Source of the DNA: Gonapodya sp. JEL0774
Lineage: Eukaryota
Assembly: GCA_027604505.1 (NCBI GenBank)
Contig: JADIIX010000016.1
Coordinates: 124,001-188,000 of the forward strand
Direction of reading: 5' to 3'
Length of the DNA: 64,000 bases
In this document: piece after piece, positions 1 to 64,000 of the stretch
Layout of the letters: each line of letters opens with the position of its first letter
How positions within the stretch are numbered: the stretch's first letter is position 1
Translations under genes and position numbers: made by a program
The notes under the pieces: model-generated
The model's database searches: none
What the model saw: the letters and a program-made list of their open reading frames with translations, nothing else
What the model was told of the DNA's origin: nothing

Positions 1-641
1 CGGCATGTATGAAATTTGATTCATTGCCTTGTGGCTTATTTACCTTGTTTGGAGGGTATCATGATGCATGATGACGTCGATAAGCCGGCGGGGTCTGGAT
101 GCCTATTGGCCGTCGAAACGAAAGTCGACATGCCCAAATCAGGTTAAACCGCATTAAAAAGGCATACATATCATACATACTGTGAGTTGCTCGGAGCATC
201 TTTTGTCACCTGGAAAGAATTGCTGGGTGAGTCCTGCCTCGGAGAATACACAGTTGGCGGAGATGATTAGTGTCACCCCACCCTGTGAAACGCCAGCTCG
301 AGTATTCGATGACACTTTTGGGATCGTGGGTCGAAATCCATACCGAGACTTTGACATACCTCTCGGCTTGCCGCGGCTGGAAGGGATGGAGCGTGGCGAA
401 TGAGAGTGATTTTAGACTTAGGAGGTTGTGGAAGAGGCGAAGCACAGGACAAACGGCAGGAGAATGAATACCAAAAAGGTATAATAGAGGCAGATTCCAC
501 CGAGGATGACGAGATCGAATACTCCATGGAACTTGTTCCTGGGCATCTGATATACTTCAATATCCAAGCTCTGAGACTCTGACTAAATGTCATTCCTCAC
601 GGGCAACCGACTTCAGGGTCGCAGTTCCTTACTCTTTTGAC

Positions 642-2840
642 ATGGGTCGCCGAGATGTCGAGAGGGACTCCGATTACTCACCGGGTCGACGTCACAAACA
701 GTCCTTCAATGTGTACACAAGCGGCACGCACATGGTTGGTATCACAGGAGAGCAAACGCAGCTCGCGTCTTGTGATGCTTGCACGAGGTCGGTAGTTATA
801 ATCCCACTGTCGATAAGCGGATTGGCTGGGATGACAAAGTCCGGTTCTCTCACATCCCGTAATTCGGTAGGCGGCGGGTTCGATGTGCACCTACAGTTCC
901 GTGCCCGCGATGCTCCAAACTAGGTGTGCCTTGCACAAGGTTCAGGAAAATCAAGAAAAGAGGACCTCGGCGGAAAGTGAGTGAGGTCCCTCCCGCGATA
1001 TAGCGTCGACGATGAGTAGAAGGACATAGTGTCAGAGAAGGATACGCTGAGTGCGATTGCCTTCCACTTAACGGTCCAATTCATGGCCTACGTCGTTGAT
1101 TGATGCATCCTGGTTGACTTACAGACGGATCAAAACCCCGGCTCTCTGACGGCCGAAGAGGAGGCTGCTGTGCAGCAAGCTCTTTTCGATAAATTAAAGT
1201 GCATTGAGAATGAGGCGAAAGGCAGGCGAAAAAGTACTGGTGGAGGCAGAAGTGGAAACATTGGCACATCGGTGTCGAGATCTGGAGCCAATTTGGAAAC
1301 CGATCCTGCAAGACAGTTCAGGGACAGCACGCGTGAAAGGAGCAGCGCGGTCGGAGGACAGAGAGAATCCAAGGGGCACAAAGCAGCAATGTCAGTGATT
1401 GTGAAAATGGAAATGGATACACCAGAGGTAATGACGGAAGCCATTCCTGGGATTCTCGAGCACCGTGGGGACCAAACAAGTTTCCCGTCACATCAGACTG
1501 GCTGTCCTCTCTCCCCGGAGCATCTTGTTCTTCGTCGTTCATCCCGCTCAAGACGTGCGGCGCGCTCTGTCAGTATCACCGGTACGACTCGTACTCAATC
1601 CTCCTCTTCTTCGGACAGTGCCACCTCCTCGTCTGAGAGACCTCTTGCTTGGAGTTCCGATTCAGGGTCCTCTTCGGAGTCAGGCCAACCAACGCGCAAG
1701 CGCCGTCGCCACTCTATCAAATCGTCTTCGACAAATGTTTGTGATGGTGACATGTACACATGCGACATTCCGGCAGCATCTGCTTCGACTAGTCGTTCCG
1801 TACGTACTATGTCATCCGTGTCTGCCTCGTCACGGTCACCGGCTCCTTCGGCTCCTTCGTTCCTCGATAATCATGGTTTAGCTGCCAGCCATGTTTTCTC
1901 CTTAATTGCGCCCCTCGAGCTTTACCCTGTAACTACTTGCCACTCGGACGTGACGAATCCGCCAGTAGTTTCCGCGGAAGGTCTATTACAAGAGGACTTC
2001 AATACAAATGGATCTTTTGTAGTGGTAGATTCACCAGAGCTCCGCAGCGGGATTCCCGTCTTACCAAGCGCCACAGAAACTGCGGGTAGCATACCCGGGT
2101 ATCCGCTGTCTCAATGGCATTCAAAGACCGACGCTCTGGTAGCGGGATCTTTGGAAATCGGCTCATGGCGAAGTGATGTCCGGCGGGCAATCGGTACTGC
2201 TCAGAGTCCGCTGCTCTCACTATCTATGGCGGCGACCCGTGCACTTACCGACATGAAAGAGGAACCTAACTACAACGATGATGAAGCAGAAGGGCTCGAT
2301 TGCTTGGGAGAACCTGATGGGGGCGTACGAGCAAACCTTACAACTGAAACTGACACAAACGTTTATCTTCACGACCTGAAGTCGTCCCAAGCCAACCCAG
2401 CGATGTTTGACGTAGATTCCCACCTTTTACCTGCAGCTGCAACTGCAACTTCCCGACCTGTATCACCTCAATGGGTACCCACCAACAATCTGGCTCCCCC
2501 GAGCGCTTTCGTTCCACGCACCCGTAGGAGACCGAACTTTTCACTCCCATTCTCTTACGTGTCCTTTCCTCCGCAAGATTCTTCTGTCGGCACACTCAAT
2601 ATTGCGGGTGACTCACACGTTGGACTTGGATCTTCGCAACGATTCAACTACATGGTGCCACCGGCTCCCGTTTCGACACGTTCAACCATTGACCCAGAAC
2701 CGTCATGCTTTTTGACGTTATCACCAGAGGACGAGCATCACCGGTTTGCGAGCGGACTCAAGGATATGGGATTGTACCTTCCCCAACGGAGCGCGAAGTT
2801 ATCACCAAGCGATTTGGACCTATTTGCGTCATTCCAATAG
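642..2840 (+). CDS. Zn(II)2Cys6 binuclear-cluster transcription factor with long Ser-rich C-terminus (3 exons)
   Basis: Removing GT-AG introns 788-870 and 977-1124 gives CDACTRRRVRCAPTVPCPRCSKLGVPC (C-x2-C-x6-C-x5-C-x2-C-x6-C) followed by KKRGPRRK, in frame with ORF 1170..2840. Start is ATG 642 or the next in-frame ATG (MVGITG). Confidence 0.88.
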
Positions 2841-3252
2841 CTCAGTATTTGTTCTCGAAGTTCAATATGTGATTCTGCCGCATGAAATTGGAATTATTCC
2901 GTGTGTTCTCGGTTTTTGATCACTAATGACGGAGACGGCAAGGGTGCTTCTATGTTAGTTCACTCGGCATCTAATTGTAGCAAAATTCTTCATCATAAAG
3001 AAAAGTCTTCTTCGGCCGCTTTTTATGCACGATATCTTGGTGCATGATATGAACTGCAGGTCTCGTGACACAAAAAGTGAGACAAAGAAATAACACAATA
3101 TAATTCACAGAGACGCAGTGGGGTGAAAGAACAGAAGTAGGTTACTTGAAGGTGGCTGCAAAAGAATATCCGCCAGCCGCCCCTGTATTTACACTAGAGC
3201 ATGAGATACCTGAAACAAAGTCAAAACCAACGAGTATCCGGCTCCAAAAAAA

Positions 3253-6200
3253 CTATGCCACTTCCCATAACTTCAAATTGCCCTCCTTTCCAGAGCTAGC
3301 ACTAGCTAGAATGAGTATCCTACGTTGCCTCTTGGACGTTTGGTCTCGCGTCCCGACATCCCCCACCCCTTGCTCAGCGGACGAATCTTGAGAACCAGAA
3401 TGATCATCAGAAATCCATGCTCCAACACATGTGAGTCCTGAGATGGCACCAGTCAAGTCTTTGTCCTGGGCCGTCATCGCAATGACTGGTGACGTCCCGC
3501 CACTGCCACCCAACTTTCCGTATGGGGAGCCAGAACTAGAGGCCATTACAGGACTAGGATCCCACACATATAGCTTCTCAAATTCACCGAAAACGATCCG
3601 CGGGGGAACAACCGATAAACCCGGACGAAGTGGGGACGCAACGCGTTGTGGTGCAGAAGAAGACATCGCATGTTGCTCCTGAAGGAACGCGCAACTGCTG
3701 ACTTTCCCGTTGCTAATTTGCTGCTGAGCTGCGAGCTTGCATCCATCGGGGACGGATTGACCAACCTCCCACAAACAGATAATGTCATCCGATACGGTCG
3801 TCAACCACTGCCCATCGCTGCTCCAATCCAGACACATAATGTTCTTAGCATGTGGTGTTGAGAAAAGTCGGATTGACGCATCCCCTTCCGTTGTCGAGGA
3901 GAGCAGTGAAGCGGCTAAGTTCGCAGTTGACGCTTTACGAGAAGCAGACACCGGAATAGGAGGTGGAGGATTACTATCTTCTCCTGGTATTGAGAATTCC
4001 ACGATGTTCAGTGATGATGCCATAGCCGCGGCAATGGTGACTTGGGCGGACGCCGCTACCACAGGTGCAAGAGTGTTGGGTGGTCGAAAACGGAGGGGAT
4101 TGGAAGAGTATGCAGTTTTGGATGACTGTTTACGAATGGGGTTATTGATGCTCTCAATGATGCATGAGAAACGAAATGCGCACCAGTTTCAGAGATTTCT
4201 GACATTTTCCTGTTAATGGCGACCAAAACTTGAGCTCGCCCTCAGCGTCCAGGCTGCCACAGTACGCATTGATCCGCAAAGAAGCATCCAACCCTTCGAC
4301 GTTCACAGCAATACCCTCTGGTCCGATTACAGCGTGTGGACAGAAGTCAACGGCAGTGACGCTCGCACGGTGATCCAAGAATGTCCGAATGGGTTCAGGC
4401 ACAACCTCAGTTGGACCTAAGGGATACACTCGGACGGATTTATCCATCGAGCTCGTGGCTAACATCAATGGAAGCAAAGAAAGCAAGTGCTCCGTCGGCA
4501 GCGCACTAGCCACTCTCGAGACCACTCCACTAAAGTTAGACATTCGTACTGCGTTGACTGCTTGTTGATGGTTCTCCAATGTAAAGCGCTTGGACACCAT
4601 GCCCGGAGTTCCTTCAGGGACGTCCCACACGACCACCTTGCGGTCGTGCCCGCCGCTCACCAAGATCCTTGAAGAAGAATCAAAAGCACATGTAGCCACC
4701 TTGTTGTTGTGCACCTTGAGGTCGGCTAGTAGCGTTCCGGAGACCTTTCCGGAGGAGGGTTGGTCGACTCTGCTGGGTGTTCCCGGATTCATAGAGGTTG
4801 AAAGCGGCTCATGTGGAGCATCAGGCATGATACTGTCATCACTGGCAGTTGCCCAATCGTTCGGACCTCCGATAGCATTGTTGGAATTACTACTGGCCTC
4901 GTTGGCGAGCCACTCCATTCCGTAGTCGTTGTCGATTTCATCATGACCGAGGATGCCAGCCATCACAGATCCAAACTCACCACCCGCATTAACCGCCCCA
5001 CTCATATCCTAGTACCCAGGAAAAATACACCATTTAAACTCTCACGACAATTGAAAAATAGAAGCTGCTTTTCCCGGATACTCACACTACCGCGCGCATT
5101 CTCTGTGTTTCGTTCGGCATACGCAGCTGCCACCACTTCTTGCTTCAATTCAGCTAAGCGTTGAGCTTCTAGTACGGCCGGGTGAACCGGCGCAACTCCC
5201 TCCATTTGATACCCCGACGTAGCATCGATATGTGGCTTTGCCTCCATCAGAGCAATTGTTCCAGACTCAAGAGTAGGTTGAGGTGTGGCTGGCGCTGACG
5301 TTGAAGTGACAGATTGTTTTTTGGAAAGATGCTCACCCGTTTTACGTTTTCGTTTTGCCCCAACGGCAGGAGCAGAAGCAACGGGCTGTCCCGCATTGGG
5401 AGATTGGGTATTGGGATAACGTGGAGATGCTGGTGACTGGGGTGTACCAATTGCAGATGTCAGATCGGGTTGTGACGATCGAAGGATCTGAAATGTGCTC
5501 GGTTAGAGTCATAAAATGCAGTGGGATAATGATTTGAGTGGAGGCGACTGAGGAATTCGCACCTGCTGTTGTTGTTGCCGGAGTTGAGACTGAATTATTG
5601 CAAGTTGCGCTTGCGTACCAGCATTTGTACTCAAACCAAGATTGGCCGCAACACTACTGTTCATGGCCAACAACCTCTGGTCCAAATATTGTCCTTGACC
5701 CGGCAAACCCCTATGGTCACCGCCGAGGAACTGATTCTGCCCGATTCCGGCACCTGTCACTCCATTCATATTGTTCGTGAGTGATGATTGCATCTGCCCT
5801 CGGTTGAGCATCATGCGATACGGATGGAATGGATCCATTGAGTTGCCCAACGTCCCTTGGACCAACGCAGCACCCAGGCCGTTCGCTCCGTTCATACCAT
5901 TTCCTGTCGGTCCTATCTGGGAGTTCTGGAAGTCTTGTTGAGATTGAATCATCTGTGCATTCACCGTACCGTTTGAGCCAAACATAAGTGCATTCCCATT
6001 GACAGACTGAGATTGTGACTGAGCGGAAGGTGGTCGCTGTGCATAGGCCGATCCATTCATCATCGCAACGCCTTGTGCTGCGGCTTGATTTGACGCTTGA
6101 TCGCGGATGGCGTTCGCTTGCTGCTGTAAAGCTTGCATATGCTGTGAATGCTGTGCCTGGAGCTGATGCGCATACATTTGTTTCAAGCGGCTTGGGTCCA

Positions 6201-9200
6201 CTGTTGTCATATTGTTGTCCGTAGAAGTAGTAGCGCCATGGAAGTTCAACTGCCCGTGTTGCTGACCCCCAATAGTCGTCGGTACAGCACTTCCTCCTCC
6301 GTTCAATGACCCCGAGGAAGACTGCCGCTTCACAAACTTCTGCCTTTGAGCGTTCGCCTCACCTTGGTGCGAATGCTGCTGTTGCATCTGCTGCATGACA
6401 GGCATTGGTTGCTGTTGTCCTGGCCCATTCACTTGAGCCGCACCGGCAAATCCCAGCTGATGTTGTTGGCCCACTATGGAGTTTTGCAGACCTTGGTGAC
6501 TCAATGAAGCGCTTCCCATAACGTTTTTGTTGCTTGCAGCAATAATCCCAGTATCCGACTGTGCTGCAACAACTGCGGATTGGTTCGCTTGCTAATCAAC
6601 CAGCCGAGACGTCAAATCTTGCCCCCTGCAGCATTAATTTAAAAAAAACTCTTACCTGCTGCCTTGCAGCTGCTGCCGCAAGCATAGCTGCATTAACCTG
6701 CGATCCAGGAGTTGATCCTTGCTGTTGTTGGTGGTGCTGCAAACCGTACATTCTCATTGGTGCGCCACCCTGTTGACTGAGTCCAGCCTGTATCGCTCCC
6801 ACCATGCCTACAGCGCCGTCAGACTGCGGTACTTGTCCGTTCGCCTGGAGGCCGGAGCCCGTCAAGGCGGGTCCACCAGTGGATCCATGTCTTTGAAGCG
6901 CTAGAACCATCTGCCGTTCCTGGTTGCTGAGTTGGCTTGGGTCACGTCCAGACATACCCAACGCAGTCAAGGAAGCGTGCAGTTGTGCGGGAGTCAGGTC
7001 CTCAAAAGAGCCATCGGACCCAGAGACACCTGACGAAGCCGCTTGGGCAGTACCATCTCGCCCCAAATCAGGAGAGCTCCCAGCCGCAGGCTTGGCAAAA
7101 GAAGCAGAAGATCTTGCGAGCCCACTAGTTTGATTCACTGTGGAGGTAGGAGTAGGTACGTTCTCCGGAGTGCTAGCGACAAACTGTCCTCCTTGCGAAG
7201 AAGAACTTGCAGGAACAGCTGAGACACGGAGTCCAACTGCCCCGCCTGCGGTGCGGCCCGTCAAGGAGTCAAGGAAGCCCTGAGACTCGCGAAGCGGCGC
7301 GGACTGTGCGGGGGAGTTGGCTGTGGCGTGGTTTAAGGTTGTGGTTTGGTCCAATTCCCGAATGCGAGCCTCGTGCACCTCCCAGAAGATGCTCCACCAT
7401 TCGTACAGGAAACTTTCTGGGAGGTCCTGAGGGGGTACGGCTGGGGTTGAGTCGCAGCGAAAAGGTCAGTTCTTTGAGGCTCGGCATATCCAATCGGAAC
7501 AACAGGAACCCGGAACAAAACGGACTCACCTCCCCCCAATCCTGCTTCCTCACTGAATGCCCTCGCTGCCGCGTTATACCTCCGCTTGCTGAGATAATCG
7601 AGTATGTATATCTCGAGACTGGGAAGCGGATGCGAAATCAGTTTCAAAACATAGGACAACCGAATCATGAGCTCCCATCACCCGAAAGCGATGCCTGCCT
7701 GGAAATCTTTCAGTCAACGACAGTACTTACATTCTTCTGCTTTCCTTGTCTGGATCCTCGTGCCCACTCACATTGCCCACTGCGGATGCTGATGCCATAG
7801 CGCCTCCTCCGGCTCCACCAGCGATCCCTCCAGGTCCCACTCCCCAAACTCCACCAGGGTTACTCGCTCCAAGTCGATCATCCTCTTCGTCACCTTTTAG
7901 CGCGTTTCGCGCAGCGGGAGATTCCACTGTCCCACGGGTGACGTCCTGGCCGGTCTGTTGGCTGCCGACTCCATTCGGCCCCGACACTCCACTCGCTCTC
8001 AGAACAGCCGCGGCAGACAGCTCCCGCTGTCTTTGCGCAGCAGCCTGCTGGACTGTCTGCGCTTGAAGAAGATTGTCACGTATAGCTTTTGCGCCCAGGG
8101 AGGCACCTGGGGGAAACTGGCCCGCACCTCCTGCTCCGAATCCCGAAAACGCAAGCCCAGAGAGACTCCCCAAGTTCATACCGCTGGCACCTGCTGACGA
8201 CATGTACGATGGGAGACGCGCCGTGAAGTGGGCTGTATGGTCGTTGGAGAAAGGGATGCCAGCAAGGTGCGCAACAACCGCTGCAGATGTAGTAGAGGAG
8301 GAGGTGGTGGGGGCGTGCGAGGATGCACTTTGAAAGTGAAAGTTCGACGGCCCAGGTTGTGTCGTGGACATCATGTTGAGGTGTTCGCCAGCGTTCAACG
8401 CCCCTCCCCCAGGATAGCCAAAATTCAGACCTGGGATCGACCCTTGGCGCCCGACAGCAGCGATTGAGGCCGCCATCAGAGCTTGTGCAGTCGACGATGG
8501 CGCGGGCATCCCCTGAGATCCGTTTGGATCAATAGATGAGCCGGGGCCATAGCTAATCCCCAGCCCCAAGCCAACAGAGGTGGCAGAAGTAGTAGTACTG
8601 GAGGCTGACGAAACAGTGGTCTGCTGTCCCTGTTGTCCCTGCAGCCCCTGCTGTTGAGCTTGACCGACAGTTCCTTGAGGGTTACTGAGTCCACCGACCG
8701 GAGCTGACCCGTTCACCGGATTCCCAGTTGAGTTTTGCTGACCCAACATTCCTGCCAGGCTCGAAAAAGCCTGTGCCCCAACTGACGACGCATGATAGTT
8801 AGATGCAGAATTCCCAGCACCGGATACCGTTAGCGTAGGATACCCAAGGGTGGACACCAAATGAGCACTTTGACCTTGTTGATGAGCAGCAAGGGCGGAG
8901 ATGTTTTGTTGCTGTGAATGCTGTTGACCTATATGGTGAGATATCTGTTGGGAAATCGCTGAAAACGGGAATTGCCCGTTTCCAGCCTGGGTCAGTCCAA
9001 GCATGTGAAGCTGGTTCGATTGATGGTACTGCTGATTCTGCTGCTGTAGTTGTTGTTGTGCAGCTGCAGAATGTTGTTGTTGCTGCTGCTGTTGGTGGAG
9101 GAGGAGGGCAGCCGCGGCGGCTGAGTTGGAGTGCTGCAAGAGCTGGTGTGAAACAAATTGAGGTTGTCCCTGCTGAGCTTGGTTTTGTTGTTGGAGCTGG

Positions 9201-9271
9201 CCTAATTGTTGGGCATAGAGCTGGGACTGCTGAAGGTGGAATGGGTGGACAGGATGCGGAGCGGCGGCCAT
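3253..9271 (-). CDS. LEUNIG-like transcriptional co-regulator: Q-rich N-terminus, LisH/LUFS domain, Q-rich middle, C-terminal WD40 repeats (multi-exon)
   Basis: LisH 'LEIYILDYLSKRRYNAAARAFSEEA' (~7540-7620); LUFS 'LPESFLYEWWSIFWEVHEAR' (~7365-7423); WD40 segments 'HNNKVATCAFDSSSRILVSGGHDRKVVVWD', 'LATSSMDKSVRVY', 'HRASVTAVDFCP', 'HAKNIMCLDWSSDGQWLTTVSDDIICLWE', 'LASASSGKEGNLKLWE'. Exon joins only partly verified. Confidence 0.85.
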
Positions 9272-10848
9272 CTCGAGAGAGAAAGAAGGCTAAGTCCAGT
9301 GCAAGTGGATTGACGGACAAGGATCGCTGCAGAACTGTCTTATAGCATCGTGGGTGGAAGACATGAATGTCGGTAAGGGTGGGTTGGGGGGGAACGGGTT
9401 GTTTCGGATAGAATTTTACGGCAACCCTGACGAAGCTTGTCGTCTCAACAAAACTCCGCTCATGGAGGAATTTTGCGTGTTGCCTGAGCTGTATGACTCT
9501 CTCCTTTCCTGTGTCTTTCAGAATGACCTTTTTCCCCTGAGCCGATCACCAAGAGCCGAGCCAGGCAGGCGCCGTCTTTGGCCCCTGGGCAGGTCAGCGA
9601 AACTCTTCCTCACATCCTGTGATGTCCTTGTCGGTAGTATCGAGCTTTTCCCAGTCCATGGGCGTCCTCCTTCACGTACCTGTCGTGCAGTGAACCCTGT
9701 CAACCACGTCGCCGTTCCTCTGTTCCGGTGAAATGCTTAACGCCCGTTCAGCTCTCTTTCCACCGCTGCCGCACTTTTGTGATGCCTTCCTGGTACGAGG
9801 TTCGCGATGGAGGTTTGCAGCCACTCCTGCAATATGGCGTGCACTTACCGAGGCTGGTGTCCCAAACCCCCTGTTCATCAACCCCACTCCTCGACCAATA
9901 CCTGAACTCGAAGAAAATGTAAAACCCGCTCGTTTTCACCCATATAGAAGTTGTCTCTCGCGTCTTGATTCAGATCACATGCACAGGCCAAAGACTAGTC
10001 GCAGATATACATTGTGTTTCTGCATCTACGTGCATCTTGTCAGTTTCGTTTCTCAAGTCCTGTTCAAATTTCATATTCTCACGCATGCACATGTTGCTGA
10101 TACGTAGAGTCAATTGATATCTCTCCGTTCATTGGTGTCCTTGCATCACTATTTAAATGCCGTGGAGGGAAGTTCGCAATGGTCGATAACGCTTTACTCA
10201 CGCTCAAGTATGATTTGGCTCGTACTGCGCTCCTTGGGACTATGAAGCAGCTGCAATTGAAAGGTACTCTCACTAGTCTCGTTCGTCGAACCAGACGCCC
10301 GGATGCTTGACTAGTAAGGAGACAACAAAACAACAAAAGCTAAATTTGTTCTGTGAGGACAGGCCCTAGTGCACTGTCTGCGCGCTGGCCGAAAGATCCG
10401 GAGGGGGAGGAGATGAGGGGGGGAGTGGGGGTGCGGGGGGGAAGCGGGGAGCGCGATGTATGGAGAGTTCTCCCCCACCCGGTTTCATAACAGCACCAGG
10501 AATAGAAGTGAAATTTCATATCCCGCACAGATCCCCGAAGGCAAAGTCAGCACATGAACAATGCAAGTGCATCTCGAAACACAAACCCTAGTTGTCCGAC
10601 AAAGCCATGCAAGAACAAATACGAAGGAGCAGCCCTCCGTCGTGACTGTGACGGGAGGGCGAGAGGACGAGATGGCTCCTTACCCAAATTCCCGTAAATC
10701 ACACCATGACGGAAGGGCGAGAGATGGTATAACATGTCGGGTCGGGACAGCCAAGCCCGACCACCCACAGTAATACAAGGCCGTGCACAGACCGGTCATC
10801 CGGGTCATATATAACATCATCCATCTCCACGCAAACCATCAGCTCAAA

Positions 10849-12465
10849 ATGTCTGCCAGAATCCCATCCGTCATGCGCGTTGTCGTAAACAAGAAGCCCT
10901 CTGGCTCAATTCCGAAACCTTCTGACCGCTACGATCCAATCGAAATCAAAACGGTTCCCGTTCCCAGGCCTGTGAAGGACACAGTGCTTATCAAACTGCG
11001 GGCAGCGGCGCTTAATCACCGGGATGTGTACATTCGCGAAGGTTCTTCAATGTTATCTTGGGATTGGATAGATGCAATCGGCTCCGCGCAAACCGATCGT
11101 CCGGATCCCCTTGCTTTTCAGGCCAGTATCCCGCCATTCAATTCGGGTCTACCCTTGCTGCAGATGGAGCAGGCGACGTGGTAGCTGTTGGGGAGGGCGT
11201 CGAACCAGTTTTGGTTGGGAAGCGAGTGTACATAAATACTTCCGTGGGGTGGGAATCAAACCCGAGAGTTCCGGAGGACCCGAGGAAGTACGGTATGTTA
11301 AGCACTGCACTTCCTGGTACACCTTGAGAATCCATGCCAATGCACGGATAGGTGTTCTGGGCCACTTGCCTCTCCCTGGAACTTTGGCGGAATACATCTT
11401 GGTTCCGAAGTCTGTGGTTTTTGAAATGCCGTCGCACTTGACGTACGAGGAGGGTGCTGCGGTCCCTCTCGCTGGTCTCACGGTAAGCTGTCCTTCCCGA
11501 CGCTCACGCTTTTCAACGCCTTTAAAATCAATTTTACATTCGCAGGCATGGCGAGCGTTGGTTACGCTTGGGGAGGCGAAGAAAGGTGATAAGATTCTCA
11601 TCCCAGGAATCGGCGGTGGCGTGGCACTGTTTGCATTGCAGTTCGCTGTCGGTCTTGGATGTGAAGTGTGGGTGACTTCTGGAAGCGAGGAGAAGTTGGC
11701 AAGAGCGATTGCGGCCGGTGCTAAGGGGGGCGTCAACTACAAGAAAGGTAGGAATGACTTTCTCATTTGGTTTCATCAAACTTTGGGGAACGAGCTTATT
11801 AAAGTCACGGAATCCTCCTCTGCGCCGTCGTTCTGTAATGCCACTGTACTCTTAAGCTGACTGGGTTGCGGAGCTTGAGAAGAAATCTGGCGCCAATTTT
11901 GGTGAGAGTTGTCAGCGTCCGTGAATCGTCACGGCGATTACTCTCACCAACGGTTCATTGTTGTAAACAGATGCCGTTATTGACGGATCCTCTGGACCAA
12001 ATACGCGTCAATTTATTAGGCTGCTGAAAGCTGGAGGTATAATCAGTGTATTTGGAGCCGTGGCTGGCAGCAACGTGCAAATTACAATGTAGGTTACAGT
12101 GTTTTCGAAGTCCGGTGGTCCTAATGTGATGCTAACCTCTTTGAATAAATCGCAGGCCATACGTGGTGAGACTTGCGTTTGGGAGGGCGGGAATCCAGTA
12201 ATCGCAGTATTCCAATAACCTACCGCTCATTTCCTTACTCTTTCCAAAGTGGTTCAAATCTGCTCAGATCCGCGGCTCTCAAATGGGAAATAACGCCGAG
12301 TTTCGCCAAATGACCAAGTTCATCGAAGAGACCAAACTGAAGCCCGTAGTCTCAGGGGTATGGGATGGACTGGAAAATGCTGAAGGTGCTTTCCAAGAAA
12401 TGAGGGCAGGAAGCCAGTTCGGCAAACTCGTTGTCAGAATTGATCCCACTGAGGCAAAATTGTAG
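10849..12465 (+). CDS. Medium-chain dehydrogenase/reductase (quinone oxidoreductase-like, zinc-binding ADH family), multi-exon
   Basis: 'VLIKLRAAALNHRD', 'DGAGDVVAVG', 'GTLAEYI', 'AAVPLAGLTAWRAL', 'ILIPGIGGGVALFALQFA', 'RGSQMG', 'QFGKLVV'. Confidence 0.92.
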
Positions 12466-12572
12466 CCGATGCAACGCAAGATTTATTTCAATATATGCAC
12501 ATGCTGGAAAATTGAACATTTGATCGACACTCTGGTTTGTGGAACCCCCTCAGAAACCTGTGAATTGGCCAA

Positions 12573-14023
12573 TTACGGAGGGTGCCATTCATTTCCTGAA
12601 GCCCTTGAACGGATCAAGTACTCCTGTTGTGGGGAGTCAAATTGACTCTTCCACAGAGGAAATGGTGCTGGAGGTATCGTTGAGTACAGATGGGAATCAG
12701 GGAAAGTTGGTTGCTCCGATGGAGCGCTCCACCGTCCCCGTCCAGTTGACATTCCAGACGCCGCCGCCCAAGAATAAACCTGCTCGGCGATGTCTTGCTT
12801 CCATCTCTCAGCAGCCTCAGCAAGCTGCTGCGTGATTGAAGGTTGGCTCATCGACGCTGACGCCGGTGCCACGAGCAGCTGGGGTGAGACTGTTACTTCG
12901 GCGGCGGCGGCGGTGAACGACTGTTCACCCGATTCCGACCAAACACGCCTAATCGTATCAGAAACGAGCTCACGTAGGAGTTTCTCGCGAGCTAACGGAT
13001 CTGGAGGTGAGATATCACATGGAGGTTCAATATCGACTGACATTGGCAGTGGGACGGAGTTCTAAACGTGTACAAGTAGTGGACGTTAATAATCCCCAGA
13101 AACAGCATCAATGAAATGATTTGGCCCTGATTGGAAACCGACTCTACAGCCATTGACACACCTGTTGTTCTCCGTCGTCCCATTCCATTTCGTCGCCAGA
13201 TCCCAGTAAGCCTGGTCTGTGTTTCGCAAACTGTCGCTGCCTTGCCTCATAAAAGAGCTCTCTCATTACATTTTCGCGGAACTCTTGGTGCCAGGGCGGT
13301 TTTGCTGTGGTGTTACCAGAGGACCAGTGCGACTGGATCGAAGGTGCTGAAGGACGGCGGGAAGTCGGTGTTTGCGGGCGCGGCATTTCATTTTCACCAT
13401 CCACAAGCATTGAATCTGTATCACCAGTCCGAAAGCCTGAGGAGAGGAGGTGCGGAAGACTCTTTGACCTTTGGTGCCTCGTTTTGATCGGTTCGTGATG
13501 AGCATGAGGCAAATGAGAGTGGGAATGCAAAATGTGGCGAAAATTGTCATTGATATATTGCTCGCGGGAAGTGTGGAAGAGTTCCTAGGAAAGGTGACGT
13601 GTCCCAAAGGCAGCACAAATTGTCAACGGCGTTCAACACCATATAATAAGAAGAATCAGCTCAGTACGGAGCCCAGATGGACAAATCAATTCGGCGAGGC
13701 GTTGTCACCTTCTTTTGCTCAAGATTTTGGCGAGACCTCCAATCCAACGGCCGAAGTCCTTGTGAGTGAACACTAGTCGGGACCGGTCTGAGTCCGGTAT
13801 AGTGCTGAAATATTGGGTTGTGGTGCTCGTGCTTCCCAGGTGGGTGGACAGGCACTTGTACGTGCCGGTGCGGAAACGGATATCCCCCACTGTGTCCACG
13901 GTCCACAGGGGAGGGAAAAGGAGCACTTGACGGTGGCACAGGGAGACCAGGAGGAAGTTGCGGACTGAACCCGGATTCTGGCAGCTTGCTGGTGTTTTCC
14001 ATGGACATTGTGGACTGAGTCAT
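12573..14023 (-). CDS. Hypothetical multi-exon protein; weak resemblance to the RPA-interacting protein N-terminal motif
   Basis: Collinear ORF pieces (13661.., 13144..13530, 12573..13043) with splice-like ends; segment 'KPPWHQEFRENVMRELFYEARQRQFAKHR'. Boundaries uncertain. Confidence 0.5.
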
Positions 14024-14716
14024 GCACTGGCCTTTTGTTGCTCCAGTGAACACACGGCACACCTTCAATTGGTCACCGTTCTCGCGTTTTCGTAGAGCAT
14101 TTCCACCCATCACCATCTGCCAAGGAATTTTAAAGTGAGAAATGGAAACCAAACGAGTGGGATCAATGTCCTCGGTTTGAATGCCGCAAGGCCTGGCGAT
14201 GGTCGAGTGCTTTCCCAGGAGATTAAATTTCCCAAACAGAAATAATTGGAAGTACAAGTCGGAACTCCTTTGTTGGGACAGGAGATTGGTTCTCAGGGTT
14301 TTATTGATTGAGGGGTGGGCATGGGGGACTGATCACAAAAACTAAAAAAAAGGGGGACTCAGATAGAATAGATAGAATGAGAGACCACATAACTTCTGCT
14401 TCGATAATCAAAGAAATTCCTTGTGAATTCAGACCTTGCAGGGTTGAAATCACCAAAAGGCAGTTGCTGCCGCATTTCAAAATTGGCTTCCATTTTCGGA
14501 CACAGGTTTGGGGTCCAGGTCGATCTGACGCCAAAGACTCGAAAGCTTCCCCTATACCGGCCAGCTGAATTCAGTTCCCCCGTTTCCCTTGACAACCGCC
14601 CTATTTCCCTCTTGTGGGAAATCCCCTCCGAACCCATACTTGCTCCAGCGCGCACGTCGCTTCCGGTCCCCCAATCGACGAGACCCTTGTGTCGTCCGGA
14701 CTCCGTCGCTTAAGTG

Positions 14717-16876
14717 ATGGGGACGACAACGGTCACGGAACAGCCGGCGGCCTTCAAAATCATAGGCATTTCCCTCGCTCTTGTATCCTCAGCCTGCATT
14801 GGAGCGGCATTCATCCTCAAAAAGCGGGGCATTCTTCTGGCGCAGGCTCGGGCAAAGGAACAGGGCAAAGATACAGCCGGAGGCAAAGGACACCATTATC
14901 TCACGAATAAAACATGGTGGCTGGGAATGATTCTACTTGCGGTCGGCGAGGGGGTGAGTTTGTGCGGGTCTTCCTTGTTCCACTGTGAGCATACTTTGAG
15001 TTCTATTCCTTGCGGCGATCGACCGCGCTCTCTCTGTATAATGGATTGTGTGCCCTCTGTAATTGATTACTTTCCATGCGTCAGTCCAATTTCGCGGCAT
15101 ACTCGTTTGCACCTGCCATCCTTGTGACGCCACTTGGTGCAATGTCTGTGGTTATCACGACAATTCTCGCCTCCTACTTCTTACAAGAGAGGCTTAATAT
15201 GACGGGGAAGATTGGGTGCATGCAGTGTATATTTGGTGCAGGCATTGTGGTGTTGAATGGTGGGTTCCTCGTCGATGGGAGACAGTGTACATGGCCTGAC
15301 TCACCACATCCTCCAACAGCACCGGCCACAAATTCGACGCAAACTGTCAGAGAGTTTTGGAGCTACGCTGGATACCCGAGTACGTGCGATTTGTCCTCTC
15401 TCCCTTCTTCTCCACATGTCCCAAATGCTTCCACCTGCACGCATGACTTTGCCAGGTTTCATTGTGTACCTTGGCATACTCTTAGTATCTGTCCTGTGGC
15501 TTACATTCTGGGCTGGGCCTCGATGGGGCAGCAAGAATCCTCTCGTGTATATTGGGGTATGCTCTCTCACAGGGAGCATCCTGGTGTTGTCCGTCCAAGG
15601 TACAGACTCTCGGAAGTTAGCTTGTGCGATGTTATTTTCAATCTTTGGTACCATTTTGTGCTCAGGTTTTGGCTCTGCCATCGTTTATACCGCCGCGGGG
15701 AAAACCGCGGAAAATGCTGATGTTTGGGTCAACCAGTTGTTGCTCCCAGACTTCTGGGCTCTTGGAGCAGCTGTCGTTGTCCTTGCTCTGACCATGGTCC
15801 ACTTCCTCAACAAAGCTATCAATCTCTTCAATACCTCCATTGTGACCCCGGTCTACTATGTGTGTTTCACGACCGCCACAATCATATCATCTCTCATCCT
15901 CTTTCGCGGAGCCGGTCCTAATGCCAGTACATCAGTTGCCTCCATTGTTTCAACAGTCCTTGGCTTTCTTGTCATCGTTGGTGGGGTCGCTCTCCTTTAC
16001 TTTTTTAACATGGAGTCGACAGCCATTGCGGAACCTCCAGAAGATCAGGGCGAAGCAGATGTATTCAAAGATATGCCACCGCGTCCATTCGCTCAATCGC
16101 CCGACTCTTCTGTCAATACGCTTGCAAGCGATGAAACTGAATACAGAGGATCCCATCCCACCCAACACCCTCCCCGAAGATCTCAATACCCCGACTACGC
16201 CCAGCAGAGACAACAACAATCACTCCATTTCTACCAGCAGCAACTTCGATCACCGACTTCTTTAGAACCATCTTCCGCCCAAATATACTTGGACGGGCAG
16301 GCGGTCGAAATCGATCCACGTACAGGTATTCCGCTGTACATCCTGCCTGAACTGCAACGTAAACTCTCCTCGGCTACGTCCCACAATCTTACCAACCGAA
16401 GTCGAGCTCGTCCGCCCGTGTCCCCTATCGGATATCAAGGATATCCCGAGGAACCAATTGCCTATCCGACAGCTGCGGCTTACCATGCTGGTGGTCCCCC
16501 ATATGTTCCCCCACCAACACGAACCCCACCCCAAGCCCGGACACCTCGTGATGCGGCAACGGTGCGCAAGAGCTCAGAACCCGTGGCGGAGCAGGCACCA
16601 CCTCGAATGGACACTAGACGGCTGTCCACCTTTTCGCCAAACACATCGGAAAGCGAATGGGAGGACGAAGCGAGACTCGGAAGGGACCTTATAAAAGGCA
16701 CCACGGTGGTTGTTCCAACTACGCGCGCCCCCAAGTCGAAGGGAAACCGCTCAAAAAGTCGAACACGAGATGAAGGCAGGGAGAGTCGCCGAAATTCTAA
16801 GGTTGGCGAAATGGATGAAAGGTGGAATCGGTGGGCGAAGAGTAGCCACGGTGGAAATGAACCAGACATGGCATAG
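14717..16876 (+). CDS. NIPA-family magnesium transporter (DUF803) with disordered C-terminal tail
   Basis: '[23 protein letters not shown]', '[11 protein letters not shown]', '[21 protein letters not shown]', '[14 protein letters not shown]', '[23 protein letters not shown]'. Confidence 0.95.
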
Positions 16877-17106
16877 TCGGTGGTCAATTCTTCTGTTTGT
16901 GAATATCAAAGTCCAGGTCGCCTGGAGCGCCTGTGCTTTAGGCAGCTTTTACACCTGGAGTGTATATTGTTAAACATTTGTTGTTGTTCTTTCGTTGTGA
17001 TCCAATTTTCGGGATACAATTGTTTGGAATGGTCCTGTTTTTGGCTGGTGATGCATGTTGGTGGTGTGCCGCCGACCCAAGACAGAAAAATTATCGTTAT
17101 CCAGCG

Positions 17107-18660
17107 ATGGACATGAAGCCACAACAACCGAAATCCGAAGAGCTGAACCATTTTCCAATCAGAGTGATCTCAACCTCTTCGCGTGGTCGAATCGTGGTTG
17201 CGACCAAAGAGATTCCCAGAGACACTGTGGTGTTGCTCGCCGCTGCATACGCAGCCTCTATATGCGTGGAAGATCGCACCAAGGTGTGCGCAGGGTGTTT
17301 CCGACATGCAGGTGACAGATCGAGATGGGATATGCGAACACTCAGACGCGGTTTCCCACCAGTGTCCAAGAATGGTGACTCGCAATTCTTCAACGATGGC
17401 CGACGTTATTGCTCTGAGCGGTGTTTGGACTCTTTGTTTGAGCTGGATAGCTACCACGTTGCGAGTCGTTGGCTGGAAGCGTTGGAGGATGAGGTTAGCA
17501 GACGAAAGAGAAAGTACGGTCGGCGAGCGATGGATAAAAGTCAGAAGGAGATTGCAACTGGAAAAAGGGAGGGGAAAAGGGACAATAAAACCAGATCTAA
17601 ATCTCCTTCCGCACAAGCGTTCGAAGAGTGTGAGGATTTGGAATTGGCAACAGCTCTTGGCGTCACCGAGAACAGAGAAGTCGAAGTTTTGGCCCCTGCT
17701 TTGGAGGTAAAAATTGACGCCGCTCCCAGCCAACTCAAAGACGTGCAGCCTGTGGATATACATGGGATTGTAGACGAGTGGATCGTACTATGGGATTTAG
17801 TCGATGTGCCAGGCACAAAATCAGCTTCTGTTTTGGAACATGAACTCCAGCATGATGTGTATCTTCCAGACGACTTTGACGTCGATGTTATGCGACTAAT
17901 CGTGTCGGTTCTTGCTCGTCGGTGGACGGAAATCTCGCGACTACCGGATGATGACAAGACTGGTACGGAGCCCAACTTGCTCACCACAACCGGAAACGAC
18001 CTGGTTGACGTGGATGTAGGCCGTTGCTCCACTTTCAAGGACGTTCTCGGAATGCAGTACAACGAACGAGCGTTTCTCCTTAGTGTCGCAAGGAGAGAAG
18101 AACAGACACTCTCGTTGCCTCTTCCCGACAGTCTACGCCGCTATCTGAACATATACAAATTTCTCAAACGAATTCAGAGTGATTCAGTGAAGCTCAAAGG
18201 AAGCCGGAAACCGGTTTCAAGCAACGAGGATGTCAGTCTACCTCCGATTCTTGGTCAAACAAATCAACTCTTTCGCGCCGTTGCTTTCCGGGAAATTGCA
18301 AATTCTTTCGGCATCTGGGAACCGGGGCCCGCAGATCCACTTGCTCCAGGATATAGTTCACGGGAACTGCTTGGGTTCTCCATCGCACCTCTTGCCAGTC
18401 TGTTCAACCATGATTGTCGTCCGACCTTAAGGCGCACAGAGCTGTTTTTTCCTAGTGATGGGTTGTGCTTTCCAGGGGTGAGCGAGTTTCGGACACTGAG
18501 AGACTTGAAGGAGGGAGAGGAGCTAACTATCGGGTACGGTGACTTAACTGAGGGGGTGAAGGAGAGACGAATGAGACTGAGGGACAACTACTTTTTTGAG
18601 TGTGGCTGTGATAGATGCATTGAAGAGGAGAAAGCAAATGGCCATGTAGAAGTCAAGTAA
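17107..18660 (+). CDS. SMYD/Set6-like split SET-domain lysine methyltransferase (apparently intronless)
   Basis: 'RGRIVVATKEI'; MYND-like 'CAGCF...YCSERC'; 'NSFGIW', 'ASLFNHDCRP', 'GEELTIGY'; post-SET 'YFFECGCDRC'. Confidence 0.9.
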   Translation: MDMKPQQPKSEELNHFPIRVISTSSRGRIVVATKEIPRDTVVLLAAAYAASICVEDRTKVCAGCFRHAGDRSRWDMRTLRRGFPPVSKNGDSQFFNDGRRYCSERCLDSLFELDSYHVASRWLEALEDEVSRRKRKYGRRAMDKSQKEIATGKREGKRDNKTRSKSPSAQAFEECEDLELATALGVTENREVEVLAPALEVKIDAAPSQLKDVQPVDIHGIVDEWIVLWDLVDVPGTKSASVLEHELQHDVYLPDDFDVDVMRLIVSVLARRWTEISRLPDDDKTGTEPNLLTTTGNDLVDVDVGRCSTFKDVLGMQYNERAFLLSVARREEQTLSLPLPDSLRRYLNIYKFLKRIQSDSVKLKGSRKPVSSNEDVSLPPILGQTNQLFRAVAFREIANSFGIWEPGPADPLAPGYSSRELLGFSIAPLASLFNHDCRPTLRRTELFFPSDGLCFPGVSEFRTLRDLKEGEELTIGYGDLTEGVKERRMRLRDNYFFECGCDRCIEEEKANGHVEVK

Positions 18661-18862
18661 CTACAGAACAACCACTGTGCAAGATACAGGATTATGCCCA
18701 ACGATTATGCCACACCATGCCCCAAAGTTCTCTTGGATGGCCCCACGTACTCACTCTATTCCAGGACACCTGAAGTGGTCAGCAAGAATAAATGCAACAA
18801 AAAACCTGATATTTCCTAATCGTTTTTCATAACTAGATATGCTATTTGGATTCTCATTCAAT

Positions 18863-21523
<2,661 letters not shown>

Positions 21524-21878
21524 TCAGTGAAATTGATGTGAAATGGAGAGACAAGATATAAATTGAGCGAGTTGAAATAAGGAGTTGGGAGGTCAAGGGC
21601 TCTATGAGTTGGATGCTCCTCGTGTGGGCATGAGCTGGACACATCAACGTTGTTCTCGTTCGTCTTGCGAAATGATTCAGGCCAATCCAGCTCGTCGTCT
21701 CTTGCTTCATAAAAAACGAACCCTGTTTTGAGAGCTTGGTCGCGGGATTGATCGGTTTGAATTCCCTTGAAAAGCAGATGTTGCGCCCTGAAATGCTTCC
21801 AGCTCAGTCCCAGGCGGTCGACTGTGGGAGTCATCAGCTGCGTCACTAAACCCTGAACTCTGGATATGTCTGCAAAAT

Positions 21879-23881
21879 TTAATTTGTAGAAGAGAAATGA
21901 AGTGGTTCTGCAGGGCCTAATTTCATGATTTGCCCCCCATCCCCTGTTTCCCTCTCGACTGCCCTCTCCACTCTCCCTGCAGCGACCTTCGCACCAAGCC
22001 CAAATCGCGGAGGCAATACTATTCTCCGATTCCTCTTCGAAAATGATGCGAGCTCTTGAGCGAGTCGGGTAGGTTGGTCGAGTGGAACCTTTGTGAAGAT
22101 TGGTGGATTCTTGTTATGACCTCTTGCGTGTGGGGGGGTTTGGTGACTCACTGGCGGGCCTACTTACAAGATGCCCCGAATCGGGTATCACGGTCAGCTG
22201 AAACTTTCCTGCAATGAGAATAATTCGTGAGATGATTCAAAGTATGTTCGGGAAGTGGAGAAGGGTGCTAAGATTTCCTCCTCTGACCCACCCTGCATCT
22301 GCCCAATCATGAGTGGTGTGTCGAGTCGGTCGGTCCCTGTCAGCCACGACAAGAAGTACGTTCACTAAAGTCAGATACAAGAATCGGACCTCGAACACAA
22401 GCCAAAAGCAAGCGTATGCAATGACGTATTGCGGAGTTCGAAAGCAACCATTCACATGTCACGACGTCCCATGCCAGGCCGCTCCTTGCACTCACCTGCT
22501 AAAATCAAAAACTTTGCCGCCCGAACAGACAAGAATTTTTCCGACAGGTTTTCGAACCATCCTACAATATCACCAAAATTGAACGCACAAACGGTTACTG
22601 ATACATCACTCACTCCCCTGGTCTGCCACTGTTCGATTCGGACCCTAAATGCAACTTACCCTCCCACCACTCCTCACTCGCAGCCAGATCAGTCCTCCAT
22701 TTGTAGGCCGGCCCCCCCCTATCTCCGCGCTCGTCACCAGCAGGAACACGGATAACCAAGGGCGGCATTGCTAATCGAGCGGCTTCGGGCGTGCGAAGAG
22801 TGTGGGAGGTGAGGCTGAAGTGTGGCAGAGGGGTTTATGAGAAATGATAATATTCTTGTTGATCGCGAATGCTGCATTTACTCGCCTCCATCGTATTGCA
22901 TCAGTTGGTGTGAAGAAGCGAATGGGTCGGGAGTGCAGATAGGCGTGCATGTGGCGAAGGGAGTCTTTGGCGGAACCTGATGAGTTGGGAAGAGAGGGAC
23001 AAGGAGGTAGGATAAGACAGTAAAATCGAAAAGTGTAAGATAGAACAAGCCGAGGGGCGGTAGTGTGGTGAGCTAAATATCGCCGGTATCGTTTCCAAAT
23101 CCAAATTAAGGAGGGCACGGGAGATAGAGAGGGGGAATCCATTGAAAAAAACGGATCGTGCCTTCCACAAAACTTCGAATTGTTTGCGAGGCCCTTCGCG
23201 CTCATCTCTCTCTGCCACTCACAGATTCTGAAGGTTCCATCTCACCAACTACCCACCTTCCACTACGTCGACCACCACCACGCCCAAAACGTTCTTCCAA
23301 CCTCCTTCTTTCACGGCATCCACGACCACGGCACCGCCTAAACTGTGTCCAACAAATACCATATCTCGACCACAGGTGTCCAATTGCATAGCAGAGATGA
23401 GCTCGCGAGTATCGGCACTGAGGCGGGCGAGACTCATTTCTTCCACGTTATTGGTCGTTCCAAGTCCTTCGGCACTCGCGGCTTCACCGTCGACAGCTCC
23501 AGACTCCCCATGCCCCCTACAATCCCAAGCCACCACCGCACAGCTGGCATCAATCTCTCTGAGTTTCTTCGCGACCATCCCGAACGACGCTGCCGAGTAA
23601 CCCCCACCGTGGTGAAGTATATACACCGGTGGGGGTGACTGGTTCAGCGGTGAGGGCCCTGGCACTGTAGGCGCAGGAGCTGGGATAGGAATAGCGGGAA
23701 TAGGAATCCCAGAGTGGAATACACGGAATGAGTAGGTTTTTAATGCAAGCGTGGTGGAGGATTCAAAGTACGACAGGGGGGAGAGGGGCGTGAGGTCTGA
23801 GGGGATCGTGGACGGGGAAGCTGACGAAGAAAACGTATTGTGGGAAGCCGGGAAGGGCGGGAGAGACGGATCTGAAGCCAT
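21879..23881 (-). CDS. PPE1: Protein phosphatase 2A methylesterase (PME-1), alpha/beta hydrolase
   Basis: 'HHGGGYSAASF', 'DCRGHG', nucleophile elbow 'GHSLGG', 'DVVEG|SA'; spliced exons give 'YKWRTDL', 'WFENLSEKFL', 'TDRLDTPLMIGQMQGKFQL', 'SGHL'. Confidence 0.93.
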
Positions 23882-24154
23882 AAAGCGAATGGGCCGGTGA
23901 ATTGGAATCCAGTGTTGATGCCAATGTACCGACATTTCAAACATGCTACATGATGTTCTTCTTACAACAACGTACGACAAATGAACAAATCTAACAGTAT
24001 AGTAAAACGATGAGATCTCGAGATAAACTCCCAGTGAATGAATTTTTCAAAAAGGTACCAGTCTTCCCCGCCGAACCAAAGACTTAGAGTAGAACACACC
24101 CAGGTGATGCTTGATTGCCACAGTCTCGACCCGCATTGAAGGTCCACTAGCTCG

Positions 24155-25056
24155 CTATACTTCATCGCCTGCTGAGTGTGGTCGTGACGTTGAGGAAAAC
24201 GTGACCACTAGCGAGCGTGAGGGGGACGGGTAAGACAGAAATGGAACTATTGTCAGTCAAAACTCTCGAAGATACTCCAGAAATGTAAATCCTTTGCAAG
24301 AGATGTGCGCAGTGATTGTAGAAAGGAGGGACGTGGCGGGAACTGACCTCTCGCATCCTTAGGTACACCTGTCTTCGGGTCAATTCCTTGCGCCTCCAGC
24401 ATTCGCTCGACTACTACCGTTCTTGCCTCATCAAACCCAATTCCCAGTTCCTCCATTACTCTCACAACCTCATCTCCTGCCTCCGCAAAACCTTTGCGAT
24501 TCTCCCCGGCGCCGAAGTTCGCAGAACTGTCAAACCCATCGGAGGAAGGGAGGGAGGAGAAGGCGAGGGTTGCAGAGGAGGATGCAGAGGAGAGGGAAGT
24601 AGACGTGGAGGGCAGTGGGGGTTGGGAGGCGTCGATGGGCAGTAGTCGGGAGTACGGATTGCGAATGCCTCGATTGCGCCGGTGGAGATAAGGAAGCAGG
24701 AAGCGCCGAGCGGACCACAGAACTTCGTTTTTTTTTTCAGCGGAGTAGGATGTTAAAGGGACGATGAAGTATGAGATAAGGCGGGCGGTGTGATTAATAT
24801 TGGACGAAACGACAGACACAGACGGCTTCAAGGCCACTCAATATGTTTCAACTTAGAATCTTTCCACCGATACTATAGCTCCGCTGTAACTCAACTTCAA
24901 GTACTTACGTATCAGGACTACTACGACCCAGAGCATCAAAACTGTCCAAATGCCCCATTGAGATCCATCTCCATCCTCGTCATCACCGTCACCGGGGTCG
25001 TAAACGGGGTCGTCATTTTGTCGGGGAAATAGAGTCTCGAGGGGGTTAATCTGCAT
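24155..25056 (-). CDS. Small fungal membrane protein, DUF2015/UPF0357-like (3 exons)
   Basis: N-terminal TM 'WGIWTVLMLWVVVVLI'; C-terminal 'VMEELGIGFDEARTVVVERMLEAQGIDPKTGVPKDAR|VVTFS' resembles the DUF2015 C-terminus. Confidence 0.75.
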
Positions 25057-25568
25057 TGCGTTGTTGTGGAAATAAACGAATATGATAATTTGATTGTGAA
25101 AATGATCAGACGGCAAGAGGCTGTTCAAGTTTGCATTGGTACTTCCACTCGCTATCACCATGAGAGGGACGAAAGACGGCAAAAAGAAACGAAAATTAGA
25201 TTCAAAATCGTAATACACTACATGCTTTGTACAGATTTGTTTGACGACGGTTTGGGCACTCTCGGATTTGGTTCCCGGAACAAGTACCGGTTTCCAACAC
25301 ACCTTTCGGGAGTTCAAAAGAATTCCTTGTATCATCTAATCGAATTGTCCCCCGTAACGACGTAACGACCGGGGGACAAGTACGTCCGTTGTTAGCCGAT
25401 GTTCTGTTCCAGCCACGTACGATTTCGCAAACACCCATTAGTCCAGCGTTATCCAAGCCCAGAATAGGACCGACGGTCTCCAAGACGTTGCAGGTGTTGC
25501 GAAGCGTCATTTCACGACAAGGTGCTGGTGTCTAATCCAGAACTGTCCGTTGGTTCGCCGTCATCGCC

Positions 25569-28500
25569 TCATATGGTGAAGCCACCAAAATCCACTCCAG
25601 TCCCTTCCGCCCTCCAGCCCCCTTGCACCCATGCACTCCACCTCCAAAATACCTCCTCGTCGACCTTCACATCCCATTCCACAGCCCGCAACAACACCCC
25701 TTCCACCCTGTTCACCTCCTGGACCGACAACCCCGATATCTTACTCCAAGCCACGTTCGAGTACGACTTGTCGTGCAAAAACTTCCACGCTAAAACCAAG
25801 GACGCGAGGAACACCCTGCGGCTGCAGAGGAGCGGGTGGGCGATGGCCGAGGGTGGGGCGGGCGGTGGGCGGGGCACCGGGTGAGTAAAGATGGACGAGA
25901 AAGGCGTCTCGCCGCATTCCATCTGGGATACAAGCGACCGCAGGGAGCCCGGGTCCGTGTCCCCGGCCTGCACCGCAGGTCGGTGGTAGCCGCCCGTGTC
26001 TATGCCGGGCCCCCCGCCCACCCGAGAATCCATCCCCGTCGGCGCAGCGTCCTGTCCCACTGCCAAACTCCCTGCCCACCCGGCCCCCCTCTCCGACAAG
26101 ATCCACTCCCACCGATCGCCCCTCTCATCCACACCAGACCCTTCCACGTCCCACGCCACATTCGCCGATTCGGATCGGACGCGGGGTGTAGGCAAACCAT
26201 GGAGATTGGTGTGGGATTGCGAATAATGGGTGGTGGTGTTGGTGAACGATGCCCCAGAGAGGGATGCCGGTGGGGACGGCAACGGAAGGGGGAAAGGGAG
26301 GGCAGGCGGTGGGACAGGAAACGGACTGGCGCTATATCCGAGGTGGGGTTGAAGTTGAGAACCTTGTGCCAGGTTCGGATAAGTGAGCACCATGGAACCC
26401 ATGGCCCAGCCTCGGGCCTGCACCTGTGCGACCTTTGGCCACGCGCGGAGGCACAGAAGCAATGCGAGTTCAAAGGTGGAGAAAGAAGATTGGGAACGGC
26501 GGACCATTTCGGAGATGAAAGTCCTGATGGGGTTGGTCGAGGTGGTGCAAGCGGCGTGACGGTGCGTGAGGTAGGAAGGTATCGGTGTTTCGTGGCGAGC
26601 GGGGAGCCAGTGTGGGTGCGCGACCCGTTAAAATATTCCACTACCCCAAAGAAAGACGGACTGTCTACCCACCGCAAGGGAAACAGTCCCTGATCCGCAT
26701 CCACATCTTTTGAATTGGGCCATATCCGTTCCAAAAGTGCCATCGCGAAACCTAGTGCAATAACAAACAAAGACAACACACACGCACACACACGTCACGA
26801 TGTGGTATGCGAGGTTTCGTTTTGTTGGTTAGACATGATTTGGACAGAACCCCAACACCAGACACCCTCCCGACACCCCTCACCAAACTCACCCAACAAC
26901 CCATCTACAAAGTCATCCCTCGCACCAGCTCCGCCTCCTGCCCCGTCGTCCAACCCCATATCCGCCCCTGCACGTTCCCTTGGCGCACCGGGACACGACT
27001 CCACGGGCATCCACGAATCATCCCCCCCGCCGCCAGCCGACACGGTGGACGTGGACGCGGCGCGGTGCCGGGCCGAGGAGGACGCCGACACCGTGGCCGG
27101 TGGGGTGGGGCGGCGGAGGTGGTGGGCTGCGGTGGCGGCTGAGGATGAGGACGAGGCGAGGGAGCCCGAGAGGGAAAGTGGGGCGGGGAAGTCGGACACG
27201 GCACGGCGGCGCTTTGCGGCGGATGCGGTGGGTGTGTAAGGGGTGTAGGCGAGCGGGTGTGGGTTGGGCGCCGGTAGGGGGAAGGGAAGTGGGTGGTTGA
27301 TGGGATGTGTGGCAGAGGCGACCGGAGTCGGCGTGGGTGTGGGCGGGGATCGGTGGTGATGGTGAAGTGAGGACGGTCCGCTCCCGCCGCCGGTGATTCC
27401 CGAAGCGGTGTGGGTTCGGGTGCGCCGGCGGGATGTGGCGGATGCAGAGGTAGAGGTTGCCGGGCAGGAGAGTTGCGAGGGAGAGTGGGAGCGAGGGGCA
27501 GCGTGGAGGAAGCTATGCGGGTACGGGTGGGAATGAGAGTGGGCGCGGTGGGGCTTGAGCGGGGATGCGGTTGCAGTCGGGAGAGAGAAAGGGAGGGGGA
27601 GGGGGAGGGAGGTAGGCGGGTTGTTAGAAAGGAGGTGTGCCGCCGGTGGAGGGAAGGCAAAGGGGACGGGCAGCGGTGTGTGGGGGGCGTGGTGTGCCAG
27701 TGCAGGAGGGCACGTCGATTGCGGCACGGCGAGTGTGAGGGTCACAGGAGGTGGGTAGAGGGGTGGCAGAGTAGTACGCGCGTTGGCGTATGCCAGTGCG
27801 GGTGCAGGTGCCGAGACGGGAACTGGCACCGGCGTGGCCAACATGCGGCTGTCTGTGTCCGCCACAGGCGCTGGTGGCGCGTACGGACTGTTCCCCACCA
27901 CCTTGGCTGGTCCCAGCCCCGGTCCCGGTCCGGGTCCCGGACTCGGCGTTGTACGTGACCAATACATGGCCTCCGAGTGCCCCGGCACTTGTGGCGCCAG
28001 GGTGGTCGCGGATGATGAGGAGGACGTTGATGAGGCCGATATGGTGCGGGTTGAGGATGACGACGAGGCCGAGGCCGAGGCCGTGAGTGGGAAGGAGTGG
28101 AGGGACGGGGGTGGGGTTACAGTGGGCATGGGCATGGAGAAGGGGGGGTGGACAAAGTGGGGGAGGGAGGACGTTGGTGTGGATGTGGGGATGGAGGGGA
28201 ACGGGTTGTTGTGGTGGTGGTGTGGGACGGTGAAGTAAGGTGGTGTGAGGGATACCCGGGCGGACCAGTCGCCTTTAAGGTTGAGGTGGTGGTGATGGTG
28301 CGCGTGCTGCGGCGTTGGCGCATCCACGCCGTCTTCCGTGCAACTGCTTGCCGACTGATTTAGATCCAGTTCCCGGGACTGTACTGGGTCAACCTCCACC
28401 CCCATGCCCCCCCCACGCACATCTCCCCCCACGCCAATTTCGCTCACAACAAGCGGTTCAGTTCGGTCGCGCAAAGATCCTCTCCTACCAGAACCAGAAC

Positions 28501-29083
28501 CAGGCGCCATGTACACAGCCGCATCCTCCGCACCCGCGTGGGCCCAGTCCACCACGCCGAGGGCATTTCCAGCACCTGCACCTGCACCTGCCCCTCTCTT
28601 CATCGGCGCAGACGCAGCGTTCCCGCCCCCGATGGCCACCGAGAGCTCGTGGACATGCACGCCTCCGCTGCGGTCGTTGTGGAGGTGGTGTGGGTAGTGG
28701 AGTCCCAAGGGGTCTGCGGTGGTCGATTGGGACGGGTCGAGGAGGTGGAGGATGCGGAAGTCGGCGGTGAGGCGTGGTGCGGGAGTGGGAACTGGTGTTG
28801 GTGTGGGAGTAGGAGTGGATGAGGAGGACGTGAGTACCCCTGGTGAGGGGAGGTCGTGGGAGAGGGATGTGGCCGCGGACGTGGATGTCGATGTGGACGT
28901 GGTGGAGGACGTGGAGCGGGATGAGCGGGACATGCGGCGGGTCGAGCGGGATCCGCAGGCGGAGTCTGGCGGGGAGGGGAAGAGGGAAGGGGAGTCGGGG
29001 AGCAGGTGGTGGAGGAGGGGGAGGGACGCGTGGGTGGGGAGGGGGTTGAGGAAGGGAGGGAGGGCGGAGGCGGAGGGATGCAT
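25569..29083 (-). CDS. Pho85-type cyclin (Pcl/Clg1-like) with very long Pro/Ser/His low-complexity N-terminus
   Basis: Cyclin box 'FISEMVRRSQSSFSTFELALLL' and 'CSRRVFLASLVLAWKFLHDKSYSNVAWSKISGLSVQEVNRVEGVLLRAVEWDV'. Start uncertain (about 29083 or 29269); linkage of the low-complexity exon is inferred. Confidence 0.8.
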
Positions 29084-32000
29084 GGCGGTGGATGAGATGG
29101 AATGCAGAGTGTGGCTCTGGAATATTCGCCAGTGGGTGGCGCAGTTACACCAATGCCGAGTCGGGGTGGGGTGGGGTGGGAACACGGGTTTAAGGCCGGC
29201 GTGTGAGCGAATGCACAAAAGAGACAAAAAATAAGCGTGAGAATGGAGCAGGGGGATAAATGATGTCATCTTCGATTCGGGGGACGGAATGGTGTGGTGA
29301 GTTGACTGCACCACCCACGTCATCCGGCGACATCGTCCAACACGGCGGCTTCGTTCCGTCCCCCCGCTGAATCCACAGATCCCAAAACTAACATCAGCAT
29401 CAAATGTACCAGAAATTGTACATTGAAAACAATGCCAACGTCGGTTTTCCGCCCCGTGGTTCCTTGCAAAGCGACGCAGCCCGTCCCGAGCCCGATGGCC
29501 CACCGAGTCCGCACTCCCGCGCGGTCCCCTTTGCTCCCCATCCTGCTCGTCTCCCCTCTCATCCCCTGCTCACTCCGTCTCCTTCTCTCCGCCAGGATTC
29601 AGGATTGGGCCCCGCCCGTGTTCCGGGCCCCCTATGTGAGTTGGATCTCGGGAAAGCCAAACCCACCTAACCGGGCCAACTCCCCCGTTCTCTGCCCGCA
29701 CTCCCGGTTTCAAGAACTCCACGCAGTCCCACGTCCAGTTCTTTGTCGTGGTTTTAGTATCTCTTCGGCCCCAACGGTCCCTGAAACAAAAAAAAGAGAG
29801 CAGACCGGAGATGTCTCTGCCGTGTGGGTTTGTGCTTCCATCCCACCCTTTTTCCCGTCATCCGCTCTCATGACTCAACTTTCACTGTTTTTCTCGGCCA
29901 ATTTTTCTTCTTCCTTTTTCCCATTTCCAAATTAATTCATTCTATTTCAATTTTCTGATTACAGCGCCATATACCCATTTCGGTTTCCTGTCAGCCCCCC
30001 CTTCACTTCATTCTTGCCCCCCTTTTGTTCCCTCCGCCGATTGCGCATTTTCCCGGTCCCGTTCGGTTTTCCCCTCATCCGGCCAACCCCAACCCCCGCG
30101 ATATTATCCATGGTATTACATGACTGTAGAATGCTCAAAAAGATCAACCCGCATAAATCACAATCGCACCCCGGCCCGCGAGAACTCCATAGCCGTATCC
30201 ATCTTTCCCATGCCCTCCCTCTGAGGTGCCCTCCTAATCAGATCTCTGCATCTTCATAACACAGAAAACAACAAAGAGTCCGAGAAAGAAAACTTGAGTA
30301 TATGTACATATATTTGCGTGCGTGCCGCGTCCCACCGTTTCTAAGTAAAAGTGCCCATTCCACTCCATTAGTATTATCTACGAAACATAATCAGAATGTT
30401 CCTCCCCGCTCGTTCATGTTCATGCTTATTGATTGTTTCGTAATACGTGAACCTTCCACCACCTCCGCCACTGTGCCGCCGGCCTCCGTCCAGGCTGGAC
30501 CCAGGTCCATTTTGGGTGCGGTATAATGCCGGAGGTGGTCTCATAGCAGGAGCACTGGCAATATTCTAATTTTGATTACAAAGCGCTCCACTTGTGTAGA
30601 AAGGCATACACTTCATCAAATCCCACGTTACTATGTTCCCAATATGCGGTATCACACCAGCAATAAGAGCTTCCTGAGTATTTGCTGTTAGTGCGCGAAA
30701 CTTCTTCAAGTGCTGGCTGTCTCGAGGTTGTGATTCGTTCAGGTGACTTCGTACTCATAGAACTTCACCAGTTTGTTCCCACTTGACTCCACCGAACACT
30801 ATCTTTGACCCCACTTAGCGGAAAGGAAACAACATTGAGAATTAACGAAGAAGTGTATTAAATACATGCTACACTTCGGATTTTGATGCTACGACCAGGT
30901 AACATTGGAACTGCAGTTCCGCGATAGGACCAATTTTCACAGCTTAAAACTGACTGGCGTGCAATGCTTTAAATGCTTGTCTGACACAAGTGAGCTGAAA
31001 TAGACCAGGTGGGTGGCAGGATATCAATAGTGTAGAAAGCAGGTGTGGTGAGAGGAGGCGCACATCTGTGCTGCCAGCACAAGTCAATAAGCGCAGTGGT
31101 GAGTCACTCACAAACTCACGAGCCATGGCAAAAAATTGTAGAGAGCATTTGCTTGCAATGATTCTGGAACTCACCATAGCCATGCTGTTGCACGATCAAC
31201 GTAGTAGGCGACGAGGGAGAAGAGCAGAAGAGCGGGGCAACTTGCACAGTGGCGAGGACCAGGGGTTTGGGGGTATCGAGGTTGGTAGGGGGGGGGGGGA
31301 TACGTCATTGAGGCCCAGTTATTGAGTAGCTCGAAGGGTGGAGATTTGAGATATTGTATCCAAGTAACAAAAAGCAAGCCAACCCAGTCTGTTGAAGCGG
31401 CAGATTCCAAGCCATTCACTTGACAGACAGTGCTATAGTTCCTGTTGAAAGGTCCTACAGATGTGCCGCTATGTGACACAGTCTGACGAAACGCCACTTT
31501 CCTGGTGACTCAGTGCCAGGGTTTCTTCATGACCATGATTGTTCCTCCTGATAGATCGGTGCGGCAATTCCCCCGCCAACACAATAGCATTGGCTTTAGA
31601 ATAAGCTCGTGTGAGTTTCGGAAGGAAAAGAGGAAGGGGGGTTGCTGGCACAAGACAACACACATGGGGGACCACGCTGGATTAGGCTTGTAAGGGACAA
31701 ATTTCTCCTGAGCAACACCATTGCCGATGGTGAAGAGACGGCCAAGTTTGTGCAGCACGTATATAGTTTGATGAAGATCAAGGGGAGTGGTCTTCCCCAT
31801 TGCCGGGAGGAAATAACACAAACGAAGGAAGTTGCAAATGGTCCGCCGAGCCAGCACCGTCATAACGAGCATTGACGACCCCCCCAGCCCGACCTGACCA
31901 TCACTGGATGTTACCGTGTGTCGTTTTCAAGTGATTATTTTGGTTTTTGACTGGAAACATGCTCGAGTTCGTTCTTGTTACTCCTGAAGCGGACCCTATC

Positions 32001-32322
32001 AGTACATTCATGTCGAATGACACAGTCATGGACTCATGGTCGCCCCTGGGTTCCTCCAGAGCTTTTGCATTGGAGTGAATCAGAAAGTGGGCAGATCTGA
32101 GAAATCTTCGCTGTTCAATGGGGACTAACTAATTCACTTGGTTGTGTGATTGGGGATGTGATCTGATCTGGACCACAGCAACCACAGCCGACTTCTCCCC
32201 CACACCACACAAATCCCTCCCCAACACAGACACTCGGGCCACAGTCCGGCGGGATTGGCCCGATTCCCCCTGATCTCCACTTGCCGCGACACACCGCACA
32301 CACGCCACACACGGCCACACAC

Positions 32323-35300
32323 ATGCCGCCACCGGGCGACTCCACATCCCCAGACGGCACTCCCACCGAGATCTGCTCCCTGCTTGCCGCCTGCAAGTAC
32401 GGGGACGCAGACGCAGTCCGGTTGTTCCTGGACGCGGGCGCACAGGTTGATGAGATCGATGCGGATGGGAACTCGGCGCTGATGTGGGCGGGTGCGTTGT
32501 TGTTGTTGTTGGGGGTGGGTGGGTGGGGTGCTTGGGTGGGCGGGTGGGGTGGGGTGGACATGGGGCGTCAAGGGCTGTGGACAGTGGGAGACAGTCTGCG
32601 GACACAGATTGCACAAGCAACCGTGACTCATGGGTGGCGGCAAATTCAACTTGACCCGTGTTGGCTCCGTCCATCCCCCGCTCACGCATTCCCATCCCCA
32701 CATCCCACCACCCACCCGGTCCCCCTCCCGTTCACACCCACCCACACTTCCCAGCACTCGGCGGATTCACAGACGCAGCCGCTCTTCTCCTCACCGCAGC
32801 CACCGCAGGAACCGCAGCAACCGCAGCCACCCCCCCTCCCCCGTCCCCCCGCGCACTCCTCGCACACAGGAACCACAAGGGCGAATCCCCCCTCCTCTGG
32901 GCGGCAATGGCCCCTTACGAACCCCCTTCCTCCCTCTCCCTCCTCCACCTCTCCTCCACCTCTGCTCCTTCCACGTCCCCGTCCCCGTCCCCGCACCCAA
33001 ACCCAAACCCCTCCGACTCCGACTCCGACTCCGCAACTCTCCAAAACCTCCCTGCAGTCCGCCTCCTCCTCTCCCACGGCGCTGACCCAAACACCGCCTG
33101 CGACAGACTCGCCTGGACACCCCTCATGTACGCCTGCTGCTACGGAAAGCACCTCGTCGCCCGGGTCCTCCTCGACGCCGGCGCAGACCCCGCCGCCAGA
33201 AACGCCGGGGGACACACGGCCCTCGGCGTCGCGCAGAATTACGGCAGGAACGATGTCGCCGCGATGCTCAAGAAGGCGGCCAGGGATAAGAAGGCGACGA
33301 CGACGGCCACAGGTGGTGGAGTCACGGTGGCAAGGGTGCCCACAAAGGGGGCCGCCGCGGCGGGACACGGTGCGGGTGGTGGTGCCACAGGGTCTACAGG
33401 GACTGCCGGTGCCGGTGCCGGTGGGACATCGACAACGGCATCTGGATCCGCAGCCGCACCACATCCCTCGTCCGCATCTCACCCCACCTCCACCTCACCA
33501 TCCACCCCCCCTGTCCACATCTTCCGCGGCCACACCGCATTCTCCTCGGGCTCCGCCTTCTCCACCAGCACCACTACCGCAGCCGATCCATCCGACGCCG
33601 CCCTCCCCCTCCCCCGCTCCCGTTCCACAGCCGCCGGTACTTCCAGATCCACATCTTCCTCAATCACGAAAACCCCTCCTCCGGGAACCCCAAAGGCTCC
33701 CCACAGGGCCGCTCCCCCGCCTCCCCCGGGCTCAGGCCTGGGGGCGCTGGTGGATGCTCCGACTCCAGCCAACCCAGCTTCAGCTTCAGCTTCAGGCGGC
33801 GCCCCACCGATCCACTCGACGACACCCCCCACCCCCACCCCCACCGCTGCCCCGCCCAAATCCACCTCGCTCTCCTTCTCCCGCCTCCTCAACGCCCTGT
33901 CCCGTCCCACATCGTCGGGGTCCCTCCACGCGGGGGGGGATAAGGACAAGCCGGCCAAGGACAGGGACAAGGAGAAGCACAGGGACAAGGAGAGAGAGGG
34001 CAAGGAGAAGGAGAGGGACAAGGACCGGGCCGAGAAACCTGCCCTGGCGACGGCGACGGCGACGGCACAGACCACGGCCACGGCGACGGCGACGGTCACC
34101 ACGTCCGCGACGGAGCTTGCGACGGGGCACCACGCAGGGGTCAAGGAGATTGTCGGGAGGTGGAACGGGGGTGCGGGGGGTGTGGGTGTGGGGGGATCGG
34201 GACCGGGATCGGGCGTTGGATCGGCGCCTGCTCCGGCACCGACACAGGGACCTGTTCAAGTTCACGCATCCGCATCCGCATCCGCCACGACCACGACCAC
34301 CCCACAAGCGACACATCCGTCTGGACAGGGTTCCGGGGATTCCGACGACGGTGATTCGGGCCCTGCTCTTGCTCGGACCGTCGAGGGTGGTGGTGGTGGT
34401 GGTGGTGTGGACGTGGGCGTAGGCGTCGGTGTGGGCGCCATCAGAGCAAGGTTTGAAAAGGGGGACAAGACGCCAGGAGAGGAAGGGGACAAGGTGAGTC
34501 CCGGTGTGTGCCTCATGCTGGTATGCGTATGCGATATTGGGGTTTGGGGGTGTACGGAGAGATGAGATGGTGACTCAACCTCAACCTTGGCGTTCGGGGG
34601 ACTCGTTGACACACCACACGCCCATCTCCACACACCACCTACCCCCCCTCCCCCGCTTACCGACCAGATAAAACCTCCCACGGACCTTGCACCCCCTCCC
34701 GCTCTGCACCCGCCTTCCCCGTCCGCCTCCGTGGGTCCCACAACCACAGCCGACCGCCCGTCCTCCCCCTCTGCACCACCCCATCAACAACGAAGCCCCT
34801 CGCAGTCCATCACATCGACCCCGACGGAACTTGTCACTCACGTGATGATCCCTCCTCCTCGGACGGACTCGTTGTCGTTGGCGGGCGGGCAGGTGGGTAC
34901 CCCGAGATGGGCATGTGCGGGGGAGAGTCGTGTGGTCCATGTTTCTCACCGAGTCGTTTTGTTCGTCGGCGGGTTCTGTCGTGTATTTATTTTTATTGGA
35001 TTTCTTTCTTTTCTTTTGTTTTTTTTTTCTTTTGGTCATTTTGGTTTGTCCTTTCTCGTTTGTTTGCTGTTGTTTTCGGCGCCGTAGATGGGCGTGCCTG
35101 CACAACCTCTTGCCAGGAACCCGTCCACCTCACAGCGTCCCACCACAACAACGTCTCAAACCGCGCCCACGAAACCCGCCAGTCAACCTCATCTTTCGAA
35201 ACCAGAAGCCTCAAATGCATCCCCCAAGGCCACTGCTGAACCTCTGGTATTCGGTCAAGCCGAACGCCCCATTGGCGGCAAGAGCCCTTCGGATTCCCGT

Positions 35301-36671
35301 CGAGGGTCCGACCGAGCGTCCGCCTCCGCCTCCGCGTGGCTTCAAGAATCTCATCAATCGAACGCCCGCGATCCTGCACCGGACCATCTCGTTGCCAATG
35401 CGCCACCTGCGGTGTCCCGAAGTGGCTCTCGGAGGAACACCGACGCGCAGCAACACTCGGCGTCTGAACGCCGCAGCGTCTCCATTGCGCTTTCGAGCGT
35501 TTCTGTCCCTCAGCCGGCTCGTGACGGTGACAGTGACGAGGAGGATGCTCCGGCCGAGGACTTGTTTTCTAGGTCGGTCAAGGCCATTGTGGCAAAGTCG
35601 AGATCACAATCGTTTTCCGCAAGCGCGGACCAGGATGCCCTTGTTCGCAGGCTCGTGGCTTCTACAGAGGATCCGACCAGAGCTGTCTCCGTGGTGGAGG
35701 GCACCGATGCTGATGTGCCGGCGTCACCGGGTATCGGAAGCAGGAAGGGGTCCTTGTTCAGAAAACTATCCACGCTCAGCGCCAAAGCAGGTGGATCGCG
35801 GTTGGCGGCCATAGTTGGAGACTCGATTGAAGCACTAGGGGATGGAGAACCGAAGGGTCAATCGAGCAAGAATGAAGACCTCCAAAAGAGCCCAGAAAAC
35901 ATGCAGATTTCTGCACCGACAGCGGCCGTTCCTGTTTCCAATTACGTGTTTGGCGCACAGCCCGCAGCTGCAATTGTTCTCAACATGGCATCTGAAGATG
36001 CGGAAACGCATCAAATGAAGACCGTAAACGGGACGCGTGGAAGATCGCGGTCGTCTTCTGTTGAGTTGGCAGGGAAAGAAGCTGGGGCAACAAGTTCAAT
36101 GCCCGTCGACGAAAAACCGAAACTTACCCGCCAAAGGTCTGCCTCAGCGAATCCAGAAACCGGATTTCTCACGGGCCATCGTGCTAGTCTGGCCACAGCT
36201 GGGATTCGGCCCAGATCTGGAAGTGGGGGGTCAGCGGACGCAACATCGGTTCAAGATCCTGGGGCCACGGCAGCTGTTTCCTTCTTTTCCCGCTTGCCTG
36301 TGTCGGCAACCCTTTCTCGGTACGGGTCGACACATGCAACGATCTCATCTGTAAAGCTTCGCGTCTTACATGCGAGAGGCGAGGCTACTTTCAAGGTGTC
36401 AGGTGATGCGACGTTTGAGCAGGTTGTTCGGGAAGGAATTCTCAGGGGTGCAGTGTTACCGCACACTTCTTATTTCAAGATCCGACCAGTCGGCGTTGAA
36501 GCTTGGGAATACTTACCGGGGGACAAGGTGAAGATCGCTTGTGAGCCTGGCGATAGTGCAATTGCTGGACTTCCTCCCTTGCCGGGTAACCGAGATAATG
36601 AGGTCGTCGTTTCGGTAAAAGTGTCATTCCACAGGAGAGATTTCGATGTTGAAGATCTCGTTGGCAGATAA
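32323..36671 (+). CDS. Ankyrin-repeat protein with low-complexity middle and small globular C-terminal domain (4 exons)
   Basis: 'ACKYGDADAVRLFLDAGAQVDEIDADGNSALMWA', 'GESPLLWAA', 'WTPLMYACCYGKHLVARVLLDAGAD', 'GHTALGVA'. Phase-0 introns at ~34494-34667 and ~34893-35087 join to ORF 35088..36671. Confidence 0.82.
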
Positions 36672-36731
36672 CATATTGTATTACCCTTGTAAGTAATACA
36701 GTAATTCGAATCCGTCCGGTTACGCAGGTTC

Positions 36732-39700
36732 TCAACCCTTTGGAAGAAGATTCGCCATGGAAGCAACTGAAGGACTCTGTATGAATCCTGTTTTCATTAC
36801 GATCCCATCACTTTTTGTGTTGGAATCTCCGTCCTTGGCTGTAAATTCTTGTCTTGTCTTGACATTGATGTCCTCTGAGGTGGATTTGGAGAAGAGTACC
36901 CGGACGGCCGCAAAAGTGGCTATCTTCAGCGGTTGCGATAAGAAAAGCGATTCAATGAAGCTAACAACGAATGAAACAAGCCACTGTCCATGAATGTGGC
37001 ACGAAAATGACTGAAGTTTAGCGTTCCGTAGGCTTTACGGACGAAAGAAAAGCGCAACGTACTGGCTCGGAGACCGCGTTGTCCAACCTCAAACCAATAA
37101 TTAGTGCAATATAGAAAGCGAGTCCTCCAGCCGCAAACGCGAGTGCGTAGGCCACATACAAGAATCCATAGGGCAGGAGCCAACGCGCTTCATCATTCTT
37201 TTTCGATTGCGAAAGATTTTCTTCCCCTTCTTTTCTTCCTTTCTTCGAGGTTCTATTGTACCTAATTCGACGGAACGTCTGTTCGATCAGCATCGACACT
37301 GGCAGAACAATGGCAGAAGAAATAACCCCCGTTGCAATTTTGTGCAAAAGACTGGTTTTCGGTCGAGTGTCGTACTGCCGAAACGACACACACCGATTAG
37401 GTACCGATATGGAGTCGTAACAAGAAGAACACTCACGAAAACGGCAAGAATCGCCATATTACATAAAAGCACCATGAAGCACACGGTTAAACGCTGGACA
37501 CGGGTGTAATGGGACCCTTCCAACCGAGAAAGATGTGGAGCTTTGCTTGACAATGCCCCCCAAAAGAATAACGTTCATACCAAATGGTCTGGTTTCGGCA
37601 AGAGTTGCCGCCCATAAATGATTGTCTCGGAATCCAATGATAATATACTTGAGGAGGGTCAATGAAAAGCTTTGTGCGAGACGCGTTCTAAAACACAGCA
37701 GCTAAATCAGGGCAGCTCAGAGGGAACAACTCAAGACATATTCCTACTAACTTATCGCGAACCGACAAGACAACCGCGGTCCTGTCCCCGATATCGTTCT
37801 CCTGGACCGGCTCCTTAATGATAAAACTCCACTCCTCCGATGTCTCATAGCAACGGACGGAAACCTCCCCAGGCTGCCATGTTGCAGGTGGTCCCTTCGA
37901 GGATAATTTACTTTCTTCCAACTTTATTCCCACTGTTTCCAGGTGTTTGATGTGAGGTGCCTCCACATAAAATATGACCTTTTGGTTCTTCTGCAATAGA
38001 AGGCGCCCCATGTACCAAGTTTTCAATTGAAGCTCTCCACTGTGCTCTCCGTTTGGGCCACGAAATGAAATACTCATTGTGTGGGTGCGGCGGATGTTGG
38101 TGGCTTCACGAGTGTTGATGGTCACCTGGAATATCACAGGTTTGTTTTCTGAGATATGGTTGTACAACAATATTAAAGAACATTGTTTGAGAATATAGGG
38201 TCAACAGACGTACTTACCGTGAATATCCCAGCGAACTTTCTTAAGTTCAACGGCGTCATCTCGCCAGAACTTACAGGCAAGTACAACATACACAACGACT
38301 GAACGGAACGATGAAGGTTCACTTGGGAATACTCTCAGCACCCAAAGTTGACGATAAATCCTACCAATGGCAATGAGAACAGCAAGAATGGTGGGGTTTC
38401 CCTGAATTTGTTCCGCAACGTTTCCAACATCCTGAAAGGGATTGTTGATTGTAATCAGATCGTCCCACGACCCAAAGTCCATCCTGCGGATATTGCGCCA
38501 TGAATTGAAATTCCAGAGTGAATGATATCAAATGAGCAGAGGTTTAAATTCAAATCTGACATTCCCCGCACTCACGTAAACAGGGATAAGTGTGTCGTGC
38601 AGCATTTGAATGGAATGGAGGAACTGCTATTCTGGGTCTGAATTCCCGCAGAGCTCCAATTTCCGATCGTAATATTCCAGAATAAACAGGAAGGGAGGCG
38701 TCCAGGTCGTCCTGGATTGAGATGATCGGTCTACTACACTTTGAAGTGATTGAAGCCGCCATTCAGCAATACACACCTCCTCGAACGAGTGGGACTTGCA
38801 GTTCAATGCAGGAACTCAAATTTTCGACGACTACATCTGTTGCATTCTCTGTAACACCAAAATAAAGTGCTTGGGACCAGTTGCTTTGTTGGAGGTCAGT
38901 TTTCTCTCAGACGGTCGAAATCAAACGCACAAAGCTTTCCTCACCTCAGCGACGCCCCGACTGAATTATCAAATGGGTTCTTATTCATGCTAACAAGATG
39001 TAATTGAAATCCGGTGGAAATCGTTCCCTGTAGTATCTGCGTCAGTGACTGATTGAGATTTGAAACAACAGCACCGTCAGAAGAACTGAGAGATTCAGGA
39101 AGCTGACTGCTGGCCCCGTTGTATACTGTAATTGAAAAAATGGATGAATTGACTTGCGTTGTGTTACCAACGGTTGTACCCTCGCCGAGGGCTTTCGCCA
39201 AATTCTGGATTGCACCAAGAAGTGAAGTGGATACATTACTGCCTACAACATCAAAGCGAGTACTGTTGGTGGCTTTTGTTGCATTCACCGACAAAGCCGA
39301 ACTGTTCTCCGTGCTCATCCAGGCTTTGTCTATGCAAGTAAGAATATTTGTGGCAGCGTCCAGGGATGCCAGCCCACCGTTACCACGGGTCGCTCCCGTA
39401 AGTTTCGAAAAAGTTGTTAGAGCACTAACAAGCAAGGTTTCGTTGAAAGTCGACGGCATAAGCGAGGGGAAGATTGTGCTGGCTGCAGAAAGGGCCTCAG
39501 AGACTCCACTTCCCGGACTCTGTGCGAGAACGACGTCAGAAAGGACATCCAAAACATTGCTCTTCACATTGTCGATCGGCGTGGCTGAATCAGTCGCGGA
39601 CGAGTTGCTTTGTTCATTAACCAGCTGTTTTGCGATCTCAGACACCCCTGAAAGTATCTGAGGCAAGTTCGAAGTAGCGTTTGGAGACACACCAGCCGCT

Positions 39701-41405
39701 CTGAGAATGCCCAAGTTGTTGGACGCCACCGTCATGTCAAATTGTGAAGGTGATGCTAACACCACCACGTCCGTCTGAGTATCCCACGATTCATTATTAT
39801 CTGTACGGTATATTTCGGTGATTAAGGGAACTGTACCATTCACCGACGGGTCGCCTCCAAGCGGTAATTGGAAGCTTTGTAGAGTTGAGTTGAAGGTTGC
39901 AGTCTCAGTCAAGTATACTTTTGACTTGGAGGAAAGTGTGCTATTCAACCACGCAAATCTGTACTTGAGAGCCATGAAGTCGTCGGTCAACCACCCGTCG
40001 CATTGTAGTGTGAAAAGTGTGGCACCTGCCGAGCCAATTTGTGGAGACACGCGGCACTTTCCTCCGATGGGCGATGGGCATTTAGTCAATATAGCGGAGC
40101 ACACTCTCGGATAGTTGCTCGTGCACGAATACAAGGAATTCCCCGAAAGAATGCATGTAGACAGTTTGGGTGGAAAGAATCCGTCGCAATTCGAAGAAAA
40201 CATGTTGTTGCTCAGATCCAACGAATTCAATTCGAGAGCCCCAGACACATTAAAATAACCACTCAACAAGTTTGAGCTGCAGCAGAGGCGAGGAGGTGTG
40301 TACACTCTACTTGTTGTATACAACTATGTGACTCCAAAACTCACCTCAAATTGAGTGAAATTAAACTGGGCATGGATACGAGAGATTGAGCGCCTGCGGC
40401 GGCGAATACGTATGAAATTTGATTCCTGGACAAATCCAGAACACTCAAAGACGGGAGTGTTGACGAAACAAAAGAGGTCAGTGGGCCTGTCAAGCTGTTG
40501 GAATCCAGTCTCAATTCTTGTAATGTTTTATGGTCTAGCACCGGTAGCGCTCCTGAAATATTATTGTTTCCAAGATCGAGTTTCTGCAGTTTTGGAAGAT
40601 TGGGGAAAAATGTCGGGAGAATAGATCCGAGTATCCCACAGCTTCGTGCTTCCAATTGCAAAAGTGTGTCAGAGGCGCCGTTCAACAACGAGAGGTTCCC
40701 GGTCACGTTGGTGTTCGAAATGGAGAGGTATTTAAGTGGTGAGCTGAAGTAAGTGGGAAGAGTTCCAGATATAGAGGTGTTGGCGGCCTGGAAATTGATC
40801 AGCGAATAGCGCAAATTGTTCACAAGTACGGTTCCAATATCTCCTTGAACCTTCAGATTATGAGACACATCCAAGACTCCGAGAAATGGCAAGTACGTTA
40901 GACCGGACTCCAGCGTACCGGTCACAAATGACTTGGGAAATGCGCCTTCAAAAGCATTCCGTGAGATGTTTAGGGTGGTGAGCACAATCAAATTTGAGAC
41001 AAATGCCAGTGATCCGCTGAGGAAGTTAGAAGCCAGGTTAAGTGAGTTCAGAGAACCAGGGAGCGTGGGTACAGATCCGGATAAATTGCAGTTGGACAAA
41101 TCTAATGATGTCAATGCACTAGCATTGGCAACTGAAGCAGGTATTGCGCCCGATAGAGCTATTCCGCTCAGATTCACAGATGCAAGTCGTAAGACGCCAG
41201 TAAAGTTCTGACATCCGAATAATGCTGAGTAATCACAGCAAGAGCCAACCCTCCATGGAACTTTTATGCCAGATTGAGCAAACAGATCTTGGGGAAACGA
41301 GCAATCCGTCGCCTGGTTTGCTAGGTTTGCGACATCAACGTAAGTAACGCTCGAGACTTTCGCAGTCAGAAGAGACAGGAGCGCTGGGAGTATCCACCGT
41401 GACAT
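36732..41405 (-). CDS. Polycystin-1 (PKD1)-like receptor: signal peptide, LRRs, REJ-like region, GAIN/GPS, TM1, PLAT, TM2-5; no channel domain
   Basis: Signal 'MSRWILPALLSLLTAKVSS'; LRRs such as 'LTSLDLSNCNLSGSVP'; REJ-like 'CRVSPQIGSAGATLFTLQCDGW'; GPS 'CLFWNITIGNWSSAG...CCTTHLSLF'; PLAT-like exon 37688..38170; 'FRDNHLW', 'YTRVQRLTVCF', 'WLVSFVVSFIESLFLSQPLKI'; stop at 36732. Confidence 0.85.
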
Positions 41406-41610
41406 CGTTCGACTACGGTGTTCAGATCAAAAACTGATCGGGTGGACAGGCACACCAAGTCTGTTCCTGCATTTTATGTAATACTTGACCATTGATTGAT
41501 GAACCAATCGGAAGAGCTGCATTGTAAAATTTGAAGATGTCGTGTGCTTTCCGATGAATTATGTATGAGTTCATAGTGTCGGCTCAACTTCTTCCACACA
41601 CAGTTTTCAA

Positions 41611-42578
41611 ATGTTCATTATCGGACTAACAGGCGGCATCGCTACAGGAAAGTCCACTGTCTCGAAGATGCTCTCTTCTCTCTCCCCAGAGGATGGTGGT
41701 CCTGTCTCAGTTATCGATTTGGACCTCATCGCTCGGGACGTGGTGAGACCAGGAATGCCCGGCCTTCGGGACATTGTAAAAACATTTGGAACGGAGATTC
41801 TCACGGACAAAGGAGAAATGGACAGGCCGAAAATGGGGAAGATTGTGTTCGGGGATCCAGAAGCACGGAAGAAGATCAATAAGTGCGTACGTGATTCTAT
41901 GATTGACTTGGGTGCCACATTAGGCACATTGTTAATTCGAGTGCGTATGCTGCGTTGTGATTTGAGGCATCAAGCATGAGGCTGGACATGCTCGGTGGAA
42001 AGCACCTTGACTCCTTGTTCTGGAAACCGACTGACTGAATTTACCTGCGATCTGACTCGCTGGTTTGCTCGTATTAGATGCACACATCCCTACATTCAAA
42101 GAGAAACACTTCGTCAACTGCTGGGATGGTACATATCAGGCGCGCGATTGGTTGTCGTTGATTCTCCCCTCCTGTTCGAAGCCAAACTCGGCATGGGGAT
42201 ACACTTAAAGGTTGTTGTATACTGGTGGGCCCTCGATAATCTTATAATTCCTTACGGTTTGAGTGCTCACCCGCAAATTTGGTTCTGCACAGCCCCGCCT
42301 CAGTGCAACTTGCACGTCTAACCGCTCGGGATTCATCCACACCAGAAGCAGCGCTTCAGCGTATGAACGCCCAAATGCCTATAGAAGAGAAAAAGGGTCT
42401 GGCGGACGTTGTCATCGACAATTCTAATAGCGCTGATGATACTCTCCGCCAGGTGAAGGACTTAGTCCGTAATCACAAACCTGGATTCATGTCTACGTTG
42501 GCTTGGTGGTGTGTTGGCGCTGGACCGGCTTCCGTAGTTTGGGGTGTGCTCACCTTACTGAGGTGGGCAGGACTGTAG
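41611..42578 (+). CDS. CAB5: Dephospho-CoA kinase
   Basis: P-loop 'IIGLTGGIATGKSTVS', 'IDLDLIARDVV', 'DRPKMGKIVF', 'THPYI', 'DSPLLFE', 'RMNAQMP', 'ADVVIDN', C-terminal hydrophobic tail. Confidence 0.96.
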
Positions 42579-42681
42579 TCATTCCGAGTTCAGTATTTTT
42601 TCTCAATACAATCATGGATTAAATTAGCTCTTGCATATCTGTCTAGCGACCTGTATCTCAATTCTCCGTACAACACCGTCT

Positions 42682-43408
42682 CTAATGTACGTTGCCCGTA
42701 AAGTGGTTGGGTGCTAAGATATCGTGAGTCGATCTCCTCCTTTTGGCGAGCTCAAGTGAATGCTTTTCCGCCACACACATGTGGAGGTCGAGCCACTGTG
42801 GTTTTGAACCGGCGAAGGTTTCGACTGTCTTTGCAAGCTCAAAGACTGAGTCATCTGACGTCACAAAGATTTCAACGAGCGGCTCGGGATCGCTCTCTTC
42901 AAGTGGTGCATAGGAGCTGCCATCAGAATTCTCGGAAATTCCGCTCTTCTTGGGAGTTTTGGGTTTGGCTTGTGACTTTGAACCAGTTTCCAATTTGGGC
43001 GTCGGGGGTGGCGAAGGTAAAGATATCACTTTCGCAGCCGACCGGGTTCGGGGTCCGTTGTAGGTACTCGGAATGCGTAGACGTGGTGGGAGACTTTTAC
43101 TTTTATTGACATTAGTTTTCTTGATCGTCATGGTGGAATGTGCAAGGAAAGAAAAAGGAGTGCGAGTGTCTAGCAGGGACTGTAAATGAATCAGGAATGT
43201 CGAACTGGGAATGCGACAAAATCGAGGAATGTCGAGCCAGGAATGTGACGAAACGAGTAAATGCGCGGGGAGGTAGCAAGTGTCCTTTGAGAGTCAGTTG
43301 TGTTGATGTATTTGCGCTGTAGTGCCACTCTTTTTTCTGTATTGTGAACTCATGGTGCGAAGACTTCGCTTTCCATTCCTGCCAAAATTTCTTGTTGCCA
43401 CTGTCCAT
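42682..43408 (-). CDS. Hypothetical small basic protein
   Basis: Two adjacent minus-strand ORFs (43112..43408, 42682..43131) fill the gap between genes; no recognised motif. Confidence 0.4.
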
Positions 43409-43490
43409 ATATTATTTACAGAGATGTCCTACGATGGATGAGTAAGTTGTGGCGGCGTATATGTTACGGTCCCGAGAATGAGATAAGTAT

Positions 43491-45015
43491 TTACGCAATG
43501 CTTTCAGATGCGTTTGCGCCAGCTCCCGTTCCGCCAAGCAAACCCTCAGTTCTGATCGTCTCACCATCCACAGCATCTCCTGCCGACATAATGGTCCCCC
43601 GATCTTTTTGTTTGGTTAGCACCTCGATGACAACCTGAAGGTCCGCGATAAACTGAGCGATTTTATCGAGCTGGTCAAATGTGTCAGTGGAGGCGGGAGT
43701 GCGGTTTTGGAGGTGGGCTCGGACGAGTGCGAAGAGGTTATTCGTGGCCCTCAAATTGCGAGTTGCGTTTGATCTTGAGCCCACAAGGAGTTCGAGAGAA
43801 AAACATATCCAAATCTAAACTCACATTTTGACCTGGCCTATTAGTAGCGATTTTTGCTTTGCTGTTCGGGAATGATCATCTAGCGAATTTTGTAGTGCCG
43901 CGGTTCGCCCTTGAGAATCCTCAAGTTTCTTTTGCAAACGAGCCAACTGGTTGTTGTAGTTCAAGATAACTGTGTTCTTACTCTACCATGCAGTTGTCAA
44001 GGAATGCTGAATGACGTAAGTGACGGCATCACAGAATCGTTTGCCAATCGTACCTCGGTGGCTTTCGCGAATTCTAATCTGAGCTTTTCATTACGTTCCT
44101 GCGCCATACGTGCCCGCTCGAGTAGTTCCAGATTGGTGGCCGAGAGAGTGTCGTATCGCGCAATGATGTCCTTTATTTCCCCGAATTCGTCCGTGGTCTC
44201 AAGAATTGATTCCAGATACTGTTGGAAAATTTGGTCTTCGCAATCAGAATGGGAACCAAATCCATGCCAATTTCCTAAGCGTAAGCTCTATCATCAACGT
44301 GGTCATTGCAGTCTCGCGCAGCTTACTATTCTCCACTGCTTTAATCTGTCTTTCTCGCTGCTTCCCCAGTGCCTCTACAGACTCCTGTAATCGTTCAATC
44401 TCCTGGTCTTTCTGTTCTCGCAACTTCTTTTCATCAAATGCCTTCTTTATAGCGCGGGCCCGTTTCGCGTCGTTTTCCTGGCAGGGTAATTGAGAACACA
44501 TTAGGCGCGCTCCCGGGCATAAGCTCATACTACAGCGCCTCCCAAGTCTACTCCACGTCTAGAAACTCTGCTCTCTCAACATTGATCGGCTTTATCATAA
44601 CTTCGGCGGTACACCGTCAGTCACCATCGTCACTTACTTTCAAGAACTTGTCAAACTTGGTCAAACTCTCTTTCAAACTCGCCTCCTTCCTCGCGAGCTC
44701 CTCCCTTCGTTGAGCAAGAGCCTCCATCTTGACGGCGAAGTCTTCCTTTTGTGTCACCAGACCGGATTCCACCTCGAGCATTTCTCGACGCTTTTCCAAG
44801 AGTGTGAGATCTCCCGTCTCATCCTGGTCCGGGGCAGATCGGTCTTTGAACCATTCGTATAATAAATGAAGGATGTCTTTGGGATCTGTGCGATAATCCA
44901 TCGTGGTGAATACGTCCCAAAGCGAGAACTGGAGATGCACAAAGTGATCGGCGAAGCGGGGTCGATCGCAGGTTTCCTCTCAAAACTACAAGCCCTCGAT
45001 GGTGTAGTCAGTCAT
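43491..45015 (-). CDS. CCDC42/CFAP73-family (DUF4200) coiled-coil flagellar protein
   Basis: 'TLLEKRREMLEVE...LAQRREELARKEASLKESLTKFDKFLK|ENDAKRARAIKKA', 'IIARYDTL', 'ATNNLF', 'DTFDQLDKIAQFIADL'. Start uncertain (45015 or ~44901). Confidence 0.85.
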
Positions 45016-45165
45016 TTGATTTCTTGTTGCCTGATGGAAATTGAGAACCGGCAAGGGTTTTGGCGGGGTAATAGGTAATCTTCGCATGTGAATCCTACAT
45101 TGTGGCCCGGTCCCTCTGCACATATCCCGGTCCGTTGGTCAGACAGAACCAATTGATTCTGAGCC

Positions 45166-47050
45166 ATGTTCAAGCAGAAGTCCGCAAATCGGGGGGCAGC
45201 GACTGCTGGAAGCGTGAAAATTGGATTTTCGGGTCAAGGAGATACCTCTGGTCCAGCGCTTCCGCGCCTATCCTTCTTCACCGAGTATCCCTCAGACGAA
45301 ATCACCGCGCTCCAGTTCGAGACCTGGGCTCTCGATAGACTCCAGGTTCTCAAATCGATCGAAAACGCGCTCCTTCGTACTAAGTCTGAGGTAGAAGTCC
45401 GACAGCATGTCGCTCAGATGATGGAGAAGTACCTGCCACTCTCGAGAGCTGAGAAGTCAGGATTCAAAGATCTTTCGTACGAGCGACGCAAGGACCTTGT
45501 CTCCCATCACATTCTTCGTCTTGCTTTTTCCCGTACGGATGATCTCCGCGCATGGTTCCTTCGACAAGAGGTCGCTTTGTTCAAACACCGATGGGAGCAG
45601 TGCTCTGCAGATGAACGTACCAACTTCGTCGACTCGCTTAAACTCGACCTCCATCCTGTATCACCGGAAGAGCGCCGCATCCTTGAACCTTCCCTTCGCC
45701 AGTGTGATTCCCGTTTCCTCAACAAGGACCAGCTAGGCGGGGATCCATTCGTCGATACGCAATTTTACAAAATCCCGTGGACAAAAGTCCTCGAACTTGT
45801 CGCCACTCGTCGGGTTTTTCTCCACCGGGGTCTTGCTTACGTTCCGTCAGACCACATTCTCTCCTTGGTCGTCTCTGAATATCGCGCCTACCTCCAACAA
45901 GCTCTGGAGACCACCGCCCGCGCCCTTCCCCGAATGGACGAAGATTCGCGACTGGCACCTGTTTTAGTAAATCTCGGTACCCAGCACAGCAGCAGACAGG
46001 ACTACTCGGCTTCCAATGCCTCGTTAGCAGGTCAAATTACTCACGCGGATATCGATAAGCTCGCCACCCAGCACTTCTCCCCTTGCATGAAATCTTTGCA
46101 CATGGCCTTGAGAAGGGTAAGTCGTTCATCATCATCTGCACAGTGTCCCCAGCATTCCAATCATTTGGATTTTAGGAGGGGCACCTAAAGCACTTCGGTC
46201 GCATGCAGTATGGGCTCTTCTTGAAGGGAATCGGTCTATCTCTGGATGAAGCTCTCATCTTCTGGCGCCAGGCGTTCAAGACGAAGACCGACGAAGAGTT
46301 TCAAAAATCTTACTCTTACAATATCAGGTGCGTTTCCTCGGGCATGGTTGTGTTGCAAATGATCGACAGTCCATGATTCGCCTTAACAATGTCCTCAGAC
46401 ACAACTACGGCCGTGAAGGCAAGCGGACCGACTACACTCCGTACTCCTGCTCTAAAATCATCACTTCGAACCGACCCTCCACTGGAGACCACCACGGGTG
46501 TCCGTTTCGCGACTTCGCACCTGAGAACCTCCGCTCTCTCCTTGTCAACTTTGGTTTACCTGAGGGGTCCACCCCGCAGATCCTCCAACTGGCCAAGGAT
46601 GGTCACCCTGAAGTCGCGTGCACTAGAGTGTTTGAGATAACCCATGGGGTAGCTGGAGGAGGGGACGGGGCGGGCAGAAGCCTTCATGGGACGACCGGTC
46701 TCGTGGAGACGATTGGGCACCCAAACCAGTACTTTGAAATGAGCTATGAGATGGCCTTGCAGAAGGCTGGAAACAGCAAGAAGGAGGATGTTTCTGAAAA
46801 TGTGGAGGGCTCAGTTGCAGATGTCAAAGAGGGTACCCCAGCGCATTCCGCTCAGGGCAGAATTTCATCGCGATGGTCAAGAGGTGGGCAAGGGAGGAGC
46901 GATTTCAGAAAATCCGGCGCGCAAGTACCTCAAGATTTGCGAGAAGTTAAGGTCGAGACTAAAGAGGCGAAGACCAACGACGACGCAGAGTTTGACGATA
47001 TGGACGCAGATGAGATGGCTGCAATGGTCGACAGTATGGAAGTCGAATGA
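45166..47050 (+). CDS. PRI2: DNA primase large subunit
   Basis: '[12 protein letters not shown]', '[15 protein letters not shown]', 'FSPCM', '[18 protein letters not shown]', '[18 protein letters not shown]', 'DHHGCPF', 'HPNQYF'. Confidence 0.97.
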
Positions 47051-47138
47051 ATGATATTCTATTGATTGTGTACCAATAGTTCAAGATTGACTTCTAAAAG
47101 TACGTAAACTAGTCGCCAACATTCAAGCGAGTGCATGT

Positions 47139-50045
47139 TCATATCTGAATGGCAATAGACGACTCTCGGTAGAGAATCACCGGGTTTGTAACGCCTGCCA
47201 CGGAGACGGTCGTGAAGGTGCCGGAAAGAGTTTTGCCAGATTCCACCATGACGACAGAGTAGGTTCCGGGCGAAGGCACGTAACCCGCGGTGAACTCCAC
47301 AATCAAACTGCCGCCTCCGATGGTGGCGCTGCCTGCACCCACTACGTGAATTTTGGATCGAGGACTTTGACTGCTAAAGACAACCCTCAGGGTACCGTTT
47401 GCGGTCTGTGCAAAGCCAGTGACTTGGACAGCCTCGGTCACTGTCAAGACCCCACCATCGACATATACCAATCCACGCCCCAAAGCGTACTCTGAGCCCG
47501 CTACGAGAGTACCACCAGATACCAGGGTTCCCCCACTCCACGAGTTCTTTCCAGTGAGTGTCAACTGACCCGTGCCATTTTTAACAAAGAGACCTCCTCC
47601 CGAAATGTCGTTCTTCCAAATGTCTTTCGCACTGAACGATCCGTCGGCGCCATTCATTGTCACTGTGACGTCACCTTCAAACGCGCCGAAGCCATCTGCA
47701 GCGTCGAAGAGGTTGATGCGGCCCCAGCCCTCCTCATCATCCATAAGTGGATAACCTGACGGGAAAGCAGTAGTCTTGAGCACCACCCTCCGTTGATCCG
47801 CGGTAAGGTATGGGAACCGGGTCTCGAGAAGCACTTCTGCGCTTTTGGGGACGTTTGCGGGAACACCCGATGGACCGACCTTCGGAAGATTGTACGTTGC
47901 GCGGCGAAAGTACTCGGCTTTGTTAGTAGCCCAGTCTGCGAAACGATCCTGTATGTAGGACTTGTCAGCGTCGCTCGGATCTTTTAGTTCAGCTCAATCA
48001 AACCTGACCTTTGATAGATCCGAAGTGTGTGCAGCTGCATAGAAAGTGTCCCAATCCGTCAACCCTAAGGCAGTCATGAATGCCTGGCGAGCCTGTGCGA
48101 CTGCGGCTGGCCCTTTTCCTGCGGCTCCACCCACGGCAATGTTGGACGCAGCTGTAGCGTGTGCAAGGATCCTACCGCCTAAAATTTGGAGTCAAGTTTA
48201 CCATCGAACCGTCCAACTAGTTCTCCACAGAACCGCCGACTTACCAATAACATCCGTTGGGCTGTGCATACCTGCAAATATGCGACTCTCTCCGAGTTCT
48301 AGTGCACGCGCTAGCATTTCTTGGAACCGAACTGGGTTTGCGTACGCAATGGCAATAGCTTTTCGAACCCCTTCGGCTGTGTGACCACTTGGCTGCCCAC
48401 CTGAGAGAATGAGAATAAATTGTGTCTCCAGGACTTGACCAAATTAAGATAAGACATAATAGAGTCCTCACCATCCGTGGCGGGCGTCGTCGAAATAGCG
48501 GGTACGAGTTCTGGCAGCACTGAGACAGACTTCGTCCATCGGAACGGACGAGCATACTTGAAAAATCGCTTCGTAGGCTCAGTGGACGCTGATCCGGCCT
48601 GACCGTTCACGAAATCGACAACGAGCCCAAATGCAGTGTTCGTGGCTGATCCAACACCAGGGTCATTTCCAGCATCGCTGTAGGTTTGGTTCAGGGCGTT
48701 GGGTCCTATTTCCGTGATGGTCGTCGTGAGTTGGGCAAGACTGCGGTAGAGATCTGTGAGCGGACCCATTCCATCTGACACAGAGTAACCTTTGTTACGT
48801 CGATCGTCAAGGTATGCAAGCAAACCCTGCGCGGGAGTGCGAGTGGTTGTATGATTCACCACAACCCGCAAGTTTGCTTCGTGAACCACGGCGTTTAATA
48901 CTTTGCCATCAGTAGCATCGCCTGGAATGCCTGTCCAATTTGATGGAGTCACGGCAGGACAGGCGCCATTCGCAGGAAGAGTAATTCCCGCGTCCACTAA
49001 AAGAGTACTCGGTTGCCAGATATCAAGAAACTTGGAGAGGACTCGAACACCAGCGTTGGTGCCTACAGTGACGAAGCACGCATCGTCGCGGCGATTTGTA
49101 GTCCAAGTATCGACATAGGCAACTATGTTGGAATTGACCGGAGCGGTTGCCGGTACTCCCAGTCCCGTTGGTTTAGCAGGAAGTTGGACAGCTTTTGTAG
49201 TTGCAGTGCTGTTCATTCAAGTCATTCCATCAGTGAAGTGGCATTCCCTGTTGAAACACAACACATACGAAGTAGTTTGTGAGAGGGCAGAGGGTTTTGT
49301 CGTTGATGTCGTTGTGATTTTGATGGTTGCTGTGATCAATCTGGAGCGTTACTGAGATATCAGCAATTGAACGATCCTTGTTCAAACAAATTCGCCTACG
49401 TGGTGGGTTTGGAGACAGTAGTTGTGTATTCAAAGTTTTTTGGGACGAACTGCCGGAAAGCAGAGTGGCAAATGTATGAAAGTGAAGCAGAATGATTGAA
49501 TTCTCGCGGAACTTTCAGAGCGATTCATACTGGGGGTCCCATCGCCACTCACATCAATGCACTCAGCACCTATGTTCCAGTACTTCAACGCAAGCGGGAA
49601 GCTAGCAAGGGTTCCATAATCCACAACTTTTCCTCCTTTGACCTTCACGCCATATGCGATCGCGAGGTTCGGGCAGATGATTTGGTCTGAGTCCAGCAGA
49701 TCATCGCACTCCAACTCCGCCCAGGCTTTACGTGTAGCAGTGTCATTGAGTTTTCCCCATGTCCTAAATGCACACGCACCAATGAATGCAGAATCTGTGA
49801 GGTGTGGCACAACGCTACTCACCATTTGTCCGGTGGTGGGTATACAACGCCGAACTGCTGCTGTACATAGTTGCACCACTGTTTCTTTCCGGCAACGGTC
49901 GTGGGTAGAGTCACATCACTTCTAGATTGAGGTCAGTAGGTGTTTCGAGCAGCGCCAGAATGATGTTTTGTACCCACGGGAGGGGTGCTGCCGATGTGAT
50001 GCTAACGCAGGCAGCCAAAAGCGCGATTGACCCGGCGAGATGCAT
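47139..50045 (-). CDS. Secreted PAP2-superfamily acid phosphatase with C-terminal autotransporter-associated beta-strand repeat (multi-exon)
   Basis: PAP2 motifs 'KRFFKYARP', 'PSGHT', 'SRIFAGMHSPTDVIG'; 'LLETRFPYL...DDEEGWGRINLFDAADG'; repeat 'ISGGGLFVKNGTGQLTLTGKNSWSGGTLVSGGTL'; signal peptide 'MHLAGSIALLAACVSITSA'. Linkage of the 5' exons is inferred. Confidence 0.88.
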
Positions 50046-50302
50046 CACCCCGGATCTCAACAGATTCGTAGGTAGAAACTTGGTCGTGAGGATGGATCCT
50101 TTTCTTTTCCATTTGAGGAAAATGAGGATGCGCACGTGCAATTGAGTGATGGCCCCACATGCAGGTTCGATCGAGCCGAGATGCCGGACGGAGATTTGTT
50201 TTCAAGATCAGAGACCTGAAAGTCATGATCATTAATAACAAAGATAATAGGCCTAAATGCATGGAGAAATGTGCAAGTAAATTTTGGTTCTCAGAAATTA
50301 TT

Positions 50303-50402
50303 GGGGGGGGGGGGGGGGGGGGGGGGTGGTAAGAGGGTTGGGTTTTTGTTTGGGTTGGGTGTGAAAAATTAAACACACCGGCCCACCCCCAANNNNNNNN
50401 NN
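50303..50402. other. Poly-G run (24 G) followed by a 10-N assembly gap
   Basis: G homopolymer at 50303-50326; N run at 50393-50402. Confidence 0.95.
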
Positions 50403-50536
50403 GGCCGCAAGCTTGCGTTGTTCGTAGGGTTTCTTGGTCACTATTACACACTCCGGCCATCCCGCTATCTTGCTGTCGCACAAAACCTGCCAAAATAAAG
50501 ATTTTTCTCATAAAGTGCGTCAAAACTGACCCTCAC

Positions 50537-50607
50537 AACCTGTCTTCAACCTGTCTGTCTTCAATCTGTCTTATGACCTGTCTTCAATCTGTCTTAAACC
50601 TGTCTTA
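50537..50607. repeat. Imperfect tandem repeat, about 6 copies of an 11-mer AA(C/T)CTGTCTT(C/A)
   Basis: aacctgtcttc aacctgtctgtcttc aatctgtctta tgacctgtcttc aatctgtctta aacctgtctta. Confidence 0.85.
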
Positions 50608-50702
50608 TAAGAGGGGTGTTCGAAAAATATATATACAATAATTCTCGACAACGCAAACTCCCCTCGCCCTGACACACAGAGAATCAATTGTGCATTCCCA
50701 AG

Positions 50703-53700
50703 ATGTTTGGAGGCGACGATTTCTTCGACGCTTTCGACGATAAACCCTCGTCCTCTTTGACTTCGACTGGAAAAGGAAAAGCCCGTAGTGGGACAAAACG
50801 AACAGTGGAGCAGCTTGACTTGACGGACGAGAGCGATACTGTTGTGCTGGGAAGACCGGCATCTGCATCTTCTAAGCCTAGTGATCACTTAGGTGATTTA
50901 AATGGAGCCAAGCATCCTGAGAGGGGCACTGCCAAGAAGGCAAAGCTCTCTGGAGGTTTCGCTGGAGGTTTCGGACTTGGTGCAATGGAAGTAGATCATC
51001 AATTGGACGGTGCAAACGGTCACAATAATGGTGTTGAAGTCCCCGCCGACGAGGGTGGGCGTGCCGGTAAGGGCCGCCGCCTGGTTCCAGTTGCTCCGAT
51101 TAAAGAGCAGACCGTCGCGATGGACGAGTTCGAACAGGACGTGCAAAAGGACTTCGTCATCAAAACAGAGAGCCTCGCTATGGCGGCGCCGAGTGATGAA
51201 GAGGCTCATAAGCCTGTGTCGGGTACCGAGGACCGAAGTCATCCAGAAGCTAAAGGAGCTGCGACGACCACTTTGTCCGTACAACATCAGGTATGTCGTA
51301 AGTTTGGATTGTATTTTTCTTGAAAATGGTCTGGGTTCGTCCATTGACAGGAGTTGACAATGGACAACATATACATGTCGACTTGATTTTCACCAGATGC
51401 TGTTGGAGTGTCCGGACTTGGGACTCTTCAATTCTCGAATAGTATCACCTATTTAGCTCTTTTTTGGGCGTTTTGCGTACTCAAGAATCCGTCGTTCTCG
51501 ATATGACTCACATTGTGCTTTTAGGTTCGACACCAAGTCGCGGTCCCGCCAAACTACAACTACATCCCTTTGCAAAAGCACGTCCCACCTGAAAAGCCTG
51601 CTCGTGTATGGGATTTCAGTTTGGATCCCTTCCAGAAAACTGCGGTGGCATGCATCGAACGTAACGAATCTGTTCTGGTCAGTGCACACACTAGTGCGGG
51701 GAAAACCGTCGTCGCGGAGTACGCCATTGCACTGGGCTTGGCGCAGAAGCAGAGAGTGATCTACACCAGCCCCATTAAAGTGAGTTGGATGTCGTTTTGC
51801 TTGCACCAAAATCCGCTTCAATGAGCTCGAAGCACTGAACTTTTCGGTCCATTAGGCGCTCTCCAATCAAAAGTATCGCGATTTCCTTGCAGTGTTTCAG
51901 GACGTTGGTCTTATGACTGGCGACGTCACCATCAATCCCGACGCGTCGATACTCGTGATGACCACCGAGATTCTTCGCTCCATGCTCTACCGAGGCTCTG
52001 AAGTCACTCGAGAGCTTGCTTGGGTTGTTTTTGATGAGATTCACTACATGCGTGATAAGGAACGAGGTGTGGTGTGGGAGGAAACTATCATCTTGCTGCC
52101 TCGGGGTGTGCGCTATGTTTTCCTCTCCGCTACCATTCCAAATGCGTTACAGTTCGCGCAGTGGATCTGCTGGCTCAAGGAACAGCCTTGTCACGTCGTT
52201 TATACCAACTATCGGCCGGTTCCTCTGCAACACTATCTCTTCCCTGCTGGTGGCGACGGCATATTTCTCTGCGTGGACGAAAAGTCGCAGTTTCGAGAAG
52301 AGAACTTCCAAAGAGCGATTGCAGCGGTCGGAGACGGCAAAGACGATGGTGGTGACGGTAGGGGTGGAAAGGGAAGGGGCAGCAAAGGCAGGAAGGATAA
52401 AAGCAAAGGTAAGTCAATGGGGACACTTTTTTCTTGTTTCACTGGTGTCGTGGTGGGGTTTCGACACAGAAATTCTTCTAGGTCAATCTGATCTGAACAA
52501 GCTAATCAAAATGATTATGCTCAAGAACTACCACCCGTGTATTGTGTTTGCATTCTCAAAGCGGGAATGCGAAAACAACGCACTTCAGCTGTCGAAACTC
52601 GATTTCAATAACGATAAGGAGAAGATAGACGTCCAAACAATTTATGAACGAGGAATCCGATCTCTCAACGAGGACGATCGCGCGCTTCCACAGATCGAGA
52701 ACCTTCTGCCGTTACTTCAACGAGGCATTGGAATCCATCACGCCGGACTCCTCCCCCTTCTGAAGGAAATTGTCGAGCTGTTGTTCCAAGAAGGTCTGAT
52801 CAAGGTTCTCTTTGCTACCGAAACCTTCTCCATTGGACTGAATATGCCGGCGCGCACTGTGCTCTTCACTTCGGTACGAAAATGGGATGGCAAAGATACC
52901 AGATGGCTGGGTTCGGGCGAGTACATCCAGATGTCCGGTCGAGCAGGACGCCGCGGAAAAGATGACCGTGGAATCGTTATTCTGATGCTCGATGAGAAGA
53001 TGGAGCCGCATATCGCCAAGGAAATGCTGAAAGGGGAGGCAGATGCACTCAATTCAGCGTTCCACTTGAAGTACAACATGATCCTCAACCTGTTGAGGGT
53101 TGAAGATGTTCAACCTGAAGAGATGTTGCGAATGTCTTTCTTCCAATTTCAAAATGCTGCAAAACTCCCAGACTTAGAAGCTGGTATGTATGTTGGGACG
53201 GCGTTTGAATCTCCTCCATTTCGCCTCGCTGAGCTTCATATACCGCAGAATTGAATAGTCTTATCGCGGAACGCGACGCAATCTCCATTGCCGATGAAGC
53301 TACTGTAACGGCCTATCACGAGATTCAGAAAACACTCGCGGAATGTGTCCAGGATCGACGTGCGGTAGTGCATCACCCTAGCTACGCATTGCCTTATATG
53401 CAACCTGGTCGACTGGTTCGCATCAAGGTTGATACAGAAGAGTCTGAGCCAGTGCAAGATTTCGGATGGGGTGTCCTAATCAGTTATCAGAAGAAGACTG
53501 TTCAGGCAAAAGGTGGAACAGCATCTGATGCAATCGCCGCAACTGTGGAAGGTCCACGATATCTGTTGGATGTTCTGTTGCTGTGCGCAACGGGGTCCGA
53601 ACAATCGGGAAAACCTCGCCCCATTGCAAGTTCGTCCCCGGATGCCAAGTTTGAGGCATGCGTGGTGCCCTGTGTGATCGAAACACTTGACGGAATCTCG

Positions 53701-54806
53701 TCCGTAAAAGTTTTTGTTCCAAAGGATATGCGGAGCTTAGAAGCGAGGAACCAACTCGGAAAGACGATCCGCGAGGTTGAAAAGCGATTCCCGTCAGGAC
53801 TGCCGATTCTCGATCCAATTGCGGATATGGGGATCAAGGACGACAAGTTCAAAAAGCTTCTTAAGGTGAACCAATGTTCGACTTTTGAAGGTTCATTCTG
53901 CCCGTTTTGACTGGAACAAGTGCTCCATTCACTCAGAAAATTGAAGTACTTCAAGCGAAGCTTCAGTCGCACTCCCTCAGCTCGGATCCCCGACTCACCG
54001 ACCTTCTATCTTTATTTGAGCAGAAGCGTAAACTCACACAACGTATTCGTCTGCAAAGGAAACTCATCGAACAGACAACAAGCATCCTACACCTGGATGA
54101 ATTGCAGGCCCGCAAACGTGTGTTGCGGCGACTTGGTTACTCCAACGACAATGATGTCATCGACGTCAAGGGCAGGGTAGCTTGTGAGCTTACCACGGGA
54201 GACGAGCTTGTGCTGACCGAATTGCTGCTTAACGGTGTGTTCAACGAACTGAGTCCAGAGCAAACTTGTGCAGTGCTGGGGTGTTTTGTATTTGGAGAGA
54301 AGGTTGGAGTCGTTTTACTGCTTCGCGTATCTCAACTTGATTGACAGACCATCTGGTATTGGTGAATTCAGGCTGAGGAACTCGCAAAACTTCGCGACGA
54401 CCTGCAGGCTCCTATCCGGGCCTTGCAAGACACTGCCCGGCGAGTAGCCCGTGTATCTATTGAGTCGAAGCTTCCGGTCGACGAGGAAACGTATGTGCAG
54501 TCATTCCGCACAGAGCTTGTTGATGTGGTGTATGCCTGGGCTCAAGGCATAAAGTTCTCCCAAGTCGTGAGAATGACTGACGCGTTTGAAGGGAGCATCA
54601 TCCGAGCAATTCGGAGACTTGAAGAGTTGCTGCGGCAAATGGCTACCGCGGCAAAGAGTATCGGAAACGAGGAGCTGGAAAAGAAATTCGAGAGTGGTGA
54701 GTTTCTTTCGAACTAGTTCGTTGTGTGTGCTAACACGCTCCATCTACGTCCAGGGATTGAGAAGATTAAACGAGACATTGTTTTTGCAAGCTCATTGTAT
54801 CTGTAA
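50703..54806 (+). CDS. MTR4: Ski2-like DExH RNA helicase Mtr4/Dob1
   Basis: 'LDPFQ', '[20 protein letters not shown]', '[14 protein letters not shown]', '[15 protein letters not shown]', '[17 protein letters not shown]', '[10 protein letters not shown]', KOW/arch region, C-terminal '[13 protein letters not shown]'. Confidence 0.97.
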
Positions 54807-54881
54807 CGTCACTGTACATTTGCAATAATCTGTAAAATATTAATATCAATACAAATCCTTCGCACTTGCAAAGTGTATCGA

Positions 54882-57800
54882 TTATCGTGCTGGCGGCAGC
54901 GCCATTATTTGCAAGAGTTGATCGTTCACCTGAGTGACCAGCGTCAGTACTTGGGCTCGGATCTCTTTGTAGTCGCTTTCCGCTGTTTTAGAATCGATAT
55001 CTACGAGATGCATAACACCCCGGCACATCTTCAGAATGGAAACAAGACAGGCGTATCTGCAACCACTCACATTCTCTCATGTCGTGGTTACTTTTCTCCA
55101 CCAGCTTAAGTTTTTCCTCCAAGCCCGCCAGTTGTATGTGAGTCTCGTTCTGTTCCAACTGACGTCGCTTTGTTTGGTGCTGCTGTTCCAGTTCCATCAT
55201 TTCTTTTTGGAGAGAATCCCGATTTTTCACTAATGTTGCTCGATCGGCAGCATTTTTCTGAGAAGGGAAGGTTTATCCGGAGTTTTGTTGAAGTTCACTC
55301 CGTCGTACTACTCACATTCTTCTGGGTCTCAGCCTTCCTCCTGAGCTCTTCCACAGTTTCGTACTGCAACATGCCGGCAGAAATTTGAGCTGCCTTTTCT
55401 TTTATGTTCACGAGTTCAGCAGCGATTTTGGTATCCAGCTGATTGACCTTGCCAAGATCGGAAAGCAACCGGTCGCGCTCTGTACATCAGAGTTTCGCAA
55501 AAGAACAATAACCAGATCATAGATCAAATGAGATCAGGAAAGAGGAACTCTGTAAGTTCATTGTCATTGAGGGGGACGAAACGGAATGAAATCTCACCCG
55601 CCCCTATTGCCTCCAATGTATTCTCCGAGGTCTTCATCTCTTTCTCTTTGAACTTGAGATCTCCTTGCAACTCCTTAAAGTCATCGTGAGTCGGTAAGGC
55701 GGACAGGTCTTTCCTGGAGAGGGCCTGAGAATTCCCAACCAACACCACCTCTGTCAACAAGGAAATCGCAATCTCCGCGATGCTCTACAAAGCTTGATAC
55801 GCACCGCGATCTTTTCTAAATGCTCGCAGATTTCCCGTTCCAGCTCCACGATCCGATCCCTTGCCTCTTGTATGCGGCGGTCGTAAGATTCGAGGAAACT
55901 CGTCATGTCGCGGTCCCGGCGGGCGAGTTCTGCGAACTTGCTCCGACGATCAACTAGAAAATAGGATGAGTTGGATTATGGCTTGACACGACGTGAGCGA
56001 CGCACAGGATCACGGAGTGAGGTTCATATCCCCATTCCGAAGTCTCCACTAACCTTCTCCTTCAGCGCCTTCCTTCATGCCATCCAGTTTCTCTTTCATA
56101 TGTCGTATCTCTTCTTCGACTTCACCAATCCTCCTTTCCATAGCCGCTGCTTCCTGGTTCGCCCGCTTCATCTACGTCAAACACAGGGGTGTCCGACTCC
56201 AATCAGCTGTCATCCAACGCCCACCAAATCACAGAAACCATACCCACCTCTTCCACCATTCCTTCCCTCCCAGTTTCACCACCCCCCGAGCTCGCCATCT
56301 CATCCCGCTTCGCCTTTAACTCAGCCAGCCGCTTCTTCAAGAGAAACGCACGGTGATGAGGCGGTGATCGGAGAAAAATCTGTCGACCATTTTTTTGGGG
56401 TAGTTCATGGATGGTGTAATTGGTCCGAAAGGTCAGACGCGATTAAACATCTAAGCACTACCTTCCACCACTTGTGTTGTTCCATACCCGCACACCCACC
56501 TGTTCCAATTCTTTTAACTTTCCTGCCGATCGATCTGCTTCCTCTTGCCGCTCTGCGATACGTTTCGCTGTCGTTGCTACGTCAGCAGTGAGGGCGCGGT
56601 ATTCTACTAAAAGGTTGGGAGGCTTGAGGTCGAAGAGAGAAATTTCGGATCCACAGCGTCATGACTAAACGAAAATTGATTATCACGCACAAGTCGTGTC
56701 ACCATTTCCTCCGCGCGCCGCCGTTCCCGGTCTAATTGTCCCTCGAGATCACGGAGCGTTTGCTCTTTGCTTTGATTTTCACCATGATGATGAACAGATG
56801 TGCAAGAATGCGTCAAGAGAAACCAGGACGACGGGTGAAACGATTGAACGATTGTGATGCAGTTAGTGAAGAGTCACCAAATTTGCCCAACTTCTTCTTT
56901 TCAGCCTCATAATCCACTTACGCCTTCCTCTTCCCCATTATTGCCTCAGCCTCTCTCTCCCTCGCATCATTCTTCTCCTTTGCATCCCTTGCCTCCTGTT
57001 CCACGTCATCAGGATCCGAGCCGGCATGGGCACGCTCGGAGAGGAGATTAAGGTCGGCAAGTTGGGCACGAAGAGCTGTGAGTGTGGTAGTAAGGAAAGA
57101 CGATCTAGAGGGAGTAAAAGCTGGGTGGTAAAAGCGGAGTAAACGCGGAAACGCATAAGTTAGTGGGATGAGCTCCCACCCCAGTCCTGCAAAACTTCAG
57201 CTGGATTTTTAAGTATCTTAACGTGCTCCCTCTCAAACCCGCTATCAAGATGGGTTATCGCAACTTGATATTGGCCCTCTCAAACCACTCACTTCTTTTC
57301 CCAAACATCCATTTGCACCGCTTCTCTCTCCCTATCCTCGCACTCGCGTTCCATCCTCGTTATCTCCTGCTGGACCAGTGCAGCTCTCGAACGAACTTCA
57401 GCAGCGTAGAAAGAGGCGTCTTGGATGAGACGACCGGGGCCTGAATGGGGGCGGGGGTGCCGAATCGCATTAAGGAAAGGAGATAAGGCAAGAACAGAGT
57501 ATTCCGTAACCTTGATATGACGTCTTGATTCCGCCGAGGCCTTGTTGGGTGACAGGTCGGTCAGCAATGGAGGGTCCTGTCGACGAGCGGTGGACTTATG
57601 TCTTTCGTGAATTGTCATCATTAACAATCAGTGAAACCCACCCAGTCTCATTCCGGTCCCGGGTCTCATCCCACCAAAAGGAAGTGCTGTCCCCGGTGCA
57701 CGACCTGGACAACAAAATAGAGGTTTCGCCTCATCGCTGAAATACGTATTTGTCATCAAACCCTCACTGGGAAATGCAAGACCGGTTTTGGGGGGGGCGC

Positions 57801-58146
57801 CGGCAGGGGGCGTACGGCTCCATGCTGCGATGCGATACGCGGGCGAATATATAACAGTGGGTGAATGATGATGGAAATAGTGGGAAGATTCCAAGAGTGA
57901 TGAGGTGACTTCATGCATTGGAGCCGTTGGGACCGACATATCCAAGGCAAGCTACCATCAGACTTACCGGGTGGCGCGTTCTGTCTGGATGTGCCCGGAC
58001 GCATTGCCGGAGTCGGTGGCCGCTGGTCTAGGATCAATCATTCGTCGCCAGTTGCAGCGACGCCCGCAATTTGCAAAATGGCGATCCCAGCTTCAAAACT
58101 CAGAAACGGCAATGCGGATCGACCCTAAAGCAGACGTACTTGACAT
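54882..58146 (-). CDS. IFT74: Intraflagellar transport protein 74 (many exons)
   Basis: N-terminal 'RPPTPAMRPGT...GMRPGTGMRLG'; 'RLIQDASFYAAEVRSR', 'ADYNTL', 'LPTHDDFKELQGDLKFKEKEMKTSENT', 'NETHIQLAGLEEKL', 'AESDYK'. Confidence 0.9.
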
Positions 58147-59142
58147 CTGGTGCAGTTTTACGTCCGCCAAAGGGAAAGCAAGATTGTACTTGCTGGCGGA
58201 GGTGATGAGGTGTTGATCAACCTATCTGATAACTATAGGACTACAACAATCACACACTATTTCAGACCCAGTCACAGTGAAGACATGGGGCATCACTTGG
58301 TACCCTCCACATCTACGCCAACTACACAGCTGTGCACCTCAAGGTGTGGCATTTGTTTCATCAGCGAGTCTCTGACCTCCACCACCGAATCCACGTGTAT
58401 TCTTGGATCTATTTGGCGGACCATGTGAAGCCTCCCCGTGTCCGACGAGCACACAAGGATTTTTCGGGGGTCAAGACCAGCGGAGATAAGGGTGGCGCGA
58501 GCAGGGTGGCTAGAGATTGAGGTGGATATCGAAAGAGTTGAAGACGGATGGGAGGGGAAGATGACGTAAATGTCGTGGGATGCGAGTGAGAGGAGGTTGA
58601 TGAGATGGGAGATTGTGGGATGATTTGGGGAGAGGGTCGGCTACAATCGCCAAAGAAGCAATGTTAAAGGCAGTGCTCGGTGTAGAGGAGAAAGTACAAG
58701 ATGAGAACGGAAAACTGTACCTCGTCAAGATAGATCGTGAGTTTGGGTTTCCGACTAACTGGTCCGGTAGCCTTCCGGTTCACATCTGTGGATCCCCGCA
58801 TCGCGCGCCTATCCATATTCGTTTCAACCACTGGACTGGCCCTCGTATCACTTGTTATCTCAGGAGGAGAGACGGGATGGGAAGCCGATGCATCAGAAGG
58901 AGTGCTAAGGTAGAACCACAGGAACGCTGACAGTATGGCGGCTGCAGAGCCAAGAGCGGGCCATAAGAGGGACATGGAAGAAGAAGAAGAAGAAGGTATA
59001 AGTGCATTTGAGCGAGAGCGGGCAGTGGAGCGGCGGGAGGCCATGAAATTTCGATCAATTGTGATATGCACTGCAGTATTTGCGAAACACACAACATTGA
59101 ACACGGAGGAGGAACTGAACTGAGAAACTGAGCTTGGAAAGC

Positions 59143-60397
59143 ATGTCCGATCGCGAAGTGCATCCCCATCATCATCACGTGCATCATCGACCTGAGCATG
59201 AGCGCTTTCACAAATTGGCACCTTTCGCGTACGTGGACAAACACGAACCACACAGCGGTAACTCGTCGGGATCGAATCTGGCGCTCATTTTCGGGTGGTT
59301 CGGAGGTAGCATTCGCGTAAGTGAGGTCGCGCGGCCGCTTTGTTATTCGCTACTGGTTCTCCGAGGGTTGCATTCCATAGCATGTCGCGAAATACGTTCC
59401 GCTATATCACAAGCGAGGATACAGAGTGATCGTTGTCACAAGTTCTTTTGATTCGCAACCGGATTGGTTCCGAACCTTTGCTGACGCGGTAGGTCTTCAG
59501 TCAAGACATTCACAACTTGGCTTTCAACGATGTTTGTCACAATAGGATGCTGGTGTTCCTCCCTTCATTCCGATAGCCGATTACGTAGTGGCACATTTTT
59601 CCTCGGCACTGCTTCCTGCAGAAAGTTCCACGGACTCGCAGTCCGCTCTTATCGCTCCGAACCATGTTGCTGTTCACGTTTTCTCAAACGGTGGAACGAG
59701 TCAGTTTTACTATTTTTTGCAAGCCATGAAACGGATTGGGAAACGGTTGCATGCTAAGGTATTGAATACGTCGACCTAACCGTTTTGATCTCCGTTGTGT
59801 CTTACCCGCGTGAAACACTACAGGCTCTAATCGCCGATTCCACACCCTCAGCGGGTGCAACTGTCAACGCCATGTCACGTTTTTTCCTTGGATCCCTCAA
59901 TTACCGCCCCACGACTTTAAATCTTTTGTTTGCTAAAGCCGTTGCCACCATTGTCTTTGTGATCCTTCACACCATGCGGATCACTGCTGGTGGATTATTC
60001 CGGATGGCCTGGATGTTACGCTTGACGCAAAAGAAAGTGGACATGAGGCAGGAAAATAATGCGGTGGATTTGGGTAGGAAAGCACTTCTTGCGAACGAAA
60101 TGCGTTTGGCGAATCGGTTGTTCGTGTACTCAGATGTGAGACTTTTTTTTTATTGCACCCGATTAACTTGTATCTGTCTCCGCCTTGACTCTCTGTCCAC
60201 ATCCACGCTAGAATGACCAAGTCGTCACGGCTAAAGAAGTCTCGTCCTTTGTAAAACTCACCCGCGACACCCTTAGTTCCAGCCACAAGCCGAGCGGTTC
60301 CATCACAGAGCTTAGATTCGCAAAAAGTGGACACGTAAGACATTTGTGCGAGGAGTATGAAATCCAACTTGCAGAGCTGCTGGACAAGTGCAAGTAG
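59143..60397 (+). CDS. DUF829/TMEM53-family alpha/beta-hydrolase-fold protein
   Basis: 'LIFGWFGG..RHVAKY', 'VHVFSNGG', 'IADSTP', 'RLFVYSD|NDQVV', 'FAKSGHVRHL'. Confidence 0.9.
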
Positions 60398-60572
60398 TAA
60401 CCATCATTGGTGGTTCTCAAACCACGTAATTTTGGAATGAAGGCTTGCGATTTTTCTCTGGTTCATATGTACTCTACCGGAAACGATTCGAGTGACAATC
60501 AACTTTTGTTGTAAACTGATGCATTTGCAAAATGAACAGTCGTCTTTATCTTACATGGTTTCACCATTCGCC

Positions 60573-63500
60573 TCACACATCTACTTCCATTTCCTCGTCA
60601 TCTTCCTCTTCTCCATCCCCATCCGCATCTTCCTCTTCCTCCGAGAACTCCTGGACCTCCACCCCACCATCTGTCCCAACTCCCCCACCAGAACCCCACT
60701 GCCCCGTCCCTGTTTCACCAAAGCTCTCCACTAGGGGACTCATCACCATACCCTGACCGATCCACGCCGGAGAGAAAGGCTGCCCACCAACGTTCCCCGT
60801 AGAGCTGCCCTGCCTGCTCAATGCAAGCCGGTGCACAGGTGTCGACGGAGACTCCGGACCCTCGGGCGCAGCACCGTGTGGCCGGAATGAAAGTCTGATC
60901 TTGGTTCCACTGGTACCGGCACTGCCGCTGGAAATACTTCCTGCAACAGGAGAGCGGTCCAAGTTCGCAACAGACGGGATCTTGGGCCACCCGGGATCGC
61001 TCTGCAGCGGACTTCCCATGGCGCTCACCGTAAGATCTGACAAAGACGTGGGCCTCGCCAGAGTCTGGAACGTGGCTTGCGCCGGGGTCCCGGCGCCCCC
61101 ACTTGCCAACCCAGACCCAGCGCCTAGTGGGGCAGCCATTCTGATCTTAAACTTGGGCTTCTGTATGGAGTCGATTGTGTCGTGTTGCGACGCCAAGGGA
61201 GGCTGCATCACATTCTGTCCGGTATCACCCTCTGCGCCAAGTGTCGGCCACAGTGCAGGTACAACCATTGGCGACAGTTCTCTCGTTAATCCAACACCAA
61301 CTCCAAGCCCAGTTGCCGACGCTGCCCTTCCTATTGTCCCCGCTCCAATCATTTTCCTCCCTCCCGTAAGTGTTCTCTTCATTCTGCCCGTACCCTCCCT
61401 TCCACCTGGAGCTCTCCCGCCCCTGGTTGATCCCATTTCTCCAGCTGTGACCATCCCTCTTCCCCTTCCCCCTCTCCTCTTTGGTGGCACCACCCTAGTC
61501 CATGGTTCGTAATCGAACCCTACCGCCCCCATTACCCCGCCAAAAATGCCACCACCCACTCTTGTGCTCCCTTCTTTCTCCGGCGTGGCTACGTGGAGCT
61601 TCCCACCTCTCCTCGCCTGCCGAAATAATCTGGAAAAGTGCTGGTCAGATGGGTGGGAAGACATCAGCGCAAGGTCGAGTGCTGAGTCAAGAAGGGATCC
61701 ACGGGAATGAGAGAAGAGACTGCGGGACGACGGAGAATGCAACATAGAGAGATGGGTTGAGAGGCGGGGGAGAATGGTGGGACGACGTGGAAATGCCGGG
61801 GGTGCGGAAGGTGGTTGGGTTGGGCGGGATACAGTAAACTTGAGTTTCAATTTTGGGGGGGAAGCGATTTCGGGTTCACAAGAGGATTGAGATGCTGGGA
61901 TAATGGTGGGACTAGGTGCGACGGTGGGTCGCTGCACCTCTGTGTCATTCGCCTTCTCCATATCCTTTCCCTCCAAGTTCAAGATCTCTTTCCCGCCCAC
62001 CCCAATCTGTTTCAACCCCTCCAAAGCCTTCCTCCACAAGGCGATCGGGTCCGGCGGCGGAGGACGGCCAGCTTCAATGCCTAACGGCACTGGGCCGGGT
62101 TTGACGCGATATGGTGGGGCGATGGAGTTTGCGGTTTCCACGACTTCAGCAGACGTTGAGGAGAAACTGATCGAGGGACCGTTCGCGGTTCCGACATCAA
62201 TTGCTACATCGGTGTCACCGACCACGTCCACATCTCCATCCCCTGTGACAGATGTATCAAGTGTACTGTCAGCTTGCTCATCGCTCAAACCTTTCATAAG
62301 GAGGGCACTACCCGGTGATGCTGATTCTTTTCCTGTCGTGTCTTGTGCTCCGCTCTGTACATGCCATTCGGCCTGCTGCTCCTCCCGCTGAATTGAACCT
62401 TCCGCCCCTTCCGCGGCGGCTTCTCCTCCCTCTCCTTCCCCTACTCCCTCCGTCTTCACTCCCTCCATTTCTTCCTTTCCCATCAACTCCCGCTCTCCTT
62501 GTTCTTCCTTTCCCTCTCTTTCCTCTTGCTCCCCTTGCCGAAGATTGTGCTCCTTCCTAGGCATCTGAACCCACCCACCCTTGATCCAATACTGTAACCC
62601 TCCTTTTCCGATCCTACTTCTTCCCCACTCTATCACATGTTCATGTGCATCTGGCACACCCTCGTCACCGGGGGCGAGATGGGAAGCGATGTAGCCTAAT
62701 CCGGCAAGGCGGCGCGGGAGGGTCAAAGATGTGGGGAAGGAGAGGGTGTATGATGTCGGTGGGAGAGTTGGAGAGGGGGAACGGGAAGGAGAAGGGGATT
62801 GGGAGCGGCGAGAAGGGGAAGGAGACATTCGGGCGGAACCCGGGGATGGAGAACCGGAAGAGGCTGTACAGGGTGATGAGATGCGGCCTGGCAAGGCATC
62901 TTTCAATGCCATGTCCTCCATGTCTTCTTCAACATTTTGTTCGTGGTCTCCTTTCACTCTTTCTTGATCTGGCACCTCCAAGGTCCCATCACTTGTATCA
63001 CGGCCCAGCGCTACTAGAGCCTTTGCGATCCCACTCCCTGAATTGTTTCTCTGTCTGGAACTCGGGCGTCTATACGCTGGTATGGACAAATCCATCGAAG
63101 GGATGAGGAAGTTGAGGAGGGGATTTGTTGGAGGTGCAGAAAGAGGTTCCGCGAGTGCAGGAACTGCTAACGCATTGGTAGGGGGAGCGCCTACTACCGT
63201 GCCGTTTGTTCTCACATTGAGAGCGGAAGAAGCGGAGTCGGGTCCGGCTGTTGTGAGTGGTGGCGCAAAGGGATCGGAAGGGGCCATTCCGTTTGTGGTT
63301 CCGCCTCCACCTCCGCCTGGACCATGCGGTGCCGCGGCAAGGCTGGAGATGATGTCGGTGAGTCCTGTGCAATACAGATGTGGGGGTTTTTATGAATGAC
63401 AAACCAGGTGGTAGCATCGACGCACGAACAACGCCAGTCGGTACTCACCAATAGGGAATGGTCCCGGATCGAGTCGAACAAAGCCACCCTTGACGAGCTT

Positions 63501-64000
63501 TCCATCATTGATGTTGTTCTGGAGTTGCCCATGCCCTTGATACCCTGAGGAGCCCTGTTGACCATGCCCTGGGATGACGAATTCGTACTCGACGGTTGAT
63601 GACGCATGTCCATGGCCGCGTTGGCTGTTGGCGGGGCCACGAAAGGAATGTGGCGTCTGCGCTGACTGCGAGAGTTGGGAAAGTTGAGAGTCGAGGAGGA
63701 GAGAGAAACCTGCAACTGGGTCTGTTGTATTCGGCGAGATATCCGGACAAAGCATCGGCGGACCGTCAGTAGCAGTTTGAGTGTTCTCACAGCTCCACAT
63801 TCAGGATCAATCCTCCACCCATAATCAGACGTCAGTGCCTTTCAAACGACGTGTTCCTACCGAACTGCTTGATATCTCCCCGCTTCGCACTTAATAAGTT
63901 CAGCCTTCTTCGTCTAGCTGTAACAAGGTCCCACTCGAGGATGTTGCGGCTTCTATGCATGTCATCCCGACTGCTGCAACCACCCCTGCCACACGTGTGA
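60573..64000 (-). CDS. Partial gene (5' end probably beyond the window): large disordered protein with acidic C-terminal tail
   Basis: Terminal-exon ORF of 904 aa (60573..63287) preceded by a CAG acceptor near 63367 and further upstream ORFs; no recognised domain. Confidence 0.7.

Follow-up and report, generated by a model that had tools for sequence, protein, structure and literature searches.

A predicted LUFS-WD40 co-regulator of the LEUNIG type in Gonapodya and other early-diverging fungi

Introduction

Does a fungus possess a co-regulator of the plant LEUNIG type, and if so, was its layout inherited or assembled separately? The question is raised by a locus in the window, a stretch of 64,000 nucleotides from Gonapodya sp. 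JEL0774 (contig JADIIX010000016.1, positions 124,001 to 188,000), in which a first-pass annotation had placed a LUFS domain, glutamine tracts and a WD40 block, the arrangement of plant LEUNIG (LUG) and LEUNIG_HOMOLOG (LUH). LUG and SEUSS (SEU) are given an age of at least 800 million years in the latest study of the pair, which sampled streptophytes only (PMC13395540). We found no report of a LUG-type LUFS-WD40 protein in fungi in the literature searched. Our analysis makes it quite probable that a nuclear co-regulator of the LEUNIG type is encoded here by a single gene, and its propeller and that of plant LUG and LUH are likely of common origin. If the full layout was moreover present in the ancestor of plants, fungi and animals, LEUNIG was not invented by plants.

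Results

The gene lies on the minus strand and runs from an ATG at 9271 to the end of a stop codon at 3253, exactly the span annotated earlier. Its seven exons (Table 1) encode 1847 aa with no internal stop and are separated by six GT-AG introns of 58-112 nt. From Met175 to its end the protein is the NCBI model P0001 of the same strain. We place the start at 9271 rather than at Met175 (8749), where that model begins, because P0002, the G. prolifera ortholog, agrees with the longer protein at 26 of its first 29 aa. P0002 is collinear with the window protein across all exon joins, and the linkers of the two share 22-66% identity per 50 aa. Exons 1-7 are therefore predicted from the gene models to form a single gene with a single transcript, and the joining of LUFS and WD40 proposed by the first-pass annotation holds in an open frame.

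Table 1. Predicted features of the LUFS-WD40 gene (positions in the window)
Feature	Position	Strand	Basis
Exon 1: start codon and 514-aa Q/G/S/A-rich extension preceding LUFS	7731..9271	-	ORF reading
Intron 1: phase 2, at the codon preceding the first LisH leucine	7619..7730	-	Gene model; plant comparison
Exon 2: LisH helices	7530..7618	-	Pfam LisH
LUFS domain, aa 509-573, interrupted by introns 1 and 2	7352..7747	-	Plant LUFS profile, 49.9 bits
Exon 3: LUFS second half (PESFLYEWW...), S/G-rich linker, conserved mid-linker motif	6656..7440	-	
Conserved mid-linker motif, 42 aa, aa 688-729	6884..7009	-	Family comparison; no Pfam/PDB match
Exon 4: Q/N/G-rich linker	5563..6591	-	11-23 Q per 100 aa
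Exon 5: linker including basic KRKRK motif	5086..5487	-	
KRKRK basic motif	5341..5355	-	Family comparison
Exon 6: acidic patch, WD40 blades 1-3, start of blade 4	4184..5008	-	Pfam WD40, 52.9 bits
WD40 propeller of seven blades with long inserts, aa 1373-1847; interrupted by intron 6 (4126-4183)	3256..4738	-	Pfam, blade alignment
Exon 7: WD40 blades 4-7 and stop codon	3253..4125	-	Pfam WD40, 27.4 bits

The LUFS stretch was recognized by a profile of plant LUG-type LUFS domains with an E-value of 4.6e-15, and its LisH portion reached 23.1 bits against a Pfam cut-off of 21.6. The second half includes PESFLYEWW, from aa 551 on; this 30-aa half had no PDB match. P0002 matched the SSDP/SSBP2 structures 6s9r and 6tyd weakly (E 0.0016-0.0046), and a LUFS-based protein search yielded no match other than the query protein itself among 18 candidates. 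The extension ahead of the first LisH leucine is 14% Q overall, with 35 Q in its first 100 residues, and is atypical, as had been suspected: G. prolifera has 507 residues before LUFS, five other full-length fungal proteins have 28-112, one has 330, and plants have 10-35. Since 514 aa precede LUFS, which is thus not N-terminal as it is in LUG and LUH, we regard the window protein as a variant and not as a plain LUG/LUH member.

Intron 1 agrees in position and phase with an intron of plant LUG-type genes: of the 19 plant loci inspected, all 19 show the acceptor and 18 the donor. The intron in WD40 lies one codon from the plant position and intron 2 lies three codons away, and we therefore give neither any weight as a sign of common descent; that leaves the LUFS intron, which bears on LUFS alone.

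The propeller extends to the final residue of the protein and is 473 aa long, against 286-289 aa in plants, with 25-29% identity to plant WD40. The predicted model of an ortholog, P0180, is a 28-strand propeller, and a Foldseek search with that model matched PkwA and WDR5, which shows the fold alone. Used as a single query, the window WD40 scored 17-23 bits against plant LUG, the same level as generic WD40 proteins, and the WD40 of the G. prolifera ortholog retrieved generic STRAP-type WD40 clusters in an Atlas search. The link to LUG therefore goes via less diverged fungal relatives. A Pfam scan of P0001 and P0002 found just LisH and WD40-type families, every family-specific propeller model falling far below its cut-off. 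The CTLH/CRA, Tup_N, TLE_N and TAF5 NTD2 domains, which are the N-terminal domains of TPL, Tup1, Groucho/TLE and TAF5, were absent from both proteins (Pfam, E up to 0.001).

Profiles built from the fungal family gave a clearer signal. In its best single stretch, the fungal WD40 profile scored 141-165 bits against plant LUG-type proteins and at most 92 against 270 other WD40 proteins. A profile of blades 3-7 reached 64-77 bits in plants over nearly its whole length and at most 45 in others; against the PDB, natural single propellers attained at most about 71 summed bits and, among 60 listed, covered at most about 165 of 260 positions. Profile-profile alignment of fungal and plant propellers covered 285 of 293 plant columns, and exon 7 aligned with plant blades 5-6 with an hhalign probability of 88.6. 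That the order of the WD40 segments resembles LUG, as stated in the first-pass annotation, was borne out by blade register: each fungal blade best matched the plant blade of the same number in 7 of 7 cases for the pooled family and 5 of 7 for the window protein, compared to 0-4 of 7 in 19 controls. Controls in the WD40 comparisons were mostly near-consensus repeat proteins and not single eukaryotic propellers. For Calcarisporiella P0039, the ten clusters shown were all from Streptophyta, six of them named LEUNIG or LEUNIG_HOMOLOG. In the reverse direction, FBW7 (167), ATG16L1 (158) and WDS (155) exceeded the best fungal protein (134) in summed scores with the plant profile, but out of register, and 40 generic proteins ranked above the first fungal protein with a profile of plant blades 4-7.

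Of 26 family members retrieved, 8 have LUFS and this WD40 in one record, and these range from chytrids to Mucoromycota: Gonapodya (2), Anaeromyces, Synchytrium, Irineochytrium, Quaeritorhiza, Calcarisporiella and Chlamydoabsidia. The layout had been noted as that of one fungus; it is indeed present in Gonapodya, but as part of a family across early-diverging fungi and not as a single case. The other 18 records lack LUFS and many are partial; for Basidiobolus P0041 and Actinomortierella P0097, which begin with Met yet have no LUFS, split models and true absence are both possible. Among the best 150 library matches, 20 matched in 1-4 stretches and the other 130 in 9-20 repeats. A third protein search, crowded by multi-repeat WD40 proteins, added one member (P0267) and had no plant LUG among the 120 matches listed. 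The cut-off of the library list was 131 bits, and proteins as distant as plant LUG score 30-49 bits, below detection. The lack of Dikarya among the library matches is thus uninformative, as the search is blind even to plant LUG.

In the tree, the fungi formed one group (SH-aLRT 99) with chytrid-type sequences together (100), and the branching tracked fungal groups. Plants were not nested in fungi; both stems were long, and neither group fell inside the other. The window protein sat deep within the fungal group, and horizontal transfer from a plant to Gonapodya itself was rejected on this ground.

Discussion

The window protein shares with plant LUG and LUH a LUFS domain, a Q-rich linker, a basic motif, seven collinear C-terminal blades and the position of intron 1, so that the LUG-like layout first noted stands. 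It differs from them in the long extension before LUFS, in being twice the length, in the long propeller inserts and in a fungal mid-linker motif. Like Flo8, Mss11, Som1 and SomA of Dikarya, it has LUFS with LisH and a likely nuclear signal, a likeness by description, as the window LUFS was scored on the plant profile. Those proteins act as activators and are described without WD40, a term that is absent from PMC4631450; SomA has 784 aa. LUFS is also shared with animal SSDP/SSBP2-4; however, all that follows LUFS in SSDP is a non-conserved and likely disordered tail (PMC6800368), where the window protein has a propeller. An N-terminal oligomerisation module, a linker and a C-terminal propeller likewise characterize TPL/TPR, HOS15/TBL1, Tup1, Groucho/TLE, TAF5 and LIS1, and LIS1 and TAF5 also combine LisH with C-terminal WD40. 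From all of these the window protein is set apart by its Pfam content of LisH and WD40-type families only, and not by alignment, since the tree and alignments left out Tup1, Groucho, TPL, TBL1 and TAF5.

Could early fungi have arrived at the LUG layout by convergence, joining an unrelated propeller to a LUFS protein of the Flo8/SSDP type? LisH with C-terminal WD40 did arise in several families (TPL and HOS15/TBL1, PMC9564828); compared directly with LUG, the window WD40 scores no higher than background, and the plant-to-fungus ranking is not clean. However, LUG is favored by the scores of single stretches, by collinearity over the full length and by blade register, and the natural single propellers of the PDB fall short in both summed bits and coverage, so we consider such a fusion unlikely. 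If anything, slightly less likely is that the propellers owe their relationship to a gene transfer of ancient date between early fungi and the green lineage rather than to common descent. The full-length layout was found here only in fungi and streptophyte-type sequences, and the 2026 LUG study covered streptophytes alone (PMC13395540). However, the mutual exclusion of the two long-stemmed groups and a fungal tree that follows fungal groups argue against transfer, and the gap in other eukaryotes carries no weight at the library cut-off used.

A misjoin by gene prediction of two adjacent genes, one Flo8-like and one WD40, is very improbable. The joined model does rest on gene prediction, and most family records lack LUFS, but neither a stop nor a gap above 112 nt lies between the domains, the linker is conserved with G. 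prolifera and eight separately annotated genomes each yield a joined protein. We therefore return to the LEUNIG-type reading, in which the window protein is likely a fungal variant, probably ancestral, of the LUG co-regulator. The LUFS-Q-WD40 layout would then date back to an ancestor shared by plants and fungi, and the likely course in Flo8/SomA and animal SSDP is shortening by loss of the propeller. Whether the full scenario is correct seems an even call: the ancestor of plants, fungi and animals had a complete LUFS-Q-WD40 co-regulator and an LDB-type partner for it; early fungi kept the co-regulator and added the 42-aa module; Flo8/SomA and SSDP arose by independent truncation; and a switch from repressor to activator followed propeller loss.

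Partner binding is described in three studies: SomA binds the LIM-domain-binding protein PtaB, Mfg1/PtaB being LDB-type (PMC4631450), SSDP binds LDB via helix 3 (PMC6800368) and plant LUFS binds SEU (PMC13395540). By analogy with its relatives, the window protein itself would not select DNA. LUFS would form dimers and, via its third helix, bind an adaptor of the LDB type (SEUSS, Mfg1/PtaB, LDB1 class); short motifs of transcription factors would be bound by this adaptor and by the WD40 surface, and the Q-rich regions would make multivalent contacts with chromatin enzymes and Mediator. No SEUSS/LDB-type adaptor was found among the 19 long window ORFs scanned. As plant LUG is a repressor and fungal Flo8/SomA are activators, repression would be only marginally the more probable outcome, with activation or both close behind.

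The finding is an evolutionary extension of a known system and not a new mechanism. A full-length fungal family would push the LUG design back towards the eukaryote root and would unite plant LUG-SEU, yeast Flo8-Mfg1 and animal SSDP-LDB1 in one ancestral complex. The contribution of the propeller becomes testable, as does the idea that a repressor changed into an activator when the propeller was lost.

The 795-aa linker contains the central glutamine-rich region by which LUG and LUH are recognized. The polyQ tracts of the first-pass annotation are better described as a Q-rich linker that is patchy, with 12% Q overall and at most 23 Q per 100 aa, below the 15-25% of four plant proteins. An acidic patch ahead of WD40 was discarded as evidence of ancestry: of 300 shuffles, 6-18 scored as high as the plant proteins and 69 as high as the window protein, whose likeness to the fungal profile is non-significant. 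The 42-aa mid-linker motif is a new fungal motif, missing from the four plant LUG-type proteins compared; its assignment to SAP or LEM was rejected, as LEM appeared in just one of five members (E 0.061) and the best PDB match had an E-value of 0.087. The KRKRK motif is likely to be a nuclear localisation signal, and RKRK occurs in the plant proteins at a comparable distance ahead of WD40.

The LUFS-WD40 gene and its product

A LisH-containing LUFS domain and a WD40 propeller lie in a single predicted gene at window 3253-9271, as the first-pass annotation had proposed, and the feature is real. In the predicted model seven exons (table) form a 1847-aa frame without an internal stop, interrupted by six introns of 112, 89, 64, 75, 77 and 58 nt, all GT-AG by splice-site reading. 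The NCBI model of the gene (P0001, HDU93_002232, 1673 aa, Gonapodya sp. JEL0774) is 100% identical to the exon 6 WD40 query and, as a prediction, matches ours from Met175 through the end. The G. prolifera ortholog (P0002, 1787 aa) shows 71% identity over the exon 6 WD40 region. Since this predicted protein is collinear with the window model along its full length and 26 of the first 29 residues are identical, the ATG at 9271 is a better start than Met175. The NCBI model, which begins at Met175, probably omits 174 conserved N-terminal residues (window 8749-9271, minus strand).

Features of the window gene, from splice-site reading with a Pfam scan of the exons, and from profile searches
Feature	Position	Strand	Basis	Pfam
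Exon 1	9271-7731	-	splice-site reading	no match
Exon 2	7618-7530	-	splice-site reading	LisH
Exon 3	7440-6656	-	splice-site reading	no match
Exon 4	6591-5563	-	splice-site reading	no match
Exon 5	5487-5086	-	splice-site reading	no match
Exon 6	5008-4184	-	splice-site reading	WD40
Exon 7	4125-3253	-	splice-site reading	WD40
42-aa linker motif, aa 688-729	6884-7009	-	profile searches	

The long extension before the LUFS domain is indeed atypical. It spans 514 residues in the window protein and 507 in G. prolifera, whereas plant LUG-type proteins have 10-35; Quaeritorhiza has 330 and the other five full-length fungal proteins have 28-112. Behind the LUFS domain, a 42-aa linker motif occurs in seven of the eight full-length fungal proteins, from chytrids to Mucoromycota, and was not found in that of Anaeromyces. 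A motif profile made without Gonapodya recovered the window protein (E 7e-07), and one made without the two Mucoromycota proteins recovered both (E 2e-08 and 4e-07). The motif profile gave no score against the four plant LUG-type proteins or the control proteins, and the motif had no significant match in Pfam or the PDB; our guess is that it could be a small helical binding module. For the Paraphysoderma ortholog, AlphaFold predicts 28 high-confidence strands and a disordered N-terminal part, and the model matches seven-blade propellers in structure comparison.

The gene converges with a 578-aa S-rich ORF lacking a Pfam match (1104-2840, plus strand; stop codons about 410 nt apart), and upstream it is flanked by a divergently oriented gene of the zinc-binding dehydrogenase family (10850-12465, plus strand).

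A family in early-diverging fungi

We searched 1.84 billion representatives with a WD40 profile built from window exons 6 and 7 and the metagenome protein P0005. Among the best 150 matches, 20 aligned in 1-4 stretches; the remaining 130 did so as 9-20 repeats. Profile matches, cluster members and one additional hit gave a family of 26 proteins, with named sources in Gonapodya, Anaeromyces, Synchytrium, Irineochytrium, Quaeritorhiza, Paraphysoderma, Basidiobolus, Syncephalis, four Mortierellaceae, Calcarisporiella and Chlamydoabsidia, genera that we take to cover chytrids, Neocallimastigo-, Blastocladio-, Zoopago-, Mortierello- and Mucoromycota. LUFS and WD40 share one record in eight of the 26, with scores of 48-92 bits against a plant LUFS profile (three best other proteins, at most 0.4 bits). 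The other 18 records lack LUFS; they measure 244-902 aa, many are partial, and for some the gene model may be split or LUFS truly absent. P0041 (Basidiobolus, 784 aa) and P0097 (Actinomortierella, 863 aa) have a Met start and the family WD40 without LUFS, and are either split models or a LUFS-less form. The Dikarya and animal proteins are not known to carry WD40 and would have lost it. Because plant LUG itself scores 30-49 bits on the library profile, against a list cut-off of 131, the lack of Dikarya, animals and protists among the matches is no evidence.

A maximum-likelihood tree from a quick search was built on 33 WD40 rows, of which 19 came from fungi, 4 from plants and 10 were generic, after seven fungal rows that were near-duplicates or fragments had been set aside. 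In it the fungi form one group (SH-aLRT 99) with the plants outside. Chytrid-type rows, including Gonapodya, cluster at 100 and Mortierellaceae at 99. This topology fits inheritance of the family since early fungi; a plant-fungal sister relation is beyond its reach, as the outgroup consists of generic repeats.

Relation of the propeller to LEUNIG

We consider it likely that this one gene encodes a LEUNIG-type nuclear co-regulator whose propeller shares ancestry with that of plant LUG/LUH. A LUFS motif pattern run on metagenome records found at least 120 loci; among the 120 matches listed, 119 carried a near-invariant LUFS of a single type and one (L051) was chytrid-like. At least 15 full transcripts had an N-terminal LUFS, a Q-rich middle and a WD40 end, and they fall into four distinct proteins (L003, L010, L015, L017) that we assume from their layout to be plant LUG/LUH. 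Several comparisons speak against a link to LUG. As a lone query the window WD40 placed plant proteins at 17-23 bits, amid generic WD40 proteins, and fungal and plant WD40 are 25-29% identical. A profile of four plant sequences put seven fungal proteins at the top when single stretches were compared (125-134 bits, with 121 for the best of the others), but by summed score FBW7, ATG16L1 and WDS beat the fungal proteins, and the part covering blades 4-7 did not discriminate fungal from other WD40 proteins.

Common ancestry with LUG is favoured by the reverse search, in which the best single stretch on the fungal WD40 profile gave 141-165 bits for the four plant proteins, while 270 other WD40 proteins did not exceed 92 (median 63). 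On fungal blades 3-7, plant proteins scored 64-77 bits across nearly the whole profile and others at most 45; natural single propellers of the PDB stayed at or below about 71 bits when several stretches were added together. Profile-profile alignment of fungal and plant WD40 covered 285 of 293 plant columns. For the Calcarisporiella protein P0039, the ten Atlas clusters listed were all Streptophyta, six named LEUNIG or LEUNIG_HOMOLOG, with scores of 0.91-0.92 and 180-189 features in common. The earlier suggestion that the WD40 segments follow LUG order was borne out when blades were cut and freely re-aligned: the same-numbered plant blade was the best match in 7/7 pooled over 21 fungal rows, in 5/7 for the window protein, and in 0-4 of 7 (median 2) for 19 control stretches, taken from the 270 for a coverage of 250 or more profile positions, with blade limits set throughout, controls included, by alignment to plant proteins. 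Against the other WD40 proteins compared, the link to LUG thus appears good for the fungal family and indirect for the fast-evolving window protein.

Introns were also compared. The plant LUFS intron lies in phase 2 at the codon preceding the first LisH leucine; of the 19 genomic loci examined, all show the acceptor and 18 the donor. Window intron 1 has exactly this position and phase. Window introns 6 and 2 were dropped as shared candidates, lying one codon from the plant blade 4 intron (donor in 13 of 19 loci) and three codons from the second plant LUFS intron. The chytrid-like LUFS of L051 (2648-2900, plus strand, metagenome contig) reaches 103 bits with the plant LUFS profile, above every named fungal protein; it contains no intron, intron 1 included.

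Possible function and origin

The LUFS domain of LUG binds SEU, and LUG repression likely proceeds via class I deacetylases and Mediator (PMC13395540). SomA binds the LIM-domain-binding protein PtaB, as Flo8 binds Mfg1 (PMC4631450), SSDP dimers contact LDB via helix 3 (PMC6800368), and LisH helix 1 is a repressor in many proteins (PMC9564828). In the window protein, domains and layout were observed, and partner binding is predicted from LUG/SEU, SomA/PtaB and SSDP/LDB. By analogy it would be a nuclear scaffold recruited to promoters by an LDB-type adaptor, with its WD40 contacting short motifs as a second route to promoters; an action in repression is slightly favoured. The literature searched, which included few subscription papers and for some queries covered part of the matches, contained no report of LUFS-WD40 proteins in fungi. 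Family databases, we presume, may already place them with LEUNIG. The methods of the LUG/SEU study name streptophytes only (PMC13395540).

It is about as likely as not that the ancestor of plants, fungi and animals had a full LUFS-Q-WD40 co-regulator with an LDB-type partner, which early fungi would have kept, adding the 42-aa module, while Flo8/SomA and SSDP would have been independently truncated and have switched from repressor to activator after propeller loss.

Other features of the window

Self-BLAST of the window found no repeated DNA. At positions 26000-36000 G+C climbs to 0.60-0.65, from about 0.50 in the rest of the window, and the GC skews are strong and opposite; this segment contains ankyrin ORFs (32167-34562) and a 924-aa ORF without a Pfam match. 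LRR-rich and REJ-domain ORFs adjoin on the same strand (38944-41426, minus) and are perhaps one large surface receptor gene. Passenger-associated transport repeats (PATR) are a family known from bacterial autotransporters. An ORF at 47142-47993 (minus strand) carries one (37.5 bits, cut-off 27), and is possibly a bacterial-type secreted enzyme in a fungus.

What the first reader, a model, noticed from the sequence alone, without database searches (positions are those of the whole stretch)
36732..41405. Channel-less polycystin-1-like receptor with plant-type LRR ectodomain in a fungus
Seen: signal peptide, about 10 LRRs of the LxxLxLSxNxLSGxIP type, a REJ-like segment, a GPS motif, TM1, a PLAT-like exon, four more TMs with PKD1-family signatures (FRDNHLW, YTRVQRL, SQPLKI), then a short tail and a stop at 36732. 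The convergent ankyrin gene stops only 60 bp away, which leaves little room for more exons. Known: PKD1-family proteins have GAIN/GPS, TM1, PLAT and TM2-5 followed by a 6-TM channel-like domain that pairs with PKD2 in cilia, and they are not standard fungal proteins. Inference: a stand-alone 5-TM adhesion-type receptor, possibly for zoospore substrate or host sensing, which would show the PKD1 N-terminal module working without its pore module.
Basis: partly seen in the sequence, partly recalled or inferred. Interest (0 to 1): 0.88.

Follow-up and report, generated by a model that had tools for sequence, protein, structure and literature searches.

The report
Fungal polycystin-1 front half, no channel
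A swimming-spore fungus has an intact gene for the front half of the kidney-disease protein polycystin-1 (plant-style binding head, self-cutting motif, lipid-binding domain, five predicted membrane helices) that stops before the ion-channel half, so it likely works as a stand-alone surface receptor and offers a natural way to test what that poorly understood half does.

Summary
An 11-exon minus-strand model (41405-36732, ten GT-AG introns, 1327 aa, one stop) gives 14 plant-type LRRs, a partial REJ, a GPS with intact H-L|S, TM1, a PLAT domain (fold search Z 11.1) and TM2-5. PLAT to TM5 aligns in order with channel-bearing PKD1-like proteins (128.5 bits); a mixed profile hits only polycystin-1 in the PDB. 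No channel half exists in the window (1835 ORFs, best E 0.4); a convergent gene ends 60 nt away. An identical public protein fragment is labelled Gonapodya. Channel-less GPS-5TM proteins are not unique: I found them in giant-virus contigs and Bigelowiella, and this scan noted them before on other DNA, all without PLAT. What is new is PLAT plus animal-type TM2-5 without a channel, in a fungus. It is likely a self-cleaving adhesion-type receptor. Whether it is a pre-fusion relic or a truncation is unresolved. Splicing, expression, cleavage, partner and zoospore role are untested.

The parts
40345..41405 (-). Exon 1 (aa 1-353): likely signal peptide, Cys-rich N-cap, plant-type LRRs 1-11
   Evidence: best PDB sequence hits are plant receptor kinases GSO1 (E 2.5e-42) and FLS2; signal peptide by inspection only
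38945..40276 (-). Exon 2 (aa 354-797): last LRRs and C-cap, partial REJ module (40074-39796), Ser/Thr/Asn-rich region inferred to be GAIN subdomain A
   Evidence: Pfam REJ E 1.4e-7; 49% identical to G. prolifera P0002, where LRR, REJ and this region form one annotated protein
38777..38883 (-). Exon 3 (aa 798-833): inferred GAIN beta strands before the GPS
   Evidence: splice model; frame favoured by codon usage; its donor/acceptor pair is the least certain of the model
38576..38711 (-). Exon 4 (aa 834-878): GPS motif, predicted cleavage H874-L875|S876 (codons 38592-38584)
   Evidence: Pfam GPS E 1.2e-6; residue numbering
38365..38483 (-). Exon 5 (aa 879-918): stalk and first part of TM1
   Evidence: same junctions in public model P0001
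38218..38298 (-). Exon 6 (aa 919-945): rest of TM1 and linker
   Evidence: same junctions in P0001
37752..38148 (-). Exon 7 (aa 946-1077): PLAT/LH2 domain
   Evidence: AlphaFold2 all-beta model, pLDDT 64; top 9 structure matches are proteins I recognise as PLAT-bearing, best Z 11.1, rmsd 3.1, 108 aligned; PKD1 8z6b_A 3117-3229 Z 5.7; Atlas 10 of 10 best family hits PLAT clan
37581..37687 (-). Exon 8 (aa 1078-1113): amphipathic segment with FRDNHLW motif
37437..37516 (-). Exon 9 (aa 1114-1140): YTRVQRL and TM2
37063..37374 (-). Exon 10 (aa 1141-1244): TM3, short charged loop, TM4
36732..36983 (-). Exon 11 (aa 1245-1327): TM5 with SQPLK, short tail ending 67 aa from the QP, stop TGA
   Evidence: no canonical donor (G at +5) by pattern between 36900 and the stop
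35088..36671 (+). Convergent neighbour: last exon of the ankyrin-repeat gene; its stop lies 60 nt from this gene's stop
   Evidence: 527-aa ORF; ankyrin Pfam in 32655-34562; in-frame join through intron 34494-35087

Best explanation
This is an intact fungal gene for a polycystin-1-type front half (LRR head, partial REJ, GPS, TM1, PLAT, TM2-5) with no channel half, and it likely acts as a self-cleaving adhesion-type surface receptor that signals without a pore of its own. Shown at sequence or model level: domain order, GPS residues, PLAT fold, homology of PLAT-TM5 to PKD1-like proteins, and the stop after TM5. Inferred steps: (1) the signal peptide sends a heavily N-glycosylated ectodomain outside (31 sequons before TM1, 2 after); (2) the GAIN domain cuts at L875|S876 and the two pieces stay bound, as in PC-1; (3) the LRR solenoid binds a protein or glycan on a surface or another cell, and binding or pull loosens the head and exposes the stalk; (4) with no TOP domain, pore or long C-tail, the output runs through the five-helix bundle, the cytoplasmic PLAT domain (membrane-lipid and adaptor binding, as reported for PC-1) and the cytoplasmic loops, recruiting partners or driving trafficking.
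For: Clean 11-exon ORF; LRR, REJ and GPS Pfam hits; PLAT fold; PLAT-TM5 collinear with 28 PKD1-like N-halves, 128.5 bits, E 1.3e-41; TM4-5, which lies outside the motif used to collect those relatives, 58 bits against at most 2.3 for 200 shuffles; profile A5 hits only polycystin-1 among PDB sequences (3 sequences at E up to 10, best 3.3e-4). Channel-half HMM finds nothing in 1835 window ORFs (best E 0.4), while it detects the channel half downstream in 20 of 22 relatives with at least 1 kb of DNA. Stand-alone GPS-5TM proteins are a stable design: of 116 virus-like hits, nearly all with a TM5 QP motif end about 115-135 aa after it and none carries a channel Pfam; one folds onto PC-1 residues 3066-3610 (Z 14.3, rmsd 4.5, 188 aligned; next Z 5.9). 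PC-1 PLAT binds phosphatidylserine, PI4P and beta-arrestin, and the PC-1 stalk is proposed to act through TOP (PMC9672506 passages).
Against: No transcript, protein or localisation data. The public gene models do not match mine: P0001 starts inside exon 2, skips exons 3-4 and stops in intron 7; the G. prolifera model P0002 stops at the intron-2 position. The membrane half of the G. prolifera orthologue was not recovered, so the stop after TM5 is seen in one genome only. The GPS lacks two of the four usual cysteines (I858, T872). The known PC-1 stalk mechanism needs TOP, which is absent, so step 4 has no direct precedent. No ligand is known.
Confidence: 0.55

Rival explanations
1. Split polycystin: the protein is the sensor half of a polycystin complex and docks in trans on a separately encoded PKD2/TRPP-type channel in the zoospore or gamete flagellum, gating Ca2+ entry.
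For: Its PLAT-TM5 is far closer to channel-bearing PKD1-like proteins than to virus-like 5-TM ones (TM4-5 58 vs 17 bits). PC-1 is itself cut in the TM5-S1 loop (PMC9672506 passage) and TM1-5 is a peripheral domain beside the channel core (PMC7728438 passage). The host lineage is zoosporic and a DUF4200 gene, which I recall as a flagellar CFAP73/CFAP100-type family, lies at about 43.9-45.0 kb.
Against: No channel gene in the window. Virus-like and Bigelowiella proteins keep the 5-TM module with no channel attached. The parts by which PC-1 joins PC-2 (TM6-11; C-terminal coiled coil, recalled) are missing.
Confidence: 0.22
2. Structural adhesin or anchor: the 5-TM/PLAT part only tethers and sorts a shed or sheddable LRR glycoprotein at the cell surface; no signal is passed inward.
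For: Short tail with no recognisable signalling domain; heavy predicted glycosylation; single-pass REJ-GPS proteins exist in sea urchin (PMC1934368 passages).
Against: A five-helix bundle and PLAT are kept in recognisable form, more than an anchor needs.
Confidence: 0.15
3. The model is wrong at its joints: two genes (a secreted LRR-REJ protein ending at intron 2, and a membrane protein), or a decaying remnant of an 11-TM gene.
For: Both public models are partial, and P0002 ends at the intron-2 position; exon 4 frame is not the best by codon usage.
Against: All ten introns are canonical and 61-92 nt with no frameshift; P0001 itself splices exon 2 on to exons 5-7; GAIN-A and GPS belong to one domain and lie in order; P0002 ends with the same residues as read-through of this donor, consistent with a shared intron; no channel remnant in the tail (0.1 bits, within the range of 500 shuffles).
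Confidence: 0.08

Closest known systems
Polycystin-1 family (human PC-1/PKD1, PKD1L1-3, PKDREJ, 11-TM sea-urchin SpREJ3-6)
   Same: LRR-bearing ectodomain, REJ, GPS before TM1, PLAT right after TM1, TM2-5 with the same motifs (PMC1934368 and PMC7728438 passages)
   Different: No TM6-11, TOP, pore or long C-tail; only the last part of REJ; no PKD repeats or lectin found by Pfam; head of 14 plant-type LRRs; fungal host
Short sea-urchin REJ proteins (SpREJ1/8/9 one TM, SpREJ2 two TM, SpREJ7 six TM)
   Same: PKD1-family members with fewer than 11 helices and, in some, partial REJ (PMC1934368 passages)
   Different: None is listed with five helices; animal sperm or embryo proteins; I did not compare their sequences
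Uncharacterised GPS-5TM proteins of giant-virus contigs (L032, L154, L193; P0011-P0126) and Bigelowiella natans (P0004, P0009, P0010)
   Same: GPS, TM1, TM2-5 ending shortly after the QP motif, no channel; PC-1 TM1-5 fold shown for one member
   Different: No PLAT; different heads (CUB, Ser/Thr stalks, full REJ); much weaker similarity in TM2-5; Bigelowiella shows six hydrophobic peaks
Plant LRR receptor kinases and receptor-like proteins (GSO1, FLS2, BRI1)
   Same: LRR class and Cys caps; best PDB sequence hits of exon 1
   Different: No single TM plus kinase; the similarity is repeat-level and is no evidence of plant origin
Adhesion GPCRs
   Same: Adhesive head, GAIN/GPS, stalk before TM1 (PMC3321182 passages)
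   Different: Five PKD1-type helices and PLAT instead of a 7TM bundle

Membership tests
PKD1/REJ family, broad sense (PMC1934368: REJ, GPS, PLAT, 1-11 TM) | REJ domain | tested here: met
   Pfam REJ 31 bits over cut-off 25, partial, profile 313-401 of 452; partial REJ also in SpREJ8/9 and PKD1L2
PKD1/REJ family, broad sense | GPS motif just before TM1 with H-L|S/T | tested here: met
   Pfam GPS E 1.2e-6; H874-L875-S876
PKD1/REJ family, broad sense | PLAT/LH2 directly after TM1 | tested here: met
   fold search best Z 11.1, rmsd 3.1, 108 aligned; PKD1 PLAT Z 5.7; Atlas (recognition value low); no Pfam hit
PKD1/REJ family, broad sense | TM2-TM5 homologous to the PC-1 peripheral domain | tested here: met
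   the fungal helices themselves were not folded
Channel-forming PC-1 type (11 TM, PKD2 partner) | TM6-11 TRP-like domain with TOP and pore | tested here: not met
   stop 67 aa from the TM5 QP; channel-half HMM vs 1835 window ORFs best E 0.4; no channel Pfam in 83 minus-strand ORFs downstream
Channel-forming PC-1 type | C-terminal coiled coil | not tested
   no coiled-coil predictor run; the tail is short and matches no PKD1-like post-TM5 profile
Channel-forming PC-1 type | Assembly with PKD2 and ciliary location | not testable with these tools
   no genome held; needs experiments
GAIN proteins | Actual autoproteolysis | not testable with these tools
   catalytic residues present; the whole GAIN domain was not folded
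Adhesion GPCRs | 7TM bundle after the GPS | tested here: not met
   five helices homologous to PKD1 TM1-5, with PLAT inserted
Plant LRR-RK/RLP | Plant-type LRR ectodomain | tested here: met
Plant LRR-RK/RLP | Single TM with kinase or short tail | tested here: not met
   no kinase Pfam
Virus/protist GPS-5TM proteins | TM1 linked to TM2 without PLAT | tested here: not met
   PLAT present; absent from the 116 hits and 3 viral ORFs by Pfam and spacing

The most novel reading that the evidence does not exclude
This gene is a surviving pre-fusion polycystin-1: an ancient stand-alone GAIN-5TM receptor gained PLAT in early opisthokonts, worked as a receptor in its own right, and only on the animal side fused to a TRPP channel to give 11-TM PKD1. 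The fungal protein is the missing intermediate.
Probability: 0.3. Interest if true: 0.85.

Novelty: new variant of a known kind. Interest (0 to 1): 0.64.

Why it matters
The function of PC-1's membrane core is described as poorly defined, and TM1-5 is a peripheral domain beside the pore (PMC7728438 passages). A natural, compact 1327-aa protein with GAIN, PLAT and animal-type TM1-5 but no channel lets one test whether this module signals alone, binds TRPP channels in trans, or only anchors. It also extends the PLAT-bearing PKD1 lineage to fungi, which bears on when receptor and channel fused. Ten full-text searches listed no paper on such a fungal protein, though the library lacks most subscription journals.

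Tried and rejected
No whole genome held, so paralogues and PKD2 could not be sought. No RNA holder was listed; this is no evidence on expression. Word-based homologue searches with exon 2 and exon 10 and a metagenome locus scan with exon 10 found nothing. The A5 search returned only virus-like proteins and no fungal or animal ones, so the spread in fungi is unknown. Single exons gave no useful PDB sequence hits; NCBIfam gave no polycystin hit; the Atlas gave no usable hit for exon 10. Virus-only profiles (A3, A6) and the TM4-5 profile A8 did not hit PKD1 by sequence. Foldseek found no match at E 0.001 for the virus-like 5-TM model; only VIA did. Viral scans with P0009 and A2 confirmed nothing. 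Alignments A1, A4, A7 and A8 misplaced some exons; A1, A4 and A7 were not used as queries. A by-eye likeness of the tail end to the pre-S1 segment of 11-TM relatives was not above shuffles and is rejected. The TM2-3 segment scored 2.6 bits against the virus-like HMM, not above shuffles. Trees could not order events: Gonapodya joins the channel-bearing group at 84/97 (not starred, long branch); AU tests reject neither a sister position (p 0.375) nor grouping with the virus-like set (p 0.249) or Bigelowiella (p 0.105). Cai and Clapham 2012 was not held. No complex was predicted, as no partner is in hand.
Full report
Gene model. Three-frame reading of the minus strand gave an 11-exon model from ATG 41405 to TGA 36732 with ten GT-AG introns of 61-92 nt, all with G at donor position +5, and a 1327-aa product with one stop. 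A codon-usage score trained on five long ORFs of the window favoured the modelled frame in 10 of 11 exons; exon 4 was the exception. A public protein, P0001 (KAJ3342481.1, labelled Gonapodya sp.), is identical over the stretches it shares and uses the same exon 5/6/7 junctions, but it starts inside exon 2, removes 18 residues there, skips exons 3-4 and ends in intron 7. The G. prolifera protein P0002 (KXS20423.1, 769 aa) is 41% identical over residues 34-797 and holds LRR, REJ and the following region in one chain; it ends with the residues that read-through of my intron-2 donor would give, consistent with a shared intron and a truncated annotation. Gonapodya is in Monoblepharidomycetes. Neighbours fit a flagellated fungus: DUF2015 (fungal) and DUF4200 (its flagellar link is recalled).

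Ectodomain. Residues 1-19 look like a signal peptide by inspection; no predictor was available and the 19-residue hydropathy stayed under 1.6. There are 14 LRRs between Cys-containing caps: 12 found by pattern and 2 read by eye in the long spacers. The best PDB sequence matches of exon 1 are plant receptor kinases (GSO1 E 2.5e-42, FLS2 6.7e-39; 105 sequences at E up to 0.001), which supports the repeat class, not a plant origin. Pfam REJ covers profile positions 313-401 of 452 (E 1.4e-7) and GPS is above its cut-off (E 1.2e-6). The cleavage residues H874-L875|S876 are intact; two of the four usual GPS cysteines are replaced (I858, T872). The PC-1 site quoted in PMC7728438 Table 1 (passage) also lacks the cysteine four residues before the cut. 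There are 31 N-glycosylation sequons before TM1 and 2 after.

PLAT. Exon 7 had no Pfam or useful PDB sequence hit. Folded alone it is all-beta (mean pLDDT 63.8; the other four models 30-45). Against 48,161 chains the top nine are lipoxygenases, a clostridial alpha-toxin C-domain, lipases and Rab6IP1, which I recognise as PLAT/LH2 carriers (Z 11.1 to 6.6); PKD1 8z6b_A 3117-3229 is rank 11 at Z 5.7. The Atlas gave PLAT for the best clusters (score 0.94; 10 of 10 best family hits in one clan), with a low recognition value, so it is weak alone.

TM2-5. Hydropathy peaks above 1.6 mark TM1-TM4; TM5 is below. A profile of two viral ORFs plus exons 8, 9 and part of 10 hit only polycystin-1 among 177,635 PDB sequences (3 sequences at E up to 10, best 3.3e-4); virus-only profiles did not hit it. 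A motif scan of metagenome contigs gave 84 loci, most of them PKD1-like. Five long ORFs carry Polycystin_dom and PKD_channel, four of them also PLAT; their organisms are unnamed and I call them animal-type by architecture only. An HMM of 28 N-halves (the loci whose ORF reached the TM5 QP motif) aligns to the model in order from PLAT to TM5 at 128.5 bits, E 1.3e-41. The set was collected with the window's own TM2 motif, which inflates the TM2-3 score (59 bits); TM4-5 is independent of it and scores 58 bits, against 17 for the virus-like HMM and at most 2.3 and 4.1 for 200 shuffles.

No channel half. The model ends 67 aa from the QP motif; the five channel-bearing ORFs run on for 680-849 aa. Their channel-half HMM finds nothing in 1835 six-frame ORFs of at least 20 aa in the window (best E 0.4). 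As a control it detects the channel half downstream in 20 of 22 relatives with at least 1000 nt beyond TM5; the other two have only about 1 kb and match the first part of the linker; 6 of the 28 had less DNA and were not counted. Pfam on 83 minus-strand ORFs from 36.8 to 24 kb shows no channel family. The convergent stop is 60 nt away and belongs to a 527-aa exon that joins the ankyrin exon in frame. I put the channel-less architecture at about 0.9.

How common is the design. Bigelowiella P0004/P0009/P0010 have REJ (not in the shorter P0009), GPS, TM1, no PLAT and further helices, with no channel Pfam. Following a lead from this scan, two GPS-pattern scans of viral contigs gave 240 loci, of which 5 held an in-frame GPS and 3 were complete GPS-5TM ORFs. 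The last homologue search returned 116 related proteins, none with PLAT or channel Pfam; most end 115-135 aa after QP. One of them (P0045, 88-row alignment, pLDDT 83.9) matches PC-1 residues 3066-3610 at Z 14.3, rmsd 4.5, 188 aligned, with the next row at 5.9; Foldseek missed it. So PC-1's TM1-5 exists alone in distant lineages. The fungal protein differs in having PLAT and animal-type TM2-5.

Origin. On TM2-5 the fungal protein joins the channel-bearing group (SH-aLRT 92 in a quick 49-row tree; 84/97 in a careful 27-row tree of a hand-picked subset), on a long branch and unstarred. AU tests reject none of the alternatives (p 0.375, 0.249, 0.105). The tail shows no significant remnant of the pre-channel linker. 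A pre-fusion relic, secondary loss and transfer from an animal-like donor all remain open; I give the relic about 0.3.

Mechanism. Most likely (0.55) a self-cleaving adhesion-type receptor whose output runs through the helix bundle and PLAT. PMC9672506 (passages) reports PLAT binding to phosphatidylserine, PI4P and beta-arrestin, a stalk-TOP route for PC-1 activation, and cleavage in the TM5-S1 loop. TOP is absent here, so the output must differ from PC-1's. Rivals: a sensor half acting in trans on a TRPP channel (0.22), a passive adhesin (0.15), a wrong model or remnant (0.08). All functional steps are inferred.

Literature. Passages read: PMC1934368, PMC3321182, PMC12716839, PMC13197933, bioRxiv 10.1101/153437 (25), PMC7728438, PMC3410928, PMC9672506, PMC6712302 (a Gal_Lectin domain of rumen fungi allied to PC-1, not this architecture), PMC7399828 (oomycete PKD-type channels without GPS). 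No whole text or supplement was read; supplements of genome or domain surveys could list this protein. Ten full-text searches listed no paper describing a fungal PKD1-like protein with PLAT or a five-helix channel-less form; most subscription journals are not held.

Verdict. Real gene, correctly read. It belongs to the PKD1/REJ family in the broad sense but fails the defining feature of channel-forming PC-1.

Noticed in passing
window 47142-49216, minus strand: Two ORFs (284 and 301 aa); the first has a PATR passenger-associated transport repeat (E 2.3e-9). Together they look by eye like a bacterial-type acid phosphatase/autotransporter-passenger protein in a fungus; that reading is recalled, not tested.
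   Followed up: partly
window 43.9-45.0 kb, minus strand: DUF4200 in two exons, recalled as a CFAP73/CFAP100-type flagellar protein.
   Followed up: no
window 41569-42578, plus strand: Dephospho-CoA kinase (CoaE) gene, divergent, starting about 200 nt from the receptor's ATG; a shared short promoter region is possible.
   Followed up: no
window 32167-36671, plus strand: GC-rich, low-complexity ankyrin-repeat gene of more than 1100 aa whose last exon has no Pfam match.
   Followed up: partly
L032:1498-5175, L154:793-4554, L193:1024-4560: Complete GPS-5TM genes on viral contigs (two named GVMAG) with CUB or other heads on long Ser/Thr stalks; family of at least 116 clusters that ends at a conserved distance after TM5.
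   Followed up: yes
L265, L270, L272, L275, L314: Uninterrupted ORFs of 1032-3036 aa for channel-bearing PKD1-like proteins in metagenome contigs, while close relatives in other loci are split into exons; they may be assembled transcripts.
   Followed up: partly
P0003, P0006: Bacterial-looking metagenome proteins with tandem copies of the same short REJ-type module that matches residues about 420-500 of the fungal protein.
   Followed up: no
window 50393-50402: A 10-N assembly gap, far from the finding.
   Followed up: no
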